Part shown: positions 1 to 64,000 of the stretch, piece by piece
Layout of the letters: each line of letters opens with the position of its first letter
How positions within the stretch are numbered: the first letter of the stretch is position 1
NCBI GenBank assembly: GCA_965207855.1
Contig: OZ242310.1
Location: 5,128,151 to 5,192,150, forward strand
Origin: Candidatus Poribacteria bacterium
GTDB lineage: Bacteria; Poribacteria; WGA-4E; WGA-3G
Direction of reading: 5' to 3'
Length of the DNA stretch: 64,000 nt
The notes under the pieces: generated by a model
What the model was told of the DNA's origin: nothing
Seen by the model: only the letters and a program-made list of their open reading frames with translations
The model's database searches: none
Program-made: the position numbers and the translations under genes

Positions 1-64
1 TGCCAGTTCAGAACCGGCAGCGGTAATTAAGATATTCATATTTTAGACTATCGACCTCCTATCT

Positions 65-2695
<2,631 letters not shown>

Positions 2696-2697
2696 AT

Positions 2698-3657
2698 TTA
2701 GGGTTGTGGATTGTGGGTTGTGGGTTGTCGGTGTTGATTGCTAATCTTCAAGGTCTCTTGAAGGTTCTGGATACCGGCAGTTGTCCCGACGGCAGTGACA
2801 CAGGCAGCACCGGTTGCGGATGCTAATTCCATCGTCGCCTTTAGGTCCCAGTTCATGATGGTCCCAGCGAGAAAACCCGCGGCATAAGCGTCGCCTGCCC
2901 CCGTTGCATCAACAACATCCACAGGATATGCCGGTGCTAAGTGTTCCGCCTCTGGTGTAGCGGCGTAACTTCCGTTTTCACCCATTTTAATGGCGATGGT
3001 GTCAATACCGTAGTTACCGCGCAAAAATTGGGCGATCTCTCTGTAATCAGACAGACCTGTGAGATATTGTGCTTCAACGATACTCGGCATAAAGATGTCT
3101 ACATAAGGCAAACACGGCTCAAGCGTCTCCATCCACTTTCCAGTGGCATCATACGCTGTGTCAAGTGAAGTGGTTATACCCAACGTCTTGGCTATTCGGA
3201 GAACGTTTGCCATCGGAGTTCCGTCAAAACTGGGCATGACAAGCGCGCCAGCGATGTGCAAAATCTTGACAGTTCTGATAAGGTCCCAATCAAGGTCTGC
3301 TTCACAAAGTTCACCGTTTGCGCCGATATAGTGATAGAAAGTCCGTTCCCCATCAGAAGCAATCGCGACAAACGTAAATGAAGTGCTGACATCGGTATCT
3401 TGTCGCATGCCTACTGCGTTGACACCGTTGTCCGTGAGTCCCTGCAGGATGAGATCACCGAAAGCATCAGCACCAACTTTGCCCATTGCGCCAGCAGAGA
3501 TACCGAGACGCGCGAGTGCGATAGCCGTGTTGTTGGCACAGCCTCCGGTATGGATTTCGAGTTCATCAAAGAGTGCTAATTTTCCTTTTTCGGGGAACTG
3601 ATCTATCGGCCGTCCTAACACATCAACGACATAAATGCCGAGGGATAGCACATCCAT
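2698..3657 (-). CDS. PfkB-family carbohydrate kinase (ribokinase-like)
   Basis: C-terminal DATGAGDAYAAGF PfkB motif; GG dipeptide near N-terminus; C-terminal tail encoded by GGGTTGT heptamer repeats. Confidence 0.8.
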   Translation of the reverse strand: MDVLSLGIYVVDVLGRPIDQFPEKGKLALFDELEIHTGGCANNTAIALARLGISAGAMGKVGADAFGDLILQGLTDNGVNAVGMRQDTDVSTSFTFVAIASDGERTFYHYIGANGELCEADLDWDLIRTVKILHIAGALVMPSFDGTPMANVLRIAKTLGITTSLDTAYDATGKWMETLEPCLPYVDIFMPSIVEAQYLTGLSDYREIAQFLRGNYGIDTIAIKMGENGSYAATPEAEHLAPAYPVDVVDATGAGDAYAAGFLAGTIMNWDLKATMELASATGAACVTAVGTTAGIQNLQETLKISNQHRQPTTHNPQP

Positions 3658-3689
3658 GGTTCACCTCATCTCCTTGAGACAATTTTCTT

Positions 3690-5624
3690 TTAACGCTCGG
3701 TATTAGGGCGAAAAATTACCAAAGTATCACTATTTGTATCAAAATTTCCGCCCGCTGTTATGTCAGTAAAATTTCGAGAAGTCCACCCGATAATATAGGG
3801 TTGAGGGTTCAAACCCGTCCCCATCATCAGATATTGCAATACACCCTCTTGTTGTAGGATTCTCGCGAACGCTTCTCGCGTGTCGTTGAGTTCCACATCA
3901 GGCGGCATCTTTGACGTGGAATGCAGCCGGAGATGCGCTGTCGAAAGTTCGGTCTCTTGTTTCGGATTCGTACGGAGTGGAATGTCTCCTAAGTAAGTTA
4001 TTTGCTTACCTGTGACGCGCCACGCGTCTTCAAGTTCAACGGGCAGTTGCTGCGTAAATGCTTCCTTGATATAAGTCGTCGGGTGCCACGGCTCTACAAA
4101 GGCTCCTTGCAGTTGAACATCTGAATCATGCATCAACGTTCCAATCCGTTGGGTCAGTTCAGTTTCCTGATGGCGAATAAAAGTTCCGTCTGGAAACCCA
4201 AAGGATGTTTCTGTCCGTGCTACAGTCCTTATAGAAACAAAACTTTGTAGATGCGCACGCTGTCGCTCAGGATAGACCGACAAGATCGACAGTTGGTCTG
4301 CTGTCATCTTGTTAGGCAAAATATTTCTCGCCACCGCAATTGTGCACACCGAAAAGAAAATAAAGAGGCAGCTGCCTATCCAGTAACTGGACGATTTTCG
4401 TTTAGACCTCCCAAAATTGAGCAAGAGACCTCCGAAAATGAGAAGGTACACCGGTAAGACCACCGCCAATAGTTTAATGAGTGGCACTTGGGTCGGCATT
4501 TTTGAGAGAAATTGTTTATAAATCCGCTCCTCATGTTGACGAGAAAGCGCGTACTGATCTGCAAGATGTCGTGGAGATTTACCCGACTCACTCAGCAAAT
4601 GTTGCCAGAAGGCTTCACCTATCTTTTGCTCCGAGAGTGGCAACGCATTGTAATCATAAGCGAGACAGAGAATTTGCCCATCCCCAAAGTTTCGTTTTGC
4701 AACGTAAATTTCTTCCTTTGTACCGATTAACGTTTCATATCCGACTTTCGGTGCAAACACAATGCGTTCAAATAAAGTTCCATCGCTACCAGAAGCATGA
4801 AAACCGAGTTGTTCATATAAGGCATCAGAGAGTGTATCTGTTTTTTCTATACCGTTCAATTCAACGGGTAGGAAAGGTTCTACAAAACTGCCACGCAGTG
4901 CGTTAAAGCTACCGCCACCGGACATAATAAGGGTGCCGCCTCGTTGGACCCAATCAAGTAATGCTGTCTGTTTTGCTTTAGAGACATGTCTCTCTGTCAA
5001 AAAGGTCTCACGGATAACAAGGACATCAACAGCACTATAACCGATCCAATCCCGTAGCAGTGAGGTTGAATCCGGTAGGTATTTGACATGCACCTGTGCG
5101 CCGTTGGTAACCTTTAATTGTCTTTTGTCAATAAATCGTTTTAACTTATCACCGCTCGGTGCCAGCACCAACACGAGATAGTCTTTACGTGCGATAGGTG
5201 TGGGTAACAGCACTTCGTGGAACGCATCAGTGTCATAAGCATGTAAGCGTTCACTTTCTACAGGTACCGTGGACAGAAGTTTTATAACAAGTCGGGTCGC
5301 ATTTTTCGGGCAGTAAACATAGAAGTGCTTCTGCTGTCGTCCGGTTGGGCTGAGCCGCAGTGGGGTGGCGTATCGTTCAAAAGGTGTATCTGAAGTAAAA
5401 TTCTGGACCTCCACCACCAGTTTCCCAGTAAATACATCCGGTTCATCCTGACTCCAGACAGTAACAGTCAAGGGTGCCCATGTTCCTGTTTTGTAGCCGT
5501 CGCTGAATCCAAAGGTTGCATTCTCAACTTCCACGGCACCGTAGGCAACAGAGGCTGAAAAAAGCGAAAGGTAGAGCAGTATTCTCATTTCACCTACTCC
5601 AACGGAATTGAGGTTAGAATGCAC
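3690..5624 (-). CDS. large membrane protein of unknown function (signal peptide, central TM pair; GldG/ThuA-like GATase1-type segment)
   Basis: 644 aa; N-terminal hydrophobic signal; LIKLLAVVLPVYLLIFGGLLL and CLFIFFSVCTIAVA TM helices; VDVLVI...LLDWVQRGGTLIMSGG segment resembles class-I GATase-like/GldG domains. Confidence 0.5.
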   Translation of the reverse strand: MHSNLNSVGVGEMRILLYLSLFSASVAYGAVEVENATFGFSDGYKTGTWAPLTVTVWSQDEPDVFTGKLVVEVQNFTSDTPFERYATPLRLSPTGRQQKHFYVYCPKNATRLVIKLLSTVPVESERLHAYDTDAFHEVLLPTPIARKDYLVLVLAPSGDKLKRFIDKRQLKVTNGAQVHVKYLPDSTSLLRDWIGYSAVDVLVIRETFLTERHVSKAKQTALLDWVQRGGTLIMSGGGSFNALRGSFVEPFLPVELNGIEKTDTLSDALYEQLGFHASGSDGTLFERIVFAPKVGYETLIGTKEEIYVAKRNFGDGQILCLAYDYNALPLSEQKIGEAFWQHLLSESGKSPRHLADQYALSRQHEERIYKQFLSKMPTQVPLIKLLAVVLPVYLLIFGGLLLNFGRSKRKSSSYWIGSCLFIFFSVCTIAVARNILPNKMTADQLSILSVYPERQRAHLQSFVSIRTVARTETSFGFPDGTFIRHQETELTQRIGTLMHDSDVQLQGAFVEPWHPTTYIKEAFTQQLPVELEDAWRVTGKQITYLGDIPLRTNPKQETELSTAHLRLHSTSKMPPDVELNDTREAFARILQQEGVLQYLMMGTGLNPQPYIIGWTSRNFTDITAGGNFDTNSDTLVIFRPNTER

Positions 5625-5748
5625 GTCGCATGAATCAGAATCAAAATCAACGGTATGAAGCCCGTATAGGCTTCCGAATCAACGGTATGAAGTCCGTATG
5701 GACTTCACCGGGGCATGAACCGGGGCGAGTACGCCGCAAAACCGCTCC
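5617..5748. repeat. REP-like dispersed hairpin repeat (two AATCAACGGTATGAA-hairpin units plus GGGGC...GCCGCAAAACCGCTCC tail)
   Basis: AATCAACGGTATGAAGCCCGTATAGGCTTC and AATCAACGGTATGAAGTCCGTATGGACTTC units; inverted copy at 42969..43102. Confidence 0.8.
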
Positions 5749-6659
5749 TATTGGGTTGCCCCAACAAGACGCGCCGGATTGTTAACAAGTCTCGTCTTCA
5801 CTGCCCCTGCAAAAGAATGCGTGCTAAAAACGCCGTTTCCTAACATAATCATTGACGCAACACCACCTTCTGCCTCAATCTGTGAGATTGTATCAATGAC
5901 CCGTGCGTCCCTGAGCAAACCACTCTCTACTGAAAACTGCTTTGAGACAGCAAAGCAGGCGTTAAACAGTTCGGCACTGGAACTGGCGCGCGTAAGCGTT
6001 CGCAAAGTGTCCAAAGCCACATCAGCAGCATGATTAATACGAAGGGTTTGCTCCGGGTTTCTGAGGACTTCGCTTGTCTGAATCGGTCCGAAGTATCGAT
6101 AATAGATAGGTTGCTCCGCAATCGGCAACCTATCGGCGACCAAAGGCGCGCCTTCCTTCAACTTGACGAGACACCCCCCGTGGTATTGTGAGCATACATC
6201 TCCGAGTCCGGTGCGATTTTCTACTTCTGCGACATGTGCCACCATCGCAAGCGATTCTGTATCCTTGCGGAGACTTAAGAATTCATTGAGTGCATAGGCT
6301 GTTGCGAGTGCAGCGGCACCGCTAAGCCCGAAACCGCAGCCGAGTGGTAACGGGGATGTTAGGTCTACTCTTATGCCTGTAAGCCCAGTGTTTTGAATCA
6401 ACCGCTCAACAACAGCAAGCACTGTCGGAAAATTGATACTTTCCCCGTTAAATAGCACCTCTGTTTCATGGCAGTCAGAAATAGTAACGTTCACACCCTC
6501 TGTAACCGTAAATCCCATCCCAAGTGAGTGCATACGGGTTGCGTCGGAATGCGGAATAATCTTGAAGACACAAGAGATATTGCCGGGGGCATAAGCTCTC
6601 GCCATCTTTTTAACGATTAAATCTGAACTGCTACGTCCGTTGTCCTTGCAGATGCCCAA
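5748..6659 (-). CDS. GHMP-kinase superfamily protein (archaeal-type shikimate/pantoate-kinase-like)
   Basis: Gly/Ser-rich phosphate-binding loop PLGCGFGLSGAAALATAYAL; N-terminal AYAPGNIS resembles archaeal GHMP-type shikimate kinase start; start may be the internal Met (MARAYAPGN). Confidence 0.5.
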   Translation of the reverse strand: MGICKDNGRSSSDLIVKKMARAYAPGNISCVFKIIPHSDATRMHSLGMGFTVTEGVNVTISDCHETEVLFNGESINFPTVLAVVERLIQNTGLTGIRVDLTSPLPLGCGFGLSGAAALATAYALNEFLSLRKDTESLAMVAHVAEVENRTGLGDVCSQYHGGCLVKLKEGAPLVADRLPIAEQPIYYRYFGPIQTSEVLRNPEQTLRINHAADVALDTLRTLTRASSSAELFNACFAVSKQFSVESGLLRDARVIDTISQIEAEGGVASMIMLGNGVFSTHSFAGAVKTRLVNNPARLVGATQ

Positions 6660-6788
6660 TTGTTAACAACCCTTTCATAACCCAAAGCCGATTGGAATCA
6701 ATCAAAACCACCGTGAAATAGATCGCTTATGTGCGAGTATGCTGCAAAACATAGTGGAACGGTGGCGAGATTTAATAGTTTAAAAATT

Positions 6789-8192
6789 CTACACATTGCG
6801 TTGCGGCGGGGCATACCTTGGATGGAATGCGCCCTCACCACATTGTCCTTCCTCTATTTTTGCGGCTTGTCCGCCACCGGTGACGGAGCATCTCGCGCCA
6901 TCTAATTCCGGCAGCACATATCGTTGGAACCATGCCCCCATCTGTTGTCGCATGTCATCTATTCGGGCAGTCTGAGACTTTTCATCTATCAGATTTTTCC
7001 GTTCATCCGGGTCGTTCACCAAATCATAGAGTTCATGGGGTCCATACGGATATCTGTGGACGTATTTCCACTCTTGCGTCCGAATCATACGGACGGGCCC
7101 GTATTCATCGAAGACGACAATTTCATCTTTAGCATCGTTCGTTTCGCCAGAAAGCGCGGAAACAAAACTTCTGCCCGGTGACATATCGTCATTCGGATCG
7201 GGTAGACCGAGGTAATCCAGGAGTGTCGGCATGAAATCGTATTGGCTGACCATCGCTTCACTGACGCGCCCCTCTGGAATCCTGCCGGGTTGACTGATAA
7301 TGAAGGGGACTTTGACGGAATTTTCATACATATTCAGCGGGAACGTCCCGTTGCCTTTATGCCAAAATCCGTGATGCCCGCAGGAGTAGCCGTTGTCGCT
7401 ACTGAAAACAACGAGCGTATTTTCACGGATGCCGAGTTCGGTAAGCCTATCAAGAATCCGCCCGACGTTTAAATCGAGTGCTGTTATCGCTGCAAAGTAG
7501 CCTTTCAACGACTCACGGTTGCCCATGTGAACAGCGGCGCCCTGTACTGCCCACGGATGCAACGCCTCCTGTGGACAGGTTTTGAAGGGGCAATCGTCAT
7601 AGGAGTCAACGATGTCTTGTGGATGCCCTGTGAACGGGGTATGTGGTGCGTTATAGTTGACGCTGAGATAGAAAGGTCCGTCTTTGTTTGCCGAGATAAA
7701 GTTCAACGCGTCATCGGTGATGACATCAGTGAGGTAGCCGGGTTGTATCTCAACCTGTCCATCCCGAATCATGTCGGCGTCATTATATTTGCTGCCGCCA
7801 GTGAGCAAAGCGAACCAGTGGCTGAATCCGTGCTGTGGTGTTAGACTGTCGCCGAGGTGCCATTTGCCGCTCAATCCGACTGTATAATCATTTTCTGCGA
7901 GTACATCTGTATAACAGGTGAGTCCATCAAGGTATCGGGCAGGATTGGGTGGCATGTTTCCGTCGCGAATCCAGTCGTGGACACCGTGTGCCGAAGGGAT
8001 ACGTCCTGTCATGAGACTGGCGCGTGCTGGAGAACAGACGGGACTTGTGCAGAAGAAATTGGGGAAGCGTGTGCCTTCTGAAGCCAATTGGTCGAGATAA
8101 GGTGTGCGTACCTCGTCGTTCCCGCAGCACCCTGCTGCCCAGGGTCCCTGGTCGTCTGTTAGAACAAAAATGACATTTGGTTTGTTTTCCAT
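6789..8192 (-). CDS. sulfatase (formylglycine-dependent arylsulfatase family)
   Basis: 467 aa; CTSPVCSPARASLMTGR C-x-P-x-R sulfatase signature; no obvious signal peptide. Confidence 0.85.
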   Translation of the reverse strand: MENKPNVIFVLTDDQGPWAAGCCGNDEVRTPYLDQLASEGTRFPNFFCTSPVCSPARASLMTGRIPSAHGVHDWIRDGNMPPNPARYLDGLTCYTDVLAENDYTVGLSGKWHLGDSLTPQHGFSHWFALLTGGSKYNDADMIRDGQVEIQPGYLTDVITDDALNFISANKDGPFYLSVNYNAPHTPFTGHPQDIVDSYDDCPFKTCPQEALHPWAVQGAAVHMGNRESLKGYFAAITALDLNVGRILDRLTELGIRENTLVVFSSDNGYSCGHHGFWHKGNGTFPLNMYENSVKVPFIISQPGRIPEGRVSEAMVSQYDFMPTLLDYLGLPDPNDDMSPGRSFVSALSGETNDAKDEIVVFDEYGPVRMIRTQEWKYVHRYPYGPHELYDLVNDPDERKNLIDEKSQTARIDDMRQQMGAWFQRYVLPELDGARCSVTGGGQAAKIEEGQCGEGAFHPRYAPPQRNV

Positions 8193-8246
8193 ATTGAATC
8201 CTCCGTTCCATTAGTAGAGTTGGTGCGATAGTTTGTATTTTCTTCC

Positions 8247-8867
8247 TTACGCTTGCTCACTGATAGGGCCACTTCCTTTTTGCAATTCGTTAAGAAGGCG
8301 AACGATGTCGCGGTAGCATTTATCAAAGGAATCCGTTTGAAGTGCCTGCTCAAAATCAAAAAGTGCTGTGAGCGCGGGTTGGTCGCGCGTCTCATGATAT
8401 GTTCTACCGGTTTGCATTCGCTGGCGCAACCACTCCTTTGCTCCCCGGATTGCTTCTGGATTGTCCGGGGGATTAAGATCGTTCCTTAATCCTCTCCGTC
8501 CCCGAAGTGACTTGGCTGCTGCAAGGAACCATGACTCAAACTCGTATTTTGCTAATACAACAGCAATTGGTATATCGCTACGAGTTCGTGATGCTCGATT
8601 AAGCAGGGCGGGGCCGAGTTCCGCTGGACAGTCATCATCACTGTCAAGGATAATAAGTATAGCACCTTGTACCCCAATTTTTTCAACTGCTAATTCAACT
8701 CTTTGTTCAAGTTCTCCGTCTTTGACAATTTGGTTTCTGTGAACTCGGATGGGGCGCGGTATATCAACCGTCAACTCTGGATAAAGTTCCTTCGCTACAC
8801 GTCGGATCAAGATCGGTACAGCTACCACATCGCCAGCTCCCTCGACAATACAACCTATTTTGATCAT
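8247..8867 (-). CDS. DUF4276-like small protein with TOPRIM-like signature (candidate nuclease partner of adjacent ATPase)
   Basis: 206 aa; N-terminal IVEGAGD (conserved Glu) and ILDSDDD (DxD) resemble TOPRIM catalytic motifs; AKYEFESWFLA motif; start overlaps the upstream ATPase stop. Confidence 0.6.
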   Translation of the reverse strand: MIKIGCIVEGAGDVVAVPILIRRVAKELYPELTVDIPRPIRVHRNQIVKDGELEQRVELAVEKIGVQGAILIILDSDDDCPAELGPALLNRASRTRSDIPIAVVLAKYEFESWFLAAAKSLRGRRGLRNDLNPPDNPEAIRGAKEWLRQRMQTGRTYHETRDQPALTALFDFEQALQTDSFDKCYRDIVRLLNELQKGSGPISEQA

Positions 8868-10117
8868 TATCTGTGCTCGCTACTCTTCTCTCCTCTATTA
8901 GATTTTCCATTCTTGGGACCAAAGATTCGGAGTTGTTTAACGTTTTCAGTAGAAATTATAGATGCCGGGTCGGGTTGCAATTGATCGCAGCGCAAGAGTT
9001 CTCCGATTGTAAACAGTTTATCACGCACGACAGATCTGCTAACTTCGTCAACAGGAGCAATTACCGTATTTCCATCATGAGCTTCAACAGCGAGAATTGA
9101 ATCCACGTCCAAGTGTTTGTCCTCAAGGAGGTCCGGACTATGACAGGTGGTAATCACCTGTGCCTTGTAGGCAGGATATCGAAACTCATCAAACAACACC
9201 CCCGTCATTGCAGGATAGATCGCGATTTCTGGTTCTTCAATTCCCACAAGTGGTACGCGTTTTCGCGCGTCGTGATTTCCCTGAAACAATGCTACCAGAA
9301 TCCCTAACAAGCGGAGCGTACCATCAGACATATTACTTGCAAGAAATCGCCAAGGGTGTTTGTCTCCCGCTACATCCTGCCTGAACGCTAATGTTTCCTT
9401 GCTGCCAAACTTTTCAATTTCTACGCCACGAACACCAGGCACAATTATTGCCAGATATTCCTCAATGTCTTGTTTCGCAATGGGTGAAAGTTGGGCAAAA
9501 ACACTGGTAAGGTTTCTGCCATCACGAAGCAGCAGATCTCCAGGATCCGGGTCTTGGAGGTCTCGAATTTTATCAGGATTAAGATTGTAAAATCCCATCC
9601 GAGAAAATGCATCGTAGACAGGACGAAATTCGGGCAATCCAGAAGCATTCACCAGATAGAGTCGGTCTGTTGCAGCAGCTGGTGCCACCTTCATACTTGT
9701 GTCTGTCACAACACCATTATCAATACGGAAGTATTCCTTTAGGGTCTGACCCCGCTCATTTTGAACGCTACACTCTTCCGTCCGAACCTCATAACCTCCC
9801 GGTGAACGCTTCCTGATTTGGAAAGCATAGTGGCCCGTAAAATCTTCTGGCAAAGTGAATTCAAGGCGAATGCTAAAATGGTTTGGATGTCCGCGAGAGC
9901 GGCGGAGAACATCATTGATCCCGCCTCGGTCGCGTATCGCATGGTCAAGCGATAAATTCAACGCATCAGCAACAAATCGCAAGGCATCCAAGAAATTACT
10001 CTTGCCCGAACCGTTGCGACCTACAAGGAATGTTAAAGGTCCCAATCGCACATCACACGCAGCAATGCTCTTATAGTTTTTCAGAACGACCCTTGTGATA
10101 AAGGTTGAATCTCTCAT
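8867..10117 (-). CDS. ABC/SMC-like AAA ATPase (AAA_15/AAA_21 type, OLD/AriA-like)
   Basis: 416 aa; Walker A GRNGSGKSNFLDALRF; C-terminal LVGIEEPEIAIYP Walker B/D-loop typical of OLD-family ABC ATPases. Confidence 0.75.
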   Translation of the reverse strand: MRDSTFITRVVLKNYKSIAACDVRLGPLTFLVGRNGSGKSNFLDALRFVADALNLSLDHAIRDRGGINDVLRRSRGHPNHFSIRLEFTLPEDFTGHYAFQIRKRSPGGYEVRTEECSVQNERGQTLKEYFRIDNGVVTDTSMKVAPAAATDRLYLVNASGLPEFRPVYDAFSRMGFYNLNPDKIRDLQDPDPGDLLLRDGRNLTSVFAQLSPIAKQDIEEYLAIIVPGVRGVEIEKFGSKETLAFRQDVAGDKHPWRFLASNMSDGTLRLLGILVALFQGNHDARKRVPLVGIEEPEIAIYPAMTGVLFDEFRYPAYKAQVITTCHSPDLLEDKHLDVDSILAVEAHDGNTVIAPVDEVSRSVVRDKLFTIGELLRCDQLQPDPASIISTENVKQLRIFGPKNGKSNRGEKSSEHR

Positions 10118-10226
10118 GTTACTATACCTTATATCTTAATGTGGACGTTTGCACACAAAGACTGTATCTATATTAGAACTCATAATTACTGATACGCCAT
10201 TGTGAGATTTGCCGCATTTATGAAAA

Positions 10227-10250
10227 CACAAACTAACAGTTTGTGCTACA
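10227..10250. repeat. palindromic box ACAAACT-N-AGTTTGT + GCTACA tail (family member 1 of 5)
   Basis: CACAAACTAACAGTTTGTGCTACA; other members at 11214..11238, 24093..24117 (degenerate), 24291..24317, 50429..50453. Confidence 0.75.
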
Positions 10251-10269
10251 TTTCCGAGCTTCACTACAG

Positions 10270-11151
10270 TTATGCTACCGGAAATGCCTCACCCACGAGC
10301 GGTTTGCCATCCTCCACCTCAATTGTCGGAACGAGGACGTGATTGGGTGACTGTGCGTTATTATAGCAGACATCTTGCGCCATGAAAATCATAACGAACG
10401 CTCGGCGTTGATACTCCGTGACGTTTGGGGGTGTACCGTGCCAGTTGAGGCAGTGATGGAACATACATTCGCCTGCTTTTAATTCCACAGGAACGCCGTG
10501 GCTGATGTCCAACTTCTGCCTTTCCGACCACTGATTCGGCGAGGGTTCACGTCCTTCTTCACGTGCTTTCGCGGCTGCCGCATCCGCCTCGGCTCTTGCG
10601 GTGACAGAGAAGCGTTCATCTTTATGGCTCTTGGGCATAACGTGCATGCATCCGCTATCGACTGTCGCATCGTCCAAAGCAAGCCAGCAGCTGACGATGT
10701 TCGGTGGACTCAGGGGCCAGAAGAAGAAGTCGTGATGGAATCCGAAATGACCGTTGTCGTGGGGTGGCTTGGAAATAACCTGATCGTGCCAGAGACGGAC
10801 TTCGGGGGTATCCAGCAGTGCGCGTGCTGTGCCTGCGATGAGCGGATGGTGAATGGCTGCCTTATAGTGCGGCTCTCGCTTCCACATGTTGACGTATTGA
10901 TGGATTGCGCGTGGGTGGCCGCGCTGCCGATCCAGTTGCGTGTCATGCCGATCGTGTCCGTATTTGAACTCTGGCGACGACTCATCCCCTTCAGTGAGTT
11001 CCAATTCAATGATAGCATCTAACCCAGCACGCATGGCATCAACACCGTCGCTATCCAAAACTTTTCCAAACTTGAGATACCCGTTTTCCTGAAAAAACTT
11101 GATCTGTTCCTGTGTTATCATTGCGCTTCTCCACGTGTATTTGATGTACAT
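10270..11151 (-). CDS. phytanoyl-CoA dioxygenase (PhyH) family Fe/2OG oxygenase
   Basis: 293 aa; HxD...H arrangement (FHHDFFFW ... HCLNWHGTPPN) typical of the PhyH family. Confidence 0.7.
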   Translation of the reverse strand: MYIKYTWRSAMITQEQIKFFQENGYLKFGKVLDSDGVDAMRAGLDAIIELELTEGDESSPEFKYGHDRHDTQLDRQRGHPRAIHQYVNMWKREPHYKAAIHHPLIAGTARALLDTPEVRLWHDQVISKPPHDNGHFGFHHDFFFWPLSPPNIVSCWLALDDATVDSGCMHVMPKSHKDERFSVTARAEADAAAAKAREEGREPSPNQWSERQKLDISHGVPVELKAGECMFHHCLNWHGTPPNVTEYQRRAFVMIFMAQDVCYNNAQSPNHVLVPTIEVEDGKPLVGEAFPVA

Positions 11152-11213
11152 TATATCATTTCTGAAATTATATCTCGTGTTTATACTACGTTTATGAAGG
11201 TGACCCCTGACTG

Positions 11214-11238
11214 CACAAACTAAAAGTTTGTGCTACAA
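11214..11238. repeat. palindromic box ACAAACTAAAAGTTTGT + GCTACAA tail
   Basis: CACAAACTAAAAGTTTGTGCTACAA. Confidence 0.75.
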
Positions 11239-11280
11239 CAGTTCGTGTTTGTTACGGCACACGGCGTGTGCCTACTACTT

Positions 11281-12039
11281 TTAAATCGGAAATTGATGAT
11301 TGCCAGCGGTTAGCCCGCCATCAATGACGAAAACTGCGCCCGTTGCGAAACTTGCCTCATCGGAGGCGAGGAAAAGGGCAGCGTTGGCGATGTCAACGGG
11401 TTGCCCGATGCGTCCGAGCGGATACCACGGCGTGATTTCGTCCAAGATGTTTGGGTTGCGTTCAATCATCGGTTCCCAAACTTCGGTCTGAATTGTTCCG
11501 GGACAGATACAGTTGATACGTATGTTGTCTTTACCGTGCGCGACTGCCATAGAGCGGGTCAGTGCGATAACGCCACCTTTCGCAGCAGAATAGGCGTGAA
11601 TCGCCTGTAACCCGATAAGCCCGTTGACTGAGGCAATGTTGACAATGCTACCGTCACCACGCTTTTGCATGACAGGAATGACGGTGTTGGAACAGTGGCT
11701 GGTGCCTCGGAGTGCGACTGCCAAATTTGCCTCCCAGTTGTTGTTGAGCACATCGGCTGTCGAACAGATGGCGTTGTTCACAAGGATGTCAACTGTGTCG
11801 TAGGTATCAACAGCCTTCGTGATGAGTCGTTCTGCCTCGGTAGCATCAGAGACATCGGCGTTGACAAATAGTGCCTCGCCGCCTGCATCGGTTATGGCAG
11901 AGACAGTTGACGTTCCAGTGGCATCGTTTATATCATTAACAAGGACTTTGGCTCCCTCTTCGGCGAACCGTAGGGCTACGGCTCTGCCGATACCTCGACC
12001 AGCTCCTGTGACAATGGCAATTTTATTATTTAACCGCAT
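11281..12039 (-). CDS. SDR-family short-chain dehydrogenase/reductase
   Basis: [12 protein letters not shown] Rossmann motif; catalytic YSAAK; 252 aa. Confidence 0.9.
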
Positions 12040-12076
12040 CTACTTTTGACCTACATCTTTTTCGTGAAAGTGAAAA

Positions 12077-12103
12077 GTCGCGAGCAAAGCTCGCTCCTAC
12101 AAG
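12077..12103. repeat. GCGAGC-N3-GCTCGC hairpin box with CTCCTACAAG tail
   Basis: GTCGCGAGCAAAGCTCGCTCCTACAAG; second copy GTCGCGAGCACAGCTCGCTCCTACAG at 41978..42003; tail-only copy CTCGCTCCTACAACTG at about 24381..24397. Confidence 0.7.
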
Positions 12104-12124
12104 AAGATACTCTCGTATATTTTC

Positions 12125-12886
12125 CTAATGTTGCAATGTTTGTGAAATAAAAAGTTTCGTGCGTTCGTGCTGTGGGTTATCAAAGAAATCTGCGGGTGCT
12201 GCCTCCTCAACGATTAGTCCCTCATCAAAAAATAGGACTCGGTCAGCGACTTCACGGGCAAAACCCATCTCGTGGGTAACAACAAGCATCGTCATGCCAG
12301 AGTGTGCTAACTCACGCATCACATCAAGGACCTCTGTAATCATCTCCGGGTCAAGCGCACTTGTCGGCTCATCGAAGAGCATAATCTTGGGTTCCATGGC
12401 TAAGGCTCTTGCGATTGCGACGCGCTGTTGCTGTCCACCCGAAATTTCTGCGGGGTACTTGTCCGCTTGGTCTGCAATATTGACACGTTCTAAGAGTGCT
12501 AAAGCCTGCGATTCTGCTTCGCTCTTGGGTATCTTTCTGACCCGGATGGGCCCTAATGTTATATTCTGCAGATTCGTCAGGTGCGGAAACAGGTTGAATT
12601 GTTGAAAGACCATACCGACCTCGCGGCGGATAAGGTCGATATTACGGAGGTCATTGGTGAGTTCAATTCCGTCAACGACAATTTTGCCGCGTTGATGTTC
12701 CTCAAGTCGGTTCAGCGTCCTGATGAACGTGGACTTCCCTGAACCGGAGGGACCGCAGATCACAGCACGCTCGCCTTTTTGGAACGAGGTTGTAACACCT
12801 TTAAGGACATGGAAATCGTCAAACCATTTGTGTACATCCTCGCAGACAATAATAGGATCGTTTGTTGCGTTTTCAAGAGTAGCCAT
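12125..12886 (-). CDS. amino-acid ABC transporter ATP-binding protein (AapP/GlnQ-like)
   Basis: Walker [10 protein letters not shown]; [16 protein letters not shown]; 253 aa polar amino-acid ABC ATPase architecture. Confidence 0.9.
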
Positions 12887-12969
12887 TTTTTTAAATCCGT
12901 TGTGGTATCGGGGTTCAAACCCCGCCTACAGTGTATTGCAGAAAATCGGGTGGGGCAACCCCGCCCCTA

Positions 12970-14187
12970 CTACAAGTTTTTTCCAACACCGAGCGCTTCT
13001 TCAACTTTTTGGCTGACGTAGGACATTGAATAACTAAAAACAAAATAGATGACGGCAACAAAGATATATACCTCGGCTTGCAATCCGAGCCAATCGGGGT
13101 TTGCGATAACGCTTTTCGCAATGCCCAAGAGATCGAGTAACCCGACGATGGTAACGAGTGATGTATCCTTGAAGAGTGCTATGAATTGCCCAACAATCGC
13201 CGGTATAACAGAACGGAGGGCTTGTGGCAAAACGATAAATAGCATTGTCAGTGGATAGTTGAGTCCAACTGCTTGTGCGGCTTCATATTGTCCCCTCGGA
13301 ATCGCTTGAAGTCCGCCCCGGACGTTCTCCGCCATGTAAGCCGCAGAGAAGAGTGTTATCCCCAGCATCGCTCGCAGAACTTTATCAAGGCGGATATTGT
13401 CGGGCATAAAAATCGGGATCACGACCTGTGCCATAAACAGGATTGTGACCAACGGTACGCCGCGAACTATCTCAATATAGGCGGTTGAAACCCATTTAAC
13501 AGCAGGTAAAGTGCTCCGTCTTCCGAGTGCGAGTAGGACACCGAGCGGAAAACAGAAACAGATACCGACAGCTGCGAGAATCAGCGTAAGCAGCAATCCA
13601 CCCCAATTTGTTGTGAGGACGACATTCTCGCCGAAACCGTGTAGCATTATGAGGGTCCACGGAAAAGAGAATAACCATCCAACGAGGACCCAGCGGCGTA
13701 TCTTCGGAAATACGCCTGCGCTACGGCTCCCAAGAAAGAGAAAGACTGCGAGCAGGACGACCGCGCCGAGTATCCATCCGCGCGTCGCCCAACCAAAGGT
13801 TGGTATACCCATCGATAGAAGTGCAATTATGATCCCAACGCCTCCGATGCCGACAGCAAACCTGAGTGTCAATCCACCCCAAATTCCGCCACTCAAACCT
13901 GCCAACGCGCAGACGGTATAAAGGACGATCCAAACGCGCCAGACTTCGGCTATAGGATAGGCACCAATCGCAAAAAGTTGCAGATTCGCCGGGATAACGC
14001 CCCACGTCGCATCCGTGAACGCCCAGACCAAAATGCCCTTCAAAAGGAGGTATACACAGCCGAGAGTGACAAGGGTTAAGAGCGTGTTGTACCATGTGCT
14101 AAAGAGGTTTTCTTTAATCCACGCTAAAACACCTTTTGAACTCTTAGGCGGTCTAATTTCTTCTGTAAACTGTGATTCAGGTACCAT
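12970..14187 (-). CDS. amino-acid ABC transporter permease (AapM/YhdY-like)
   Basis: 405 aa polytopic membrane protein; EAA-loop-like region; operonic with ATPase and second permease. Confidence 0.8.
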   Translation of the reverse strand: MVPESQFTEEIRPPKSSKGVLAWIKENLFSTWYNTLLTLVTLGCVYLLLKGILVWAFTDATWGVIPANLQLFAIGAYPIAEVWRVWIVLYTVCALAGLSGGIWGGLTLRFAVGIGGVGIIIALLSMGIPTFGWATRGWILGAVVLLAVFLFLGSRSAGVFPKIRRWVLVGWLFSFPWTLIMLHGFGENVVLTTNWGGLLLTLILAAVGICFCFPLGVLLALGRRSTLPAVKWVSTAYIEIVRGVPLVTILFMAQVVIPIFMPDNIRLDKVLRAMLGITLFSAAYMAENVRGGLQAIPRGQYEAAQAVGLNYPLTMLFIVLPQALRSVIPAIVGQFIALFKDTSLVTIVGLLDLLGIAKSVIANPDWLGLQAEVYIFVAVIYFVFSYSMSYVSQKVEEALGVGKNL

Positions 14188-14252
14188 AGATATTGTTCGT
14201 TAGAAGAAGAGCCACAGCCTAACAGGCTATGCTACAACTATAGGTTTTTTCG

Positions 14253-15422
14253 TCATCGTCTAACACGGTTAATCCAGCGATTGTACCAATTCATAGCCGC
14301 CGATGTTGTCAAACTCATAATCAAATAACTCACCATAATCATTGCAAACACAGGTATGGATTGCCCCGTTTGGAGCATCATCGTGTTACCAATGCTGAAC
14401 ACATCTGGGAAACCGATAGCAATCGCTAAGCTTGAGTTTTTGGCGAGGTTGAGGTACTGACTCGTGAGCGGCGGTACGATGATCGGGACGGCTTGCGGTA
14501 GAACAACTAACTGCAGGGTTTGTGCTTCGCTTAATCCGACAGCTTTCGCAGCCTCGCGTTGCCCTTTCACAACGGCTTGTATGCCACTTCTCACGACTTC
14601 AGCGATGAAGGCTCCCGTATAAACAGAAAGCCCGATTAAAAGTGCGGAGAATTCAGGGGATAAACTGATGCCACCAACGAAGTTAAAACCTCTCAAAACA
14701 GGTGGGTCGAGTCTGAACGGCTTTTCTGGGGTCAGAAACCACCCGATCAGTGCAATGATTAGGAAAGCAGGGAGTGCCCACTTGGCACGAAATCCAGGCA
14801 TCTCGAGTTGGCGAAGTTGTCTCGCACGTAGGACATAGAGAATTGCAGCTACGATAAGACCTACGAGAAGATAGACACTCCATACCTTGAAACCCGAAGT
14901 CGGTTCAGGTGAAGGGAGGTAGACCCCGCGCTGGTTAATGAAAACATCTCCAAATAGTGAGATACTGTCTCGAACTCTCGGCAGTTGAAGGATGACGGCA
15001 GTATACCAAAATAGTATCTGGAGTAGAAGGGGAACGTTTCGGAAACACTCGACATAGACAGCAGCAACAGTTCGGATAAGCCAATTGCTCGAAAGGCGAG
15101 AAATACCAACAATGAGCCCCAGAACTGTTGCACATACAATTCCTATGAGACTCACTTTTAGGGTGTTCACCACTCCTACCCAAAATGCCTTAAGATAGGT
15201 ATCTGAAGGCGCGTATTCAATCCCTTCAGAAATATCAAATCCGGCTTCATTCTCCAGAAATTCGAGATTCAGCGTTAGCCCAAGGTTGTTCAATCCCCTG
15301 AGCATATTCATGTAGAGGATACCCGCTAAGAGGAGAACACCTATAAGAAAAAGGACTTGGAGTAGCACGCGTAGGACGCGAACATCTCGCCAGAAAGGAA
15401 TTGTCGTAGAATTTAGTGCCAT
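14253..15422 (-). CDS. amino-acid ABC transporter permease (AapQ/YhdX-like)
   Basis: 389 aa polytopic membrane protein, same operon. Confidence 0.8.
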   Translation of the reverse strand: MALNSTTIPFWRDVRVLRVLLQVLFLIGVLLLAGILYMNMLRGLNNLGLTLNLEFLENEAGFDISEGIEYAPSDTYLKAFWVGVVNTLKVSLIGIVCATVLGLIVGISRLSSNWLIRTVAAVYVECFRNVPLLLQILFWYTAVILQLPRVRDSISLFGDVFINQRGVYLPSPEPTSGFKVWSVYLLVGLIVAAILYVLRARQLRQLEMPGFRAKWALPAFLIIALIGWFLTPEKPFRLDPPVLRGFNFVGGISLSPEFSALLIGLSVYTGAFIAEVVRSGIQAVVKGQREAAKAVGLSEAQTLQLVVLPQAVPIIVPPLTSQYLNLAKNSSLAIAIGFPDVFSIGNTMMLQTGQSIPVFAMIMVSYLIMSLTTSAAMNWYNRWINRVRR

Positions 15423-15576
15423 TTTTTAATAGTTGTCAGTCGTCAGCAGTCAGTGGCTCATCGTGGTAGTTGTCAACACTTTCACCTACCACAACGTTCT
15501 TTGACTGTCAATTGGCTGCTGACAACCGATAGCCATTGAAGCATTTACCTCAGTCTGCCGTATAGTGATGCTTCCG

Positions 15577-16638
15577 CTAACGGAACGGCATTGCGTAGAG
15601 GAGTCCGCCTTGCGTCCACGACTTATTGACCCCGCGGGGTAGCCCCAGGGGTGTGAGGTTGCGTTCAAAGATTTCACCGTAGTTGCCGACAGCCGAAACG
15701 ACTTGATGCGCCCAATCCTTTGACAAACCGAGTTTTTCTCCGATATCGCCGGTTTTGCCTAAGAAGCGTTGGATTTCTGGGTTCTGGGTTTCAAAAGTAC
15801 TGGCATTGGCTTGTGTAATGCCGTGTTCTTCAGCGAAAAAGGTAGCGTAAACGGTCCAGCTCACGACATCGTTCCACTTATTATCACCATGGACGGTAAC
15901 AGGTCCGAGGGGTTCCTTTGAGATGGTCGCCTCAAGTATAATATGCGCCTCTGGATCTTTGAGAACTTGGCGCCGTGCGACCAACTGAGATTTATCAGAG
16001 GTTACAACATCACACCGCCCCTGTTCGTAACTGTTGTAGAGCGTATCAATTTCTTCAAAAACAACGGGGTTGAAATCAACACCCAAAGCCCGCATCGTGT
16101 CTGTTAAGTTCAACTCAGTGGTGCTACCTGCCGTCACACCGATACTTGCGCCTGCCAATTCCTCCAGCGAAGTGACACCGAGTTCTTTCGGGAGCATAAA
16201 TCCCTGCCCATCATAAAAGGTTGGGGGTGCGAAATCCGCGCCGACTTGGGTATCGCGCGTAAGCGTCCACGTTGTATTTCGGATCAAGACATCTATTTCG
16301 CCTGTCTGTAAGGCGGGAAAACGCTCAGGTGCTTTCAAGGGAACGAATTCTACTTTGCTGGGATCACCGAGCACAGCGGCAGCAATCGCTCTCCCATAAT
16401 CCACATCAAAGCCGGTCCATTCACCATTTTCATTGAGGAATCCAAAGCCGGGCAGGCTACCGTGTACCCCACAAATTAACCGTCCTCTGTTTTTAACTCT
16501 GTCCAAAACGCCGTCTTCGCTGCTCGCGAGTAGCGGCATCATCAACGAAGTCACTAAAATTAATACGAAAACACGAAACAAAAATTTGTGCACAAAAAAA
16601 TCCTCTCTTTTTGGTGTGACCGCTATCGCAGCGGTCAT
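15577..16638 (-). CDS. amino-acid ABC transporter periplasmic substrate-binding protein (AapJ-like)
   Basis: 353 aa; N-terminal hydrophobic signal; first gene of the J-Q-M-P order typical of general L-amino-acid transporters. Confidence 0.75.
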   Translation of the reverse strand: MTAAIAVTPKREDFFVHKFLFRVFVLILVTSLMMPLLASSEDGVLDRVKNRGRLICGVHGSLPGFGFLNENGEWTGFDVDYGRAIAAAVLGDPSKVEFVPLKAPERFPALQTGEIDVLIRNTTWTLTRDTQVGADFAPPTFYDGQGFMLPKELGVTSLEELAGASIGVTAGSTTELNLTDTMRALGVDFNPVVFEEIDTLYNSYEQGRCDVVTSDKSQLVARRQVLKDPEAHIILEATISKEPLGPVTVHGDNKWNDVVSWTVYATFFAEEHGITQANASTFETQNPEIQRFLGKTGDIGEKLGLSKDWAHQVVSAVGNYGEIFERNLTPLGLPRGVNKSWTQGGLLYAMPFR

Positions 16639-16861
16639 TGTAAGGAAGTATGTTGATTAAGGTTTTTTATTTTCATTCGGTCCATCTTTATACATTTTAT
16701 CAAACTGTGGTTATGCTGTCAAGGGAATTAATCCTGCCCTATTTCGTGCAATTGGTTATAAAGAATGTCCCATTTGGGGCAGTAATTTCTGGTTCAGTTT
16801 GCCAAGTGTTCTGTCCAGTGCTTTTCAGATCGGCACAAAATTTGCTGCATTAAACTGCACT

Positions 16862-16896
16862 TGACACATTTCAAGAGCCGTGCTAACATAGTTGAA
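16862..16896 (+). promoter_or_regulatory. sigma70-type promoter candidate for the TPR gene
   Basis: TTGACA, 17-nt spacer, TAACAT, about 25 nt upstream of RBS AAGGAGA and ATG at 16923. Confidence 0.4.
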
Positions 16897-16922
16897 ATAA
16901 ATACTCGCCAAGGAGAAAAGAG

Positions 16923-18161
16923 ATGAAACAGTTCATAATCGCAGAAATTTGTATTATTGTCGCCCTTGCTGGCGGATTCTGGTTGGGGCGCGTCACAAAC
17001 AAGAGTGAAAGTTATGCCCACTATTACGACAACGCTGACAAAGCTTGGACAGAAGCACAGACGCTCGACAATCCACCTATAACATTAGATGAGCCAGACA
17101 AAAACCGTTTGCGAAAAGTCCGCGCTGCTTATCGTGAAGTTTTTGAAAAATACCCTGACAGCCTCTGGGCAGATGATGCGATCTATCAACTCGCCTCCCG
17201 TATCCCACGTACAGATGAAGAGGCTTTTGCGCTCTTTCGCCGACTCATCAACAATTATCCGGACAGTGAGTTGGCAGACGATTCGATGTACGCCATTGCT
17301 TTTGCCTCTTACCAGATTGCGGAGGAGTTAAAACGGACAGGGACACTTGAATCACTTGCGGCATATTACGACCGCGCTCTCACACTTTATAATCAATTAA
17401 TTGCGGCGTATCCAGGGAGTGAACTGTCGGAACAGGCGCAGTTTAACACGGCGATGTGCTACTACGGCAAAGGTGAATTGAATATCGCGCTCGCACAACT
17501 GGATGCGCTCCGGGAACCCTTCAGCGATAGTCCCCTTCTCTACCAGATTCTGTACGTTACTGGCGAAATTTATCTCAAGAAGCAAGAATACGAAAATGCG
17601 CGAGTGGAATTCACAAACGTCGTTGATTCGGGTGATCCTATCTTGGCACCGCTTGCGAGTTTCGGTATCGCGCAGACCTATCTCGCGGAAGGTACATACG
17701 AGGAGGCGGTAGCAGCCTATCAAACGGTTATCGATTTGTATCCAGACTCGAAAGCCGGGCAAGATGCGCACTTCTATAGGGGATGGGCTTATGAAAGACT
17801 CGGTAAGTATGACGAAGCGATCGCCCAACTTGAAACAGCGATCGATTTGTATCCGCGCAACGAAAATGCTGCTAATTCGCAAATTTATGTTGGACAAATC
17901 GCCTACGCCAACAACGATATGGCGAGTGCTATTGAGGCGTATCAGAAGGTCGCCGATAACAGCACTTATGATTACGACAACCGTCGTCAAGCGCAATATT
18001 GGGTTGGCAAAATCTATGAAGACAACGGTGACACGGAGTTAGCGGTTGAGGCATATCGGAAATTACTCACCCAATTTTCGGAACCACATAAAGAAGGCGC
18101 GCACCCTTCAAACAGTATCAGCGAAACGTATATTCAGAACTTAAGGGGTACAGGACTCTAA
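16923..18161 (+). CDS. TPR-repeat protein (YbgF/CpoB-like, N-terminal membrane anchor)
   Basis: 412 aa; N-terminal hydrophobic helix; multiple 34-aa TPR-like repeats (YPDS...AIYQLA, YPDSELADDS, YPGSELSEQAQF, YPDSKAGQDAHF). Confidence 0.8.
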   Translation: MKQFIIAEICIIVALAGGFWLGRVTNKSESYAHYYDNADKAWTEAQTLDNPPITLDEPDKNRLRKVRAAYREVFEKYPDSLWADDAIYQLASRIPRTDEEAFALFRRLINNYPDSELADDSMYAIAFASYQIAEELKRTGTLESLAAYYDRALTLYNQLIAAYPGSELSEQAQFNTAMCYYGKGELNIALAQLDALREPFSDSPLLYQILYVTGEIYLKKQEYENARVEFTNVVDSGDPILAPLASFGIAQTYLAEGTYEEAVAAYQTVIDLYPDSKAGQDAHFYRGWAYERLGKYDEAIAQLETAIDLYPRNENAANSQIYVGQIAYANNDMASAIEAYQKVADNSTYDYDNRRQAQYWVGKIYEDNGDTELAVEAYRKLLTQFSEPHKEGAHPSNSISETYIQNLRGTGL

Positions 18162-19346
18162 GGCTTGTGCTAAGTCTGCGAGAATATCCGCAACATCTTC
18201 AAGCCCAACCGAGATTCTGACCAAGCCATCTGTAACGCCGGTGCGGTGTCTAATCTCCGCGGGTACATGTGAATGCGTTGTTGAGGCAGGATGGCAAATG
18301 AGGGTGCGTACGTCGCCCAAACTGACGGCGAGTGAGCAGAGTTGAAGTTGATCGACAAGGCTTTCACCGGCAGCGTGTCCACCTTTCAGTTCCATCGTTA
18401 TCATACCCCCGAAGGCATCCATTTGGGCCTTGGCGAGTTCGTGTTGTGGGTGGCTGCGCAGACCGGGATAACAGACCCGTGCCACTGCTGGGTGCGCCTC
18501 AAGGAACGCCGCGAGGCGTCCAGCATTTTCACAGTGTCGTGTATAGCGCAACGGTAGCGTCGCGATGCCGTGCAGCGTTAGCCACGCATTGAACGGACTG
18601 ATGACCGCTCCAAAGTTGCGTAACGCCCCTTCTTTGGCACGCGTAATGAACACCTTTTCTCCGACAATCGCACCGGCGATAACTGCCCCGTTGCCGCTGA
18701 GATACTTTGTCATACTATGAACGACGACATCGATACCGAGTGGAATCGGTTGCTGTCCGCACGGCGTTGAAAATGTGTTGTCGATAATTGAGGTTACGCC
18801 GTGTGCTTTCGCGATCTCGGCAGCCTTTCGCAAGTCAACCAGTTTTAAGAGCGGATTTGTCGGACTTTCAAGATAGAGCACCTTTGTATCCGTTCTGATG
18901 GCGCGTTCAATTTGCGCCGGATCTGTGGCATCAACAAATGTTGTTTCGACCCCGAACCGCCGAAGGTCTTCATTGAGGATTTGGAAGGTAGCGGAATAGA
19001 GATTTTCCATAGCGACCACATGCCCGCCATCGGCTAAAGCAGTAAGGAGTGCAACGCTGATGGCCCCCATTCCCGATGCTGTTGCGAGTGCGGCTTCACC
19101 GCCTTCAAGGACAGCGAGCTTCTCCTCTAATATATCTTGTGTCGGATTGCCCCAGCGGGTATAGACGTAACCACTTTCTTCGTCTCGGAATGCTTCCGCA
19201 CATTCAGCAGCTGTTGCGAACCGGAACGTGCTGTTTTGATAGATGGGTGGTAATAGTGGGGTTCCACTTTTTTCGGTGGTGTCTTTTGAGGTTTCACCCG
19301 CATGGATGGCTTGGGTTGTTTTACCTAAATTCTTCTGAGATGTCAT
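18141..19346 (-). CDS. PLP-dependent Cys/Met-metabolism enzyme (methionine gamma-lyase / O-acetylhomoserine sulfhydrylase family)
   Basis: 401 aa; HSMTKYLSGNG with PLP-lysine; family length; 21-nt convergent overlap with the TPR gene end. Confidence 0.85.
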   Translation of the reverse strand: MTSQKNLGKTTQAIHAGETSKDTTEKSGTPLLPPIYQNSTFRFATAAECAEAFRDEESGYVYTRWGNPTQDILEEKLAVLEGGEAALATASGMGAISVALLTALADGGHVVAMENLYSATFQILNEDLRRFGVETTFVDATDPAQIERAIRTDTKVLYLESPTNPLLKLVDLRKAAEIAKAHGVTSIIDNTFSTPCGQQPIPLGIDVVVHSMTKYLSGNGAVIAGAIVGEKVFITRAKEGALRNFGAVISPFNAWLTLHGIATLPLRYTRHCENAGRLAAFLEAHPAVARVCYPGLRSHPQHELAKAQMDAFGGMITMELKGGHAAGESLVDQLQLCSLAVSLGDVRTLICHPASTTHSHVPAEIRHRTGVTDGLVRISVGLEDVADILADLAQALESCTP

Positions 19347-19877
19347 TCAAGAAAACTCCTTTTGATAACCTTCAAGTGCCAACAATTGGCGTTTCCGCTC
19401 TATACCACCGCCGTAGCCCCCCAATGTCCCGTCGCTTCTAATGACCCGATGACACGGTATGAAAATAGAAACAGCATTTGCCCCGACTGCACTGCCGACA
19501 GCCCTCACAGCCTTCGGGTTCCCTATTTCTTCGGCGATCCATCTGTAGCTGCGTACCTCTCCATGAGGAATCTGTCGGATAGCATCCCAGACCTCGTTTT
19601 GGAAGGGAGTTCCGCCCTCTACTCGGACCGGGAGCGTGGCGGTATCAAACGGTTGACCGGCAAAATATCGGTCAAGCAGCACCTCCATACGAGTCAGCAC
19701 GGGATACTGAACTCGAAGGTGGGAGGGTTCATCGCATGGAAAGTCATCGGTAAAGAACAGATGTGAAATGTAATCCTGATCTGCCGCAACTATACCGATA
19801 GGTCCGATTGGAGACGCGTAGGCAATAGCCCGCGAAGCAAAGTCATCTTGTTTAGGAAATGTTTTCAATGGATTCAT
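19347..19877 (-). CDS. ogt: methylated-DNA-protein-cysteine methyltransferase
   Basis: 176 aa; active-site IPCHRVI motif; C-terminal HTH-like region. Confidence 0.85.
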   Translation of the reverse strand: MNPLKTFPKQDDFASRAIAYASPIGPIGIVAADQDYISHLFFTDDFPCDEPSHLRVQYPVLTRMEVLLDRYFAGQPFDTATLPVRVEGGTPFQNEVWDAIRQIPHGEVRSYRWIAEEIGNPKAVRAVGSAVGANAVSIFIPCHRVIRSDGTLGGYGGGIERKRQLLALEGYQKEFS

Positions 19878-19929
19878 TTTTTTTAATTTGACCTCCAGTC
19901 TGTTATTATGCTATGTTATAGCGTAAATT

Positions 19930-20328
19930 ATGGCTATATTTGAAGCACCTGACCAACTTTACAGTTATATCAGTGAACTCTTTGAAGAAATCGCCACGCT
20001 CCCAGAAGCACAAGCGGCACTCAAGTCGTTGAACCTGCGTGTTCAGTTCAACTACACCCAACCCGACTGCACAATGACGCTAACGGCAGCGAATGGCGAA
20101 TGGACAATTGTTCGCGGTATCGGCGAAGATACTGACCCAGATGTTGAACTCACGATGACAGGCGATGTTGCCTACAAATTTTGGACGGGTGAACTCAACG
20201 TCATGGGTGCGCTAACGACGCGTGAGATTGGCGTTATCGGTTCGCTTGGCAAGGTCATGCGCCTCGCGCCTCTCATTAAGACAGCAGTCCGTTATAACCG
20301 TGAACGAGAAACCGGTTGCGATTCATAA
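19930..20328 (+). CDS. SCP2 (sterol-carrier-protein-like) domain protein
   Basis: 132 aa; alpha/beta lipid-binding pattern resembling SCP-2; weak assignment. Confidence 0.4.
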   Translation: MAIFEAPDQLYSYISELFEEIATLPEAQAALKSLNLRVQFNYTQPDCTMTLTAANGEWTIVRGIGEDTDPDVELTMTGDVAYKFWTGELNVMGALTTREIGVIGSLGKVMRLAPLIKTAVRYNRERETGCDS

Positions 20329-20332
20329 CGTT

Positions 20333-20440
20333 AGGACTTACGCAAACTGGACAGATAAAGGACGTTTTTGCTGAAAACGTCGTTATTTCGGTGTTTTTAA
20401 CCGGCTAAATCCCTAACCCCCCATATCCCCCTTATCAGGG
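20333..20440. repeat. degenerate copy of the MITE-like element (left TIR + internal core, right TIR missing)
   Basis: AGGACTTACGCAAACTGG ... TTTTTAACCGGCTAAATCCCTAACCCCCCATATCCCCCTTATCAGGGGGG, immediately before RBS and ATG 20459. Confidence 0.55.
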
Positions 20441-20458
20441 GGGTAGAAGGAGATTTCA

Positions 20459-21250
20459 ATGGAAACTGACACCCTATTAGAGACGATTGAACCTCACGTT
20501 ACACAGTTACGGGAAGAAGGTTGGTGTGTCTTGGAGAACGTTATTCCGGCTGATGTTGTTGCCGCGGTCTGTGAAGAGGTCGAAACATCAGAAACTGACT
20601 ATAACGCGTTCAGCAAAGAGAACGGCAGATGGGAACGCAACGTTATCAGTTTTATGCCGAAATTTGCTGAACATCTCGCGAATGCGCGGCTCCTCGCTGT
20701 TATTCAACAGTTGTTGGGACCGCAAGTACGGATCTCTCAGACGGAATACAAGATTCGTCCACCCCACTATGAATTGGTGCGTGCGTATCACTCTGATTTT
20801 CCTTATGATCTGAACCAGAAATGGCACATTCCACAACCGTTTCCGAGTGCTGTTATTGGTATTACAACGCTCTGGATGCTCTCGGAGTTCACGACGGAAA
20901 ACGGCGGCACCTGGATTGTTCCGAAAACGCACGTAGACCTTCGGAATCCGAGAGGCAAAGCAGACGGTATTGGTGACCGAAACCCCCTTGATGGTGAAAT
21001 GCAAGCCACTGGTGGCGCGGGCAGTGTCCTCATCATGGATAGCCGAATTTGGCACTCTAACGCAGAAAATCCGAGTGCGGGTAAACGAACTGCTGTCGTT
21101 GTTAGATACGCACCGTGGTGGCTCAATTTGGAACTCTTCGGTGTGAATACTGCAACGATTCCGGGCGAGACCTTCGATAAACTACCGGATGATGTTAAAC
21201 TTCTTTACGAACACCGCGCAGAAAACCGTGAACCGACTGTTTGGGTTTGA
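20459..21250 (+). CDS. PhyH-family Fe/2OG dioxygenase (second paralog)
   Basis: 263 aa; HSDFPYD ... WHSNAENPS His/Asp/His arrangement; RBS GAAGGAG upstream. Confidence 0.65.
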   Translation: METDTLLETIEPHVTQLREEGWCVLENVIPADVVAAVCEEVETSETDYNAFSKENGRWERNVISFMPKFAEHLANARLLAVIQQLLGPQVRISQTEYKIRPPHYELVRAYHSDFPYDLNQKWHIPQPFPSAVIGITTLWMLSEFTTENGGTWIVPKTHVDLRNPRGKADGIGDRNPLDGEMQATGGAGSVLIMDSRIWHSNAENPSAGKRTAVVVRYAPWWLNLELFGVNTATIPGETFDKLPDDVKLLYEHRAENREPTVWV

Positions 21251-21360
21251 TTGTCTGAATCAGGATTTACAAGATTATAGAATTTTCAAGATTGTGGACT
21301 TTCTATGATTAACAACAGGCTTTTACAGAATTACTAAATTTTGGACAATTTTGAAAGTAC

Positions 21361-21470
21361 GATAGACATTTCGCCCCGCTGGGGCTTTGGTCCTGGGGAA
21401 ATCGCACGTGCTATAGACATTTCGCCCCGAAATCAACGGTATGAATGCGCGTGTGGCATTCACCGGGGGC
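21361..21470. repeat. composite REP-like repeat (ATAGACATTTCGCCCCG module x2 + AATCAACGGTATGAATGC-hairpin)
   Basis: GATAGACATTTCGCCCCGCTGGGGCTTTGGTCCTGGGG ... TATAGACATTTCGCCCCGAAATCAACGGTATGAATGCGCGTGTGGCATTCACCGGGGG. Confidence 0.75.
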
Positions 21471-21613
21471 TGCTCGTAAGCGCATCCGAGTTTATTTTTC
21501 TGCAAGTTGCGTTTGTGTAAACAACCATGAGAAAAATCGAAAACGCTTTGAAAACTCGGTAGTAAACACGACCAGAATTGTCCAAACGATAAGTAAAAAA
21601 AGGATAATTCCTC

Positions 21614-22042
21614 ATGTCAACAACACTTGTACACATTGGTGTCCGCACGACGGACTTGGAAAAGAGCATCCGCTTTTGGCGCGATGCCCTCGGCTTGCGC
21701 GTCTTTTCAACGATGAACGGCTGCTACGATCTCACGGATGGCTATCATAACTTCCGCGTCTTCCAGCACGGCGGGCCTGACCGTCCGAAGCATGTCGGCG
21801 GTATGTTGGACTATCTACATATCGGTGTGCGTGTCCCGAATTTGCGAGAGGCGGCAGAACGCTGTGAAGACCTCGGTTTTGAGATTACCTGGGAAGGTTT
21901 AGATGGCAGCAAACCTTACGATCCGAACTCGGACGATCTCCCTTCGGTCGCTTTCAAGGTGGAAGACCCAGACGGCATTGTCGTTGATATTACGGAGCAA
22001 GACGACCAGTGGCCAGGGGTCGATATTGCGAGCAAAAGTTGA
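21614..22042 (+). CDS. VOC-family (glyoxalase/bleomycin-resistance/dioxygenase) protein
   Basis: 142 aa; LVHIGVRTTDLEKSIRFWRDALGL VOC N-terminal motif. Confidence 0.75.
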   Translation: MSTTLVHIGVRTTDLEKSIRFWRDALGLRVFSTMNGCYDLTDGYHNFRVFQHGGPDRPKHVGGMLDYLHIGVRVPNLREAAERCEDLGFEITWEGLDGSKPYDPNSDDLPSVAFKVEDPDGIVVDITEQDDQWPGVDIASKS

Positions 22043-22061
22043 ATGGTTGTCGAATTTCCGA

Positions 22062-22240
22062 CGCTTCTAATACAACCCCCCTTTATCCCCCCTTATCAGG
22101 GGGGAAAGTCACTCGCTTCTAATACAACCCCCCTTTATCCCCCCTTATCAGGGGGGAAAGTCACTAACCGCGCGCTCTGAAAACGCGATTGAATTCACCG
22201 TTTATTCCCCCTTATCAGAGGGGAAGGTCACCCTTTATCC
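22062..22240. repeat. tandem array (2 exact 52-bp units + 1 degenerate) of a palindromic CCCCCCTTATCAGGGGGG element
   Basis: CGCTTCTAATACAACCCCCCTTTATCCCCCCTTATCAGGGGGGAAAGTCACT repeated exactly at 22062-22113 and 22114-22165; degenerate third copy about 22200-22240. Confidence 0.85.
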
Positions 22241-22265
22241 GCCGGCAAGCTGGGGGAATGATTTC

Positions 22266-22982
22266 TTACTCATCCCCACCCCCTAAAACTCCTAACCGAA
22301 ATAGGTAATAGACGAGTGTTAGGAGACTTGTCACTGCTGCGGCGACGTAGGTCAAGAACGCTGCATTTAGGACTTTGCTGGCATGTCGACTTTCTTCAGG
22401 TGAAAGCATTCCGGCTTCATCTATTGCAATCCTGGCGCGTCTGCTTGCGTCCCATTCAACGGGAAGCGTGACTAAGGCAAAAACAACGCCTACCGTAAAG
22501 AGTCCAACACCTATAAGTATCAAGCCCGCCATCTGGAGAAAGAATCCTGCTATCATCACGATATAGGCAAAGGTTGAGCTGAAGTTGGTTGCGGGGACGA
22601 GGGCACTACGCAAGCTTAGCATCGCATAACCGTGTGCGTCCTGCATGGCGTGTCCTGCTTCATGACAGGCGACTCCTATTGCGGAAAGCGATTGGCTTGA
22701 ATAGACATCTTCGGAAAGTCGCAATGTTTTCTCGCGTGGATCGTAATGGTCGCTTAAAAAACCCTGTGCGCGTTCAATCCGCACGCCGCTGACGCCGTGT
22801 TTATTCAGCATGAGTTGTGCGGCTTGCGCGCCTGTTAACCCGCTCCGTGAACCGACTTGTGAATATTTTGAGAAAGTTCTTTTTGTGCGAAACGTTGCGT
22901 ATAGGGACAACGCGAGTCCCGGTGCGAGGAACACGAAATACAGTGGGTCAAAGAAACCCCAAAACATGATATGTACCTCCAA
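22266..22982 (-). CDS. membrane zinc metallopeptidase (YugP/Zn_peptidase_2-like)
   Basis: 238 aa; HEAGHAMQ HExxH motif; N- and C-terminal TM helices. Confidence 0.7.
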   Translation of the reverse strand: MEVHIMFWGFFDPLYFVFLAPGLALSLYATFRTKRTFSKYSQVGSRSGLTGAQAAQLMLNKHGVSGVRIERAQGFLSDHYDPREKTLRLSEDVYSSQSLSAIGVACHEAGHAMQDAHGYAMLSLRSALVPATNFSSTFAYIVMIAGFFLQMAGLILIGVGLFTVGVVFALVTLPVEWDASRRARIAIDEAGMLSPEESRHASKVLNAAFLTYVAAAVTSLLTLVYYLFRLGVLGGGDE

Positions 22983-23111
22983 ATTGTGTTTTATTTCTGT
23001 TGTTAGATATTATCAGATTTAAGGGAATTATACCGGATATTTTTGTAAAATTCAAGTAATTTTTGACACATTTCGTTGTCTGAATCAGGATTTAGGAGGC
23101 GCGACGTCGTG

Positions 23112-23140
23112 ATTCATAGTTTTCATAGTTTTCATAGTAA
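23112..23140. repeat. tandem 9-bp iteron-like repeats TTCATAGTT x3 (last copy TTCATAGTAAC)
   Basis: GATTCATAGTTTTCATAGTTTTCATAGTAACATT; inverted copies GTTACTATGAA at about 23228..23238 and 23328..23338. Confidence 0.6.
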
Positions 23141-23399
23141 CATTTTGAAAATTGCGCCTTTAAAACCCGCATAAAGTCAGGTACAGCGTGGGTTGGTCGG
23201 CTATCTATGAAAAGGGTGTTTTTTTGCTGTTACTATGAATCGGCATTTTTCGGTTCTCAGCATTGCCCTTGTAACGCCACGGGCGGCGTGGGTTTGGACG
23301 ACTTTCTCCTTTTAGGGATTTTGGAGGGTTACTATGAAAGTGACGTGGCGTGAATATAGTTTTAACTTAACGATATATTTCTTTGTAATTTCCCTTAAA

Positions 23400-23421
23400 A
23401 ATGTTACACTGGTGTAACATT
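23400..23421. promoter_or_regulatory. perfect 10-bp-arm inverted repeat (candidate operator) AATGTTACAC-TG-GTGTAACATT
   Basis: Exact reverse-complementary arms; additional half-sites GTGTAACATT at 23433..23442 and 23521..23530 and AGTAACATTTT at about 23137; inside a 700-bp ORF-free region. Confidence 0.5.
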
Positions 23422-23713
23422 TTGTGTCGGGTGTGTAACATTAGAGAACGCAGTGGTCATAAGGGTTCGTTGGTGTTTCGTTCCCAATTTTCTGTTGTGA
23501 AAAAAAATAATTTGGCGAAAGTGTAACATTTTTGAGGTAGCGGTCAATTGAAGAACGCGAGAAATAGGTGTGTATTATTTCTACTTTGATGCCAGTGGAT
23601 TCGTCAACACAGCTTGGGTTTACTATAAATGTTTCACCCTTATAGGGTTTTGGACCCTGGGATACCTGATTGTGCCAATAGAGGACAAGGCGTGCATTAT
23701 GCTCCTGATGCTC

Positions 23714-23959
23714 CTATGGTGCATGCCAGAGGACATCTCCCAGAGAATTTGACATACCTGGCGGACGTTTCCCATAGGTAGTTTCTATAGGTGGGGACTT
23801 ACGTTCCTTGTTGATTCTACGAAGGAAATCCTCAAAGGTATCTATACCAAAGAATTGAAAAGAGGCACGTACCGCTGGTGGAATTGCAAGTATGACGAGA
23901 ATAATAGTGAGTAGAACAAGGCTCTTGGTTAGCGCAATGATTATTTCAGTGTTTTCCAT
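23714..23959 (-). CDS. small hypothetical membrane protein
   Basis: 81 aa; one strong TM helix (LVLLTIILVILAIPP); no RBS checked; weak. Confidence 0.3.
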   Translation of the reverse strand: MENTEIIIALTKSLVLLTIILVILAIPPAVRASFQFFGIDTFEDFLRRINKERKSPPIETTYGKRPPGMSNSLGDVLWHAP

Positions 23960-24290
23960 TTTTTCTCCTTACGCCGAAAAGAGCAGTTATCTAACTCTCC
24001 GGACGTGAACCACAATAGGTTATTCAAACAACATTAGCTAATCTCCTCTTGTTTATTCATTGAGTATTTTAACACAAAGTGCCACAAGAATGCAAACAAA
24101 AAGTTTACGCTACAAAACCTCTACGGGTAATCAACCATCTTTGATAAAAAACGAGGTCTACATGCCTAAAATCTTGTAAGTAGCAACTTGAATCACTGTA
24201 ACAGAATTCTCTCAACTTTCTTTCGCCTGCTCTACAACAGTATCGGCTTCTTGCTGTAGCTGCTTAGCCCGATTGCGGGTATTGAGGAGG

Positions 24291-24317
24291 CACAAACTAA
24301 AAGTTTATGCTACAAAG
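24291..24317. repeat. palindromic box ACAAACTAAAAGTTTAT + GCTACAAAG tail
   Basis: CACAAACTAAAAGTTTATGCTACAAAG; degenerate neighbour CAAACAAAAAGTTTACGCTACAAAA at 24093..24117. Confidence 0.7.
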
Positions 24318-24410
24318 AGGGTTAAGGTGTGTTACGGCTGACGCAATATAGCGGGCATGAAGAAATATCCAAGCAAAAACACTCGCTCCTACAACTGAAA
24401 CCGCCCTGAA

Positions 24411-25334
24411 CTACAGTAATCTCCCAATTCCCTCCAAAATATACCCAACAATATTAGGTGTAGATTCCCGATCTATCCATTCAAGGCGGGGGTCTTTGCG
24501 GAACCATGTGAGTTGCCGTTTGGCAAAACGACGGGTGTTCTGCTTCAACTGCGAGATGGCTTCTATATACGTACACTCCCCATCCAGATACGCTATCAAC
24601 TCTCTATAGCCGAAACTTTGGAGGGCGACGGTGTCACGCGCATAACCTACCGCTAATAACGATTCGACTTCGGCAATCAACCCATTCGCAAGCATTATAT
24701 CGACACGCTGCTCAATACGACGATAAAGCAATGCACGCGGCATTGTCAGGCAGAAGGCGATAAACGGGTAGCGTTGTTTTTCAGGATGCCACTGCTGTTG
24801 GAGCGCGGACATGGGGGTGCCTGTTAGCTCATAGACTTCTAAGGCACGGATGACGCGGACGAGGTTGTTGGGATGGATGCGGTCAGCAGATTCTGGATCA
24901 CAGGCACGGAGTCGTTCGTGGAGGACATCAACGCCGTGTTGTGCTGCTTCCGCCTCAAGCCGTTCACGGAGTACAGCATCTGCCCCGGGTCCTTCAAATA
25001 AGCCGTCAACAACTGCTCGGAAGTAGAGACCAGCACCACCGACGAGTAGTACTCGCTTACCTCTGTTTTGGATGTCAGTGATTGCTGTGTCCGCGAGGCG
25101 TTGATAATCGGCAACGGAGAAGGGTTCGGAAATGTCTACACAATCTATGAGGTGATGCCGTGCCAGCTGCAGTTCTTCAGAAGTCGGTTTGGCGGTGCCG
25201 ATGTCCATCTGTCGGTAGATTTGGCGGGAATCGACGGAAATAATTTCGGCATCAAGGCGTTGCGCCAATTGAATCGCTATCTCTGTTTTGCCAACCGCTG
25301 TAGGACCGAGGAGGCAGATGAGTTTTGCGTTCAT
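24411..25334 (-). CDS. miaA: tRNA dimethylallyltransferase
   Basis: P-loop GPTAVGKT; start chosen at MNAKLICLL, whose ATG overlaps the mnmA TGA stop (ATGA). Confidence 0.9.
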   Translation of the reverse strand: MNAKLICLLGPTAVGKTEIAIQLAQRLDAEIISVDSRQIYRQMDIGTAKPTSEELQLARHHLIDCVDISEPFSVADYQRLADTAITDIQNRGKRVLLVGGAGLYFRAVVDGLFEGPGADAVLRERLEAEAAQHGVDVLHERLRACDPESADRIHPNNLVRVIRALEVYELTGTPMSALQQQWHPEKQRYPFIAFCLTMPRALLYRRIEQRVDIMLANGLIAEVESLLAVGYARDTVALQSFGYRELIAYLDGECTYIEAISQLKQNTRRFAKRQLTWFRKDPRLEWIDRESTPNIVGYILEGIGRLL

Positions 25335-26434
25335 TTGTCGCGGGAGTCTACAATCCAACCGCCGCCGAGGACGTATTCGCCGTCATAAAAGACGGTGGCT
25401 TGTCCGGGGGTAATCGCTCGGCGGGGTTCGTCAAACTTCACGACTGCTTCTGTGTCGCTGACAGGAGAAATGGTCGCTGGACCGCCGTCATCACGGGATC
25501 GGACTTTAACGTGGGCGCGGATCGGTTCTGTCAACTCCTCAATAGCGATGAGGTTGATGCGTTCAACGTACATCGTGTCCTCAAGGAGCGCATCGGAGTC
25601 GCCGACAACGACGGTATTCTCCTTTGCGTTGAGCTGCGTCACATAGAGCGGTTTGCCGACTGCAATGCCTAACCCGCGCCGCTGACCGACGGTGTAAAAC
25701 GGTACGCCTTCATGCTTACCGAGAACGTTGCCTTCCTGGTCCACAATATCGCCGCCCTGAATCTTTTCAGGTACTCTGTCTTGGAGGAAACGTTTGTAAT
25801 TGGTGTCAGCAACAAAGCAGAGCTCTTGGCTCTCAATCTTTTCAGCAGTGCGCAATTGATACTTTCGGGCAAGGTCGCGGACCTCGGTTTTCGTGTACTC
25901 ACCGAGAGGCATCATGGCGCATTGTAATTGCTCCTGTGTGAGCGCGGCAAGGAAATAAGACTGGTCTTTGCTGACATCGCGCGCTTTGCGTAAGAGATAA
26001 CGACCTGTCTCTGGGTGTTGCTCAACACGAGCATAGTGTCCTGTGGCGATAGCATCACATTCCAACGTCTTGGCGAGGTCAAGGAGCCTACCAAATTTCA
26101 ACTCCCTGTTACATACCATACACGGACTGGGGGTCCTGCCGACGAGGTACTCGTCTACGAAATAATCGATAATCTGTTCTCGGAAAGCGTCCTCGTAGTT
26201 TACGCCGTAGAAGGGGATACCGAGTTGTGTGGCGACGCGGCGTGCGTCCTCAATTCCCTCAAGCGAGCAGCAGTTGGGACGCTCAGGTTCTACTTCGATT
26301 GTATCAGGCGCGCCGAGGCGCATGGTGATGCCGGTGACATCATATCCCACGTCAACCATCATGGCGGCGGTGACGGAACTGTCTACGCCTCCGCTCATTG
26401 CGACGAGAACTTTCTTCATTAGGATACCTGCCAA
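25331..26434 (-). CDS. mnmA: tRNA-specific 2-thiouridylase
   Basis: PP-loop VLVAMSGGVDSSV; 367 aa; conserved Cys residues. Confidence 0.9.
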   Translation of the reverse strand: MAGILMKKVLVAMSGGVDSSVTAAMMVDVGYDVTGITMRLGAPDTIEVEPERPNCCSLEGIEDARRVATQLGIPFYGVNYEDAFREQIIDYFVDEYLVGRTPSPCMVCNRELKFGRLLDLAKTLECDAIATGHYARVEQHPETGRYLLRKARDVSKDQSYFLAALTQEQLQCAMMPLGEYTKTEVRDLARKYQLRTAEKIESQELCFVADTNYKRFLQDRVPEKIQGGDIVDQEGNVLGKHEGVPFYTVGQRRGLGIAVGKPLYVTQLNAKENTVVVGDSDALLEDTMYVERINLIAIEELTEPIRAHVKVRSRDDGGPATISPVSDTEAVVKFDEPRRAITPGQATVFYDGEYVLGGGWIVDSRDK

Positions 26435-27615
26435 TCCTCGTTTCCGGCGTAACGGTCATCGTACACATCTTCATTAAGCGACAGCCCAAGCCCAGGGGTA
26501 TCCGGGACTGTGAACGTGCCATCAGTGAAATCGTAGTTAGAAGTATCCACAACATCACTTGTGAGCGTTGCGACTTCGCCATAGAGGAAATGGGGAATGG
26601 TTTTACCGAATTGGAGGCTGAGGTAAAAACCGAGCAGAGACCCCCAGTTATGTGGGGCACACTGGACATTGTGGACAGCAGCCATATCGGCAAGCCGCCG
26701 CCACCCCGTAACACCCAGTCCTTTCATGTCGTGCTGAATGACATCAATCACGCCAGCTTCAAAGAAGGGGTCGTAAAATTCGAGCGGGTCGCGTGTCCGG
26801 GTCTCGCCATCAGCAATAAGCACTTTCAACCCTCTTTCTTGGATGAAAGCCTTTAGGTTGCGATACAACTCAACATCCTCATCAAACATCTCTTCAATCC
26901 AAAAGACATTGCAATCGCTTGTTTCATTAAGGAAGGTGATGACTTCGTCATAGGTGTATGCATTATTTGCATCGACGAGGATATTGAAACCTTCGCCTGC
27001 GGTACTACGGGCGAGTTGGACGAGTTCTATGTCTCGCTGTAGACCGGCTTTGCGTTCCATGAGATGGTTCCCGCGTCCCATCTTCATTTTGCAAGCGGTA
27101 AACCCGTTGGCGAGACTGCTTTTGACATCGTTCTCAATTCGCTTGAGCCCCTCAGCCTTCGTCTCGTAGAGGAGATCGTTGAAATAGATAGTGCTGTCGT
27201 AAGCAGGCAACCCGTTTGAGAAGCCATCACCGCCAATAAGCTGATAGGCTGGCTTGCCGAGGATTTTGCCGATAGTATCCCAGAGTGCGTTTTCAAGTCC
27301 ACGGAATTCGGGAGCGATACCGTCTTCAGGATTCAAGAGATCGAACGGATTTTGGTTGAGTACGCCTTGTGCATCCTCAGCAGTCGTTGTCGCCCAACTG
27401 CCAGCACCCCAACCAAGTACTCCATCGTCGGTGTGAATACGGATGATACGTTCTTTCCATTTCCCGTTTGGGTCAGGTTGTTTTATCTCCGGTGCTTGAG
27501 AGTTACACCCGATAGCAGGCTGGTCAATTTCGATCGTGACCTGCTCAACTTTGGTAATTTTGATACCGGTTGGATAGTCTGGCACAGTTAGAAATCTCCT
27601 TCCGTTGCCCGGCAA
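26419..27615 (-). CDS. enolase-superfamily enzyme (mandelate racemase / muconate lactonizing / sugar-acid dehydratase family)
   Basis: 398 aa; MR/MLE barrel-domain acidic ligands (ILVDANNAYT, WIEEMFDED, DVIQHDM). Confidence 0.75.
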   Translation of the reverse strand: MPGNGRRFLTVPDYPTGIKITKVEQVTIEIDQPAIGCNSQAPEIKQPDPNGKWKERIIRIHTDDGVLGWGAGSWATTTAEDAQGVLNQNPFDLLNPEDGIAPEFRGLENALWDTIGKILGKPAYQLIGGDGFSNGLPAYDSTIYFNDLLYETKAEGLKRIENDVKSSLANGFTACKMKMGRGNHLMERKAGLQRDIELVQLARSTAGEGFNILVDANNAYTYDEVITFLNETSDCNVFWIEEMFDEDVELYRNLKAFIQERGLKVLIADGETRTRDPLEFYDPFFEAGVIDVIQHDMKGLGVTGWRRLADMAAVHNVQCAPHNWGSLLGFYLSLQFGKTIPHFLYGEVATLTSDVVDTSNYDFTDGTFTVPDTPGLGLSLNEDVYDDRYAGNEDWQVS

Positions 27616-27667
27616 ACCAGATATGATAAACCCTTAGAATTCTATTGGAAATCACATACCGCCTTCC

Positions 27668-28927
27668 TTAATTTTCCGAGTCAAGACCTTCGGCATCAGG
27701 TTCAATTGCAAGCAGCAGTTCATTGAGGGCATCTTTGACCATATCGTTGGTTTCGGTCTCCCGATAGAAGACATCAAGTGTGTGGGGCAGATTATCGTAC
27801 TGGTCAGCCTCATCTATTTGCTTTATCAAAGCAGGTTTCTTGAGAAGTTGAACAATACGGAGCCTGTCCTCATGGTTAACGACTTCGGGGTTTGTCAATA
27901 TGGCGATTAAACGCGGTGCTAATCCATCAGCGAGTCCATTTTCGGCATAATGGTGTAGCGTATCAATAGCAGCCTGTTTCGTGTTGAGACTCGATCCGTT
28001 TGTGAGGATTGCGAGGAGACCGTCAACAGCTCCTGCGTCGGGGTACTTCTGTAGTGCCTTAGCAATGTCCATCCGTACGGTGTCATCAGCGTCGTCAAGT
28101 GCATCAATCATCTTAGCTGTCGGATGTTCTTTGAGGAACATCATAGACTTTGCGGCAGCCCGTCGTACAACTGGATTTGCATCGCCTAATCCCTCAATGA
28201 TTCTACCTTCGGAGCCTTCGTTGCCGAGCAGATAGAGTGCGGTGTTAATTTCCATTTTCAACCCTTCATCAGTGGTTGCATTATGGAGTGCCTCTAACCC
28301 CGCGGCAGCGGATGTGTCGCCTATATCCCCTACGATACGGACGAGCTGAATTTTCACGGCAGGCGGTGTACTGCTGTCGCCAGCTGTTTTCAGGAGATCG
28401 TTAATAGCTGCGCTCCCGATTCCCGTCAAGATTTGAATGAAATCGCCGTGGACGGCGCGATATCGGTTTTTAACGAGGTCTTCCAAAATGAAAGGGACAG
28501 CCGGTGCGCCCCTATCAATGAGGACCTGTATGGCATCCTTTTGTACTCTATGCCGTTCACCAAGGAGTTGCAGAATTTTCTTTATTTCATACTCACCCAA
28601 TTGACCAATGCGCTGGTCACGCTCGCTTTGGTATCTGGCTTCTACATTGTGGGTTTTAGCGGCACCGGTTGAAATAGCGTTGCTATAAGCAAGAATGAGG
28701 AGTGCGCGAGGTTCAACCTTATTTTCCTCTTCCTGTTCAGCCCGTTCAAGGTGCTGGGCGGCCTCCAGTGAGAGTCCTGCAAACAACTTACCTCTTCCGA
28801 CTTCAAGTTGGGTGATGACCTGTTCCTGCCGGCAGCCGAAGCTTATAACCCCCATAAGCAGTAATATCATCAAAAGTTTCTTCATGTTCCGTTTATCTTT
28901 TCCTCCTGGAATCTCGATTATATTCAC
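27668..28927 (-). CDS. HEAT/PBS-lyase-repeat lipoprotein
   Basis: 419 aa; signal peptide + FGC lipobox-like; repeated HEAT motifs (VRRAAAKSM, VRMDIAKAL). Confidence 0.65.
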   Translation of the reverse strand: MNIIEIPGGKDKRNMKKLLMILLLMGVISFGCRQEQVITQLEVGRGKLFAGLSLEAAQHLERAEQEEENKVEPRALLILAYSNAISTGAAKTHNVEARYQSERDQRIGQLGEYEIKKILQLLGERHRVQKDAIQVLIDRGAPAVPFILEDLVKNRYRAVHGDFIQILTGIGSAAINDLLKTAGDSSTPPAVKIQLVRIVGDIGDTSAAAGLEALHNATTDEGLKMEINTALYLLGNEGSEGRIIEGLGDANPVVRRAAAKSMMFLKEHPTAKMIDALDDADDTVRMDIAKALQKYPDAGAVDGLLAILTNGSSLNTKQAAIDTLHHYAENGLADGLAPRLIAILTNPEVVNHEDRLRIVQLLKKPALIKQIDEADQYDNLPHTLDVFYRETETNDMVKDALNELLLAIEPDAEGLDSEN

Positions 28928-29263
28928 CCGTTTGTGCCTCTGGTAGCGTGCATACTTTATAAATAATGAACATCAAGGGCAGTCTATAGCGCGTCGTTTG
29001 CAAATTGAAAAACACACAGATAACCTAAAGCTCCTGATTGCGGGCTGCGAACCTCGATGTCGGGTGAAGTTTGCACGCGAAGACGATTAAAGTCCTGCGC
29101 CTATAGATTTTTCATAACCTATCGGACAGAGGCTACCAATCCGAATAAGCACGATGTAAAGGGTATTGTAAAATAAATACACTTTTATGTCAACAAATTT
29201 AAGGGAAAATTAATAGGACTCTCCAGTTTTAGGCTTTCTGGTTTCCTATGTAAAAAGGTCCCA

Positions 29264-30463
29264 TCATTTACTAACGGCATCAAGCAGTTCACCGAGTGGA
29301 CGTTTGACGAGTCCGACTGTCTCCGTATTCTGGTGATATTGATAGAGCTTGTCGACAAGTCCCTCGACCGACTGTAAGGCTCGAAGCTGCCTTTGAAACG
29401 GCTCTCTCTTGAGAAGCTGCACGAGATATAAACGATTGTCTGGATCGCTAACGGTTCCACCGATGAGTAGCATTGTAATCGGCTTTGCTAAGCCGCCCGT
29501 GAGCTTGTTTTGTCCATAAATATCAAGTGTATCAATCGCCGCTTGTTTCGGGTCTTTGTTTAGTTCACTGGTGAGGATCTTCACAAGTGGGTCAACAGCA
29601 GCAGCATCCTGATGGACGGCGAGTGCCTTTACAAGTGATGCGACGACTTCGGAGTCATCGTCTTCCAATCCTGCAATGAGTACCTTCGTTGATATGTCCG
29701 CAATATCTACCATGGCTTTAGCGGCGGCGCGTCGGACAGCAACATCGCTATGATTTAGGCCGTCGATGATGGCCTGCTTATATGCCGCCTCACCCAGTTG
29801 ATAGAGCGTTGTGTTAATCTCCATCGCCAAGGCAGCGTCGTCCGTCTGACTTTGCAGGGTTTTTAATGCGTCTATGCTTTTGGTGTCATTGATTTGAGAT
29901 AACACCTGTACCAACTTAATCTTGAGCGCAGGCGGGGTCATTTCATCAGTGAGTTCGGCTAAAATTAAGTCAAGACCGTCAGCGCCTATCTGGACGAGCA
30001 TCTCTGTAAAATTTTCGTGAAGTGCGGGATATCTCCCTTTCGCGAGGCTCTCAAGAATTATCGTCGATACTTCGGGTCCCTTATCCACAAGTGCCTGTAA
30101 ACCGGCTCTTTGTACGCGTGAGGGTGTGCTGAGAATTTGCAGAATCTGCCTTATTTCAGCATCCGTCAGTTCTTGTATGCGTTGCGTTCGCTGATTCTTG
30201 AATTTGGCTTCAACCCCGAGGCTGGCAGCGTCTCCGGTAGCCAGTCCATGAGAATAAGCAATAACAAGTAAGGCGCGCGGTTCAAGTTTATTTGCCTCTT
30301 CCTGCTCCGCTTTTTCAAGCAATTCAACGGCTTCCAAAGCGTTCCCGCTATCAATCAATTTACTCTTGCCCACTGATAGATTGCTCGGACCTCTCTGTTT
30401 TGTTTCGCAACCGAAACTCGCGAGCAGTAGGACGAGCAGTGGGATAGTTATAACTTTTTTCAT
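29264..30463 (-). CDS. HEAT/PBS-lyase-repeat lipoprotein (paralog of previous)
   Basis: 399 aa; signal + FGC; N-terminal region aligns with the neighbour (LEKAEQEEANKLEPRALLVIAYS versus LERAEQEEENKVEPRALLILAYS). Confidence 0.65.
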   Translation of the reverse strand: MKKVITIPLLVLLLASFGCETKQRGPSNLSVGKSKLIDSGNALEAVELLEKAEQEEANKLEPRALLVIAYSHGLATGDAASLGVEAKFKNQRTQRIQELTDAEIRQILQILSTPSRVQRAGLQALVDKGPEVSTIILESLAKGRYPALHENFTEMLVQIGADGLDLILAELTDEMTPPALKIKLVQVLSQINDTKSIDALKTLQSQTDDAALAMEINTTLYQLGEAAYKQAIIDGLNHSDVAVRRAAAKAMVDIADISTKVLIAGLEDDDSEVVASLVKALAVHQDAAAVDPLVKILTSELNKDPKQAAIDTLDIYGQNKLTGGLAKPITMLLIGGTVSDPDNRLYLVQLLKREPFQRQLRALQSVEGLVDKLYQYHQNTETVGLVKRPLGELLDAVSK

Positions 30464-30667
30464 TACGTCCTGTTTTCCTCCTGAAAATGTTTCTTATAGA
30501 AGCAGTCGTCTCAATATCGGAATTAGCGTGTTGCAAAGTTATAAGGTGCAGACTACAACACTATATTAGGAAAAACATCTCTATAACAATACCACAAAAT
30601 CTTGAAAAAGTCAAGTGCGGATTTTTGGAACGTCAGAAAGGGTCGCTCTGCTGATTGGAAAATGGTG

Positions 30668-30696
30668 TTGACGCACTGTTAAATTCGGGTTATACT
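30668..30696 (+). promoter_or_regulatory. strong sigma70-type promoter candidate upstream of the M14 peptidase gene
   Basis: TTGACG (30668-30673), exact 17-nt spacer, TATACT (30691-30696); about 185-nt leader before ATG at 30885. Confidence 0.5.
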
Positions 30697-30721
30697 TTTT
30701 GGTATCTTTGTAAAAAACACA

Positions 30722-30843
30722 GAACTTACGCAAAATTGGAGCGTTACGCCTATTCACCCGCGCTCGGTGCGGTTAGGAAACCGTGAAGAAACACCCCAGC
30801 AAAAACCCTACCGGGGGAAGTGCGTAAACCCTAAAAACAAATC
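30722..30843. repeat. degenerate MITE-like copy located in the 5' leader of the M14 peptidase gene
   Basis: Left end GAACTTACGCAAAATTGG (compare AGGACTTACGCAAATTTGG); right end GGAAGTGCGTAAACCCT (compare GGAGGTGCGTAAGTCCT). Confidence 0.45.
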
Positions 30844-30884
30844 GGAGGTGCGACAGCAGCCTACTTCTGTCGGAAGCAACTACC

Positions 30885-33614
30885 ATGAAAAAATATCTAC
30901 TGAAACTCGAAAATATAACACGTTGGTCTATATGCATCATATCGCTCATCTGTGCAGTGTTGCTACAAGTGCCAGTGCAAGCGCAGCTGACCCCTCCAGA
31001 AGAAGTCCTTGGGTTTCAGGTCGGTGCCGACTATAAAGTGGCAGGATGGCAGACGGTTTCTGATTACATGCGGCACCTCGCCGAGAACTCTGATCGGATT
31101 CTGTTAGAGACCCTCGGTAAAACGACAGAAGGCAACGATTTTCTGATGTTCCTGATTTCCGCGCCGGAAAATCTGGAGAACCTGGCACGTTATCAAGAGA
31201 TTCAGAAACAGATCGCATTGCCACGCGCGCCGATAACAGAAGACGATCGATCGGAATTAGATGCGTTGGCGCAAGCCGGTAAAGCGGTCGTGCTGATTAA
31301 CTGTAATCTGCACTCCACAGAGATTGCCTCATCGCAAATGTCAATGGAATTTGCGTATGAATTTGCGACCACGGACAGTCCACAAATTCAGAAAATTCTT
31401 GAAAATGTGATAATTCTGCTCATCCCATCCGCTAACCCTGACGGTTTGGATATTGTCGTGGATTGGTATAACCGCACGGTCAGGACGCCCTATGAAGGTT
31501 CAGAAATCCCGTGGTTGTATCATAAATACACGGGACACGATAACAATCGCGATTGGTTCATGCTCACACAGATAGAGACGCAACTCCTGACGCGCGTGCT
31601 TTACGAAGAATGGTTTCCCGAAGTCGTCTATGACGTACATGAGATGAGTTATCGCGGTCCTCGGTTTGTAATTCCCCCGTATTTTGAACCCGTTAACCCA
31701 AATATCCCACCGCTCCTACAACGGACACTTTCGCTAATTGGCGCGCAGCTGGCATTCGATTTAACAAGTGAGGGGTTTACAGGCGTGCTTTCAAGTGCTG
31801 TCTACGATACATGGTGGCACGGCGGATTTCGGACAGTCCCGTATCGCCACAATATGGTAGGGATTTTGACGGAAGCGGCACGGGTCGAGATAGCGACCCC
31901 AATCTTCCAACCGCATCACACTTTAAGAGGGTATCGTCGGGGGTTGGACGCATACACGCTTCGTACGAATTTCCCGGAACCGTGGCCCGGAGGGTGGTGG
32001 CGACTGCGAAATATTGTAGAATACGAGAAGGCGGCGGCATTGTCAATTCTTGATTTCGTTGCTGAGCATCGGGTGATGTTGAAGACTAACTTTTACAAGA
32101 TGGGACTTAACGCGAGAACAAAAGGAGAAAATGAACCGCCTCGGGCGTTTCTTATTCCAACGCAGCAGCGCGATATTCATACAACTCTTAAGATGTTAGA
32201 CATTTTGCAACGCGGGGGTGTAGAGATTCATCAAGCAAATGCCCCCTTTACTGCAGATGGTGTAGAATACCCCGCGGAAACTTACGTTGTTTTAATGTCG
32301 CAACCGTTTCGGGCGCACGCGAAGGACCTGCTTGAAGTCCAACGCTACCCGGAACGCCGTCCGTCGCCGGAATCACCACCGGAACGTCCTTATGACATCG
32401 CTGGCTGGACGCTACCTTTACAAATGGGGGTCCGAACGATTGCGGTTGTGCATCCGTTTGAAGCGGATCTAAGTCAGATACCTAACATATCGCGTTCGGA
32501 GTCGTATCCCATCACGTTTTCCCTTTTAGTGGACTCAAGTCTGGTGCCTGTATTGCCACAAGTGGAAGGGAGTCTGGAGGGTGTCCCTGAACCGAAGGGT
32601 TATCTGTTCGAGAATCGAACGAACGCTGAAGCGATTGTCCTCAACCGCCTATTTAATGCGAAATCAGAAGATAATAGCCCGAAGTATACGTTCTATCGAG
32701 CAGATCGAGAAGTAAATAGCGGCGGCAAAGTATTTCCGCGTGGGAGCATTCTGATTAGAACAACAGCACTCCCGTTACAAGAGATGGAAACAATGGAAGC
32801 ACTCGCGTCAGAGTTCGGCATCCGTATTTACGCCGATGAATCCATTGATGAAAAGACCTTAGCTCGGTCGTTTTCAAAGATAGCGGCACCGCGCCTGGGT
32901 CTCTATAAGCCGTGGACGGCAAATATGGATGAAGGGTGGACACGCTGGGTTTTAGATACGCACGAGTTCACCTACAATAGCCTCACGAATGCAGAAATTC
33001 AGGCAGGACATTTGGTGGATCGCTACGACGTGATCATTTTGCCGGATTTCGGTGCTTCCGGTATTCTCAACGGACATGCAACCGGAAAATTACCGCCGGA
33101 ATACGTCGGGGGTATTGGCACAGAAGGCCTGGCGAATTTGCGGGCATTCGTGGAGGACGGCGGCACGCTTATCTGCTTGAATCGTGCGACAGAACTCCCA
33201 TTGGAATACTTTGGGCTTGGTGAAAAAGGTATCGTCAATGTGGTCAAGAAAGCAAATCAACCGAAAGAAGACGCTTTTTTCTGTCCGGGTTCACTCTTAC
33301 GGGTCCGTATAGATACAAGGCATCCGATAGGGTATGGGTTGGATCGGGACATGGCGATCTTCTTTAAATCGGGACCGGTTTTTGACGGTGTGCGTGGGGA
33401 TGTGAAAGCTGTAGCGACGTATCCAGAATTCAATCCGTTGATGAGTGGGTGGCTTGAAGGTGAGAAACGGATTCGGCAGAAGACTGCGCTGCTGGAAACA
33501 TCGCTTGGAGATGGACGTGTGGTCTTGTTCGGTTTCAAACCGCAGCATCGCGGGCAATCCTATGGGACTTTTAAGCTGCTTTTCAATGCGATTTATTATA
33601 GTACCGTGCCGTAA
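30885..33614 (+). CDS. secreted M14-family zinc carboxypeptidase with large C-terminal extension
   Basis: 909 aa; signal peptide; M14 motifs (HSTEIAS; SANPDG; NRDW); about 500-aa C-terminal region of unknown function. Confidence 0.75.
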   Translation: MKKYLLKLENITRWSICIISLICAVLLQVPVQAQLTPPEEVLGFQVGADYKVAGWQTVSDYMRHLAENSDRILLETLGKTTEGNDFLMFLISAPENLENLARYQEIQKQIALPRAPITEDDRSELDALAQAGKAVVLINCNLHSTEIASSQMSMEFAYEFATTDSPQIQKILENVIILLIPSANPDGLDIVVDWYNRTVRTPYEGSEIPWLYHKYTGHDNNRDWFMLTQIETQLLTRVLYEEWFPEVVYDVHEMSYRGPRFVIPPYFEPVNPNIPPLLQRTLSLIGAQLAFDLTSEGFTGVLSSAVYDTWWHGGFRTVPYRHNMVGILTEAARVEIATPIFQPHHTLRGYRRGLDAYTLRTNFPEPWPGGWWRLRNIVEYEKAAALSILDFVAEHRVMLKTNFYKMGLNARTKGENEPPRAFLIPTQQRDIHTTLKMLDILQRGGVEIHQANAPFTADGVEYPAETYVVLMSQPFRAHAKDLLEVQRYPERRPSPESPPERPYDIAGWTLPLQMGVRTIAVVHPFEADLSQIPNISRSESYPITFSLLVDSSLVPVLPQVEGSLEGVPEPKGYLFENRTNAEAIVLNRLFNAKSEDNSPKYTFYRADREVNSGGKVFPRGSILIRTTALPLQEMETMEALASEFGIRIYADESIDEKTLARSFSKIAAPRLGLYKPWTANMDEGWTRWVLDTHEFTYNSLTNAEIQAGHLVDRYDVIILPDFGASGILNGHATGKLPPEYVGGIGTEGLANLRAFVEDGGTLICLNRATELPLEYFGLGEKGIVNVVKKANQPKEDAFFCPGSLLRVRIDTRHPIGYGLDRDMAIFFKSGPVFDGVRGDVKAVATYPEFNPLMSGWLEGEKRIRQKTALLETSLGDGRVVLFGFKPQHRGQSYGTFKLLFNAIYYSTVP

Positions 33615-33712
33615 AAAATACAAGCAGATTAGAGAATAATGGCATATTTTGTATCATACTTTAACTTGCGCGCTGTCAAGCGCGCTTCTTCTAAGGAAAG
33701 GAAATTCTAACG

Positions 33713-34081
33713 ATGGCAGTTACGTTTCATCACGTTCATCTTCGGTGCGAGGACTTGGACGGTTCAGTCAGTTATTATGAAAAGATCTTTGATGGAAAAG
33801 TCTTAGAAACAGTCGATGTTGGCGGGTTAAAAGTTGTCCGTATGGAAGTCGGCGGGGAACGGATATTCCTCTCTCCCAAATTAGGTGATATGGAGGTAGA
33901 AGATACCAGCGGCAATCCGCGCTGGGGGCTCTACCAACTTGCATTCATTGTAGAAAACCTTGACGCGACCGTCACGGAACTCCAGGCGAAAGGTGCAGAA
34001 CTCGACTATCTGAGACCTGAGATTATGCGGGCGTTTTTTAAGGGCCCTGACAACGTTCAGATAGAGCTCATTGAGGTGTAA
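33713..34081 (+). CDS. VOC-family (glyoxalase-like) protein
   Basis: 122 aa; FHHVHLRCEDLDGSVSYYEKIF N-terminal VOC motif. Confidence 0.7.
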   Translation: MAVTFHHVHLRCEDLDGSVSYYEKIFDGKVLETVDVGGLKVVRMEVGGERIFLSPKLGDMEVEDTSGNPRWGLYQLAFIVENLDATVTELQAKGAELDYLRPEIMRAFFKGPDNVQIELIEV

Positions 34082-34213
34082 TCGTTCGCAAAAATTATCC
34101 CCTCGTTCCGACAAATCGTGTTGGGTGAGGGTCCGTGCCTCACCCTTCTCCGTATCCGTCCATAGTGTATTGGTCATTGAAAACTTACCATAACGTGAGT
34201 TGAAAAAAAATTA

Positions 34214-35113
34214 ATGATAAAAAAAGAATTTAGAAACGAAGATCCGCCTGGTAAGATCATTGCCTTTGTATTGTTTCTCGTTTCTCTCTTGGGCGGGAAT
34301 TCGCTCGCTGTTAAAATCAGTTTGCAAGGCATTCCGCCGCTGAAAATGGCATTTCTTCGTTATATATTAGGGACGCTTGCTGTTGGTGGTGTGGGCTTTT
34401 TCCAGGGAATATCGATGCGGTTGCGTTTTGAGGAAGTGCGCCGGTTGTCCGTCGTTGCGGTATTGCACGCATTGCATACCGTTCTGTTGAACATCGGCAC
34501 TGAGTTCACTATCGCTTCTCGCTCAACCATTTTCTTTGCGCTTTATCCAATTTTTACTGTCGTATTCGGGCACTTTTGGCTTCCGGACGATCGGCTCTCT
34601 GTTCGGAAGATATTGGGGATTCTTTCTGCCTTTGGTGGGGTCATTGCAGCCATCGCACCGAACCTACGAGGCGGTGGCACCTTGGAGCACCTCATCGGAG
34701 ACCTGATTGTGACGCTGGCTGGCTGTCTCTTTGGACTCCGCATTACACTCACGAAGGTGTTTGTTCAAGATATTTACCCGCATCGACTCCTCGTCTGGTT
34801 GTTAGGTTTAAACATTCCCTGTTTTCTGGTTTTAAGTTATTTCTTCGAGCGTGGGAAACCGATTGCATTGACGTTGGCAAACGGAGCAGGCATGCTCTAT
34901 CAAGGCTGGATACTCACGGGTTTTTGCTTTTTGACGTTGACCTGGGTGCTAAGAAAATACAAAGCGAGCAAATTGGCAGTCTTGTATTTTGTCATGCCTG
35001 TGTCGGGTGTATTGTTTAGCAACCTGTTTTTAGGGGATGAACTGTCGTTGAGTATATTAGCAGGAACTGTATTGATAGGCGTAGGAATTTATCTTGTAAA
35101 TATGAGGGATTAA
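34214..35113 (+). CDS. DMT-superfamily (EamA-like) transporter
   Basis: 299 aa; about 10 TM helices; duplicated EamA-like halves. Confidence 0.8.
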   Translation: MIKKEFRNEDPPGKIIAFVLFLVSLLGGNSLAVKISLQGIPPLKMAFLRYILGTLAVGGVGFFQGISMRLRFEEVRRLSVVAVLHALHTVLLNIGTEFTIASRSTIFFALYPIFTVVFGHFWLPDDRLSVRKILGILSAFGGVIAAIAPNLRGGGTLEHLIGDLIVTLAGCLFGLRITLTKVFVQDIYPHRLLVWLLGLNIPCFLVLSYFFERGKPIALTLANGAGMLYQGWILTGFCFLTLTWVLRKYKASKLAVLYFVMPVSGVLFSNLFLGDELSLSILAGTVLIGVGIYLVNMRD

Positions 35114-35141
35114 AATTGAAGGATTTCAGTTTAGCACACTT

Positions 35142-36554
35142 TTAAACTTCTTCCTTCCTATAAGCGTCCAATTTGCGGTGTAGGGTTCGGACTCCAATAT
35201 CAAGAATTTTCGCCGCCTCTGTCTTATTTCCACCGGCTTCCGCGAGGGTTTTCTGGATAGCCGCGCGTTCAATTTCTGCCATTGTCATGCCGACCTTGCC
35301 AATGACTTCCTCATCATACACTGCCACGGGTTTGCTGTCTGTCCTTTTTGTCCCTTCTTGGGGTTCCACGGGATTAACGATAGGTAACATTCCATCCTGA
35401 TTGCGATTCTCAAGCACTTTCGCAATTGTCGAAAGTACCTCCAACGTTTTCCTGAGAATGTCGGCTGCGTCATCAACCTCGTTAATCTGCATCCAACTGG
35501 TATCCTCATCAGGAATTAAGGGTGGCATATCATCCCTTGCGGCAGCGGTCGGATCCAGCGATCGGATTGCAGAGAAGATCAGCCCGATAATTGTCTTGTA
35601 AACTGCTATATTTTCTGTGGTAATGGCACTGGTGGTGGGGTCCACGACTTGTAAAGAGGTTCCAGATTGATTCGGAAGCCCGACCTCTCCAGAGATTTCG
35701 GTACCGACAACCTGCGTAGGTGCGAGTTGCGTGCCTGACACTTGAACAGGCAGTGCCGTAATCTGTTCAGATTCCGAATCTATTGGAAAGTCTTTAAGTT
35801 GGAGTTCATCGGTTGTCGCCACAATGATAGCAGACTCAATAGCATTTCTGAGTTGGCGGACGTTACCGTGCCATTCTGCATTTTGGAGATAACCGAGTGC
35901 TTCGGGTGTTATGCCGGTAATTGCTTTTCCATGGTCTTCACTTAATTCGGAGATGAACGCATTAACAAAGAGTGGAATATCCTCGCGTCGGTCGCGCAGG
36001 GGTGGGATGTGGATGCGAAAGAGATTCAACCGATAATAGAGATCTTGTCTAAATTTCCTATCTTTAACGGACTTTGCGAGGTTGATATTCGTTGCGGCGA
36101 TAATTCGGACATCGACTTTTATATTTTTTTCTCCACCGAGTCGGGTGAATTCTTGCGACTCTAAGACCCGCAGAAATTTTACCTGTACTTCGGGCGACAT
36201 TTCGCCGACCTCATCAAGGAAGAGCGTCCCACCGTTTGCTTGCTCAAACACGCCGCGGCGTTGGCTTGACGCGCCTGTAAACGCGCCTCTTTCATGTCCG
36301 AAGAGTTCGCTTTGGAGGAGGTCTTGGTAAAATGCACCGCAGTTGACGGCTTTGAAGGGTCGGTCTTTACGGGGGCTACTTTCGTGTATAGCCTCGGCGA
36401 TGACATCTTTCCCAACACCCGTTTCGCCCGTAATGAGGACAGTCGCTTTCGTGGGTGCGACCTGTTCGACTTGACGCAAAACCGTCCGCATCGGTGCGGA
36501 TTCACCGATAATGCGTCGTGAACTATCGCCGATAACGAGCTTTGGAAGATCCAT
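35142..36554 (-). CDS. sigma54-dependent Fis-family activator-type AAA+ ATPase lacking an N-terminal sensor/receiver domain (PspF-like)
   Basis: Walker A GETGVGKD; sigma54-contact GAFTGA (ERGAFTGA); Walker B LFLDEVGE; C-terminal Fis-type HTH (KTEAAKILDIGVRTLHRKL); about 160-aa low-complexity linker; protein begins directly with the AAA+ domain. Confidence 0.85.
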   Translation of the reverse strand: MDLPKLVIGDSSRRIIGESAPMRTVLRQVEQVAPTKATVLITGETGVGKDVIAEAIHESSPRKDRPFKAVNCGAFYQDLLQSELFGHERGAFTGASSQRRGVFEQANGGTLFLDEVGEMSPEVQVKFLRVLESQEFTRLGGEKNIKVDVRIIAATNINLAKSVKDRKFRQDLYYRLNLFRIHIPPLRDRREDIPLFVNAFISELSEDHGKAITGITPEALGYLQNAEWHGNVRQLRNAIESAIIVATTDELQLKDFPIDSESEQITALPVQVSGTQLAPTQVVGTEISGEVGLPNQSGTSLQVVDPTTSAITTENIAVYKTIIGLIFSAIRSLDPTAAARDDMPPLIPDEDTSWMQINEVDDAADILRKTLEVLSTIAKVLENRNQDGMLPIVNPVEPQEGTKRTDSKPVAVYDEEVIGKVGMTMAEIERAAIQKTLAEAGGNKTEAAKILDIGVRTLHRKLDAYRKEEV

Positions 36555-36595
36555 CTTCTTTTGTCCTTAGCCTAACCTGATACTGCTTTTTCTTA

Positions 36596-37660
36596 TCATT
36601 TTTGCTTGAGATGCTTCTCTACGAGTAAATCAATGAGTGGTCGATAAGTTGAGTTGTGCAAATGTTCTTTGTACCAGTCCACATAGGTACCATCTTTTAG
36701 ATGTTCTTGAATCATTCGATTTTCTTCCAAAAGCGTCCATAGATTATGGGTAGCTCGATTACAAAAGCCAAAAGTTCTATTTTTTTTTAGCCCTTCCAAA
36801 CCATACTCCTGACAAGCGGGACATTGGCAATTTTCCAATTTTTTTAATTCTTGTGGATTTGGCACAGGGACCTTCCAATTGCCAAGGCTAGCCACAGAAC
36901 GATCAGCAATGCCAGGTAACTGTACAAGTCCCCGTGCGGCGCGAACGCGCCAGCCTGCTGAATCTACTGAATCCATTCCTAACAAAGACGCGATATGCAG
37001 TGTAGCTGTTCCGCCCACTCCAAAGAGATGTAAATTCTGATCAGCAAACACGTTGCGGATCTGATGAATTTTGTCCAGCAAATCTTCACTGGACATAGAT
37101 TTAGGTGCACGCAAAAGATTAGGTACAATTCCGCCAATAGCAAAAATTGGTTTTTCTCGGAGTTGTGCATTCGCTTCAAACTGACAAAGATATTTGTCTA
37201 AGTGACGACTAATATGAAGGACCGGCACATACTCATCATGAGAATACTTCTGATTAACCGCCATCGTTTGTTGAAGACACTTAAGCTGATCCTTATCGTT
37301 CATATCCGGCATAGGAATGTAGTCTTGAGGAACTGCATACCAATTAGGCTTTGCTTGTTCCACAAATTCTTCGTACTCGAGGCGTGGTACTTCAACCCCA
37401 TTTTGCGAAAATTTGAACGCGCCGTTATCCAAGTAGATCTCCATATGTTCTGGAACGCCAAGACTAGTGTGTAACCCCATTTCCATGGCGCGGCAACGGC
37501 GAGTAGGACTTTGATGAAAATACACATAGGAAACCATTACAGCACGTAACTTTTCCAAATAGTAAGGTGAATCAGGATTCCATACCAGCGGCTTAATACT
37601 GCCAAGATTCAGCCCCGCAACGATTTCCATACCTAATCTCCTCTGATTATCATAAGACAC
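36596..37660 (-). CDS. TGT-family transglycosylase-like protein, divergent second paralog (DpdA-like candidate)
   Basis: 354 aa; zinc site CQCPACQEY...THNLW parallels Tgt CTCYTCQNF...H; LDNGAFKF in place of Tgt [10 protein letters not shown]; FGVGGTATL like Tgt GVG motif; canonical tgt is already present at 537..1712. Confidence 0.7.
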   Translation of the reverse strand: MSYDNQRRLGMEIVAGLNLGSIKPLVWNPDSPYYLEKLRAVMVSYVYFHQSPTRRCRAMEMGLHTSLGVPEHMEIYLDNGAFKFSQNGVEVPRLEYEEFVEQAKPNWYAVPQDYIPMPDMNDKDQLKCLQQTMAVNQKYSHDEYVPVLHISRHLDKYLCQFEANAQLREKPIFAIGGIVPNLLRAPKSMSSEDLLDKIHQIRNVFADQNLHLFGVGGTATLHIASLLGMDSVDSAGWRVRAARGLVQLPGIADRSVASLGNWKVPVPNPQELKKLENCQCPACQEYGLEGLKKNRTFGFCNRATHNLWTLLEENRMIQEHLKDGTYVDWYKEHLHNSTYRPLIDLLVEKHLKQK

Positions 37661-37666
37661 CGGTCC

Positions 37667-39439
37667 TCACCTATTGCTGGTTTGATTGCGAACACCTTCA
37701 AGGTACTTAAAAGCATTAATTTCCTCTCGCTCCGCTTGAGAATTAGGTTTTTTCATTTTCACTAAAATGGGAAAATTTACCATCTGACCCGATAATAGTG
37801 CCTCGCCTACCTCAAGATTCGGAAGTAAGTTTGCTTCCTCCTCACCTAACGACTCAACGACCCTTTTCACAAAAATCTGATCAGCTGGGTTTACCATTCG
37901 CATGATAATATAAGAGTTGCATTGAGAAAGAGTGGTCTCGTCAAGTCGCGAAGGCCGTTGACTGATTACAACCAATCCGATGTTGAATTTCCTTCCTTCC
38001 TGAGCAATCTGCTTAGTTATGGTGATGGACTGTTGTTCGGCAGAAGAAGTACCGCGCCCAGGAACGAAATTGTGCGCTTCCTCAAGTACTAATAAAAAAG
38101 GCCATTGAAGTTTTTTGGCAACTTTGGCCTCAAATAATTCTTCCGCAATAATACTGTAAATTGTTGCCTGGAAATCTCCAGTATAGCCTGCCATGGACAC
38201 AATTGAAATTTTACCATCCTGAACTAGCTCCTTACGATCTTGAGGCATAGGTTTCGAGTCACCCGCAATCTCTTGATTGATTCTTTCCATTCTAAGAAGT
38301 TGGGATGCTGCCCTCCGAGCTCTTTTGTATATTCCCTCTAGAGTTCCAGGTATGTGTCCTTGCAAAGGTAGATTCCTCCAACAGATCTGACTTAGATACT
38401 CAAAATCGTCACGATTACCACTACGGGCATCTCTTATTGATTGAACAGCAGCATCCGCTATATTGGCAATTAGCCAAAGATCGGGTTTAATACCATTTTG
38501 ATGAATCCAATTATCATTAAGTCTATTAGCTAGCCAGTCTATCCTTTCATGTTCTTCAGCTTCGTAAAATCTCCTGGTTGCAGCAAATAAATCACCGAAT
38601 AAGGTCTCCATTGGAGGTGTTAGGTTGTATCCAAGATTGTTAACAATCTGTGCCACTGTATCTGCTTCTTGCTCAAAAATCGGGATGGTAGCGTAGTACC
38701 GATCAACCCGCTCATGATCTTGAAACTGTTCACTATCTGCTAGTCCTGAGTAATCCCCATGCGGATCGAAAACAACCATTGGATATTGTTTATCCGCCAA
38801 TTGTTCAATAATCCGCCGGGCTGCCCAACTCTTTCCAGCCCCTGTCATTGCAAGGATAGCCAAATGGCGAGTAACTATGGCGTGTCCATCCACTTTCACA
38901 TCAACCTTAGAACGGTTAGAAAGAGTAGCAATATCTAGTGCCCTAGTTTGATCCTCTGCTAAATTTCCCACTAAAATACGTTCTAGATCTTTTGAACCTG
39001 GTCCATAAGCACTAGTAGCTGGTTTAGGAGGATATCGCAAACTTTCAAGTTTACCGGATTCTTTATTTTTTGACTCACCGGACTCTTCACTTTCTAACTC
39101 AGCGGATTCTTCCTTTCCTAATTGTTCATATCCCAGTACTTGGCATACGGCTGATACCATCTCACGACTTAGAGAAAGTACAGTTTCCAGAGGATCAGTC
39201 TGTGTTTCTGCCAGTTCGTGCCCCGCTTCAGCTGGGAAGAGAGGGTTGATACGTTCTATCCTTTGGACCTTTGCCCAAACCCTTATTTCTTTTAACTCTT
39301 CGCTATCTCCCAACTCATTTAACATAGCATCCACTGCGATGATATCCTGTTCACGGATCGCTTCGGGCGTTACAGCAAGACGAAATTCTTTACTTGTACT
39401 TTCACCAACAAGTGTCCCAACGATTCTTTCTTTTTCCAT
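37667..39439 (-). CDS. HerA-like (DUF87/FtsK-HerA superfamily) ATPase
   Basis: 590 aa; Walker A LAMTGAGKS; LLVLEEAHNF Walker B; GRKFNIGLVVISQRPSRLDETTLSQCNSYIIMRMVNPADQ block characteristic of HerA/DUF87 ATPases; N-terminal barrel-like region. Confidence 0.75.
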   Translation of the reverse strand: MEKERIVGTLVGESTSKEFRLAVTPEAIREQDIIAVDAMLNELGDSEELKEIRVWAKVQRIERINPLFPAEAGHELAETQTDPLETVLSLSREMVSAVCQVLGYEQLGKEESAELESEESGESKNKESGKLESLRYPPKPATSAYGPGSKDLERILVGNLAEDQTRALDIATLSNRSKVDVKVDGHAIVTRHLAILAMTGAGKSWAARRIIEQLADKQYPMVVFDPHGDYSGLADSEQFQDHERVDRYYATIPIFEQEADTVAQIVNNLGYNLTPPMETLFGDLFAATRRFYEAEEHERIDWLANRLNDNWIHQNGIKPDLWLIANIADAAVQSIRDARSGNRDDFEYLSQICWRNLPLQGHIPGTLEGIYKRARRAASQLLRMERINQEIAGDSKPMPQDRKELVQDGKISIVSMAGYTGDFQATIYSIIAEELFEAKVAKKLQWPFLLVLEEAHNFVPGRGTSSAEQQSITITKQIAQEGRKFNIGLVVISQRPSRLDETTLSQCNSYIIMRMVNPADQIFVKRVVESLGEEEANLLPNLEVGEALLSGQMVNFPILVKMKKPNSQAEREEINAFKYLEGVRNQTSNR

Positions 39440-39441
39440 GA

Positions 39442-41001
39442 TTACCTACCTTCTGCAGTTGGCCGAAAGATCCAATCTCGGTGTTTCATATAAATCGCCT
39501 GCACCAACACCTTTCGCATATCTTCATCGCTAACTTCACCCTTCTGCAGGCTCACCCCTAGTGTATAACGAATCATTTTGTCGTACGCTTTTGTCATCCA
39601 GCTAGGCACATGGGCAAACTTATCCACGATATCCAAACCGACGGGAAATCCATAATTAGGCAAAAGACGCGAATATAAATATACACGCCTCACAGCTTCT
39701 TTCACTTGGTCTTCTCCAAGTTTAGAAAAAACCTCAACCCTAATGGGTTCAGTATTTTCGTTAACCTGAACATAGGTGCCCTTTATGGAAGGAAAACCAA
39801 ACTGCCTGCCATCTCTCAAGCAGGAAAAATCCACTTGCGAACTTTCTGATTCATTTGGAAGTCGAATTTGACCTGACCCCAAACCGATAGTCGACTTGTT
39901 TACTTTCCAAGACTCAGAATATTCTCCAGTATTAAGAAGCCAAGCCAAGAGAAGATTATCTGTATAACCTAACCTATCCATCAAATTTTTAGGAGAAGTA
40001 AGGTCAGAAAGACCAAACATGTCATTGAAATAGTTCTGTTTTCCCTTTTCACGTAGACTACGAAAAACACGTTTAAGTAATATCGCCTCAGAGAAATTCC
40101 GCGACTTTCCTCGTTCCACTACTCCCGCAATGATAGGACGAGGTTCCCTATTTAGTGCCACAGAAATCAATTTTCTATAGAGAAATGCAATCCATGACAA
40201 CGGTTCAAAAAGCCGAAGATCTGCCCATTCATCGGACCTCCCGCCAGCCATATCTGGATAAATATCAAGACGGGCTTCTTTAAGAAAATCTTCCTTCAAC
40301 TGATTTGCTTGTTCTTTATCACCCGAATAGTGTTTTAGAAACAGGTTAATATCCGCTTCAGTAAAAGGTGTATGACCTGCATAAGCGTCCATCAAATAAA
40401 CCAGCGGACCTTGGAACAATAGGACTCTTATATCTGGATTGCGGTTCAACGCTGAAAGTCCACCCAGTAACTCAGCAGTAATGCGGACAATATCTGTGAA
40501 GTCCTCCCGCTCCTTACTGCCTCCTTCAAGATCTCCGAAGACTACCGGGTAATAGCCAAAATTCTCCCGCTCTGCCAGATTCCCTTCACCGACACGTACT
40601 GCATAAGATCCTACGCGCAACAAGATAGGGACTTGAGATAATTCTGACTGACCAATTCCGCCATCAATAAAACTAACTAGTTCGTTTTGAAACTCCTCCC
40701 AAACTGTATTTTTGACTGAAAACGTCTGAAGGATAGGATTTTCTCGCGTTCCTCTATTAGTCTGATCTATAGCCTGACGCAAATGAGTTATAAAACAAGC
40801 TGTATTACGATAATAGTTATCTCGCAAATTTTCAGCTACTAACAGCGATTTTTCCATTATCTTCATCATTAACTGAGGCTGACGAAGAAGATCCTCTTGT
40901 ACATCGTTCTCGGGCAATCGCTCATTTACCTCCGATTGGTCATCTTGTGTATCTCTATCAGGAGTACCCGTATCAATAGATCTCGTATTTAATTTCACCA
41001 T
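39442..41001 (-). CDS. NurA-like nuclease candidate (HerA partner), function unproven
   Basis: Start reassigned to ATG 41001 (MVKLNTRS), preceded by a strong GGAGG RBS and 7 nt after the upstream stop; FIDGGIGQSE resembles the NurA N-terminal Asp motif; stop abuts the HerA start. Confidence 0.4.
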   Translation of the reverse strand: MVKLNTRSIDTGTPDRDTQDDQSEVNERLPENDVQEDLLRQPQLMMKIMEKSLLVAENLRDNYYRNTACFITHLRQAIDQTNRGTRENPILQTFSVKNTVWEEFQNELVSFIDGGIGQSELSQVPILLRVGSYAVRVGEGNLAERENFGYYPVVFGDLEGGSKEREDFTDIVRITAELLGGLSALNRNPDIRVLLFQGPLVYLMDAYAGHTPFTEADINLFLKHYSGDKEQANQLKEDFLKEARLDIYPDMAGGRSDEWADLRLFEPLSWIAFLYRKLISVALNREPRPIIAGVVERGKSRNFSEAILLKRVFRSLREKGKQNYFNDMFGLSDLTSPKNLMDRLGYTDNLLLAWLLNTGEYSESWKVNKSTIGLGSGQIRLPNESESSQVDFSCLRDGRQFGFPSIKGTYVQVNENTEPIRVEVFSKLGEDQVKEAVRRVYLYSRLLPNYGFPVGLDIVDKFAHVPSWMTKAYDKMIRYTLGVSLQKGEVSDEDMRKVLVQAIYMKHRDWIFRPTAEGR

Positions 41002-41008
41002 TATCCTC

Positions 41009-41812
41009 CTATCCTTTTGAACAAATTTCAACCCCAAGTTGCTGCAAAACCCGTTTTGCTTCGTTTGTGTGAAAAGCACTCACAGGTAAACCAGTTAATT
41101 GGTTAACTACCCACTTGAGAGGGACTTGTTTATTTTCTATCTGCACATACCACATCTGGTATTTGGGAATATTGCGTTCTTTTGCAAGTGCAACATTTAT
41201 TCTCTCCATTATTTGTTCGGGAGTTAGTACAATTTCAATGCCCCGAAGAGATGCCCGACCTTGTTTAACAACCTCCGTATGATTATCGGGAGGTAGTGAT
41301 ACACTCTTACGTAGCCAGCTGTGAAGTTCTGCCAATTTGCATCCCATCGATCCTTGAGAAACGGTCACATTGAGATTAGTGGAAGTTACCGATTTATACC
41401 CATCTAATACCCTCAAATAGTCTCTCCCCATGCTTATGAAAAACTCTTGGTATTGTTTGCTATTTAAAATTTGATCAAGTTGGTTCAGAGTCGGTTTTTG
41501 CAATTCTTTAACTCGTTGCGGTGTCATTCGATGATCATAGTTAGGAATTCGTTCACCATCCGAAATCAATCCAAATCTTGCTGATAAAATATACACATCA
41601 AGTGATTGTTTCCCAGATGGGTGTGCACGCAGGAACTTACTCATCACCCGAAATGGCGGTCCATCATAGCGTTTTAAGGCGGGTAGTAAACCTTGATCGG
41701 AGCGTTTCGCCCTGGAACACGAGAGAATCAGCAAGCGTAGATTTGAAGAAGTTTCTTTTTTACACATTGTATTTACTATTCCAAGTTTACTATTCCAACC
41801 CGTTATAAACAT
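41009..41812 (-). CDS. hypothetical protein with N-terminal LLILSCSRAKR motif (DUF328/YaaA-like start), operonic with NurA-like/HerA/TGT-like genes
   Basis: ORF in track; true start may be the internal Met (MCKKE, about 41767); stop 7 nt upstream of the NurA-like start. Confidence 0.5.
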   Translation of the reverse strand: MFITGWNSKLGIVNTMCKKETSSNLRLLILSCSRAKRSDQGLLPALKRYDGPPFRVMSKFLRAHPSGKQSLDVYILSARFGLISDGERIPNYDHRMTPQRVKELQKPTLNQLDQILNSKQYQEFFISMGRDYLRVLDGYKSVTSTNLNVTVSQGSMGCKLAELHSWLRKSVSLPPDNHTEVVKQGRASLRGIEIVLTPEQIMERINVALAKERNIPKYQMWYVQIENKQVPLKWVVNQLTGLPVSAFHTNEAKRVLQQLGVEICSKG

Positions 41813-41920
41813 GTCGCCCCGAAATCAACGGTATGAATGCCATATGGCATTCCCCGGGGACTTGGTGGAGGGGATGTCTATTTTTCTATAGACATATCGC
41901 CCCGCTGGGACTGTCCTCAG
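41812..41920. repeat. composite REP-like repeat (same family as 21361..21470)
   Basis: TCGCCCCGAAATCAACGGTATGAATGCCATATGGCATTCCCCGGGG ... TATAGACATATCGCCCCGCTGGGACTGTCC. Confidence 0.75.
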
Positions 41921-41977
41921 TGATATTGTAACGACTTTTTCTATGAGGTATTTCAAGTAAACAGAATCGTGGAATAA

Positions 41978-42003
41978 GTCGCGAGCACAGCTCGCTCCTA
42001 CAG
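41978..42003. repeat. GCGAGC hairpin box with CTCCTACAG tail (copy 2)
   Basis: GTCGCGAGCACAGCTCGCTCCTACAG. Confidence 0.7.
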
Positions 42004-42073
42004 CAAAAAGCTGGAATTCGGGAATACCTCCTACGAGAAAACTAAACGCTCTTACTGTCTTACTAAGTCTTCG

Positions 42074-42817
42074 TTATCGATTTTGTATAATCTCAAGTAA
42101 TTGTTGCGGGTCTTGTTTGACTTGCTCAAAGACCTGAAAGCCTTCACTACATGCCGCTTCACACAGTTTTCTCAAGACGACTCCCTTTATCGACCAATTC
42201 GTGGCACGGATGGCTTTTGCCAAATTTCGTCCTGTCTCAATAACGTGGACATTGGACAAACTCTCATCAACGACACGCCTATGGCTCGGTGCGAGTAGGA
42301 AAATCAGGGGTGCTGACCGTTCAATCTCAAAGACGCGTTGTAGGGATACAATATCTTCTTGCCTCAAGAGCGAGAAAACGAGGTCGTAGCGTTCAATTAA
42401 AGCAGCTATGGACTCAGGAACGCCGGTCTCGCCGAACTCTAAGACCTCAGCGTCGTGAAGGGGTGCCATATCAAAAGGAATGATAGTGTCGTCCTCGTTA
42501 ACAGGCGTTTTTCTTTCGTCAACACGACACGCATACCACGGAAAATAAAGATCGAGCGTCGTCTCACCATACCCTTCGTGTCCGCGAATTTGTTTTAATC
42601 CGTGGCGCAATTGCGTATGCATGGGACCCGTGAACATCTCTCCAGCGGGTGCGGTGTAGTCTCTATCTTCGTGATACCACCCCTCGGCATTGTAACCGCA
42701 GAGTTCTTTTATTCTCGCCTTAAGGCGTTCCGGTGAAACGGTATCCTCACGCTGAAGAGGGTTATCGGGTTTATATTTTTGTCCGGTTGTGTAAGGACTC
42801 AAGATCAATATTTTCAT
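42074..42817 (-). CDS. hypothetical protein with N-terminal MKILILSPYTTGQK motif; flanked on both sides by REP-like repeats
   Basis: 247 aa ORF; N-terminal motif related to the start of the 41009..41812 protein; no recognisable catalytic motif. Confidence 0.5.
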   Translation of the reverse strand: MKILILSPYTTGQKYKPDNPLQREDTVSPERLKARIKELCGYNAEGWYHEDRDYTAPAGEMFTGPMHTQLRHGLKQIRGHEGYGETTLDLYFPWYACRVDERKTPVNEDDTIIPFDMAPLHDAEVLEFGETGVPESIAALIERYDLVFSLLRQEDIVSLQRVFEIERSAPLIFLLAPSHRRVVDESLSNVHVIETGRNLAKAIRATNWSIKGVVLRKLCEAACSEGFQVFEQVKQDPQQLLEIIQNR

Positions 42818-42968
42818 GTGTGAATAGTCATAAGTTAATAGTTATAAGTTATAAGTTAAGGACAAGAGGCTCTTTAACTTCAGGACGGACACAATTTTGG
42901 TTAGATGGAGATCTTTGAAAAACACAGACGTTTGGGTGGCACGGGTTGGGAAACCCAACCCCTACGCA

Positions 42969-43102
42969 GGTTTGCGGCGTACTCGCCCCGGGGAATGCCA
43001 TAAGGCATTCATACCCCGGTTCATGCCACACGGCATGAATACCGTTGATTTAAAGCCTTTATAGGCTTTATACCGTTGATTCTGATTCATGCGACGTGCA
43101 TC
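42969..43102. repeat. REP-like dispersed hairpin repeat, inverted copy of 5617..5748
   Basis: GGTTTGCGGCGTACTCGCCCCGG...GAATGCCATAAGGCATTC...CATGCCACACGGCATG...AAAGCCTTTATAGGCTTT...TTGATTCTGATTCATGCGACGTGCATC matches the reverse complement of 5617..5748. Confidence 0.8.
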
Positions 43103-43160
43103 ATGCTACAAAAGAGCAGCATGCGCCAGTCCAAAACTTATAACTGAAAACCGACAACTC

Positions 43161-44360
43161 TTATGCTTGCTGCGGTCGCTCTTGATTCCAGAGATACACA
43201 ATAGGGCTCGCGATGAAGACTGAGGAATAGGTCCCGACCAATACACCAACGATAAGTGCTAAGGCGAACGTGTTAATCTCCTCACCGGAAGTCGTGATGA
43301 TGAAGATAACCAGAACAACAAAGAGAGTTGTTAAAGAGGTAATAACCGTCCGACTGAGCGATTGGTTGATGCTTCGGTTCAGCACGGTCGTGTAATCAGT
43401 GCCGCGTAAAGTTTGTGTGTTTTCCCGAATCCGGTCAAACACAACAATCGTGTCATTGAGTGAATACCCGATAATCGTCAGGAACGCCGCCACTGTGGGC
43501 AGATTAATCTCTTTCGATAGCACAGCAAAAATACCTAAGGTAATCAGGACATCGTGGACGAGGGCGGCAATTGCCCCGATAGCGAAACGGAATTCAAACC
43601 GCCAAGAGATGTAAGCTAACAAAATAACGATCGACCAGAGCACAGACCAGAGTGCTGCCCACTTGAGATCACGCCCGACGCTGGGAAGGACTTCCGAGAC
43701 ATTGACACCTCCAACAAGTGCTTGCCAATCGTTTCCGCCTTCGAGTAGGGCATCTGTGAGGATTCTGCCGACACTCGCTTGGATTTGGACATGTGCGTTC
43801 TCGCTCAAATCAATTCCGAAGGGATTGGCAAAGGTTAACTGGATGGCGTTGCTGTCGGCAACAGTGTCGAGTGCCGTAATCTCATTGCGTTGTCGCAGAT
43901 TGCCATCAATGAGTTCAACAGTTTCCCCAACTTCCAATAGGTGCGATTTTTCAACAGCACTGCTCACCTGCAGACGCATGGTAGTCGCATCACCCGGATC
44001 CGCCATAATCGGAATATCAATCAACTGCTGCTGAAATTCCGGACGGTGTCCCATAGAGATAGACGCTTCATTTCTGCTTTCATCTATCTGTATCGCGGCA
44101 CGTTCATAACCGATTTCAGCAAGTTTGGACTGCAATTCCGCCTCTGTGACGACTCTGTTGAACTTGGCTTGAATTTTAACGCCGCCCCGAAAGTCAATCC
44201 CAAAGTTCGGTCCCTGATGGATGACGAGGAAAACCACGCCGATAACGATGATCACCGCTGATAACACAAATCCAGTGCGGTATTTGCTGATAAAATCGAA
44301 GTTTGTATTTCTGAGTAATTCCAATTCTCTGTCCTTTTGAAAAGGTGCATTTACAAGCAC
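43161..44360 (-). CDS. secF: protein translocase subunit SecF (extended periplasmic domain)
   Basis: 399 aa; six TM helices in the SecF pattern; directly downstream of secD. Confidence 0.85.
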   Translation of the reverse strand: MLVNAPFQKDRELELLRNTNFDFISKYRTGFVLSAVIIVIGVVFLVIHQGPNFGIDFRGGVKIQAKFNRVVTEAELQSKLAEIGYERAAIQIDESRNEASISMGHRPEFQQQLIDIPIMADPGDATTMRLQVSSAVEKSHLLEVGETVELIDGNLRQRNEITALDTVADSNAIQLTFANPFGIDLSENAHVQIQASVGRILTDALLEGGNDWQALVGGVNVSEVLPSVGRDLKWAALWSVLWSIVILLAYISWRFEFRFAIGAIAALVHDVLITLGIFAVLSKEINLPTVAAFLTIIGYSLNDTIVVFDRIRENTQTLRGTDYTTVLNRSINQSLSRTVITSLTTLFVVLVIFIITTSGEEINTFALALIVGVLVGTYSSVFIASPIVYLWNQERPQQA

Positions 44361-44374
44361 GCAAGGTTTTTATG

Positions 44375-46324
44375 TTAAATGCTGAGTTTTTGCACGTCCC
44401 TATTTCCGACTGACCAACCGTACATTTCGCGTGTGACGACAATCGCTGTAAACATACTTGCGAGGATACCGATACCCAGTGTTAAAGCAAATCCTTTAAT
44501 CGGACCTGTGCCAAAGTGATACAGGACGAGCGCGGTAAAGAATGTCGTCAGGTTGGCATCTAAAATCGTTATAAATGCCCGTTGATAGCCGCTTTCGATA
44601 GCAGACCAGACGGTTTTACCGGTTCGCAATTCCTCTCGAATTCGCTCAAAAATGAGTACATTCGCGTCAACAGCCATACCGATAGTGAGTACAAGCCCAG
44701 CGATACCGGGCAGCGTCAACGCTGCGCCAAATCCCGCCAAGGCACCCAGAATGATGAGCATATTAAAAACGAGGGCGGTAATAGCGATGATCCCGGATAA
44801 ACGGTAGTAGATCATCACGAAAATTAAGACCCCTCCCAAACCGATGAGCACGGCTTTAATGCCATCATCAATGGATTCTTGCCCAAGCGTAGGACCGACT
44901 GTCCGCTCTTCGGCGATCTGGACACCGACAGGAAATGCCCCGGCTTTCAGGATATTGGAAAGGTAACTGGCTTCCTCGTAAGTGAAGTTGCCTTGAATAA
45001 TGGCGTTTCCGACAATTTGGTCTTGAATAACAGGTGCGGATTGGACTCTTCCGTCAAGGAGAATCGCTAAGTGTTCACCGATATGGTCGCCCGTGACTTC
45101 CGCAAACTTGCGTCTCCCAATACTATCAAAACTCATCGAAACCACTATGTCGAAACTCGTTCTCCCAGTAGAAGGTCCCGCATCGTTGATCCGATCACCG
45201 CTCAGGAGGACTGGACTTTCTAAGACGTACCAGTTGCCTGTCTCGTAGTGGTATCGGATTTCGCTATCTTCGGGTATATTATCCGGTGGCGGTGTATCAG
45301 CAGTTCCACTCCACAAACTTCCGCCGGTTGGTGATTTTTTAACGAGTTTAAATTCGAGTCTCCCCATTGTCTTGACGATTTGGAGCGGTTTTGAGGAATC
45401 TTTGGCACCGGGGAGTTCAACAATGATTCGGGGGTGATTTGCTTCCCGACGGATAGAGGGTTCCGAAACGCCGAAGGCATCGACGCGATTTCGGAGCACA
45501 ATGAGGACCTGTTCGATCGCCTGTTCGGTATATTTTTCTATGCCTGATGTGCTGAGTTTCAACTGGTATGTAGATTGTGTTTCTGTTTCGGCTTGAATTT
45601 GTGCGTCCTCAAAAAATTCAATTTCGTTCAAGAGCCCCTCGGCTTTTTCAACATAGGCAGCCTTTTGTGTAGCATCCGCTCGGAGCCGGGACGGAATACC
45701 GACAAGCACATTCAGGATATCCTGATCACTCACCTGTTGAACATCTCGACATAAGACATCCTCGGCGCGAAGCCGTTCGGGAATAGAGAGTGCGTGTTCG
45801 CGGAGCAGTGCCGCTTTGGAGGTTTCTAAATCCACCTCAAGTACAAGGTGTACACCACCCTTAAGGTCCAATCCTAACTTTAACCGGCTATCGGGTATGA
45901 GTCGCCGGAGGGTTCCCGGTAGACTTCCGTATAGGTGCAGATTTTCAAGTGTGGCGCGTGGGTTTTGAAGAGCCTTCTCCGAAAGAAGTCGGACGTAAAA
46001 TTCGCGTGCCTCCGTGGTATCAAATTCATAATCAAGCGTTTCCTCAAGCCCCAGTTTCCTTAAATGGACCCGGAAGACATCCTGAAGTTCAAAGGTTGTA
46101 TCCTGGAAGTTGATGCCTTCGGGGTATTCGACTTCTGCGAGGTTCACTTTAAAAGCCTTATCCTCACTGACTTCAAAAGTTGGGAGTTTTTCCTGCATCC
46201 AAAGCGGTAGGTTTCCGTACAACGGATTGTAGAAATTATCCGGAGTCGGGATGAGGTATAGCGCGGCAAACACCAAAACCCCAAGGATTAAAACAATTTT
46301 CCAGACACTAAATCTGTACATCAA
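44375..46324 (-). CDS. secD: protein translocase subunit SecD
   Basis: 649 aa; N-terminal TM, large periplasmic domain, C-terminal 5-TM block with GMAVDANVLIFERIRE motif. Confidence 0.9.
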   Translation of the reverse strand: MMYRFSVWKIVLILGVLVFAALYLIPTPDNFYNPLYGNLPLWMQEKLPTFEVSEDKAFKVNLAEVEYPEGINFQDTTFELQDVFRVHLRKLGLEETLDYEFDTTEAREFYVRLLSEKALQNPRATLENLHLYGSLPGTLRRLIPDSRLKLGLDLKGGVHLVLEVDLETSKAALLREHALSIPERLRAEDVLCRDVQQVSDQDILNVLVGIPSRLRADATQKAAYVEKAEGLLNEIEFFEDAQIQAETETQSTYQLKLSTSGIEKYTEQAIEQVLIVLRNRVDAFGVSEPSIRREANHPRIIVELPGAKDSSKPLQIVKTMGRLEFKLVKKSPTGGSLWSGTADTPPPDNIPEDSEIRYHYETGNWYVLESPVLLSGDRINDAGPSTGRTSFDIVVSMSFDSIGRRKFAEVTGDHIGEHLAILLDGRVQSAPVIQDQIVGNAIIQGNFTYEEASYLSNILKAGAFPVGVQIAEERTVGPTLGQESIDDGIKAVLIGLGGVLIFVMIYYRLSGIIAITALVFNMLIILGALAGFGAALTLPGIAGLVLTIGMAVDANVLIFERIREELRTGKTVWSAIESGYQRAFITILDANLTTFFTALVLYHFGTGPIKGFALTLGIGILASMFTAIVVTREMYGWSVGNRDVQKLSI

Positions 46325-46434
46325 TCACTCCTAAGACATTAGAATAGTTGTTAGTTCAATAGCCGTCAGCCGTTAGCCGTCAGGAAGAGGACTCTGGTTT
46401 ATCAGAAAATCTTTTTACTGACAGCGACTCCAAA

Positions 46435-46507
46435 CGCGCCTGGGAGGAATCGAACCCCCGACACGAGGCTTAGGAAGCCCCTGCTCTGTCCCCTGAGCTA
46501 CAGGCGC
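46435..46507 (-). tRNA. tRNA-Arg (anticodon CCT)
   Basis: Reverse complement folds as a cloverleaf: acceptor GCGCCTG/CAGGCGC, D-arm GCTC-AGGGGACA-GAGC, anticodon stem GGGGC/GCCTC with loop TTCCTAA, T-arm GGGGG-TTCGATT-CCTCC; discriminator G; no encoded CCA. Confidence 0.85.
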
Positions 46508-46515
46508 ATATACCT

Positions 46516-47031
46516 CTAATATTTAACGAGAGAAAAAACATCGTACTTCGGAACTCTCTCTCTGCCGTTGAGCTCGGTCAATTCAACCAAAATAGCAATA
46601 CCGACGATGTGTCCTTGTAGTTTTTCGATGAGACGAACAGATGCCATAAGCGTTCCACCCGTCGCTAAGAGATCGTCACATATCAGCACTTTACTATCTT
46701 TCGGGAAGGCATCTCGATGAATTGCGATCGTATCACTACCGTATTCAAGATCATAAGTGACCTCATATTTATCAAAGGGTAATTTCCCGCTTTTCCGAAT
46801 GGGGACAAAGGCAGTGCCGAGCCGGTAGGCGAGAGCAGAGCCAAAAATGAAGCCGCGTGCGTCTATGCCAACGACAGCATCAATCGCTTCAAACTTATAA
46901 CGGAGTGCGAACTCATCAATAACCTTATGAAAAACGGTTGGATTTCCTAAAAGTGGTGTGATGTCTTTAAATGAAACACCCGGTTTCGGAAAATCGGGTA
47001 TGTCTCGAATGAACTGCGAAAAATCGTGCAT
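46516..47031 (-). CDS. apt: adenine phosphoribosyltransferase
   Basis: 171 aa; PRPP-binding VLICDDLLATGGT. Confidence 0.9.
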   Translation of the reverse strand: MHDFSQFIRDIPDFPKPGVSFKDITPLLGNPTVFHKVIDEFALRYKFEAIDAVVGIDARGFIFGSALAYRLGTAFVPIRKSGKLPFDKYEVTYDLEYGSDTIAIHRDAFPKDSKVLICDDLLATGGTLMASVRLIEKLQGHIVGIAILVELTELNGRERVPKYDVFSLVKY

Positions 47032-48134
47032 TATGTCCCTTTCTCCTCCTGATGCGGGTGTATCATAATTTTCATTCCTTTTCTGGATTCCATTGCCTCA
47101 AACGCTTTGTCGATCTCAACGAGCGGAAAGTGGTGTGTGATCAGGGGTTTCACCCGCACTAACCCCTTTTCAAGGAGTCGAACTGCTAACTCATGGTGGC
47201 GCGGTACGCATCCGTGCGACCCTGTGACGAAACACTCTTTATAGTGGATAGTATTTGAGAGCACACTCATCGGTCGCATGGTTTTTGGTAACCCCCCGAA
47301 TAGATTGACATACCCGCGGTGTGCGACCATTTCAACGGCTTGTTCGTGCGCTTCAACAGAACCACAGGTCGTAACGACGATATCGGGGCCCTCGCCGTCT
47401 GTTTCTTCTTTGCATCTCTCAATGACATCTTCCTCTTCGGAAGCGATGTAAGCGTCCGCCTCGTAAAACTTTGCGATCTCCATACGGAGCTTGCTCCGTT
47501 GTACACCGATGACCTTTGTGGCGCCCATAACGCGTGCGAGGTCAATCATCATACATCCGATGGGTCCGAGACCGATAATCACCACGGTTTTTCCGAGTGA
47601 CATGTTGATGAGTTCCAGCCCGTTGATGGCACACGCGAGGGGTTCAGCAAGCGCTGCTTCATCAAAACTGAGTGATGCATCGAACGGTGTAACGGGGCCT
47701 TCCTCTAAAACGAGGCGGGGGAGTTTCATATATTGCGCGAACGCCCCTGGGATTTGGTAACCAATAGCGTAGTTGATGTGGCAGTTGTTCCCAAGTCCAT
47801 CCCGACACCAACGACACTGCCCGCACGGCACATCCGCACCAATTGACACACGGTCCCCTTCCCTGACGCGCGTTACGTTTTTGCCTGTTTTAACGACAAC
47901 ACCCGAATTTTCGTGTCCGATAATCGTCGGAGGTTTAACTCTGGGGTTCCCGTGATGGAGAATGCGGACATCAGAACCGCAGATACTGACGGCTTCCACG
48001 CGCATTAAAGCGGCGTCATCGTCAATTTCGGGTTCGGGTACTTCTCTCACGCTTAAATTGTCAAGACTCTCAAGTATAGCCGCTTTCATAATTTTTAACT
48101 GTTTGCTCCTGGGCATCGTTCCACTATGTTCCAC
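47031..48134 (-). CDS. zinc-dependent medium-chain alcohol/polyol dehydrogenase (threonine/sorbitol dehydrogenase-like)
   Basis: 367 aa; catalytic Zn ligands (CGSD, GHE), structural Zn Cys cluster (CGQCRWC); NAD Rossmann GLGPIG. Confidence 0.85.
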   Translation of the reverse strand: MEHSGTMPRSKQLKIMKAAILESLDNLSVREVPEPEIDDDAALMRVEAVSICGSDVRILHHGNPRVKPPTIIGHENSGVVVKTGKNVTRVREGDRVSIGADVPCGQCRWCRDGLGNNCHINYAIGYQIPGAFAQYMKLPRLVLEEGPVTPFDASLSFDEAALAEPLACAINGLELINMSLGKTVVIIGLGPIGCMMIDLARVMGATKVIGVQRSKLRMEIAKFYEADAYIASEEEDVIERCKEETDGEGPDIVVTTCGSVEAHEQAVEMVAHRGYVNLFGGLPKTMRPMSVLSNTIHYKECFVTGSHGCVPRHHELAVRLLEKGLVRVKPLITHHFPLVEIDKAFEAMESRKGMKIMIHPHQEEKGT

Positions 48135-48237
48135 GATGGCTTTTGGTAAAGTCAGAAACCTTTCCGTAGCCTAAAGCAGGTTCTCAAACTAATCGAAAAC
48201 TTGGACAGAATGTAATGAAGCACGATTCAGATTTAAC

Positions 48238-48337
48238 AGGACTTACGCAAATTTGGTATATGCACCAAGAATTCGTTGTTTTTAACCCCCTAAATCCCCC
48301 TTATCAAGGGGACTTTAAGAGGAGGTGCGTAAGTCCT
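48238..48337. repeat. MITE-like element of about 100 bp with 11-bp terminal inverted repeats and internal CCCCCTTATCAAGGGG core
   Basis: Left end AGGACTTACGC, right end GCGTAAGTCCT (exact reverse complement); internal TTTTTAACCCCCTAAATCCCCCTTATCAAGGGG. Confidence 0.65.
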
Positions 48338-48340
48338 AAT

Positions 48341-49405
48341 TTAATGAAAATGCTCACCAGACGGATGAAGCAAAACTTTTGCGTAAAATTCACGCTGGTC
48401 TCGCATTTTATGTAACATGTCGGAACTATCCCTTAAAGGTACTTTATGGGTTATCAGGGGCGCGAGCGTTAGCATGTTAGAAGCCATTGCTTGAAGTACA
48501 GTCCGCCAGTCATCGTCGTTGCCTGCGGCACTATAATCGGAATTCCAAGTCCCGAAAACACTCACCTCACGCCGCATTACTTGCGATATAAGCGTCGCCG
48601 GTAGGGTTACATCCGCAGCAGGATTACCGAGCAAAACAACGCTGCCCGCACGTCCGGCACTACTGAGCGCATGCTGATAGGTGGCGGGAACTCCCGCAGC
48701 CTCAATACAGATATGCGCGCCCTTTCCGTCAGTATGTGTCTCTATAATCTCAACCGGCTCCCCAACTAAAGTATTAAATACCTTATCAAAACCGAGTTGT
48801 TTCGCCAGTCGGAGTTTCTCCGCGACAATATCAAAGAGAAATATCTCCGCTGCGCCCATTATTCTTGCCCACTGGGCAGTCATCAACCCGATAGGTCCGG
48901 CACCAAAGATGGCAACAGTCTTTCCAGCAAGCGAGGTTTGAACGCGACGGAGTGCGTGTAGTGCGACTGCAGCGGGTTCTGTCATCGATGCTTCTTCGAG
49001 TGTCACGCCTTGCGGAATAGGAATTAAATTTTGCTGGGGCGCGACGACATATTCAGCGAAAGCACCATCACTGCGCGAACCGAGATAGTCGTAGTCATGA
49101 CACTGGACATACTTTCCCTGTTCACACGCCGAACATTTGCCGCACCAGAGCAGTGGAAAGACGGCAACAGGATCGCCGGGACTTAACTCTTCAACGGCGG
49201 GACCACACGCGTCAACAATACCCGCAAATTCATGTCCGCAGATCGTGGGAAAACTATAGGTGCCTTTGACAAAAATTCTCGGAATATCCGAACCGCAGAC
49301 CCCACAGAAACCGATTCGGACGCGGACCTCTCCGTCAGCAAGATGTGGCACGGGCACCTGTTCTAATCGTAAATCTCCAATTCCGTGAAGAACCAGTGCT
49401 TCCAT
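48341..49405 (-). CDS. zinc-dependent medium-chain dehydrogenase (second MDR paralog)
   Basis: 354 aa; CGVCGSD, GHEFAG, CGKCSAC Zn motifs; GAGPIG Rossmann. Confidence 0.85.
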   Translation of the reverse strand: MEALVLHGIGDLRLEQVPVPHLADGEVRVRIGFCGVCGSDIPRIFVKGTYSFPTICGHEFAGIVDACGPAVEELSPGDPVAVFPLLWCGKCSACEQGKYVQCHDYDYLGSRSDGAFAEYVVAPQQNLIPIPQGVTLEEASMTEPAAVALHALRRVQTSLAGKTVAIFGAGPIGLMTAQWARIMGAAEIFLFDIVAEKLRLAKQLGFDKVFNTLVGEPVEIIETHTDGKGAHICIEAAGVPATYQHALSSAGRAGSVVLLGNPAADVTLPATLISQVMRREVSVFGTWNSDYSAAGNDDDWRTVLQAMASNMLTLAPLITHKVPLRDSSDMLHKMRDQREFYAKVLLHPSGEHFH

Positions 49406-49477
49406 GTTTTTAATAGTTGCCAGTTATCAGTCGTCAGTCATCAGTTAAAGAGAGATTTGAGGCATCAGCATCCTCTT

Positions 49478-50278
49478 TTAACGGCTATCCAATAACCGAT
49501 AACTATCGTTTTTTTTCCCTTCGAGTCCGAGTGCAATAGCCTGCTGCGTCCGTTGGATGTTTTCAGCGCGTGAACCTGATTTGTGGAAGACGCTACTTGT
49601 CCCGCCGACTAAGATATGGGCACCTGCGGACACCATTTTAGGGATATTCTCAAAACTGACGTTCCCGTCAACTTCAATGGGTATCTGAATCCCGTGTTCG
49701 TCCAAAAAAGCACGACATTCCGCAATCTTTCGGAGCGTTGCTGGCACCATCTTCTGTCCTGCAAACCCGGGATTCACCGTCATAATCAGGACAAAATCGA
49801 GTCGGTCAAGGACGTAATCCAATGCAGAAAGCGGGGTTGCTGGATTCAGCGCAGCACCTGCTTTGATGTTGGACGCTTGAATTATGGATAACGTTCTATC
49901 AAGATGTGTCGCTGATTCAACGTGAACGGCTATCTGTTGCACACCAATTTCCGAGACTGCTTCAACAAAGAAATCGTTATTTTCCACCATAAGGTGAATG
50001 TCAAAATCGGTGTCTGTTTTCGTGCGTAGCTGCTGAATAAGCGCGAGTCCAATCGGCATATTCGGGACGAAATGCGCGTCCATCAAATCGAAATGTAGCA
50101 TGTCAACGCCAGCGGTTTCTAATTCTCGAATATCGGCTTCTAAGTTGCACAAATCTGCACACATCACCGACGGTGCGATTTGGATGTGCGGTTTTGAAGA
50201 TGCTGGACTTTCAACAGGCAAGATAACACTCCCAGTGTCCAAAATTCTGTCTTTATTATTCTTAAGATAGACTTTCAA
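49478..50278 (-). CDS. ribulose-phosphate 3-epimerase family protein (N-terminally extended)
   Basis: MCADLCNLEADIRELETAGVDMLHFDLMDAHFVPNM matches the Rpe/AlsE N-terminal signature; about 35-aa N-terminal extension. Confidence 0.75.
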   Translation of the reverse strand: MKVYLKNNKDRILDTGSVILPVESPASSKPHIQIAPSVMCADLCNLEADIRELETAGVDMLHFDLMDAHFVPNMPIGLALIQQLRTKTDTDFDIHLMVENNDFFVEAVSEIGVQQIAVHVESATHLDRTLSIIQASNIKAGAALNPATPLSALDYVLDRLDFVLIMTVNPGFAGQKMVPATLRKIAECRAFLDEHGIQIPIEVDGNVSFENIPKMVSAGAHILVGGTSSVFHKSGSRAENIQRTQQAIALGLEGKKNDSYRLLDSR

Positions 50279-50428
50279 ACGAAGCCTTTAAGCCTTTAAT
50301 AGTATAGCATAAAACGAAGAATTTGTCAAATTTTTGAATAGGGAAATAGAGTGTTTAGTTGTCAGTTAACGTGAGTTTGATAAAGATTGCCACTTGTAGC
50401 GCACACTTTCAGTTTGCGCCGTATCGCT

Positions 50429-50453
50429 CACAAACTAAAAGTTTGTGCTACAC
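50429..50453. repeat. palindromic box ACAAACTAAAAGTTTGT + GCTACAC tail
   Basis: CACAAACTAAAAGTTTGTGCTACAC. Confidence 0.75.
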
Positions 50454-50541
50454 GTCGATGGCTTTGGAATGTGAAAATAGCACTTTCAAAACATCCGAAA
50501 TGTTTAATCAAACCGGTGTTATGTATAATGAGGAAGGTTTA

Positions 50542-51576
50542 TTAATACGACAAAGCCTCGCGGAGTTGCGCGTCAAGGTCATCTGGGGGTTCAAACGGGA
50601 GGTCAATGGGTTGGTGAGAGATCACACTTGCATAGATGCCCAAAACGGCGTTGAACTGGTGGAGTGCAAGTTTTAGATTCGTTTCGACTGGACGGGTATC
50701 GTCTTCAAGCCAGTCGAACATCGCCTGTGTCAGACGCGCCTGTGCGAGGTCGTTGTTTGCACGCCATTCGTCAGGTGTTGTTTGATGCTTCTCTACTTTC
50801 TCGGTAGAAACAATCTGCCATCCAGCGAATTCTTCAAATCGCACGTATCCGGTTTCACCGTATGCTGTCACGCGGCAGTGTGTGTGAACAGCAGTGTCGT
50901 TGGTTACACGGGGTGATGTCCAGCCGGTGTTCCAGAGACCGTAGACCCCGTTTTCAAACAAAACTTGACATGAAGTCGTGTCTGGGGCAGGATAGTCGCT
51001 ATCAAGCAACTCGGCACCGCTCGCTGTTCCGAAGACCCTGACGATAGGAGAATCGTTGTTCAGGGACATCGCCCAATCAATGATATGCGTGCCTTGGGCA
51101 GTGAGGTTCATACCACACGAAAAATCTAAAAAGTTAACCGCTCCTAATTCACCGTTCTGCACTGCCCTTCGACAGTTGATGAATCCCGGATGCCAGCGGA
51201 ATTGTTTTCCAACCCCGAATTTTGTATCGGTCTCAGCCTCTAATTCAGACAAAAAACGCCAGTCTGAAACGCTACAAGCGATCGGTTTTTCGACAATACA
51301 CGCTGGCACACCGAGTTCAGAGACCATCGGTATGAGTTCACGCCACTGGTCAGGCATAGCGACGAGGTGAACGAGGTCGGGCTGCTCTGCACGGAGCATC
51401 TGCTCGGCATTTGCATAACCTGTGATCCCAAAGGTTTCAGCAAATTTCTCGCGTCGGGTTGTATCTGAACGATTGGCACACGCGACTAACTCGGCTTTCG
51501 GAATTTGTTGATAGGCATTGGCATGACCGTAGGCTCTACCGCCGCAGCCGATGATTGCGCTGCGATATTTGGGCAT
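50542..51576 (-). CDS. Gfo/Idh/MocA-family NAD(P)-dependent oxidoreductase
   Basis: 344 aa; N-terminal Rossmann AIIGCGGRAYGHA; family length. Confidence 0.8.
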   Translation of the reverse strand: MPKYRSAIIGCGGRAYGHANAYQQIPKAELVACANRSDTTRREKFAETFGITGYANAEQMLRAEQPDLVHLVAMPDQWRELIPMVSELGVPACIVEKPIACSVSDWRFLSELEAETDTKFGVGKQFRWHPGFINCRRAVQNGELGAVNFLDFSCGMNLTAQGTHIIDWAMSLNNDSPIVRVFGTASGAELLDSDYPAPDTTSCQVLFENGVYGLWNTGWTSPRVTNDTAVHTHCRVTAYGETGYVRFEEFAGWQIVSTEKVEKHQTTPDEWRANNDLAQARLTQAMFDWLEDDTRPVETNLKLALHQFNAVLGIYASVISHQPIDLPFEPPDDLDAQLREALSY

Positions 51577-51768
51577 TATATAAACATCCTTAACTGATTG
51601 CTGGCAATAGATAGCGAGGTTAGATGAAGGTAAAAAAATAAATCGGGTAATTTTTTAACCAAACTCGGTGCGGTTGGAAAACCGCACCTACCGGACCGGG
51701 GGAGTGTTGGAATTACCCATTTAAATACTTAATCTTCATGAAACCTCGCCAGCGGCGTAAATACAAAA

Positions 51769-52605
51769 TTAACGTTCTAACTTTACGCTCGCCCAAACCG
51801 TTGTTAAACGTCCTTTTGGCGAGACAGGCGTGAACCCAAAGAGCCTACCGAGTCCTTTGTCCATGATCTCATTGATGTCGGCTTCGCTTAAAGCGGTATT
51901 GAAGACAGCGACATCGTCCATGAGTCCCCACCCGGGTCGCTGGTCGGGCATCCCGCCAATGTTGAGGGCTTGTCCTGTTAATCCAAAAACGCCACCGGTA
52001 TTGGCTTGCGCATCAACCTTGCCGTCTACATAGGCTATCATCTTCTTACTATCGTATGTGAAAGCGATGTGGTGCCACTGGTCATCGTTGACGAGCGTTG
52101 GACCGGAGACCCATGAGGGTGCGAGCTGGCCACTGCCAATCTCAACCTTCCCGTGCCCACCACCTCTTCCGGGTCCAAAGATGTTCAACAGGTTGGTATA
52201 CATGAAGTTAATGATGGCATGGTCGTCGTTACAACAACCACCCAAAACGACTTTATCCTTTTTCTTCAGTTTCACCCACGTCGTTGCGGTGTATTCCTCA
52301 GCACAACTGTCCAAACTTTTTGAAGTCTCAACCCTTGCAATCTGGAAGTCGTTATCACCGGAGAGACTCAACGCCTTATCAAATTTCCCATCGTCGACCA
52401 ATTCGGCACCTTTAAGCAATTCCGCATCATTGCCGTTATCGGTAGAATCGGGAGACATATCGTTTTTGACTTCATCAAAGAGCCATACGCCAACGATGTT
52501 TTTGGTATCAATTGCCGCATCGCTCACGGGTGTAAGCATCAAGGAGATAACCATTAAGCAAATTATCCCGAAAATAGATAAGTTTCGCACAGCATTACCC
52601 TCCAT
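51769..52605 (-). CDS. secreted LamG/concanavalin-A-like lectin domain protein
   Basis: 278 aa; signal peptide; LamG-type sandwich signature (DDQWHHIAFTYD, LNIGG, DDVAVFNTALSEADINEIM). Confidence 0.55.
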   Translation of the reverse strand: MEGNAVRNLSIFGIICLMVISLMLTPVSDAAIDTKNIVGVWLFDEVKNDMSPDSTDNGNDAELLKGAELVDDGKFDKALSLSGDNDFQIARVETSKSLDSCAEEYTATTWVKLKKKDKVVLGGCCNDDHAIINFMYTNLLNIFGPGRGGGHGKVEIGSGQLAPSWVSGPTLVNDDQWHHIAFTYDSKKMIAYVDGKVDAQANTGGVFGLTGQALNIGGMPDQRPGWGLMDDVAVFNTALSEADINEIMDKGLGRLFGFTPVSPKGRLTTVWASVKLER

Positions 52606-52890
52606 AATTGGAATTGCTGGACATCCTATCTCAATAATATGAAAAAGTCAAAGGAAAAAAGTATGCAGCCTTCCGCTGAATCTGGTAGAATAGAGAAAAC
52701 ACGGAAATAAAAAATAGTAGCGTTACAAAAATCTGTGTAAACATAAAGACTCAATTTGTCGTTTTTAATCAAGAATCAATTTTAAATTACCTCCCTATCA
52801 CTGCGAACGGTCGTTTTTTATAAGGCCTTATCATGCCGCGCTCCTTAATATTCACAGAAACGCAGTAAATAGGACAAACCGAGAGTATAC

Positions 52891-55800
52891 GTGCAGATAC
52901 ATTTTTTGCTAAAATTTGTAGACCAGTTAACCTTAAAAGCGCGAAATCTGCTGTTAAAAACTGGACTTATCCTTATCATTGTAATCTCTGCAATGTCTGA
53001 AGTCGCTGTGAGTCGTATCGCTGAAGAAGAAACCGAATCGACAGAAGAAACGCAAACAGAGGCTACAAACCCCCGCCAACGCGCCGCCACTCCTGATACC
53101 GAGGTATCCGAGACCCCTGAGGAACATCAGCATTACACTGAATTCGGCCTGTCCAACCGCAACCCCTTTGATAGTGGTAGTGCGTCAAAACACTTCATCT
53201 GGCAGAATCGCGATCAGCAAGAATGGCAGGCACTGGATACAGCGCAAGAAACTGAAGACCCAGAGCCGACAACCGATAGCGATCGCCTCATACAACCCTA
53301 CTTAGACAGTCTCCGAAGATGGCGGTATCCCCCAGACATGACCGACCTCAGCAAACTCTACAATTGGAAACCGAAGCCGAAACGGGACGAAGAAGGTATC
53401 GCGCTCCCCATGGATTCCAATCTCAAGATTACAGGCTTACAATCCGTAACGATAGAGGCAAATAAGACTCACTACTTCGGAGAAGGGGATCTGAACCGAT
53501 ACGGCGGATACGGTTATGGTGGCGGATACGGGAGTTACTCATCGGGACTCGACTTAGGGCTCACATCGTCGTACGGTTATGAGGATTTCGGCTATAGCAG
53601 CGGCGGATTTGGGGGTGGATACGGTTCAGGGCTTGGAAGTGGATATAGCAGTTACGGAGGCGGCTATAGTAGCGGATATGGCAGCGGGTATGGGGGATAT
53701 GGTGGGTATGGGAGTGGCGGTGTTCCGCGAGCAACAGGCTTTAACCTACGACAGATTCAGCAGTTCGGTCTCCACGGTCGTGTCGGACAACGGACGCATA
53801 TTGCCGTAGATTACAGTGCCGGTGGCAGCAGTTTCGGCAGCGGTGGCTACGGCGGCTACGGTGGTGGCTATGGCGGCTACGGCGGTGGGTATGGTATAGG
53901 GGGTGCGAAGGAGCAGAAGATTAAAATCTGGTATGAAGGTACCCCGGATAGTATTATAAAAACGTTCTCTTTCGGCGACATCACACTCAGCTTACCGAAT
54001 ACCCGTTTTTTGAATATCAATCGGAACTTATTCGGGCTTGAAGGCGTTTTTGAATGGAAAAACGCACGTCTGACAGCGTTCGGTTCCCGGAGCAAGGGAA
54101 TACGCGAGGTACGGACTTTCCGAGGACAATCGCGGCGCGCAGGTGGAGGCTACGGGTACGGCCCCCGTGGCATTCAGATTCAAGACACCAACTATGTTAA
54201 AAGCAGGTTCTACCACATCCATAGAGATGAAGATGGTGCCCTTCATGAGGCATATCTGCCCATAAAAGCAGGGAGCGAAGAAATTTACATCGATGATGGT
54301 GTTGTGGGCAACAACCAAGGCGGTAAAAGGACGAGTCGCGGCTATTTCAACCCACAGTTCACCGGGCAAGACTACAATATAGACTATGAAACGGGTGAGA
54401 TAGAATTTCTCTCGCCGATTTCGGCGAGTTACACCATCGTTGTGGCGTACGAATATCTGGGTAGTGGTGGCGGCAGTGTTGGAAACCCCGAAGAAGTCTT
54501 TGTCGACGAAAACGGAGATGGGACCCTTGATGAGGAAGGGGAAGAAGTCGGCTACGTTGTGCTAAAAGAGAAGGGTTTCCGTGGGACAGAGGCGACCCAC
54601 GTCTACAGTCTCGGCAACCGAAACATTAATCCGCGCGACTTCACACTCACAATCATTCGCCAAGGACAAAGTGATACGTTCCAAACGAGTAGCGGTTCCG
54701 CCGCTTACATCGAAATTTTCGGTTTGGACCAAAACGGCGATGGTAATATCGATGCCCAGTTCATAGACTACGATAGAGGTATTCTTCGTTTTCCAACAAC
54801 CTACGGCAGCCATCCGTTTCAAATCACAGATCCGAACCACCCCTACTATGCCTACCGTGATACGCTCAGCAACAACGCCATCTATCTTGAAGGTGTCCGA
54901 ACAGATGCCCAAATCTATACGATTATCGCCGATTACGCGTATCAATCAGAGACCTACAACGTCGGCTTATTCGTCATTCCAAACAGTGAAACCGTTCGCC
55001 TCAACGGTCGTCTCCTGACCCGCGACACCGATTATATGATGCTGTATGAGGTTGGCACGCTCCGTTTTTTCAGGCAGCTCGATGAGTTTGATGAAATTGT
55101 TGTGGAATTTGAAAAGACACCGTTCGGCGGTTCATCACAACAGGCTGTCGTCGGTGCCTGGTTAGAGTACACACATAAACCGAAGCCTAAATCGGGAAGA
55201 GAACAGAGCCTTGAGGATAGATTTAACCGATTAGGCGGTATGCAAACGATGGACCCGACGCTTGGCACCGGAACCCAAGACGCTTTCGGTGAAACTTTTT
55301 CGAGAGGCAGAAGCGGTGGCTTCGGAAGGAGTGGTTTCGGCGGCGGTTTTGGACGTAGCGGATTTGGTAGCGGCTTCGGGGGCAGTGGCTTTGGGGGCGG
55401 TTACAGCAGTTACGGCGGTCTCGGCGGTAGGTCTCGGAGTTACGGCAGCTACGGCAGCAGGATGAACTACTTCAATCCTGTTTTCCAAAAAGGATTCGCG
55501 TTATCAACGGGTTATATTCTGAATACCGGCCAAAAACCGGCGGAAATACCAGATGTCAACAGCGTTCCCAACCGTTTACAAGCGGTCAACGTAAACACCA
55601 GTTTCGGCAGAGAATTTAATATTGCAGGCATCTTCAATCTATTACCGTTCATTAATATGCGCAACTTCCCACTTTCCCTCGACTTTAGTGGGGAAGCCGC
55701 TTACTCACATAATAACCCGAATAGTATAGGGGTTGCACTCATTGATAGTATGGAGGGTGCGAAGGAAGCGACAACGGTGCCCACGCTGAAATACAACTGG

Positions 55801-58800
55801 AAACATAGCAGTCTACCTTATGTTTCACGAAACCAAACGACAACTGGAAATCCATCGGATTATCGAGTGATACCGACCCATGAAAACAGAGCCATTTTTA
55901 GGGTTGTCCTGAAAGATAAAAACGAATCCGAAGCCATCGGAAACTACATGCGAAACCGGGATGTCCCTGCTTCCTCAATCCAACCGCTCTCCCTCTCGAC
56001 CGAAGAACGGCTTATTATGGAACTCGGTTACGATTTCAGAGATGTCGTTGCAGAATGGGGAGGCTTTTCAAACGGTCTATCCGCATCAGGTGTAGATTAT
56101 TCGGAACGCGGTTTCCTCGAAATCTGGCTACGCGTCCAAGGCGACGATAATGTGACACTGCACTTGAACCTCGGTGTCGTGAACGAAGATACCGATGAAG
56201 ACCAGCGGTTGGACAGCGAAGACCTTCCTGATACGCTAATTGACACAAATGGGGATGGCAGTGTCGATGCCTTAGATTTGGACTTGGAGAATCTCTCAGA
56301 CGTTGACCGCTATCGCGGAAACGGCGCACTGGATACCGGTGAAGACGTAGGATGGAATTACGATGGACCTCTGGGTGGCATCTCTGTGGGTGAAGATAAC
56401 CAGATCCTGGACAGCGAAGACCTCAACGGGGACGGTGTACTCGATGGTGCCGATGCCTACTTTGAAATCTCAATCCCACTCAATGAGATCCCGAATGAAT
56501 GGATCAAAAGCAAAAATGCAAATGACTGGATGTTCCTGAGTATTCCGCTCTCGAAATTTACGCCAACGGGTTCGCGGCTCCCCAGTCTTGTATTCGTGCA
56601 ACACTTCCGGTTCTGGTTGAGCAAAAACGCACCCGGCAACGCACAAGGCACCTTGCAGTGGGCATCCATAGAAATTGTTGGAAACAAATGGCAACAAGGA
56701 ATTATAACCCGCTCCGCCTCGCAAATCAATCCGGAGATTGAACCTACACTTAGCGATCCTGCGCTTACACCTACAGATGAAACACTCTCAACAAGCACAA
56801 TCGTCGAGGATACACTCGAAAAGTTCATCATTGGCACAAAAGACAACTTCAGCTACGATGATTATCAGAGCGCGTATCTTGACATTGAGGACAATGAACT
56901 CTTCAAAAAACTGCATCCATTTACAGCAACGTCCCTCGGCTTTCAAACGCAACAGCAACGCGAACAGACGCTGAGTCTTGAGTATTATCTCTTTCCGGGA
57001 TCTTACGGCGTTACTTCTAAACAACTGAAAGGTTTAACGCAAAGCGAAGGGCAAGACTTTAGCAAGCACGATACGCTCCGATTTTGGCTCTATGGTGATA
57101 AAAGCGATACAACTTTTGTTTTGCAACTCGCCCCGACCGTCCGCACCGGCTATCGCAGCTCGTTTTATAGTTCAGACCCGTTCGTTGATCAGACACAGGA
57201 AGAAGAGGTCAATGTTTTTGAGAATCTAACAGACTATTATGAATATACGGTGCCGATCGACTTTGATGGCTGGAAATTGATTGAAATTGATCTACAGGAC
57301 TTGCACAGGAACGTCTATCCCGATGTAGTGGTCAGCGATCCGCAGTCAGCAATCAGCGATCCCTCTCTTGTAGGAACAGAGATACCACCCCCCACTACGG
57401 ATAGCCAACCGATAGACGATGCCCCCGATGGACACCCTGATGGCTTCGCGATTCGTGGGAGAAACAGCGCGCGACTCTCGATTAAAAACATTGGTGGTAT
57501 CCTATTGGGTATTCGTAATGACACCGAGCGTGAAATCAGCGGTGAGATCTGGGTGAACGAGATCCATCTCGGCGATCCGCTTGTTCGTGCCGGATGGGCG
57601 CGGCGTGGCAATATGTCAGTCGGTCTCGGTAATATTGTTAAGTTGCGGGGCGGTTATGCGAGCCAAGACAAAGACTTTGAAAGCGGTGCTGGCGAAGTCG
57701 GCAGACAACGGCTTTCTTCACGCGGATACAGCACGACGAACAACGATTACAACGTTGATGCAGATGTTACGCTCTTCTCGTGGTTACCCGTCCGATATGC
57801 CATCCGCCAACAGGAAACGGAAACCGAGAGTCAGCGGGGCGGTTATAGTAGTTTTCAGAGCGGGAAAAGCGAAATTCGGAGTCGAGACTTTTCTGTTCAA
57901 TTCAACCGAAATCCGTTTCCAAACCTCGGCTTCGCTTATAACTATCAAGATTTCTGGAACGAACGTCAAGGCACGCAAATTAGCCATCTCTATACCGGCA
58001 GTTTCCGTTACGATCTCGGTTCAAAGCTCGGCGTTAATGCGCAGTATCGCCACGAGGATATACTTGCCAAACCGGAAACCGCGACAGATACGGCTTCAAC
58101 TTCCAGCTCCTATTATAGTTACGGTTACGGCAGAAATCGGGACGAAAAGACAGATAGTGGTACAATAACGTTAAATATTAATCCGACAAACGTCTTCAGC
58201 CTGAGTCCAACTTACGACATCAGCCGGACGCTTGAAAGACGAGAAGATCGAAGTTCCAGTGTGTCCTTTGGTAGTAATGTAGCAACAGCGTCAGAACCGG
58301 CTGAACCCGAAGAAGAGATAGAACCCGACTTTTCAATTGCGCAACGCGAACATCGCTTGTCGCTCACACCGCGTCTGAATCGGGATCTGCTTGGGATGCG
58401 ACCGACTGTCACAAGCCGGATGAGTTTCCGTGAGAATTGGTTCAGCGAAGAAAAAAATGCGTCGCTCAATGGAAACGTCAGCCTTGGTATGAATCTACGC
58501 ATCGAAAAATGGTTCGGATGGCTCTTAAATGGCAGTCAGCAGTCAGCAATCGGCAATCAGCAATCAGCAGATCGTGTTCCAGGAGAAAACGCTGTATCTG
58601 CCACAAAGGAGTTACCGATAACCGATAACCAACAACCGACAACTCTTACAGAACAGTTACGTGAAGATGGTATTGATGAGACCCAAATCCAAGAGCTTGA
58701 AGAAAAGCGTGGTGATTGGATTGAACGCGATAAAACAGCGGAAGGCGAACCGCGAATAGCGAATAGCGAACCGCCAACGGTTTCCAACAGCCAACAACAG

Positions 58801-59634
58801 GATGGGCTTCTGAACCGAATGCTAAAAAGTTTTACCGTTAGCACGAACGCCAACTTTACAGCAACCGAATCGTATCGGCGGCTTGCATCCGGTCAGTCAA
58901 TTATGGAAATCTATTCGCTTGCCGAAGATGCCAAGGAACGGACGAACTCGCGGCGGAGCAACCGTTACACGTTGCGAAGCTCGGTAGATCCATGGAAATG
59001 GGCATCCTTTGGGGCAAACGTCAGTACCTCTGATAGTTTCCGAAAGAGCTCAGCCAGCATTTATACATCACACGCAGAAGCTTATGAAACCGACCTAAAA
59101 CTGACTGCGAAGGAAACCACCAGCTTCCAACTCCGTTATAGTTTCACGAAACGAGACAATACAACACAGGAAACGACGCTCAGCGATAGTGCCGCGCACA
59201 CACCCTCACTCAGCTGGATACACACATGGGGGAAAGAGATTCGGACGGCATTGGGGATTCGCACGACTTTCCAAGATCAGCAGCGCAGTGGTATTCAAAG
59301 CAACGCCTTTATCGTCACACCAAATCTGAGTGTTGATTACCGCTACCGGACAGAAAATGGGATACGCCTCCCGTTTTTCGGCAGAATCCCACTGCAACAC
59401 GATTTGGAGTTAACCAACACCCTCTCTTGGGCGATTCGGCGGGAGCAATTCGGTGCCAACCGTGAAGAACGTTCGGAACGCTACGAGACAACGCTGCGCG
59501 TCGGATACAAAATTAGTACGCATATTACGGCAAACCTCCACCTCGGTGTCAGCTACAATAACGACAGAGTTGAAGAGGGTAGGGACTTCCTTTCCATTGC
59601 AAGCGCGCTGACCATCCGCGGCGAGATTCAGTAA
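52891..59634 (+). CDS. giant (2247 aa) secreted Gly/Tyr-rich surface protein with acidic Ca-binding-type repeats and a beta-rich C-terminal region; SprA-like is a tentative comparison only
   Basis: Single uninterrupted ORF; N-terminal signal/anchor; acidic low-complexity stretch; repeated GGYGYGGGYGS tracts; clustered D-x-D-x-D-G segments (DTNGDGSVDALDLD, DSEDLNGDGVLDGADAY); C-terminal about 700 aa with alternating hydrophobic pattern. Confidence 0.7.
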   Translation: MQIHFLLKFVDQLTLKARNLLLKTGLILIIVISAMSEVAVSRIAEEETESTEETQTEATNPRQRAATPDTEVSETPEEHQHYTEFGLSNRNPFDSGSASKHFIWQNRDQQEWQALDTAQETEDPEPTTDSDRLIQPYLDSLRRWRYPPDMTDLSKLYNWKPKPKRDEEGIALPMDSNLKITGLQSVTIEANKTHYFGEGDLNRYGGYGYGGGYGSYSSGLDLGLTSSYGYEDFGYSSGGFGGGYGSGLGSGYSSYGGGYSSGYGSGYGGYGGYGSGGVPRATGFNLRQIQQFGLHGRVGQRTHIAVDYSAGGSSFGSGGYGGYGGGYGGYGGGYGIGGAKEQKIKIWYEGTPDSIIKTFSFGDITLSLPNTRFLNINRNLFGLEGVFEWKNARLTAFGSRSKGIREVRTFRGQSRRAGGGYGYGPRGIQIQDTNYVKSRFYHIHRDEDGALHEAYLPIKAGSEEIYIDDGVVGNNQGGKRTSRGYFNPQFTGQDYNIDYETGEIEFLSPISASYTIVVAYEYLGSGGGSVGNPEEVFVDENGDGTLDEEGEEVGYVVLKEKGFRGTEATHVYSLGNRNINPRDFTLTIIRQGQSDTFQTSSGSAAYIEIFGLDQNGDGNIDAQFIDYDRGILRFPTTYGSHPFQITDPNHPYYAYRDTLSNNAIYLEGVRTDAQIYTIIADYAYQSETYNVGLFVIPNSETVRLNGRLLTRDTDYMMLYEVGTLRFFRQLDEFDEIVVEFEKTPFGGSSQQAVVGAWLEYTHKPKPKSGREQSLEDRFNRLGGMQTMDPTLGTGTQDAFGETFSRGRSGGFGRSGFGGGFGRSGFGSGFGGSGFGGGYSSYGGLGGRSRSYGSYGSRMNYFNPVFQKGFALSTGYILNTGQKPAEIPDVNSVPNRLQAVNVNTSFGREFNIAGIFNLLPFINMRNFPLSLDFSGEAAYSHNNPNSIGVALIDSMEGAKEATTVPTLKYNWKHSSLPYVSRNQTTTGNPSDYRVIPTHENRAIFRVVLKDKNESEAIGNYMRNRDVPASSIQPLSLSTEERLIMELGYDFRDVVAEWGGFSNGLSASGVDYSERGFLEIWLRVQGDDNVTLHLNLGVVNEDTDEDQRLDSEDLPDTLIDTNGDGSVDALDLDLENLSDVDRYRGNGALDTGEDVGWNYDGPLGGISVGEDNQILDSEDLNGDGVLDGADAYFEISIPLNEIPNEWIKSKNANDWMFLSIPLSKFTPTGSRLPSLVFVQHFRFWLSKNAPGNAQGTLQWASIEIVGNKWQQGIITRSASQINPEIEPTLSDPALTPTDETLSTSTIVEDTLEKFIIGTKDNFSYDDYQSAYLDIEDNELFKKLHPFTATSLGFQTQQQREQTLSLEYYLFPGSYGVTSKQLKGLTQSEGQDFSKHDTLRFWLYGDKSDTTFVLQLAPTVRTGYRSSFYSSDPFVDQTQEEEVNVFENLTDYYEYTVPIDFDGWKLIEIDLQDLHRNVYPDVVVSDPQSAISDPSLVGTEIPPPTTDSQPIDDAPDGHPDGFAIRGRNSARLSIKNIGGILLGIRNDTEREISGEIWVNEIHLGDPLVRAGWARRGNMSVGLGNIVKLRGGYASQDKDFESGAGEVGRQRLSSRGYSTTNNDYNVDADVTLFSWLPVRYAIRQQETETESQRGGYSSFQSGKSEIRSRDFSVQFNRNPFPNLGFAYNYQDFWNERQGTQISHLYTGSFRYDLGSKLGVNAQYRHEDILAKPETATDTASTSSSYYSYGYGRNRDEKTDSGTITLNINPTNVFSLSPTYDISRTLERREDRSSSVSFGSNVATASEPAEPEEEIEPDFSIAQREHRLSLTPRLNRDLLGMRPTVTSRMSFRENWFSEEKNASLNGNVSLGMNLRIEKWFGWLLNGSQQSAIGNQQSADRVPGENAVSATKELPITDNQQPTTLTEQLREDGIDETQIQELEEKRGDWIERDKTAEGEPRIANSEPPTVSNSQQQDGLLNRMLKSFTVSTNANFTATESYRRLASGQSIMEIYSLAEDAKERTNSRRSNRYTLRSSVDPWKWASFGANVSTSDSFRKSSASIYTSHAEAYETDLKLTAKETTSFQLRYSFTKRDNTTQETTLSDSAAHTPSLSWIHTWGKEIRTALGIRTTFQDQQRSGIQSNAFIVTPNLSVDYRYRTENGIRLPFFGRIPLQHDLELTNTLSWAIRREQFGANREERSERYETTLRVGYKISTHITANLHLGVSYNNDRVEEGRDFLSIASALTIRGEIQ

Positions 59635-59800
59635 CATCCTTAGCATAACCCAGAAAAAAAATTGAACAGAAAAGCAATCTATGGTATAGTGGCTATCGGT
59701 TAAAGGTTGTCGGTTAAGAGACCTCGTGGAATTCAATCACTACGTACGTAACTGCCACAACCAATAACCAATAACCAACAACCATCAGCAAAGGATAAAT

Positions 59801-62551
59801 ATGATAGGAAATAATACAGACATACCCCGCCCAGAGTATCCACGTCCAGATTTTCAACGCGGCACATCAGAAGGTATTGACTGGATATGCCTCAACGGCA
59901 CGTGGGAGTTCGCTTTTGATCCAGATGATACGGGTGAACAAGAGAAGTGGTTCACCCCTGAATCAATTGCCGATTCACCGTGGACGTTGAAAATACAGGT
60001 GCCGTACCCTTGGGAAAGCCTCGCAGCATGGGGAGAAGAAGCGCAAGCGGATAACGAAAACTACCTGAGCAAAAATGCCTATCTCACACCTGAAGAGGTC
60101 ACCTGCGGCGGTATAGAGCGGAGCGGCAATTACCGTGAAGCACCCCGACACACCATCGGATGGTACCGTAAAACCGTATCCGTTCCAGAAACATGGAACG
60201 GGAAACGGACGATTCTGACTTTCGGTGCAGTGGACTGGCACGCAAAAGTTTGGGTAAACGGCGAATACATCGGTGAACATGAGAATGGATACCTTCCGTT
60301 TGAACTTGACATCACAGACGCACTAACACCCGGAGCATCTACAGTCATCGTCGTTCGTGCTTATGACGCGCAGGACCACAGTGAACAACTCGCTGGAAAA
60401 CAGATAGGTTGGTATGAACGCACCAGCGGCATCTGGCAGACGGTTTACCTTGAACCCAGAAATGCGACGTACATCAAGCAGTGCCATATCACCCCTGATA
60501 TTGATAACAGCACTGCCACACTTGACATCACTATTGACGGAGAAGTCAGTGCGGGAACCACGCTTAATTGGCAGTGCGTTTCTCCTTTGGGAGAAATAGC
60601 CGTCAGCGGTCAGCGGTCAGCAGTCGGTGGAACAGAAGCCGACAACACCGTGAAAGGTATAGGGACGGGGACTACACTTACAATTCCTATCAATATTCCC
60701 CGAGAACACCTCCACCTTTGGGATGTGGATACACCCCACCTCTATAATGTCACACTGACGTTGACATCAGGGGAATCTGTTATCGACAGGGTTTTCACCT
60801 ACTTTGGGATGCGGAAAGTGTCCATTGCAAAAGCCCCAGGTGGGGACTACCAGTATATCTACCTTAATAACCGTCCCGTTTACTTACTCGGTGCTCTGAA
60901 TCAGTCTTTCAATCCGGAAGGTGTATATACCTTCCTTACAGACGAAGCGATCCGACGGGACATCGAACGCGCAAAGGAATTTGGGTTCAACTTCCTGCGT
61001 TTGCATATTAAAGTAGACGAACCGCGCCTCTATTACTGGGCTGATAAGTTAGGTATGCTCTTTATGTGCGATATTCCTAACTTCGGCAGCTACACAGAGA
61101 AAGCACAGGCACGATTTGTAGAGACGCTTCGCGGGAACATCGCGCGCGATTACAATCACCCGTCAATCATCTCATGGTGCAATTTCAACGAAACGTGGGG
61201 CCTCGGCGGTAGAGAATACAAAGAGATGCCTGAACGCCAGGAATGGGTGCGTGAGATGTATCACCTCGCTAAATCCTTAGATGAGACGCGTCTGATAGAA
61301 GACAACTCGCCATGTCTATACGACCACGTGGAAACCGACATCAACTCGTGGCACTTCTACATTAATGATTATGAACAAGCGAAGGAACACATCGCGAACG
61401 TTGTCCAAGAGACGGACCCGGGTTCGGTGTTTAACTACGTTGGTGGTAACGTACAGACGGATGCGCCGTTGATTAATAGTGAATACGGCGGTATCTCAGC
61501 CGGTGCGGGGGATAAGGATGTCTCTTGGTGTTTCAAATACCTTACGAACGAACTCCGCCTCCATCCGAAAATCTGCGGTTACATCTACACGGAGTTGCAG
61601 GACATCGAATGGGAGCACAACGGTTTTATGAACTACGACCGATCAATAAAGGCGTTCGGATACGACTATCTGGATATCAATACACTTGACTTTATCGCCA
61701 TCGACTATCCGCCCGGTAAAACAGTTGCACCGGGTGAAGGGATAAAAGCCGACATTTACGCCAGCCACTTCTCACATAAAACCATTACAGGGACAACCCT
61801 CCACTGGCAACTGGACACAATGTCGGCAACTGGACACATTACACGGGGATATGTCTCAGGAAAAGTTGAGATTCCATTCCCACAATATCAGGTGCAGCAG
61901 GTGCATGAACTCGAACTTGTCGTGCCAGACATTCATCAGGCAGTCGGCACCTTGCACATCTGGGTAACAGATGACACAGATGTTGTCGTCGCCCGTAATT
62001 TTATCAACTTCGAGCACTTCGTAGCGGCGGTTGACCCAATCGAATCAAACGATCCAAAACGGATGACGCTCAACTACGCCCCTGGCAATATATCCGCATC
62101 CTCTTGGAAGGAACCAACAAGGCGTGAACAACTTTTCTCTGCGGTTGGGAACGGTTATGTGGAATATGAGATCTCATTGCCAGAGGGCCTTAATCCAGCA
62201 GATGTTGCAGAAATGGAACTCATTTTTGAAGCCTCCAGCGCGTCCGGTGGTGCCCGTCAAACGGAGCCGGAGAAACATCCATCGGATGTAACAATTTCTG
62301 TCAACGGCGTTGAAATCGACACTATCCGCATCTCCGATTGTCCGGCAGACGCCCGCGGTGTACTCTCTTACATCCACGGAGAACCGGGTATCTATGGCTA
62401 TCTTCACAATATCAAGTTTGAGGCATCAGATATTTTGAAGGGTGCATCAGACACGCTAACAGTCCGTTATGCAGCGAAAGATGGATTCGCACTCTACGGT
62501 GCGCGCATGGGTAGATACCCGACTGGACCGCATCTGCGTATTGGTTTTTAA
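59801..62551 (+). CDS. glycoside hydrolase family 2 (beta-galactosidase/beta-mannosidase-like)
   Basis: 916 aa; GH2 sugar-binding-domain motif WHAKVWVNGEYIGEHENGYLPFELDIT; TIM-barrel FNFLRLHIK, NETWG, NSEYGG catalytic-region motifs. Confidence 0.8.
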   Translation: MIGNNTDIPRPEYPRPDFQRGTSEGIDWICLNGTWEFAFDPDDTGEQEKWFTPESIADSPWTLKIQVPYPWESLAAWGEEAQADNENYLSKNAYLTPEEVTCGGIERSGNYREAPRHTIGWYRKTVSVPETWNGKRTILTFGAVDWHAKVWVNGEYIGEHENGYLPFELDITDALTPGASTVIVVRAYDAQDHSEQLAGKQIGWYERTSGIWQTVYLEPRNATYIKQCHITPDIDNSTATLDITIDGEVSAGTTLNWQCVSPLGEIAVSGQRSAVGGTEADNTVKGIGTGTTLTIPINIPREHLHLWDVDTPHLYNVTLTLTSGESVIDRVFTYFGMRKVSIAKAPGGDYQYIYLNNRPVYLLGALNQSFNPEGVYTFLTDEAIRRDIERAKEFGFNFLRLHIKVDEPRLYYWADKLGMLFMCDIPNFGSYTEKAQARFVETLRGNIARDYNHPSIISWCNFNETWGLGGREYKEMPERQEWVREMYHLAKSLDETRLIEDNSPCLYDHVETDINSWHFYINDYEQAKEHIANVVQETDPGSVFNYVGGNVQTDAPLINSEYGGISAGAGDKDVSWCFKYLTNELRLHPKICGYIYTELQDIEWEHNGFMNYDRSIKAFGYDYLDINTLDFIAIDYPPGKTVAPGEGIKADIYASHFSHKTITGTTLHWQLDTMSATGHITRGYVSGKVEIPFPQYQVQQVHELELVVPDIHQAVGTLHIWVTDDTDVVVARNFINFEHFVAAVDPIESNDPKRMTLNYAPGNISASSWKEPTRREQLFSAVGNGYVEYEISLPEGLNPADVAEMELIFEASSASGGARQTEPEKHPSDVTISVNGVEIDTIRISDCPADARGVLSYIHGEPGIYGYLHNIKFEASDILKGASDTLTVRYAAKDGFALYGARMGRYPTGPHLRIGF

Positions 62552-62647
62552 ATGATTAAATCTGAGCTGCTACGGACGATGTCCTTAGCAGTATTTCAAT
62601 TGTTAAAAAAGCATTCATGACCTAAAGTCGCTTGTTCCAATTTAGAA

Positions 62648-62692
62648 AATCAACGGTATGAATGCCGCATGGCATTCCCCGGATGCCGACAA
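62648..62692. repeat. REP-like hairpin repeat unit
   Basis: AAATCAACGGTATGAATGCCGCATGGCATTCCCCGGATGCC. Confidence 0.7.
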
Positions 62693-62725
62693 CGGAGGCA
62701 TCGCCCGAGAGGAGTAGTTAAAAAA

Positions 62726-63835
62726 ATGGCAAGCCCTGAATTTGTATTCACGCGTTATTCTAACTTAGAGATTTCTTGGCCCTTCGTACACGAACAGATG
62801 GTGAACCGGTTAGAAGAGCTCGGCGTAACACTTGTTCTCAACACCGACAGCCGAGACCCCATCCACGAACAGGTCGATTTAAGTGAAACTATTGGAATAT
62901 CTCACTTCGGTGGAAACCTAACCGAAGCCTGTATCGCGGCAGCTCCAAAGCTCAAAGTGCTTGGCGCGATGACAGATAATTCCGGACACGGCATTCCGTA
63001 TCAGGCACTTCAGGCGCGCGGGATCCCAGTGATTGAATCGACGCGAGCGTGGTCGCAATCCGTGGCGGAATGCGCTTTCGGTCTCGCTTTGTCTTCGCTA
63101 CGCCGGACAGCACAGTGGCACCTGCGGATGGCAAATCGTGAAAAACTCTGGGATTGGGAAAACCCAATGTGGGGTTCACTCAAGGCGCGGGAAAGCGGGG
63201 CACCCCTCGATAAACTCCCCGCCGCACACCAGTTCTGTGACGATCCGGATTTCGTTAACGGCGACCTCGGCACGAAAAACATCGGGGTTATTGGACTCGG
63301 GCAAATTGGCGGAAAAATCGCGAAATGGTGTCGGGTTTTCGGGGCAACAGTGACGGGTTTTGATCCATACATCCCGGACGAACTCCTTCAAGAGTGGGAT
63401 GTACAACGGACTGACATGGACACGCTTGCGGAGACTTCAGATATCGTGTTTGTAGCGGTCCCCCCGACCCCGTCAGCGCGACATCTGTTGAATCGAGAAC
63501 GCATCAATCATCTGCGGAAAGGCAGTCTGGTTGTTGTGATTACGCGTGCACACGCTGTGGATATGGAAGCGTTGCGAGAACGGATTGTAAAAGATGAACT
63601 CGCTGGTGCCTTCGACGTTTACGACATCGAACCCGTCCCTATCGATGACGAACTGCGCAATCGAGACAATGTTGTCCATACACCGCATATCGCCGGTAGA
63701 ACAGAAGATTCCAACTTACGCGTGGCAGATATGACGATAGACGATTTTGTGCGCGTGCTAAACGGTGAAACACCACTCGGCGCGTTAACACCGAAAGCCG
63801 TTGAGGTCCGAACCTCACCCAACCCGAATCAATAG
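62726..63835 (+). CDS. D-isomer-specific 2-hydroxyacid dehydrogenase family (NAD-binding)
   Basis: Start moved to MASPEFVF because the upstream part of the track ORF overlaps a REP-like repeat; GVIGLGQIGGKIA Rossmann; catalytic R, E...H (HTPHIAG) pattern. Confidence 0.8.
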   Translation: MASPEFVFTRYSNLEISWPFVHEQMVNRLEELGVTLVLNTDSRDPIHEQVDLSETIGISHFGGNLTEACIAAAPKLKVLGAMTDNSGHGIPYQALQARGIPVIESTRAWSQSVAECAFGLALSSLRRTAQWHLRMANREKLWDWENPMWGSLKARESGAPLDKLPAAHQFCDDPDFVNGDLGTKNIGVIGLGQIGGKIAKWCRVFGATVTGFDPYIPDELLQEWDVQRTDMDTLAETSDIVFVAVPPTPSARHLLNRERINHLRKGSLVVVITRAHAVDMEALRERIVKDELAGAFDVYDIEPVPIDDELRNRDNVVHTPHIAGRTEDSNLRVADMTIDDFVRVLNGETPLGALTPKAVEVRTSPNPNQ

Positions 63836-64000
63836 CAAGTAGTTGTCGGTTGTCAGTTAAGAGGCAACGTGTAACAACCCACCTTAGCTTGGGCGTTTCA
63901 ACAAGGGTAGATTGTTACCAAAGTCTTCTTAACCCACAACCGACAGCCGATACCCAACAACCATTAACACAAAAATGTCCTCCAAAATAGTATATAAAAA

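What the first reader, a model, noticed from the sequence alone, without database searches (positions are those of the whole stretch)
35142..42817. Tight operon: second TGT-like transglycosylase with HerA-like ATPase, NurA-like protein and two unknowns, beside a sensor-less sigma54-type ATPase
- Five to six minus-strand genes are almost contiguous. Gaps are 7 nt or less between the 267-aa unknown, the NurA-like protein, HerA and the TGT-like gene, and 41 nt to the sigma54-type ATPase.
- The genome already carries canonical tgt (537..1712). An extra divergent TGT-superfamily protein fused into an operon with a HerA/FtsK-type DNA translocase and a NurA-like partner argues against tRNA queuosine exchange.
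- It resembles DNA guanine-transglycosylase systems (DpdA-type 7-deazaguanine DNA modification) joined to a HerA-based nuclease/translocase effector. HerA modules are known from defence systems (SIR2-HerA, DUF4297-HerA).
- I do not know of a described TGT-like + HerA + NurA combination.
- The segment is visibly more AT-rich than its flanks: one rough count gave about 40% GC on a 60-nt line, against about 50% or more outside.
- It is bracketed by REP-like repeats at 41812..41920, 41978..42003 and 42969..43102.
Basis: partly seen in the sequence, partly recalled or inferred. Interest (0 to 1): 0.88.

Follow-up and report, generated by a model that had tools for sequence, protein, structure and literature searches.

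The report
Mobile DNA-marking plus nuclease cassette
A four-gene cassette inserted in this Poribacteria chromosome, and spread by horizontal transfer across about a dozen bacterial phyla, joins a new branch of guanine-swapping (TGT) enzymes and a helper related to enzymes that finish 7-deazaguanine marks to a DNA-pumping ATPase and a nuclease; it is most likely an undescribed restriction-modification-like defence system, but this has not been tested experimentally.

Summary

The functional unit is four genes, DUF6884-NurA-HerA-TGT (window about 36568-42083). Close Poribacteria relatives have the 247-aa gene and the sigma54 gene 25 nt apart with nothing between them, so those two are resident genes. 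The 247-aa protein is a degenerate DUF6884 paralogue.

The same cassette, in the same order, occurs in 36 of the 73 fetched loci with a recognisable TGT gene, from about a dozen phyla. It has lower GC than its flanks in 22 of 23 cases. DUF6884 and TGT stay constant while the ATPase/nuclease module between them is swapped: NurA-HerA, a second HerA plus an unknown protein, or HerA-SbcCD.

Twelve loci carry queC/queD or a queuosine-precursor transporter beside the cassette. DUF6884 is related by fold and profile to YaaA/DpdC and to the ArcS catalytic core.

Best reading: the cassette writes a 7-deazaguanine mark into DNA and couples it to a HerA-NurA degradation arm. No description was found in the literature held here, and nothing has been tested experimentally. 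The REP-like repeats flank only the 247-aa gene.

The parts
36596..37660 (-). TGT-superfamily transglycosylase, catalytic domain only (354-aa ORF; probable start ATG at 37630, giving 344 aa). Last gene of the cassette.
   Evidence: - Pfam TGT E 6.8e-12.
- The best solved relative is archaeosine TGT 1iq8, by sequence at E 8e-12 and by Foldseek at E 5e-11. DpdA 7ui4 ranks only 33rd.
- D78, D113, D230/D233 and the zinc site C278/C280/C283/H305 are invariant in 16 homologues.
- NCBIfam DpdA scores 24 bits against a cutoff of 200.
37667..39439 (-). HerA-type hexameric DNA translocase ATPase (590 aa).
   Evidence: - Pfam DUF87 E 5.8e-24.
- PADLOC HerA E 2.4e-61.
- NCBIfam HerA models score E 1e-45 to 1e-32, all below their equivalog cutoffs.
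- PDB HerA chains 8xau, 9x1l and 4d2i score E 5e-33 to 1e-28.
- Walker A (MTGAGKS) and Walker B (LLVLEEAH) can be read in the translation.
39442..41079 (-). NurA-family nuclease (545-aa ORF; probable start M27 at 41001, about 519 aa).
   Evidence: - Pfam NurA scores 28.5 bits against a cutoff of 21, covering model positions 3-252 of 254.
- An invariant FIDGG motif and many invariant acidic residues are present in 15 homologues.
- No PDB match was found by sequence or by profile. The fold was not tested.
41009..41812 (-). DUF6884 protein (267-aa ORF; probable start M16 at 41767, 252 aa). First gene of the cassette. It has an N-terminal YaaA/ArcS-core-like domain with CxxxK and LSAxxG motifs, and a conserved C-terminal domain of about 80 aa.
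   Evidence: - Pfam DUF6884 E 1.2e-10.
- PADLOC DpdC E 2e-4 and PDC-M57A E 8e-8.
- The model has pLDDT 82.
- Of 20 family members, 20 hit YaaA and 8 hit DUF5591, the ArcS core, with a best E of 6e-4.
- C32, K36, S77 and G81 are invariant.
36568..42083 (-). The inserted segment: about 5.5 kb present here and absent from the same site in close relatives. It holds the four cassette genes plus the 5' intergenic region.
   Evidence: - By blastn, window 42084-42879 matches L086 9156-9962, and window 35127-36567 matches L086 9988-11419. Identity is 84-87% there and about 91-93% for L085.
- The junction alignment places the insertion within the 25-nt spacer between the 247-aa gene and the sigma54 gene.
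- GC is 42.1% against 48.1% in the flanks.
42074..42817 (-). Resident 247-aa gene. It is a degenerate DUF6884 paralogue, with C changed to Y in the CxxxK motif and the LSAxxG motif lost. It is not part of the mobile cassette.
   Evidence: - It has no Pfam, PADLOC or NCBIfam hit.
- hhalign against the cassette DUF6884 family gives 84% probability, E 8e-6. Linking sequences are seen, and the motif loss is seen.
- It is present next to the sigma54 gene in genomes that lack the cassette.
35142..36554 (-). Resident PspF-like sigma54 activator (AAA+ domain, lid, a 160-aa linker and an HTH_8 domain; no N-terminal sensor). It is a neighbour, not a cassette gene.
   Evidence: - Pfam Sigma54_activat covers residues 15-182 and HTH_8 covers 425-465.
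- Orthologues of 75-96% identity fill the 120 best-listed homologue clusters (one is labelled Candidatus Poribacteria by its source), whereas the best TGT homologue is 80% identical.
- It sits adjacent to the 247-aa gene in the empty-site genomes.
- No sigma54 promoter match lies upstream of the cassette; matches across the window are at chance level.
41822..41859 (.). REP-like palindromic element, copy 1, in the leader upstream of DUF6884. Related copies lie at 42986-43051 and at 62660-62677.
   Evidence: The inverted and direct repeats were found. The motif has 3 sites in the window against 0 expected by chance.

Best explanation
Window 36568-42083 is a horizontally acquired four-gene cassette that works like a compact restriction-modification system built on 7-deazaguanine.

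**Proposed mechanism**
1. The TGT-like enzyme exchanges guanine in DNA for a 7-deazaguanine base, most likely preQ0. The base comes from the host queuosine pathway or from import.
2. The DUF6884 protein is a YaaA/DpdC/ArcS-core relative with a conserved Cys-x3-Lys motif. It acts on the inserted base in DNA, or binds it.
3. HerA, a hexameric translocase, together with the NurA nuclease forms the destructive arm that degrades DNA lacking the mark. HerA may also supply the ATP-driven step that DpdB supplies in the Dpd system.

**What is shown and what is inferred**
- Shown here: gene content, catalytic-residue conservation, the conserved four-gene order across phyla, insertion/deletion polymorphism, low GC, module swapping, and linkage to preQ0 supply genes.
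- Inferred: DNA rather than RNA as the substrate, the identity of the base, the chemistry of DUF6884, discrimination of self from non-self, and the defence role.
For: **A conserved, transferable cassette**
- The order DUF6884-NurA-HerA-TGT on one strand is found in 36 of the 73 fetched loci with a recognisable TGT gene, plus the window. The loci come from Poribacteria, Latescibacterota, Chloroflexota, Cyanobacteriota, Bacteroidota, Acidobacteriota, Planctomycetota, Deinococcota, Nitrospirota and others.
- DUF6884 and TGT are the constant ends. The middle module is replaced by HerA' plus a protein of about 530 aa with no family hit (19 loci), or by sigma-like/IrrE-capP-like/HerA-like/SbcD/SbcC genes (10 loci).
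- The nearest TGT neighbours follow host phylum rather than variant. For example, a variant-A and a variant-B TGT in Latescibacterota are 88% identical. The middle module has therefore been exchanged repeatedly.

**Link to 7-deazaguanine**
- queD-queC lie directly upstream on the same strand in Adhaeribacter aerolatus (L056).
- queC lies near the cassette in L022 and directly after TGT in L048.
- A TIGR00697 queuosine-precursor transporter (132 bits against a cutoff of 51) lies beside the cassette in 9 Chloroflexota loci.

**The TGT-like enzyme looks active but not tRNA-directed**
- It keeps the catalytic aspartates, the base-binding aspartate and the zinc site.
- It lacks the tRNA-binding domains of ArcTGT.

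**DUF6884 resembles enzymes that act on preQ0 in nucleic acids**
- Its fold is closest to AF0587 and YaaA.
- By profile it hits DpdC, YaaA and DUF5591, the ArcS catalytic core, whose motif is PC-x3-KPY. A phage ArcS2 together with DpdA2 converts dPreQ0 to dG+ in DNA (PMC10516641).
- In the Dpd system, DpdA needs an ATPase (DpdB), and DpdC acts on preQ0 already in DNA (PMC10164549).

**Accessory character**
- The site is empty in close relatives.
- The cassette has lower GC than its flanks in 22 of 23 loci, by 7.5 points on average.
- It occurs on cyanobacterial plasmids.
- It was found in only 99 stretches of a collection that holds one genome for each of 185,579 species.
- Only 503 relatives were found among 1.84 billion cluster representatives.
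- In Latescibacterota an EcoRV restriction-modification pair is an insertion/deletion directly beside the cassette, and AbiEii lies nearby.
Against: - There is no experimental evidence of any kind.
- No preQ0 genes were found among the ten window ORFs scanned, and none beside the cassette here; the rest of the window was not scanned.
- HerA-NurA, and HerA-SbcCD in variant C, are classical double-strand-break resection machines. YaaA and the DUF6884 member YfjM are linked to DNA damage (PMC11701544). A repair role would fit the same gene content.
- The flanks are mostly ordinary metabolic genes, with only a few restriction, Abi or transposase genes. The defence-island signal is therefore weak.
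- PADLOC has no model for this NurA and gives only a weak DpdA hit for the TGT.
- The TGT model is of moderate quality, with pLDDT 70.
- NurA-HerA acts from DNA ends, and it is unclear how a base mark would control it.
Confidence: 0.55

Rival explanations
1. The cassette is a DNA repair or damage-tolerance module. The TGT-like enzyme removes or exchanges a damaged guanine, DUF6884 recognises the lesion or abasic site, and HerA-NurA resects the resulting break for recombination. The cassette would be a transferable stress-resistance trait rather than an immune system.
For: - HerA-NurA is a resection machine in archaea and in Deinococcus (PMC9960219 and PMC12977600, listed).
- Variant C couples the same TGT and DUF6884 to SbcD/SbcC-like proteins and an IrrE-type protease.
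- YaaA is an oxidative-stress DNA-binding protein, and the DUF6884 member YfjM binds abasic or RNA-base lesions.
- Most flanking genes are not defence genes.
Against: - Physical linkage to queC/queD and to queuosine-precursor transporters points to insertion of a 7-deazaguanine base, which repair does not need.
- Extreme patchiness, low GC, plasmid carriage and in-place swapping of the nuclease module are typical of conflict systems.
- The IrrE-like protein matches CapP, a regulator of the CBASS defence system, at E 3e-17.
Confidence: 0.2
2. The cassette is a defence system without self-marking. The TGT-like enzyme is itself an effector that attacks invading DNA by excising guanine or inserting a deazaguanine, which creates lesions or covalent intermediates. 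DUF6884 senses these and HerA-NurA converts them into degradation.
For: - It rests on the same accessory and modular evidence as the main explanation.
- The cassette has no obvious specificity subunit or sensor.
- NurA-HerA needs an entry point such as a nick or an end, which base excision could provide. This step is inference.
Against: - Linkage to preQ0 supply genes suggests constant provision of a base for insertion.
- In the known systems, Dpd and phage DpdA, TGT-family enzymes mark the owner's own DNA.
- This explanation offers no mechanism for sparing the host chromosome.
Confidence: 0.12
3. The TGT-like enzyme modifies tRNA or another RNA, as a second queuosine- or archaeosine-type pathway, and its adjacency to HerA-NurA is coincidental or only regulatory.
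For: - The closest solved relative is the tRNA enzyme ArcTGT.
- Some sources name homologues '7-cyano-7-deazaguanine tRNA-ribosyltransferase'.
- ArcS and DUF5591 act on tRNA in archaea.
Against: - The four-gene order is conserved across about a dozen phyla with gaps of a few nucleotides.
- All three partner modules are DNA translocase and nuclease machines.
- The enzyme lacks PUA and the other C-terminal tRNA-binding domains.
- The genome already has a canonical Tgt.
- It scores far below the cutoffs of the tRNA enzyme equivalogs.
Confidence: 0.05

Closest known systems
Dpd system (DpdA/DpdB/DpdC modification with DpdD-K restriction; Salmonella Montevideo genomic island)
   Same: - A TGT-superfamily transglycosylase is paired with a YaaA-like protein (DpdC / DUF6884) and an ATPase.
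- It depends on preQ0 from the queuosine pathway.
- It is a patchy, island-borne system joining modification to a nuclease and motor arm.
   Different: - The TGT belongs to another branch. It is closest to the ArcTGT catalytic domain, and the NCBIfam DpdA model scores 24 bits against a cutoff of 200.
- There is no ParB-like DpdB and there are no DpdD-K genes.
- The destructive arm is HerA-NurA.
- It has four genes instead of about a dozen.
- DUF6884 hits the DpdC models only at E 2e-4.
Phage 7-deazaguanine modules (DpdA1-4 with ArcS2, Gat-QueC, QueF and others; PMC10516641)
   Same: - A TGT-family DNA transglycosylase works with a small enzyme carrying a Cys-x3-Lys motif, related to the ArcS core, that further converts preQ0 in DNA.
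- queC and queD genes are sometimes linked.
   Different: - This family is essentially absent from phages: 0 of 50,697 phage genomes and 1 of 2.9 million viral contigs.
- It is always coupled to an ATPase and nuclease module, so it is not a simple anti-restriction device.
HerA-based anti-phage systems (SIR2-HerA, DUF4297-HerA)
   Same: - A HerA-family hexameric ATPase is paired with an effector in a small mobile operon.
- The window HerA matches HerA-named chains in the PDB at E 5e-33, and NCBIfam 'anti-phage-associated HerA' models at E 3e-42.
   Different: - The partner is NurA rather than SIR2 or DUF4297.
- This cassette has an added TGT plus DUF6884 module that those systems lack.
Archaeal and Deinococcus NurA-HerA end-resection complex
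   Same: It has the same two protein families, encoded side by side.
   Different: - Here the pair is embedded between DUF6884 and TGT and is mobile, of low GC and patchy.
- This NurA is about 500 aa and has no sequence-level match to solved NurA structures.
- The Deinococcus HerA (7f6d) is only a weak match, E 0.005.
BREX-related capture (BRC) system (PMC12839542, 2026)
   Same: A HerA/FtsK translocase co-occurs with a TGT-family protein in a predicted defence locus, and that TGT is proposed to place 7-deazaguanine marks.
   Different: - BRC is built around PglZ, DUF6079/BrxC, a STAND NTPase, DUF4007 and GNAT.
- TGT is present in only a subset of BRC loci.
- The authors report no DpdC-like protein, and NurA is not mentioned in the paper's text.
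- None of the defining BRC components is in this cassette.

Membership tests
TGT superfamily (PF01702) | Profile match above the curated cutoff and a TIM-barrel TGT fold | tested here: met
   - Pfam scores 45.6 bits against 26.3.
- The top 50 Foldseek hits against the PDB are all TGT-family enzymes.
- The NCBIfam superfamily model tgt_general falls just short, 41.7 bits against 47.6.
TGT superfamily (PF01702) | Catalytic aspartates, a base-binding aspartate, and a CxCxxC...H zinc site | tested here: met
   - D78, D113, D230/D233, C278, C280, C283 and H305 are invariant in 16 homologues.
- In the alignment to 1iq8 they fall in ArcTGT's VDSGSF, LDIP, GVDLFDS and CSCPVC…H motifs; residue correspondence to known catalytic residues is read from that alignment.
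Bacterial tRNA Tgt / archaeal tRNA TgtA (equivalogs) | Score above the equivalog cutoff; for ArcTGT, also the C-terminal C1-C3/PUA tRNA-binding domains | tested here: not met
   - TIGR00430 scores 18.7 bits against 306.75, and TIGR00432 scores 55.9 against 350.
- The protein is 344-354 aa and aligns only to residues 48-328 of the 582-aa ArcTGT.
Dpd system | DpdA equivalog | tested here: not met
   - NCBIfam DpdA scores 24.2 bits against 200.
- PADLOC DpdA scores E 1.7e-6 over only 63 residues.
- DpdA 7ui4 ranks 33rd in the fold search.
Dpd system | DpdB (a ParB-like ATPase) and the DpdD-K restriction genes in the locus | tested here: not met
   The cassette contains only the DUF6884, NurA, HerA and TGT genes. 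PADLOC found no hits to other Dpd components.
Dpd system | DpdC (a DUF328/YaaA-like enzyme acting on preQ0 in DNA) | tested here: inconclusive
   - DUF6884 hits the PADLOC DpdC models at E 2e-4.
- It hits Pfam YaaA in 20 of 20 family members, with a best E of 9e-6.
- This shows homology, not orthology, and the activity is unknown.
HerA (DUF87) translocases | Profile match and Walker A/B motifs | tested here: met
   - Pfam DUF87 scores 85.9 bits against 23.2.
- PADLOC HerA scores E 2.4e-61.
- The motifs MTGAGKS and LLVLEEAH are present in the translation.
- No NCBIfam HerA equivalog cutoff is reached.
NurA nucleases (PF09376) | Profile match above the cutoff | tested here: met
   The score is 28.5 bits against 21, covering nearly the full model.
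NurA nucleases (PF09376) | RNase-H-like NurA fold with catalytic acidic residues | not tested
- An invariant FIDGG motif and invariant acidic residues are seen.
DUF6884 (PF21818) | Profile match plus the CxxxK and LSAxxG motifs (PMC11701544) | tested here: met
   - The score is 42.1 bits against 30.
- C32-x3-K36 and L76-S77-A-x-x-G81 are conserved.
- The 247-aa neighbour fails both motif tests.
SIR2-HerA / DUF4297-HerA defence systems | A SIR2 or DUF4297 effector gene next to HerA | tested here: not met
   Neither domain is present in the cassette or in any of the variants.
BREX-related capture (BRC) system | PglZ, DUF6079/BrxC, a STAND NTPase and DUF4007 together with HerA/FtsK | tested here: not met
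   None of these families is in the cassette or in the recurrent neighbours. The system is defined.

The most novel reading that the evidence does not exclude
This is an undescribed family of compact defence systems in which a third, independent lineage of TGT enzymes (after bacterial DpdA and phage DpdA1-4) writes a 7-deazaguanine mark into DNA.
- A DUF6884 enzyme, a missing link between YaaA/DpdC and the ArcS core, finishes or reads the mark.
- A plug-in ATPase and nuclease arm (NurA-HerA, HerA' plus an unknown protein, or HerA-SbcCD) destroys unmarked DNA.

This would be the first case of the archaeal-type HerA-NurA resection machine serving as the restriction arm of a modification-based immune system.
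Probability: 0.45. Interest if true: 0.85.

Novelty: new variant of a known kind. Interest (0 to 1): 0.78.

Why it matters
- **A new route to a rare modification.** 7-deazaguanine in DNA is known from one large bacterial system (Dpd) and from phages. A four-gene system that is widely transferred and easy to clone would give a much simpler model for how TGT enzymes are retargeted from tRNA to DNA. It would also show how a base mark can control a processive nuclease.
- **A function for DUF6884.** It would assign a function to this large family, which includes B. subtilis YfjM. It would also connect YaaA, DpdC and the ArcS catalytic core into one enzyme superfamily acting on nucleic-acid-borne bases.
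- **Modularity.** The in-place swapping of three different HerA-based nuclease modules between constant DUF6884 and TGT genes is a clear natural experiment in how defence systems are assembled.
- **Testability.** Cultured carriers exist, including Adhaeribacter aerolatus NBRC 106133, several PCC, LEGE and NIES cyanobacteria, and a mobilizable plasmid. The prediction can therefore be tested directly.

Tried and rejected
- **Sigma54 control of the cassette.** No -24/-12 promoter match lies upstream of DUF6884 or of the 247-aa gene, and matches across the window are at chance level: 53 found against 57 expected. The activator is a core Poribacteria gene that remains when the cassette is absent. 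It was rejected as a cassette component.
- **REP elements as cassette boundaries.** Rejected. The copies flank the 247-aa gene, and a third copy lies at 62660.
- **The 247-aa protein as an independent unknown.** It is a degenerate DUF6884 paralogue.
- **The variant-B partner X539 and the variant-C protein c12 as NurA homologues.** hhalign probabilities are below 1%, and there are no family hits. This remains unresolved.
- **A phage origin.** There is only one viral-contig hit and no phage-genome hit.
- **Other recurrent neighbours as system parts.** The Meth_synt_2-like gene after TGT in Latescibacterota, and the Uma2, ParA, GATase and GXGXG neighbours, are lineage-local context.
- **Literature.** Searches combining DUF6884, HerA, NurA, TGT, DpdA, 7-deazaguanine, DUF87 and DUF366 found no description of this cassette. 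Iyer et al. 2013, Thiaville et al. 2016 and Phillips et al. 2010 are not held, so an earlier mention there cannot be excluded.

Full report
**What is in the window**

Six co-directional minus-strand ORFs occupy 35142-42817.
- Pfam assigns them as follows:
  - 35142-36554 is a sigma54 activator. Its AAA+ domain starts at residue 15, with HTH_8 at 425-465.
  - 36596-37660 is TGT (PF01702, E 7e-12).
  - 37667-39439 is HerA/DUF87 (E 6e-24).
  - 39442-41079 is NurA (28.5 bits against a cutoff of 21).
  - 41009-41812 is DUF6884 (E 1e-10).
  - 42074-42817 has no hit.
- PADLOC and NCBIfam agree on HerA. For the TGT-like protein they give only weak DpdA hits: E 1.7e-6 in PADLOC, and 24 bits against a cutoff of 200 in NCBIfam. 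The best NCBIfam match is the archaeal tRNA enzyme TgtA, at 55.9 bits against a cutoff of 350.
- Homologue alignments suggest shorter true starts: TGT at M11, NurA at M27 and DUF6884 at M16.
- The canonical tgt at 537-1712 is confirmed.
- GC is 42.1% across the four middle genes against 48.1% in the flanks.
- The window comes from a Candidatus Poribacteria genome.

**The unit is four genes, and it is an insertion**

- The sigma54 activator has orthologues of 75-96% identity throughout the 120 best-listed homologue clusters, whereas the closest TGT homologue is only 80% identical.
- In two close relatives the gene order is secD-secF-247aa-sigma54, with no cassette.
- By blastn, window 42084-42879 and window 35127-36567 map to positions only 25 nt apart in L086.
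- The junction alignment places the extra DNA inside that spacer. It begins just after the stop codon of the 247-aa gene and ends about 20 nt before the sigma54 start codon.
- The inserted or deleted segment is therefore about 36568-42083. It holds exactly DUF6884, NurA, HerA and TGT.
- The sigma54 gene and the 247-aa gene are resident genes.
- No sigma54-type promoter match lies upstream of the cassette.
- The REP-like palindrome occurs at 41835, 42993 and 62660. It flanks the 247-aa gene rather than the cassette.

**The 247-aa protein**

- It clusters with the DUF6884 family through intermediate Poribacteria paralogues.
- hhalign gives 84% probability, E 8e-6.
- It has lost both signature motifs of the family: CxxxK has become YxxxQ, and LSAxxG has been replaced.
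- Poribacteria carry one to three tandem copies of it.

**Conservation elsewhere**

- The TGT-like protein has 1,436 relatives in the large protein database, and the best 120 are at least 59% identical.
- It has only 503 relatives among 1.84 billion cluster representatives.
- Only 99 matching stretches were found in a collection that holds one genome for each of 185,579 species.
- I clustered the ORFs of the 80 fetched loci. A TGT gene was recognised in 73 of them, and they fall into three variants.
  - Variant A, DUF6884-NurA-HerA-TGT on one strand, is in 36 loci plus the window.
  - Variant B, DUF6884-HerA'-X539-TGT, is in 19 loci. X539 is a protein of about 530 aa with no family hit.
  - Variant C is in 10 loci, including mobilizable cyanobacterial plasmids. 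A DUF6884 gene at the head and TGT at the tail was checked on the plasmid locus L087 (and is suggested by partial matches in L037 and L055); in L036 and L062 the cluster is inverted relative to TGT. The cluster between them contains:
    - a sigma70-like protein and an unknown protein;
    - an IrrE/CapP-like protease;
    - a second unknown protein;
    - a HerA-like ATPase;
    - SbcD and SbcC/Rad50-like proteins.
- Variant A carriers span Poribacteria, Latescibacterota, Chloroflexota, Cyanobacteriota, Bacteroidota, Acidobacteriota, Planctomycetota, Deinococcota, Nitrospirota and more.
- The nearest TGT neighbours follow host phylum, not variant. Examples are Latescibacterota A against B at 88%, Poribacteria B against A at 79%, and cyanobacteria A against B at 77%.
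- In Poribacteria, and again in Latescibacterota, variants A and B sit in the same chromosomal context. The ATPase and nuclease module has therefore been exchanged repeatedly between constant DUF6884 and TGT genes.
- Flanking genes are otherwise unrelated: 156 Pfam families among 118 neighbours.
- The cassette has lower GC than its flanks in 22 of 23 variant-A loci, by 7.5 points on average and by up to 18 points.
- Three near-identical Latescibacterota contigs differ by an EcoRV restriction-modification pair inserted directly beside the cassette, and AbiEii lies nearby.

**What the enzymes look like**

*TGT-like protein*
- The model has pLDDT 70 and pTM 0.73. It is closest to the catalytic domain of archaeosine TGT (Foldseek E 5e-11, 22% identity), then to bacterial TGTs. 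DpdA ranks 33rd.
- The catalytic and base-binding aspartates and the CxCxxC...H zinc site are invariant, falling in the corresponding ArcTGT motifs.
- The protein lacks the C-terminal tRNA-binding domains of ArcTGT.

*HerA*
- It has Walker A and B motifs. It matches the HerA-named chains in the PDB (including Sulfolobus-type HerA 4d2i) far better than Deinococcus HerA.

*NurA*
- It passes the Pfam cutoff but has no solved relative detectable by sequence.

*DUF6884 protein*
- The model has pLDDT 82 and two domains.
- Of 20 family members, all hit the YaaA profile and 8 hit DUF5591.
- DUF5591 is the catalytic core of archaeosine synthase ArcS, whose motif is PC-x3-KPY. A phage ArcS2 made of this core alone, together with DpdA2, converts dPreQ0 in DNA to dG+ (PMC10516641).
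- DpdC, the YaaA-like enzyme of the Dpd system, converts preQ0 in DNA to ADG, and DpdA needs the ATPase DpdB (PMC10164549).
- DUF6884 shares the Cys-x3-Lys core with ArcS.

**Link to 7-deazaguanine**

- In Adhaeribacter aerolatus NBRC 106133 the order is HNH-queD-queC-DUF6884-NurA-HerA-TGT on one strand.
- A Cyclobacteriaceae genome has queC 1.6 kb upstream of the cassette.
- A Rubrobacteraceae variant-C locus has queC 46 nt after TGT.
- Nine Chloroflexota loci, of variants A and B, carry a TIGR00697 queuosine-precursor transporter next to the cassette (132 bits against a cutoff of 51). Three of them also carry a DUF366 gene there.
- In total, twelve loci from three phyla place a preQ0 source beside this TGT.

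**Most likely mechanism (confidence 0.55)**

- The TGT-like enzyme inserts a 7-deazaguanine base, most likely preQ0, into DNA.
- DUF6884 further converts or reads the inserted base.
- HerA-NurA is the ATP-driven destructive arm against unmarked DNA. HerA may also power base insertion, as DpdB does in Dpd.
- The following are shown:
  - the conserved architecture and intact active sites;
  - the accessory, horizontally transferred character of the cassette;
  - the module swapping;
  - the linkage to preQ0 supply genes.
- The following are inferred:
  - DNA as the substrate and the identity of the base;
  - the chemistry of DUF6884;
  - how the mark controls the nuclease;
  - the defence role.

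**Rival explanations**

- **A transferable DNA-repair module (0.2).** It is favoured by the classical role of HerA-NurA and SbcCD and by the damage links of YaaA and YfjM. It is disfavoured by the preQ0 linkage and the pattern typical of conflict systems.
- **A defence system in which the TGT attacks invader DNA without self-marking (0.12).**
- **A tRNA-modifying enzyme with coincidental neighbours (0.05).** It is disfavoured by the conservation across phyla and the missing tRNA-binding domains.

**Comparison with known systems**

- The cassette works like Dpd but is not a member. The DpdA equivalog test fails, and DpdB and DpdD-K are absent.
- It shares HerA with the SIR2-HerA and DUF4297-HerA systems but not their effectors.
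- It shares the HerA-plus-TGT pairing with the recently proposed BRC system but none of the defining BRC proteins.
- It is not a phage module: 0 of 50,697 phage genomes and 1 of 2.9 million viral contigs.
- All genes are annotated 'hypothetical protein' in the one plasmid record found.
- Ten full-text searches found no description of this combination. Several key older papers are not in the held library, so an earlier mention in them cannot be excluded.

**Verdict**

- I rate the finding a new variant of a known kind, a modification-linked defence based on 7-deazaguanine, with interest 0.78.

Noticed in passing
window 42074-42817 with 35142-36554; L085, L086: A degenerate DUF6884 paralogue and a PspF-like sigma54 activator form a conserved adjacent pair, 25 nt apart, in Poribacteria that lack the cassette. 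Both the variant-A and variant-B cassettes are found inserted in exactly this spacer. The paralogue is tandemly duplicated in some genomes (L001, L009, L085).
   Followed up: partly
window 33608-35126: A second insertion/deletion relative to the close relative L086. A glyoxalase-like gene (33713-34081) and an EamA-type transporter gene (34214-35113) lie between the sigma54 gene and the M14 peptidase gene here, but are absent in L086. L085 has a Uma2 gene and other genes at this spot instead.
   Followed up: partly
window 41835-41852, 42993-43010, 62660-62677: A dispersed palindromic REP-like element with core GAATGCCATAnGGCATTC has three copies in 64 kb against none expected by chance. The longer arms, 41822-41859 and 42986-43051, flank the 247-aa gene.
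   Followed up: partly
L015 1016-2332; also L028 and L047: A DUF366 gene (Pfam E 2e-61, no literature found) immediately precedes the queuosine-precursor transporter gene and the cassette in Chloroflexota. It may be a new player in 7-deazaguanine salvage.
   Followed up: no
L084 (IMGVR_UViG_3300016466_000585) 2060-9047: This is the only viral-contig relative of the TGT. The TGT gene is preceded by seven tandem ORFs of about 230 aa, two of which are PAPS_reduct-like (PP-loop) proteins. There is no HerA, NurA or DUF6884 gene, so it may be a different TGT-based modification cluster.
   Followed up: partly
L081-L083 (Latescibacterota) 11044-14017: Three near-identical contigs differ by an EcoRV endonuclease and methyltransferase pair inserted just after the cassette. 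A MetE-like (Meth_synt_2) gene overlaps the TGT stop codon in L081-L083 (the L005 lineage); homologues also follow TGT in L007 and L008, and AbiEii lies upstream.
   Followed up: partly
L087 / L055 (Aulosira laxa NIES-50 = Tolypothrix tenuis PCC 7101 plasmid) 610-12086: Variant C is a nine-gene cluster on a 40-kb mobilizable plasmid. Its order is DUF6884, a sigma70-like protein, an unknown protein, an IrrE/CapP-like protease, a second unknown protein, a HerA-like ATPase, SbcD, SbcC (PADLOC LmuB-like, E 5e-37) and TGT. All nine genes except the SbcD-like one ('putative exonuclease') are annotated as hypothetical.
   Followed up: partly
window 23001-24000 and 52001-53000; 52891-59634: Two further GC dips, to 40.4% and 42.3%, and a 2,247-aa ORF lie elsewhere in the window. 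None was examined.
   Followed up: no
[not shown]
   Followed up: no

What the first reader, a model, noticed from the sequence alone, without database searches (positions are those of the whole stretch)
36596..37660. Second TGT-family paralog with intact zinc site but altered catalytic-region motif
- CQCPACQEY...THNLW mirrors the Tgt Zn site CTCYTCQNF...H.
- The nucleophile-region motif is LDNGAFKF instead of [10 protein letters not shown], and the protein is shorter (354 versus 391 aa).
- This matches how DNA-acting DpdA-type TGT homologs diverge from tRNA Tgt. The substrate could be DNA or another nucleic acid.
Basis: partly seen in the sequence, partly recalled or inferred. Interest (0 to 1): 0.6.

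Follow-up and report, generated by a model that had tools for sequence, protein, structure and literature searches.

The report
DpdA-like DNA transglycosylase with HerA–NurA
The second TGT gene is real and catalytically intact, and it most likely writes a 7-deazaguanine base into DNA (not tRNA) as part of a conserved, undescribed four-gene operon with a DpdC-like enzyme, a HerA motor and a NurA nuclease.

Summary
The ORF at 36596-37660(-) is real. Its true start is probably Met11 (ATG at 37630), giving 344 aa. It is a high-confidence TGT-fold protein (pLDDT 93).

The base-recognition Asp, the nucleophile Asp (DSVDS) and the Zn site (CxCxxC…H) are all conserved.

It fails every curated subfamily cutoff (bacterial Tgt, ArcTGT, DpdA). 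It shares an active-site His with both DpdAs, where tRNA enzymes have Gln. The window also holds a bona fide tRNA Tgt at 537-1712.

Context decides the call. The operon is DUF6884 (the DpdC family) – NurA – HerA – TGT-like. This order recurs in Cyanobacteria, Nitrospirota, other Poribacteria and many metagenome contigs.

Of 44 well-covered loci:
- 38 carry DUF6884.
- 40 carry a HerA-type module, in three architectures.
- 12 carry a YhhQ-type queuosine-precursor transporter.

One phage captured the gene together with a HerA remnant.

Best reading: a Dpd-like 7-deazaguanine DNA-modification pair, with HerA–NurA in place of DpdB and DpdD-K. I found no description of this architecture in the searchable literature. 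Function is inferred, not shown.

The parts
36596..37630 (-). TGT-superfamily, DpdA-like transglycosylase. 344 aa from Met11; the mechanical ORF extends to the GTG at 37660.
   Evidence: ORF. Start set by homologues and Shine-Dalgarno. Pfam TGT 45.6 bits against 26.3. Below the cutoff of Tgt, ArcTGT and DpdA. Model pLDDT 93.3. Best PDB fold match is ArcTGT, TM 0.75.
37409..37438 (-). IYLDNGAFKF motif holding the general acid/base Asp. D68 from Met11 = residue 78 of the 354-aa ORF, codon 37427-37429.
   Evidence: Invariant D68, G70 and near-invariant F72 in 34 diverse homologues. Aligns with ArcTGT VDSGSF, DpdA GDCGAF and Tgt TDSGGF. Role taken from PMC10164549.
37322..37324 (-). Codon of D103, the base-recognition Asp (equivalent to DpdA Asp130).
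   Evidence: At least 90% conserved. Aligned to LDI in ArcTGT and LDH in DpdA.
37214..37216 (-). Codon of H139, an invariant His at the position of DpdA His181. It is Gln in ArcTGT, bacterial Tgt and human QTRT1.
   Evidence: Invariant. Signature table. hmmsearch alignments to 7ui4, 1iq8 and 7b2i. DpdA His181 contacts the Watson-Crick edge.
36947..36979 (-). GMDSVDSAGWR motif holding the predicted nucleophile Asp (D223, codon 36962-36964).
   Evidence: Invariant D223. Aligns with ArcTGT GVDLFDSA, DpdA GVTSIDS and Tgt GIDMFDC.
36746..36829 (-). Structural Zn site: C268-x-C270-x-x-C273 ... H295.
   Evidence: C268, C270 and H295 invariant, C273 at least 90%. Same CxCx2C...H motif as DpdA and Tgt.
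37667..39439 (-). HerA-type hexameric ATPase/translocase, 590 aa. Its start lies 2 nt after the NurA stop.
   Evidence: Pfam DUF87 E 5.8e-24. NCBIfam HerA models E 1e-45 to 1e-32, all below the equivalog cutoffs. PADLOC HerA E 2.4e-61. Walker A (MTGAGKSW) and Walker B (LEEAH) invariant in 35 orthologues. Immediate upstream neighbour of the TGT-like gene in 38 of 72 loci.
39442..41001 (-). NurA-family nuclease. About 519 aa from the ATG at 41001; the mechanical ORF extends to 41079.
   Evidence: Pfam NurA 28.5 bits against 21. AGGAGG before the ATG at 41001. FIDGG and many other positions invariant in 32 orthologues. Syntenic in at least 26 loci.
41009..41767 (-). DUF6884 (DpdC-family, YaaA-like) protein, 252 aa from Met16, with a conserved C-terminal domain of unknown fold.
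   Evidence: PF21818 42.1 bits against 30. Weak PADLOC DpdC hit, E 2e-4. CxxxK (C17, K21) and LSAxxG (S62, G66) invariant. DpdC carries DUF6884. Model's top PDB hit is 2q07, which bears the ArcS core motif. Present in 38 of 44 well-covered loci.
42074..42817 (-). 247-aa protein of unknown family directly upstream. Whether it belongs to the system is doubtful.
   Evidence: No Pfam, NCBIfam or PADLOC hit. Found only in the Poribacteria loci L006 and L007. No profile similarity to DUF6884.

Best explanation
The gene encodes a DNA-guanine transglycosylase of a distinct, DpdA-like clade of the TGT superfamily.

**Proposed mechanism (all steps inferred):**
1. The enzyme flips a guanine out of double-stranded DNA. 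D223 attacks C1', forming a covalent enzyme-DNA intermediate, with D68 as acid/base. D103 and H139 read the base.
2. A free 7-deazaguanine precursor, most likely preQ0, is installed in place of the guanine. The precursor comes from the host queuosine pathway or from import by YhhQ.
3. The DUF6884 partner, a DpdC-family protein with an invariant Cys-x3-Lys, then acts on the nitrile of the inserted base. By analogy with DpdC this gives the amide, dADG.
4. HerA, encoded immediately upstream, supplies the ATP-driven DNA handling that DpdB provides to canonical DpdA.
5. HerA together with NurA forms the translocase-nuclease that degrades DNA lacking the mark.

The result would be a compact restriction-modification-like defence.

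**Shown here:** fold, intact catalytic and Zn residues, non-membership of the tRNA families, and the conserved gene partnership.

**Inferred:** DNA as substrate, the identity of the base, the role of HerA, and the defence function.
For: **Active site and classification**
- Catalytic residues and Zn site are invariant across 34 diverse homologues.
- His139 is shared with both DpdAs; the three tRNA enzymes have Gln. The VHLFG motif is shared with the preQ0-using ArcTGT and DpdA, against RYLMG in Tgt and QTRT1.
- A canonical Tgt already exists in the window.
- The protein fails every tRNA-enzyme cutoff.
- The NJ tree separates it from Tgt and QTRT1 at 100%. Its 99% 'DNG' clade includes a phage-type sub-clade found among FolE/QueD/QueE/QueF-like genes.

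**Gene context**
- The operon DUF6884-NurA-HerA-TGT is conserved across phyla.
- Of 44 loci with at least 4.5 kb upstream, 38 have DUF6884, 40 a HerA-type module and 12 YhhQ/Vut_1 (E 6.6e-52).
- A 25%-identical relative also sits beside NurA and HerA. Another sits beside an ArcS-core DUF5591 gene.

**DUF6884 partner**
- DpdC is a DUF6884 protein that converts dPreQ0 to dADG in DNA.
- The DUF6884 model's top structural match is 2q07, which carries the ArcS core motif PCxxxKPY.

**Phage capture**
- A phage contig carries a captured copy with a HerA remnant, as expected for a protective modification gene.
Against: - No biochemical or modification data exist for any member.
- Sequence and fold are closer to the tRNA enzyme ArcTGT than to DpdA (134 against 54 bits; TM 0.75).
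- The curated DpdA model is far below cutoff.
- No preQ0-synthesis or YhhQ gene lies in this 64-kb window.
- YhhQ is linked in only about a quarter of loci.
- In L006 the TGT-like gene is destroyed while DUF6884, NurA and HerA stay intact. That is awkward for a strict restriction-modification model.
- HerA-NurA is best known for DNA-end resection in repair.
- The DUF6884-to-ArcS structural link is weak (E 1.5e-3, TM 0.37).
- The tree is a rough NJ tree, with 59-71% support at the deep nodes.
Confidence: 0.55

Rival explanations
1. DNA repair rather than defence. HerA-NurA resects DNA ends as in archaea and Deinococcus. The TGT-like enzyme and the YaaA-like DUF6884 protein process damaged guanines, for example by exchanging an oxidised guanine for a fresh one, or mark DNA during repair.
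For: - HerA-NurA is an established end-resection machine (papers listed).
- The type III architecture adds SbcD and SbcC, recreating the archaeal Mre11-Rad50-HerA-NurA set.
- DUF6884 is related to the oxidative-stress DNA-binding protein YaaA, and YfjM was found among binders of abasic lesions.
- In Poribacteria the operon is syntenic between SecDF and a sigma-54 activator, with no obvious mobile-element borders.
Against: - Distribution across phyla is patchy, and the family is small (503 clusters at 50% identity).
- Recurrent linkage to a queuosine-precursor transporter.
- Capture by a phage.
- ImmA/IrrE peptidase and ECF sigma regulators in type III, and relatives in phage preQ0 clusters.
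- IS-mediated loss in L006.
- GC dip over the operon.
- HerA scores best against anti-phage HerA models in PADLOC.
Confidence: 0.15
2. A modification-sensing or trapping effector rather than a self-marking enzyme. The TGT-like protein attacks guanines, or phage 7-deazaguanines, in invading DNA. It creates covalent adducts or abasic sites, which HerA-NurA then convert into degradation.
For: - The TGT mechanism passes through a covalent enzyme-nucleic acid intermediate.
- Glycosylases that target 7-deazaguanine phage DNA are a recently found defence theme.
- Loss of the TGT-like gene with the nuclease genes retained (L006) is tolerated under this model.
Against: - Linkage to a precursor importer and to a DpdC/ArcS-like nitrile-modifying enzyme fits making a modified base, not only removing one.
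- A phage would gain nothing from capturing a gene that attacks its own DNA.
- The sister clade sits in phage preQ0-synthesis clusters.
Confidence: 0.15
3. It is a tRNA-modifying enzyme: a bacterial ArcTGT-like or second Tgt that inserts preQ0 or a related base into tRNA, and its neighbours are unrelated.
For: - The closest solved structure and best-scoring curated model are ArcTGT.
- Some sources name homologues '7-cyano-7-deazaguanine tRNA-ribosyltransferase'.
Against: - The score is 55.9 against a cutoff of 350.
- No C-terminal tRNA-binding or PUA domains (344 against 582 aa).
- The N-terminal roughly 45 residues of ArcTGT have no counterpart.
- Gln is replaced by His at the base-recognition position, as in DpdA.
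- A canonical Tgt is already present.
- The partnership with DNA enzymes is conserved across phyla and across 25-60% sequence identity.
Confidence: 0.05

Closest known systems
Dpd system modification module (DpdA-DpdB-DpdC of Salmonella Montevideo; PDB 7ui4)
   Same: - A TGT-fold enzyme with three conserved Asp residues, the active-site His and the CxCx2C...H Zn site.
- A DUF6884 (DpdC-family) partner encoded in the same operon.
- An ATPase encoded alongside.
- The host queuosine pathway or YhhQ as the likely source of the base.
   Different: - Only 24 bits to the curated DpdA model (cutoff 200).
- About 90 residues shorter. The large insertion that makes up 30% of DpdA is absent: 45 residues between the nucleophile Asp and the first Zn Cys, against about 110.
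- No ParB-like DpdB; HerA stands in its place.
- No DpdD-K; NurA (or c4, or an SbcCD set) stands in their place.
Archaeosine tRNA-guanine transglycosylase (ArcTGT, PDB 1iq8)
   Same: - Best sequence match (profile E 5.7e-38) and best fold match (TM 0.75).
- Same catalytic Asp residues, Zn site and VHLFG motif.
- Uses preQ0.
   Different: - No C1, C2 or PUA tRNA-binding domains and no N-terminal segment.
- His instead of Gln at the base-recognition position.
- Bacterial, with DNA-enzyme partners.
Phage DpdA subfamilies (DpdA1-4, for example Pseudomonas phage PaMx25/iggy group; Vibrio phage nt-1 DpdA2 + ArcS2)
   Same: - DNA 7-deazaguanine transglycosylases of similar size.
- Structural matches with probability 1.00.
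- The pairing of a transglycosylase with a nitrile-modifying enzyme (DpdA2 + ArcS2) parallels TGT-like + DUF6884.
   Different: - Only about 23% identity (E 2e-3) to the nearest phage record.
- PaMx25 DpdA lacks the Zn cysteines in the alignment.
- This clade is cellular, with one captured phage copy.
HerA-NurA end-resection complex, and HerA-based defence systems (Sir2-HerA, DUF4297-HerA)
   Same: - HerA with intact Walker motifs next to a NurA-family nuclease, tightly coupled.
- The best PADLOC matches are anti-phage HerA models.
   Different: - No Mre11-Rad50 in this window.
- The effector partners are NurA plus a base-exchange enzyme, an architecture not found in the searched literature.
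BREX-related 'BRC' system with HerA/FtsK, GNAT and TGT (PMC12839542)
   Same: A TGT homologue and a HerA-type translocase in one predicted defence locus, proposed to mark DNA with 7-deazaguanine.
   Different: - BRC is built on PglZ, DUF6079/BrxC, a STAND NTPase and DUF4007. Its authors state that it lacks DpdB and DpdC.
- None of those genes is present here.
- NurA and DUF6884 are present here.

Membership tests
TGT superfamily (Pfam PF01702) | Score above the gathering threshold, and the TIM-barrel TGT fold | tested here: met
   45.6 bits against 26.3. Model pLDDT 93.3; Foldseek ArcTGT E 5.9e-15, TM 0.75.
TGT superfamily (Pfam PF01702) | Three active-site Asp residues and the CxCx2C...H Zn site | tested here: met
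   D68, D223, C268, C270 and H295 invariant; D103 and C273 at least 90%.
Bacterial tRNA-Q34 Tgt (TIGR00430) | Equivalog score of at least 306.75 | tested here: not met
   18.7 bits. The window's other gene, 537-1712, scores 527.5. The two are split by 100% bootstrap.
ArcTGT / TgtA (TIGR00432) | Equivalog score of at least 350 | tested here: not met
   55.9 bits. The best of 34 family members has E 1.9e-40, also below cutoff.
ArcTGT / TgtA (TIGR00432) | C-terminal C1-C2-PUA tRNA-binding domains | tested here: not met
   The protein ends at residue 344, while ArcTGT has 582. The alignment covers ArcTGT 46-351 only.
Bacterial DpdA (NF041059; PDB 7ui4) | Equivalog score of at least 200 | tested here: not met
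   24.2 bits. PADLOC DpdA E 1.7e-6 over about 60 residues. Profile against 7ui4, E 1.3e-13.
Bacterial DpdA (NF041059; PDB 7ui4) | Active-site His181 in place of the Gln of tRNA enzymes | tested here: met
   Invariant H139 aligns with DpdA GVAH-G. ArcTGT, Tgt and QTRT1 have Q.
Bacterial DpdA (NF041059; PDB 7ui4) | Large insertion (Ins8, about 30% of the protein) between the nucleophile Asp and the Zn site | tested here: not met
   45 residues from D223 to C268 here, against about 110 from D256 to C368 in DpdA.
Bacterial DpdA (NF041059; PDB 7ui4) | Exchanges guanine in DNA for preQ0 | not testable with these tools
   Needs a guanine-exchange assay or LC-MS of DNA.
Dpd system (dpdA-K island) | DpdC (DUF6884) encoded with the transglycosylase | tested here: met
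   PF21818 42.1 bits against 30, with CxxxK and LSAxxG invariant. Present in 38 of 44 well-covered loci. DpdC = DUF6884.
Dpd system (dpdA-K island) | ParB/DndB-like ATPase DpdB, and restriction genes dpdD-K | tested here: not met
   No such hits among the operon proteins in Pfam, NCBIfam or PADLOC, nor among the recurrent neighbour clusters.
HerA-NurA pair | HerA central domain with Walker A/B, and a NurA domain, in adjacent genes | tested here: met
   DUF87 85.9 bits against 23.2; NurA 28.5 against 21. Motifs invariant. The genes are 2 nt apart. No NCBIfam HerA equivalog cutoff is reached.
BRC (BREX-related HerA/GNAT/TGT) system | PglZ, DUF6079/BrxC, STAND NTPase and DUF4007 in the locus | tested here: not met
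   None found among the window's operon proteins and immediate flanks, nor among the annotated recurrent clusters. Features as listed in PMC12839542.

The most novel reading that the evidence does not exclude
One enzyme would do both jobs of a restriction-modification system.
- On host DNA the target guanines are already replaced by a 7-deazaguanine, which a TGT cannot remove, so nothing happens.
- On invading DNA the TGT-like protein forms its covalent Asp-ribosyl intermediate at unmodified sites.
- That protein-DNA adduct, or the flipped-out site, is the signal that loads the adjacent HerA-NurA motor-nuclease to destroy the molecule.

This would be a defence system that discriminates self from non-self through base-exchange chemistry. 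It would occur in three interchangeable nuclease architectures: NurA, c4, and NurA-like + SbcCD.
Probability: 0.15. Interest if true: 0.85.

Novelty: new variant of a known kind. Interest (0 to 1): 0.62.

Why it matters
7-Deazaguanine DNA marking is known from the 11-gene Dpd islands and from phages. This finding points to a much smaller four-gene version, spread across Cyanobacteria, Chloroflexota, Planctomycetota, Nitrospirota and sponge-symbiont Poribacteria. In it a HerA-NurA motor-nuclease replaces both the DpdB ATPase and the whole DpdD-K restriction set.

If confirmed, it would:
- widen the known range of bacteria with modified guanines in their genomes;
- give a minimal, tractable model for how a transglycosylase is coupled to an ATPase on DNA;
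- add a new effector pairing to the HerA-based defence systems;
- define a DpdA-like clade that current annotation models miss or mislabel as a tRNA enzyme.

Tried and rejected
- The 34-sequence alignment was too diverse for locus searches, so I used a narrower one.
I repeated it with database homologues.
- The promoter and terminator scan gave no more sites than shuffles, so no operon boundaries are claimed from it.
- Profile-profile tests found no similarity between type I NurA and the proteins in the same slot in other architectures: c4 and c10 both under 1% probability. They are not called NurA, although c10 has a sub-threshold Pfam NurA hit.
- The upstream 247-aa protein shows no similarity to DUF6884 or to any library.
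- The phage-type sister clade (P0146) has no match in the phage genome collection, so it could not be assigned to DpdA1-4.
- The window contains no YhhQ, QueC, QueD, QueE or FolE homologue.
- Membership of Tgt, ArcTGT, curated DpdA and the BRC system was considered and rejected on tested features.
- Literature searches for TGT or deazaguanine together with HerA or NurA found no description of this architecture. Only open-access papers and preprints were searched.
Full report
**1. The observation**

A 354-codon ORF (GTG start) lies at 36596-37660 on the minus strand. All homologues begin at its residue 11, including a 100% identical 344-aa database protein. That ATG at 37630 is preceded by GGAG. 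The product is therefore most likely 344 aa.

The quoted strings are all present:
- IYLDNGAFKF (37409-37438)
- CQCPACQEY…ATHNLW (36734-36835)
- LTDSGGFQV and CTCYTCQ in the other Tgt of the window (537-1712)

That other gene is a bona fide tRNA-Q34 Tgt: TIGR00430 527.5 bits against a cutoff of 306.75. The closest named homologues come from Candidatus Poribacteria.

**2. What the protein is**

It is a TGT-superfamily protein:
- Pfam TGT 45.6 bits against 26.3
- AlphaFold model pLDDT 93.3, pTM 0.92
- Best solved-structure match is the ArcTGT catalytic domain, E 5.9e-15 and TM 0.75; bacterial Tgt gives about 0.70

In an alignment of 34 homologues down to 23% identity, these are invariant: D68, G70, H139, G166, H201, D223, C268, C270, R292, H295, N296, E303. 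D103, F72 and C273 are at least 90% conserved.

From the DpdA structure paper (PMC10164549), these positions correspond to:
- the base-recognition Asp (Asp130; D103)
- the nucleophile (Asp256; D223, in GMDSVDSAGW)
- the CxCx2C…H zinc site

The catalytic machinery is therefore intact. The "altered" motif is a Ser-to-Asn and Gly-to-Ala change around a conserved Asp, and that Asp is not the nucleophile.

**3. Which TGT it is not**

It fails every curated subfamily model:

| Model | Score (bits) | Cutoff |
|---|---|---|
| Bacterial Tgt | 18.7 | 306.75 |
| ArcTGT | 55.9 | 350 |
| DpdA | 24.2 | 200 |

None of the 34 diverse relatives does better than E 1.9e-40 against ArcTGT.

A family profile scores the solved structures as follows:

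| Structure | E-value | Bits |
|---|---|---|
| ArcTGT 1iq8 | 5.7e-38 | 134 |
| S. Montevideo DpdA 7ui4 | 1.3e-13 | 54 |
| Human QTRT1 | about 7e-10 | about 42 |
| Bacterial Tgt | about 1e-7 to 1e-6 | about 31-34 |

The alignment to ArcTGT covers residues 46-351 only. The protein has no counterpart of the ArcTGT C-terminal tRNA-binding domains or of its first 45 residues.

A rough NJ tree with 100 bootstraps shows:
- bacterial Tgt and QTRT1 split off at 100%;
- the family is monophyletic at 71%;
- the family groups with the two DpdAs, to the exclusion of ArcTGT, at only 59%.

Inside the family there are two main clades:
- A "DNG" clade (99%) holds a cellular sub-clade with the window protein (94%) and a phage-type sub-clade (100%).
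- A "DSGG" clade (97%) keeps the canonical motif.

Two signatures link the family with the DNA enzymes or with preQ0 users:
- Position 139 is His in the family and in both DpdAs (DpdA His181). It is Gln in ArcTGT, Tgt and QTRT1.
- The motif VHLFG is shared with ArcTGT and DpdA, against RYLMG in Tgt and QTRT1.

The family is small: 503 clusters at 50% identity with E ≤ 0.001, among 1.8 billion.

**4. The neighbourhood**

The gene is the last of a tightly packed minus-strand operon:
- DUF6884 protein (41009-41767)
- NurA (39442-41001)
- HerA (37667-39439)
- TGT-like (36596-37630)

DUF6884 is the family of DpdC (preprint 10.1101/2025.02.24.639861). DpdC converts dPreQ0 in DNA to dADG independently of DpdA and DpdB. 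The CxxxK and LSAxxG motifs that define DUF6884 (PMC11701544) are invariant in the window protein and its orthologues. The HerA Walker A and B motifs and the NurA FIDGG motif are invariant too.

**5. Conservation of the partnership**

One genome scan and one metagenome scan gave 86 loci, and a viral scan gave one more. The carriers include Caldilineaceae, Anaerolineae, the cyanobacterium Coleofasciculus, Nitrospiria, Gemmatales and Poribacteria.

Three architectures recur:
- **Type I:** [YhhQ]–DUF6884–NurA–HerA–TGT.
- **Type II:** [YhhQ]–DUF6884–HerA-like–c4–TGT. c4 is a 541-aa protein of no known family.
- **Type III:** DUF6884–TGT, followed or faced by:
  - an ECF sigma factor
  - an unknown protein
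  - an ImmA/IrrE peptidase
  - a sub-threshold NurA-like protein
  - a HerA-like ATPase (hhalign 94%)
  - SbcD
  - SbcC

Counts among the 44 loci with at least 4.5 kb upstream:

| Feature | Loci |
|---|---|
| Type I | 25 |
| Type II | 6 |
| Type III | 7 |
| Two types at once | 2 |
| DUF6884 present | 38 |
| Vut_1/YhhQ-family transporter (Pfam E 6.6e-52) | 12 |

The YhhQ family imports queuosine precursors; that assignment is from my own knowledge of YhhQ.

More distant relatives keep DNA-centred contexts:
- a 25%-identical one lies beside NurA and HerA;
- one lies beside a DNA methyltransferase;
- one lies beside an ArcS-core DUF5591 gene;
- a phage-type one sits in tandem duplicate among FolE, QueD, QueE and QueF-like genes on a 171-kb contig.

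**6. The DUF6884 partner**

Its model has pLDDT 81.6 and two domains. The top, weak structural match is PDB 2q07 (E 1.5e-3, probability 0.99, TM 0.37). 2q07 contains LLPCTARKPYLTSRTH and matches a DUF5591 protein. That string is the ArcS catalytic-core motif PC-X3-KPY-X2-S-X2-H given by Cui et al. (PMC10516641).

ArcS acts on the nitrile of preQ0 in nucleic acid, and phage ArcS2 with DpdA2 makes dG+ in DNA. The shared Cys-x3-Lys after the first strand (LILSCSRAKR here) fits a nitrile-directed enzyme. This is an inference from a weak match.

**7. Two natural experiments**

In the Poribacteria genome L006 the TGT-like gene is an internally deleted remnant beside two transposase genes, while DUF6884, NurA and HerA remain full-length.

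In the phage contig L087 (P22-type coat protein), a 56%-identical TGT-like gene starts with a 19-residue remnant of HerA, 16 of 19 identical to HerA 466-485. The phage copy was therefore captured from a type I operon. This fits a protective modification gene. The L006 case is awkward for a strict restriction-modification model.

**8. Mechanism proposed**

All steps below are inferred.
- The TGT-like enzyme exchanges guanine in DNA for a 7-deazaguanine precursor, most likely preQ0.
- DUF6884 converts the nitrile.
- HerA gives the ATP-dependent step that DpdB gives to DpdA.
- HerA with NurA degrades unmarked DNA.

Shown: fold, active site, non-membership of the tRNA families, and the conserved partnership.

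Rivals are a repair module, a modification-sensing or trapping effector, and a tRNA enzyme. I give them 0.15, 0.15 and 0.05.

**9. Comparison and novelty**

The system works like the Dpd modification module, but it is not a member of curated DpdA and lacks DpdB and DpdD-K. It also differs from the BREX-related BRC system. BRC has HerA and TGT but also PglZ, BrxC-like, STAND and DUF4007 proteins, and its authors state it has no DpdC (PMC12839542).

Searches combining TGT or deazaguanine with HerA or NurA found no description of this architecture. All homologues of the DUF6884 partner that carry a source name are called "hypothetical". Named homologues of the TGT-like protein are called either "hypothetical" or a tRNA enzyme.

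I rate it a new variant of a known kind, interest 0.62. The limits are the absence of any experimental data, a rough tree, and a literature search restricted to open-access text.

Noticed in passing
L006:10001-13030 (Poribacteria MAG CAXXEU010000002.1): The TGT-like gene is an internally deleted remnant (residues about 80-290 missing, premature stop). It sits next to a YhgA-like transposase and an IS605 OrfB/TnpB-like gene. DUF6884, NurA and HerA upstream remain full-length.
   Followed up: partly
L087:9151-10374 (IMG/VR UViG_3300016466_000585): A phage contig with a P22-type coat protein carries a 56%-identical TGT-like gene. Its ORF begins with a 19-residue remnant of HerA (16/19 identical to HerA 466-485), so it was captured from a HerA-TGT operon. 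A PAPS-reductase-like gene lies 1.2 kb upstream.
   Followed up: partly
L060:9224-21011 (also L021, L048, L054, L085, L086): Type III architecture: the DUF6884-TGT pair joined to an ECF sigma factor, an unknown 215-aa protein, an ImmA/IrrE peptidase, a sub-threshold NurA-like protein, a HerA-like ATPase, SbcD and SbcC. L034 and L048 carry two architectures at once.
   Followed up: partly
L001:4246-5871 (cluster c4, 14 loci): A conserved 541-aa protein with no Pfam or PADLOC family occupies the NurA slot between a HerA-like ATPase and the TGT-like gene. It shows no profile similarity to type I NurA.
   Followed up: partly
L090:5284-9959: A 171-kb phage-like contig has two tandem TGT paralogues of the sister sub-clade among FolE, PTPS/QueD, radical-SAM/QueE and QueF-like genes, with no QueC. 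The paralogue has no match in the phage genome collection.
   Followed up: partly
L093:1937-6473: A distant family member is followed by a 476-aa unknown protein and a DUF5591 (ArcS catalytic core) gene, with an M78 peptidase gene on the opposite strand just beyond. This parallels the phage DpdA2 + ArcS2 pairing.
   Followed up: no
window 35142-36554 (-): A sigma-54 activator with only the AAA+ and HTH domains (no N-terminal sensor domain) starts 41 nt downstream of the TGT-like gene on the same strand. It is syntenic in the Poribacteria loci L006 and L007 but absent from other phyla.
   Followed up: partly
window 42074-42817 (-): A 247-aa protein directly upstream of the operon has no hit in Pfam, NCBIfam or PADLOC. 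It is found only in the Poribacteria loci.
   Followed up: partly
window 36001-42000: GC content falls to 0.42-0.45 over the operon, against about 0.48-0.50 in the rest of the window, with negative GC skew.
   Followed up: no
window 37667-39439 (-), HerA residues about 105-135: An acidic, Ser/Glu-rich insert (EESAELESEESGESKNKESGKLES) in the HerA N-terminal region is not conserved among 35 orthologues.
   Followed up: no
window 52891-59634 (+): A 2247-aa ORF resembles the type IX secretion translocon SprA/Sov but scores below the curated cutoff (136.6 against 200 bits).
   Followed up: no
window 30885-33614 (+): A 909-aa secreted-looking protein has no NCBIfam match at E ≤ 1e-5.
   Followed up: no

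What the first reader, a model, noticed from the sequence alone, without database searches (positions are those of the whole stretch)
52891..59634. 2247-aa secreted Gly/Tyr-rich giant protein with Ca-binding-type acidic repeats; possible SprA-like outer-membrane translocon/adhesin
- One uninterrupted ORF encodes a signal/anchor, an acidic N-terminal stretch and multiple GGYGYGGGYGS low-complexity tracts, flanked by conserved blocks.
- A thrombospondin-type-3/dockerin-like D-x-D-x-D-G cluster sits at about 56150-56480.
- The C-terminal third is long and beta-rich.
- Size and architecture are reminiscent of SprA-type giant barrels of type IX secretion, or of RHS-less adhesins, but I cannot confirm this.
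- It is divergently paired with a LamG lectin-like gene and followed by a GH2 glycosidase, suggesting a surface glycan-interaction locus.
Basis: partly seen in the sequence, partly recalled or inferred. Interest (0 to 1): 0.55.

Follow-up and report, generated by a model that had tools for sequence, protein, structure and literature searches.

The report
Divergent SprA-type secretion pore in Poribacteria
This 2247-residue gene encodes a very divergent, database-unnamed version of SprA/Sov, the giant outer-membrane pore of the type IX protein secretion system, in the sponge-associated phylum Poribacteria, and it is the likely missing export channel for that phylum's many proteins that carry a type IX sorting tag.

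Summary
The ORF (52891-59634, +, 2247 aa) and every described feature are real. It is a full-length homologue of SprA/Sov, the T9SS outer-membrane translocon.

- **Curated models:** it scores significantly but below cutoff (TIGR04189 136.6 vs 200 bits; PF14349 22.4 vs 27), and database relatives are named "hypothetical".
- **Homology:** a 31-sequence family profile aligns end to end with SprA from FCB-type phyla (hhalign E=1e-91). One of these matches F. johnsoniae SprA at 5e-62.
- **Structure:** AlphaFold models of both halves hit only SprA chains at the top of the PDB (E=1e-34 to 1e-20).
- **Lineage:** all 80 related genome loci are Poribacteria.
- **Partners:** Poribacterial genomes also encode a PorU sortase and a PorV/PorQ-family protein above curated cutoffs. 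In one chromosome these lie directly upstream of the SprA-like gene. Type-A CTD cargo is present too.
- **Open question addressed:** Kamke et al. 2014 found sorting tags in Poribacteria but no secretion machinery.
- **New feature:** long Gly/Tyr/Ser-rich disordered loops, two conserved family-wide and one subgroup-specific, are absent from all other SprA.
- **Ancestral feature:** the acidic D-x-D block is shared with FCB SprA.
- **Unsupported:** a functional link to the LamG and GH2 neighbours.
- **Untested:** the GldKLMN motor.

The parts
52891..59634 (+). Complete gene for the 2247-aa SprA/Sov-like outer-membrane translocon homologue (Poribacterial type)
   Evidence: ORF. TIGR04189 E=5.6e-40, 136.6 bits. 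hhalign to FCB SprA E=1e-91, collinear over aa 129-2233. Foldseek top hits are SprA only.
52891..53013 (+). N-terminal Sec-type signal region (aa 1-41: basic n-region, hydrophobic LILIIVISAMS)
   Evidence: Read from the sequence. Hydrophobic N-termini are present in homologues. The cleavage site was not predicted with a dedicated tool.
52996..53274 (+). Acidic, fast-evolving N-terminal extension (aa 36-128), inferred to be periplasmic
   Evidence: 22 D/E against 6 K/R. Mean pairwise identity 0.20 and gap fraction 0.54. Distant family members carry LysM in their N-terminal region. The SprA N-terminus is periplasmic in F. johnsoniae (PMC10994853).
53491..53727 (+). G/Y/S-rich low-complexity loop GY1 (aa 201-279)
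   Evidence: Composition. pLDDT 25-31 between two 16-residue strands. Present in all 31 family members and absent from P0087-P0098.
53815..53907 (+). G/Y-rich loop GY2 (aa 309-339), an expansion specific to the closer subgroup
   Evidence: 21-31 aa in the close relatives against 13 aa in the distant ones. Predicted disordered. Weak 9- and 21-nt tandem repeats at 53840-53894.
55273..55476 (+). G/F/S/R/Y-rich low-complexity loop GY3 (aa 795-862)
   Evidence: Composition. pLDDT below 35 across aa 773-862. Conserved in composition across the family and indel-rich, with gap fraction 0.34. Almost nothing in FCB SprA aligns to it.
56176..56466 (+). Acidic D-x-D/N-x-D-G block (aa 1096-1192), an ancestral SprA-family segment and a putative Ca2+-binding region
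   Evidence: 97-104 aa in all 31 family members. D1111, N1120, D1122, D1152 and E1176 are invariant across 63 Poribacterial plus FCB sequences. No TSP3 or dockerin Pfam hit.
56398..57801 (+). Best-matching stretch to TIGR04189 (aa 1170-1637, model positions 1084-1502 of 2319). Includes the sub-threshold Pfam SprA_N match at aa 1530-1633.
57496..59631 (+). C-terminal barrel-wall region (aa 1536-2247), about 26 long antiparallel beta-strands
   Evidence: AlphaFold2 model mdc008280c780, mean pLDDT 71.9. Foldseek: SprA chains 8gl8_A, 8gl6_A, 6h3i_A, 6h3j_A at E=3.7e-26 to 4.6e-20.
58501..58830 (+). Charged helical insertion (aa 1871-1980) between two barrel strands, variable in length (85-319 aa), inferred to be periplasmic
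   Evidence: Helices at model residues 822-931. Length variation. Mean identity 0.29. The side is inferred from strand parity counted back from the C-terminus.
51769..52605 (-). Divergent neighbour: 278-aa LamG (Laminin_G_3) protein. Not shown to be part of the system.
   Evidence: Pfam. No T9SS CTD. Adjacent in 42 of 80 loci.
59801..62551 (+). Downstream neighbour: 916-aa GH2 glycosidase. Not shown to be part of the system.
   Evidence: Pfam and NCBIfam. No CTD. Adjacent in 35 of 80 loci and in one 45%-identical relative.

Best explanation
The gene encodes the Poribacterial orthologue of SprA/Sov, the single-polypeptide giant beta-barrel that forms the outer-membrane translocon of the type IX secretion system.

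Inferred mechanism, by homology with F. johnsoniae:
1. After Sec export and BAM insertion, the protein forms a very large water-filled barrel.
2. Cargo proteins with a type-A C-terminal sorting domain (CTD) enter from the periplasm.
3. The cargo is handed to a PorV-family carrier docked at the barrel.
4. The cargo leaves with that carrier and is processed by the PorU sortase.

Shown here: full-length homology and fold similarity to SprA, and the presence in Poribacterial genomes of PorU, a PorV/PorQ-family protein and CTD-bearing cargo.

Inferred, not shown: that the barrel closes with 36 strands and has a cap and lateral opening; that it transports these cargos; how it is energised (GldLM/GldKN were not tested); and that the N-terminal extension and the helical insert are periplasmic docking elements.

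Lineage-specific: long Gly/Tyr/Ser(Phe)-rich disordered loops replace short loops of other SprA proteins. GY1 and GY3 occur in every family member, and GY2 is expanded only in the closer subgroup. The first two follow outward-running strands, so they probably lie on the extracellular (cap) side. Their role is unknown.
For: **Sequence**
- TIGR04189 (SprA/Sov) E=5.6e-40 in 5 stretches, and PF14349 E=6.8e-5.
- phmmer-level hits to proteins named 'cell surface protein SprA' from Fidelibacterota, Gemmatimonadota, Marinimicrobia and Zixibacteria, at E=7e-21 to 3e-6 in a 5.8-billion-sequence database.
- One of these, P0090, matches F. johnsoniae SprA (6H3I/6H3J) at about 5e-62. It sits in a genuine T9SS cluster with a PorZ-like protein, a PorV-family protein (93.7 bits vs cutoff 90), a PorQ-like protein and CTD cargo.
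- Profile-profile: Poribacterial family against FCB SprA gives probability 100% and E=1e-91. The alignment is collinear over query aa 129-2233 against P0090 aa 82-2086 of 2096.

**Structure**
- AlphaFold2 models of aa 1050-2247 (pLDDT 71.9) and aa 129-1260 (pLDDT 68.1) each have the four SprA chains as top PDB hits: E=3.7e-26 to 4.6e-20, and 1.7e-34 to 8.2e-24.
- The next hits are MtrB at 3e-7 and an unrelated protein at 1.7e-2.

**System context**
- All 80 best genome loci are Poribacteria.
- In L031 (chromosome OZ244616.1), a PorU sortase (NF033707, 425.6 bits vs cutoff 420) and a PorV/PorQ-family gene (NF033709, 102 bits vs cutoff 90) lie on the same strand directly upstream of the SprA-like gene.
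- porU-porV pairs recur in Poribacterial chromosomes.
- Assembly GCA_028824685.1 has the SprA-like gene on JAPPCZ010000083 (L024) and porU-porV on JAPPCZ010000109 (L090).
- Type-A CTDs above the TIGR04183 cutoff occur in genes flanking Poribacterial sprA-like genes, with a classic NYPNPFNPETWIPY...YWDG...G.YFY consensus.

**Literature**
- Kamke et al. 2014 reported many TIGR04183-tagged Poribacterial proteins but no structural Por genes (PMC3909097).
Against: - The protein fails both curated thresholds: TIGR04189 136.6 bits against 200, and PF14349 22.4 against 27.
- Neither the protein nor a Poribacteria-only profile reaches SprA in the PDB by sequence, so the link to characterised SprA is transitive or structural.
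- TM-scores to SprA are low (0.27-0.36 normalised to the query), because the halves were modelled in isolation. Barrel closure, strand number, cap and lateral opening are not demonstrated.
- No T9SS partner or CTD cargo lies in the 64-kb window.
- The porU-porV adjacency to the SprA-like gene is seen in 1 of 80 loci only. Elsewhere porU-porV sit next to anmK-namZ.
- GldK/L/M/N, SprE and SprT, which published predictors treat as mandatory (PMC10515386), were not tested.
- The PorV-family protein passes only the subfamily model, not the PorV equivalog (26.6 bits vs cutoff 250).
Confidence: 0.82

Rival explanations
1. It is an SprA-derived giant barrel that works with PorV and PorU but without the canonical GldLM/GldKN motor and ring. 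That would be a minimal or differently energised type IX-like sorting system. This differs from the best explanation only in how transport is powered.
For: - Kamke et al. 2014 found no structural Por genes in six Poribacterial single-cell genomes.
- No gldKLMN-like gene appears in about 2.3 Mb of Poribacterial flanks around sprA-like and porU-porV genes.
- T9GPred and TXSScan detect T9SS only in Bacteroidetes.
- The PorV-family protein's best match is NCBIfam's 'putative type IX sorting system protein PorV2' model.
Against: - The absence was never tested on whole genomes here.
- SprA itself escaped detection through divergence, so the motor genes could have done the same.
- In Bacteroidota, gldKLMN is normally unlinked to sprA and porUV (own knowledge), so flanking regions say little.
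Confidence: 0.3
2. It is a giant outer-membrane barrel of the SprA superfamily that has been repurposed for something other than protein export, such as a large-solute or polymer uptake channel or an envelope or S-layer anchor. It would use its G/Y-rich loops and its LamG and GH2 neighbours in glycan handling.
For: - LamG and GH2 flank the gene in about half of the loci, and GH2 also follows a 45%-identical homologue.
- Weak Foldseek hits to SlpA/SDBC S-layer barrels and to TonB-dependent receptors for the C-terminal half.
- A sub-threshold CBM_11 hit at aa 1370-1420.
Against: - Homology to SprA is end to end, not limited to a barrel core.
- SprA chains outscore every other barrel by at least 13 orders of magnitude in E-value.
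- Each of the 80 species-representative loci carries this SprA-type gene. Paralogues elsewhere in those genomes were not excluded.
- PorU, PorV and CTD cargo need a translocon, and no other candidate is known.
- LamG and GH2 are not conserved neighbours across the family and carry no CTD.
Confidence: 0.08
3. It is a secreted or surface adhesin (the RHS-less adhesin type the first reader suggested) whose acidic repeats bind calcium and whose G/Y tracts mediate adhesion. In this reading it is not a membrane pore.
For: - Composition: low-complexity G/Y tracts and D-x-D-x-D-G motifs.
- Poribacteria are rich in eukaryote-like adhesion domains (PMC3909097).
Against: - No adhesin, Ig-like, cadherin, TSP3, dockerin or RHS model hits the protein.
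- Adhesin structures score E>0.01 with probability below 0.15.
- The conserved parts are the beta-strand regions shared with SprA.
- The protein has no T9SS CTD of its own.
Confidence: 0.02

Closest known systems
Flavobacterium johnsoniae SprA (PDB 6H3I, 6H3J, 8GL6, 8GL8) and its P. gingivalis orthologue Sov: the T9SS outer-membrane translocon
   Same: - Similar size: 2247 aa against 2403 aa.
- Sec signal, and an N-terminal extension inferred to be periplasmic.
- Collinear homology over almost the whole length, shown through bridging FCB sequences.
- Both modelled halves have SprA chains as their only strong structural matches.
- Occurs in genomes that also have PorU, a PorV-family protein and type-A CTD cargo.
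   Different: - Below the curated TIGR04189 and PF14349 thresholds, with no direct sequence hit to the PDB chains.
- Only 10-14% identity in the structural alignments.
- Two or three 30-120-residue G/Y/S(F)-rich disordered loops are found in no other SprA.
- A variable charged helical insert at aa 1871-1980.
- Some family members add an N-terminal LysM domain.
- The host phylum lies outside Bacteroidota.
- Partners Plug, PPI, SkpA, SprE and the GldLM/KN energy chain are unverified.
SprA proteins of non-Bacteroidota FCB-type phyla (e.g. Fidelibacterota P0090, Marinimicrobia P0095, Zixibacteria P0098)
   Same: - hhalign E=1e-91, with the same order of conserved blocks, including the acidic D/N/G block and the C-terminal strands.
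- These proteins are encoded next to PorV/PorQ-type and CTD genes.
   Different: - They are 23-25% identical to the query.
- They carry a precomputed PF14349 (SprA_N) annotation, and most of the named ones are annotated SprA by their sources.
- They have no G/Y tracts.
- A Peptidase_M28 gene follows them in three phyla, which is not the case in Poribacteria.
Gly/Tyr- or Phe/Gly-rich low-complexity domains (FUS-like [G/S]Y[G/S] regions, FG-nucleoporins, plant and animal glycine/tyrosine-rich structural proteins)
   Same: Composition only: GGYGYGGGYGS and GFGRSGFGGGFG repeats, predicted disorder, conservation of composition rather than sequence, and frequent indels. This comparison rests on my own knowledge.
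   Different: There is no homology. Here the tracts are loops inserted between strands of an outer-membrane barrel. No cohesive or gating behaviour has been shown.

Membership tests
SprA/Sov translocon family (NCBIfam TIGR04189; Pfam PF14349 SprA_N) | Score at or above the curated model cutoffs | tested here: not met
   TIGR04189 scores 136.6 bits against a cutoff of 200 (E=5.6e-40). PF14349 scores 22.4 bits against 27. The protein is therefore not filed as a TIGR04189 equivalog.
SprA/Sov translocon family (NCBIfam TIGR04189; Pfam PF14349 SprA_N) | Full-length collinear homology to bona fide SprA | tested here: met
   hhalign of the family profile against FCB SprA gives probability 100% and E=1e-91. 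Query aa 129-2233 aligns with P0090 aa 82-2086 of 2096. P0090 matches 6H3I/6H3J SprA at about 5e-62.
SprA/Sov translocon family (NCBIfam TIGR04189; Pfam PF14349 SprA_N) | SprA fold: a single-chain giant (36-strand) beta-barrel | tested here: inconclusive
   Both half-models have SprA chains as top and uniquely strong PDB matches, and about 26 long strands lie in the C-terminal 710 aa. The protein could only be modelled in halves of at most 1200 aa, so barrel closure and strand number are not established. TM-scores are 0.27-0.36.
SprA/Sov translocon family (NCBIfam TIGR04189; Pfam PF14349 SprA_N) | Extracellular cap, lateral opening, and docking of PorV or Plug | not testable with these tools
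   This needs a full-length model or a complex with coordinates. Only secondary structure and pLDDT are returned here.
SprA/Sov translocon family (NCBIfam TIGR04189; Pfam PF14349 SprA_N) | About 2000-2400-aa protein with a Sec signal and a periplasmic N-terminal extension | tested here: met
   2247 aa with a hydrophobic N-terminal signal region. The periplasmic location of the N-terminus is inferred from LysM domains in distant members and from F. johnsoniae.
Type IX secretion system (as a system) | Cargo with a type-A C-terminal sorting domain (TIGR04183) | tested here: met
   Poribacterial genes L034:22180-24729 (27.8 bits), L034:24739-26364 (31.6 bits) and L049:14133-16547 (26.0 bits) all exceed the cutoff of 23. 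The CTD consensus is, and Kamke et al. 2014 is. None was found in the window itself.
Type IX secretion system (as a system) | PorU C-terminal signal peptidase (sortase) | tested here: met
   L031:65-6205 scores 425.6 bits on NF033707 against a cutoff of 420. Peptidase_C25 with its propeptide and a CTD recurs next to porV in L084-L087, L089 and L090. This was shown for Poribacterial genomes, not for the window's own genome.
Type IX secretion system (as a system) | PorV carrier protein | tested here: inconclusive
   L031:6705-7709 passes the PorV/PorQ subfamily model (NF033709, 102 bits vs 90). It fails the PorV equivalog (NF033710, 26.6 vs 250) and the PorV2 model (111 vs 325). There are 281 related clusters, and NCBI names some of them 'PorV/PorQ family protein [Candidatus Poribacteria bacterium]'.
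Type IX secretion system (as a system) | GldL/GldM (PorL/PorM) motor and GldK/GldN (PorK/PorN) ring | not tested
   No seed sequences could be obtained and whole Poribacterial genomes could not be scanned. None lies in the window or in the flanks examined. Kamke et al. 2014 reported none.
Type IX secretion system (as a system) | SprE/PorW and SprT/PorT | not tested
   The only signal is a generic TPR match: window 16923-18161 scores 64.2 bits on NF052312 PorW/SprE against a cutoff of 250. That protein passes the YbgF model (116 bits vs cutoff 90.1) and the BamD model (90.7 vs 81.4) instead.
Thrombospondin type-3 / dockerin-type Ca2+-binding repeats | Match to the TSP_3 or Dockerin domain models | tested here: not met
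   Neither is among the Pfam hits at E<=1. Only D-x-[DN]-x-D-G-like motifs are present. The block is an ancestral SprA segment, with D1111, N1120, D1122, D1152 and E1176 invariant across 63 sequences.
Surface adhesins (Ig-like, cadherin or RHS-type giant proteins) | Adhesin repeat domains or an adhesin-like fold | tested here: not met
   No such Pfam or NCBIfam hits. SdrG-type adhesin folds score E>=0.03 with probability at most 0.13.

The most novel reading that the evidence does not exclude
The Gly/Tyr/Ser(Phe)-rich disordered loops, 30-120 residues each, are conserved in composition across the Poribacterial family and found in no other SprA. GY1 and GY3 occur in every family member. In this reading they form a cohesive, FG-nucleoporin- or FUS-like meshwork inside or over the giant pore. 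That meshwork would act as a self-sealing gasket or selective gate, replacing folded cap inserts or the Plug protein, in a type IX-like system that may also lack the canonical GldLM/KN motor. This would be the first phase-like permeability barrier described in a bacterial outer-membrane translocon.
Probability: 0.08. Interest if true: 0.85.

Novelty: new variant of a known kind. Interest (0 to 1): 0.55.

Why it matters
**An old puzzle.** Type IX secretion is usually described as a Bacteroidota system (PMC10994853, PMC10515386). Poribacteria are dominant, uncultivated sponge symbionts placed outside the FCB group in NCBI taxonomy. Kamke et al. 2014 noted that they carry many type IX sorting tags, especially on eukaryote-like repeat proteins, yet no structural secretion genes had been found.

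**A candidate channel.** A conserved but unannotated SprA-type translocon, together with PorU and a PorV-family protein in the same genomes, gives that cargo a plausible export route. It also makes the question testable. If confirmed, the proteins thought to mediate symbiont-host interaction would reach the cell surface by a type IX-like pathway.

**An annotation blind spot.** The case shows that curated SprA models, and predictors built on them, miss this lineage.

**A natural variant.** The G/Y-rich loops are an architectural variant of the largest known single-chain barrel. They could inform how such a wide pore is sealed.

Tried and rejected
- **Direct sequence link to solved SprA.** phmmer of the protein and hmmsearch with a Poribacteria-only profile against PDB sequences found nothing relevant. 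The link had to go through FCB SprA and through fold search.
- **Firestonebacteria relative.** P0088 does not reach the PDB either.
- **CTD cargo screen.** I aligned 150 C-terminal tails and scanned the alignment id against NCBIfam. The output ranks families by member count, so it was uninformative.
- **CTD regex.** My first pattern was too strict and found nothing. Local phmmer and HMM searches with FCB and then Poribacterial CTD seeds worked.
- **Conserved operon partners.** Clustering flanking ORFs across 80 loci found no family-wide neighbour.
- **gldKLMN seeds.** Contexts of FCB sprA genes and of divergent Poribacterial homologues contained none.
- **Literature sources.** The T9GPred supplements and the 2018 SprA structure paper are not held.
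- **Extending the window.** A look-up of the last gene, aimed at reaching porU-porV, failed because the product is not on record.
- **LamG and GH2 as cargo.** Rejected, because neither has a CTD.
- **L031 adjacency as a conserved operon.** Rejected. Related genomes have porU-porV next to anmK-namZ instead.
- **G/Y tracts as recent DNA tandem expansions.** Only weak short repeats are present, with scores of 89 or less.

Full report
**1. Observation**

The ORF is exactly as described: 52891..59634, + strand, GTG start, 2247 aa. Its predicted start aligns with those of its homologues.

- The N-terminus has a basic stretch followed by a hydrophobic segment, typical of a Sec signal.
- Next comes an acidic, poorly conserved stretch at aa 36-128, with 22 D/E.
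- There are three low-complexity tracts:
  - GY1, aa 201-279: 33 G, 16 Y and 15 S of 79.
  - GY2, aa 309-339.
  - GY3, aa 795-862, richer in G/F/S/R.
- The acidic D-x-D/N-x-D-G cluster is at aa 1096-1192, which is nt 56176-56466.
- The C-terminal third is strongly beta-rich, with about 26 long strands in the AlphaFold model.
- LamG lies divergently upstream and GH2 lies downstream.

**2. What it is: sequence evidence**

NCBIfam TIGR04189 (T9SS outer-membrane translocon Sov/SprA) matches at E=5.6e-40 in five stretches, but with 136.6 bits against a curated cutoff of 200. Pfam SprA_N gives 22.4 bits against 27.

A search of 5.8 billion proteins returned 98 hits.
- About 86 are 1400-2390-aa relatives at 37-99% identity. 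The few that carry names are 'hypothetical protein' or 'LysM...' from Candidatus Poribacteria.
- A distant tail at 23-29% identity includes proteins named 'cell surface protein SprA' from Fidelibacterota, Gemmatimonadota, Marinimicrobia and Zixibacteria. It also includes unnamed or 'hypothetical' proteins from Firestonebacteria and Edwardsbacteria.

Neither the protein nor a Poribacteria-only profile reaches the PDB SprA sequences directly. The Fidelibacterota protein P0090 does reach them, at about 5e-62 against 6H3I/6H3J. P0090 also sits in a bona fide T9SS cluster with a PorZ-like protein, a PorV-family protein above cutoff, a PorQ-like protein and CTD cargo.

Profile-profile comparison of 31 Poribacterial sequences against 9 FCB SprA sequences gives probability 100% and E=1e-91. 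With a permissive alignment it is collinear from query aa 129 to 2233, against P0090 aa 82-2086 of 2096. Confidence is high in most blocks. It is low exactly at the G/Y tracts, where FCB SprA has almost nothing to align.

**3. What it is: structural evidence**

| Half | Mean pLDDT | Top PDB hits (Foldseek) | Next hit |
|---|---|---|---|
| aa 1050-2247 | 71.9 | 8gl8_A, 8gl6_A, 6h3i_A, 6h3j_A (all F. johnsoniae SprA), E=3.7e-26 to 4.6e-20 | MtrB at 3e-7, then generic outer-membrane barrels |
| aa 129-1260 | 68.1 | the same four SprA chains, E=1.7e-34 to 8.2e-24 | nothing below 1.7e-2 |

TM-scores are low (0.27-0.36), as expected for half-barrels folded in isolation. Fold identity is therefore supported. 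Closure, the 36-strand count, the cap and the lateral opening are not demonstrated.

**4. Lineage and context**

All 80 best genome loci, of 195 confirmed, are Poribacteria MAGs or chromosomes. NCBI places the phylum among candidate phyla, not in the FCB group.

The window itself is housekeeping (SecDF, tRNA-modification enzymes, dehydrogenases, an ABC transporter) with no other T9SS gene. No neighbour is conserved across the family. LamG (42 of 80 loci) and GH2 (35 of 80) are synteny among the closer relatives, and neither has a sorting domain. The 'glycan locus' reading therefore has no support.

**5. Is there a type IX system in Poribacteria?**

Kamke et al. 2014 reported many Poribacterial eukaryote-like proteins with the TIGR04183 sorting domain. 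They stated that structural Por genes were not found and that the pathway 'remains to be revealed' (PMC3909097). No paper in the searched library links Poribacteria to T9SS components.

Local searches with FCB seeds found the following.
- **Partners next to the gene.** In L031 (chromosome OZ244616.1), a 2046-aa PorU sortase (NF033707, 425.6 bits vs cutoff 420) and a 334-aa PorV/PorQ-family protein (NF033709, 102 bits vs cutoff 90) lie on the same strand immediately upstream of the SprA-like gene.
- **Cargo.** Several flanking genes carry type-A CTDs above the TIGR04183 cutoff. Their consensus is the classic NYPNPFNPETWIPY...YWDG...G.YFY.
- **Spread of PorV.** PorV/PorQ-family proteins form at least 281 clusters, and NCBI names some of them as such in Poribacteria.
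- **porU-porV pairs.** They recur next to anmK-namZ in other Poribacterial chromosomes.
- **Same chromosome.** On a 5,622,920-bp chromosome the pair lies about 34 kb from the SprA-like gene.
- **Same assembly.** Assembly GCA_028824685.1 has both sets of genes on different contigs.

The adjacency in L031 is a one-off. It shows co-occurrence, not an operon. The GldLM motor, the GldKN ring, SprE and SprT could not be tested. Published predictors that require them report T9SS only in Bacteroidetes (PMC10515386).

**6. Lineage-specific anatomy**

- **G/Y tracts, conservation.** GY1 and GY3 are present in all 31 family members down to 40% identity. They are conserved in composition but indel-rich. 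GY2 is an expansion in the closer subgroup.
- **G/Y tracts, distribution.** None occurs in the nearest outgroups or in FCB SprA. They are not recent DNA tandem arrays.
- **G/Y tracts, structure.** In the model they are disordered (pLDDT 25-31) and link long, well-predicted strands. The alternate connections are 3-6-residue turns.
- **Which side of the membrane.** The N-terminus is periplasmic, as inferred from LysM in distant members and from F. johnsoniae, where SkpA and SprE bind the SprA N-terminus. GY1 and GY2 follow outward-running strands, so they are inferred to lie on the extracellular or cap side. The side of GY3 is unassigned.
- **Helical insert.** The charged helical insert at aa 1871-1980 ranges from 85 to 319 aa across the family. 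It is inferred to be periplasmic from strand parity.
- **Acidic block.** It is 97-104 aa long in every member (97 aa in most). Five of its acidic or amide residues are invariant across Poribacterial and FCB sequences. It is therefore an ancestral SprA feature, plausibly a structural Ca2+ site (inference), and not a TSP3 or dockerin module.

**7. Mechanism, rivals and verdict**

*Best explanation (confidence 0.82).* This is the Poribacterial SprA/Sov-type translocon. It exports CTD-tagged proteins with a PorV-family carrier and the PorU sortase.

*Rivals.*
- The same machine without the canonical motor (0.3, nested within the best explanation).
- A repurposed SprA-superfamily barrel (0.08).
- An adhesin (0.02).

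*Verdict.* The protein is not filed as a TIGR04189 equivalog, because that threshold is not met. It is a new, architecturally distinct variant of a known family, in a phylum where the system had been reported missing.

The interest score of 0.55 is moderate. The kind of machine is known, and NCBI already names PorV-family proteins in these MAGs. However, the translocon itself is unannotated, it addresses a stated open question, and the G/Y loops are unprecedented in this family.

Noticed in passing
window 35142-41812: A low-GC island (0.42-0.45 against about 0.48-0.50 elsewhere). It encodes a sigma-54 activator, a TGT-like protein, a HerA/DUF87 helicase, a NurA nuclease and DUF6884. None of the island genes tested (four of the five, all except the sigma-54 activator) has a homologue in any of the 80 Poribacterial loci. 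It looks like an acquired defence or DNA-modification island.
   Followed up: no
window 8247-10117: An adjacent DUF4276 protein and AAA_21/AAA_15 ATPase, a two-gene module of the kind seen in anti-phage systems.
   Followed up: no
L081:16298-17215, L083:7563-8492, L088:15952-16887: A Peptidase_M28 gene lies immediately downstream of sprA in three different phyla: Fidelibacterota, Edwardsbacteria and Zixibacteria. This conserved pairing is, to my knowledge, undescribed for T9SS. It is absent in Poribacteria.
   Followed up: no
L031:65-6205; L084:3642-9857; L085:3595-9894; L089:3424-9843; L090:340-6774: Poribacterial PorU sortases are 2046-2144 aa, about twice the length of the NCBIfam model (1095 positions). 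They carry their own type-A/FlgD_ig CTD. The roughly 900 extra residues are uncharacterised.
   Followed up: partly
L084-L087, L089, L090 (around the porU-porV genes): porU-porV has a conserved context of its own. A zinc alcohol dehydrogenase lies upstream. anmK, namZ and a beta-lactamase-family gene (peptidoglycan recycling) lie downstream on the opposite strand. WD40 and sigma-70/WD40 fusion proteins are nearby.
   Followed up: no
L082:10001-16876 and proteins P0075-P0085: The most divergent family members, at about 40% identity, carry a LysM peptidoglycan-binding domain and have a long acidic N-terminal extension of 155-218 aa. This suggests the translocon is tethered to the cell wall in that subgroup.
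   Followed up: partly
window 57581-58168 (+), inside the gene in another frame: A 195-aa alternative-frame ORF appears 'conserved' in 53 loci. This is most simply a by-product of DNA conservation within the sprA-like gene, not a separate gene.
   Followed up: partly
window 30885-33614: A 909-aa protein has an M14 carboxypeptidase domain in its first 224 residues only. Nothing is recognisable in the remaining roughly 680 residues, there is no NCBIfam hit, and there is no homologue in the 80 loci.
   Followed up: no
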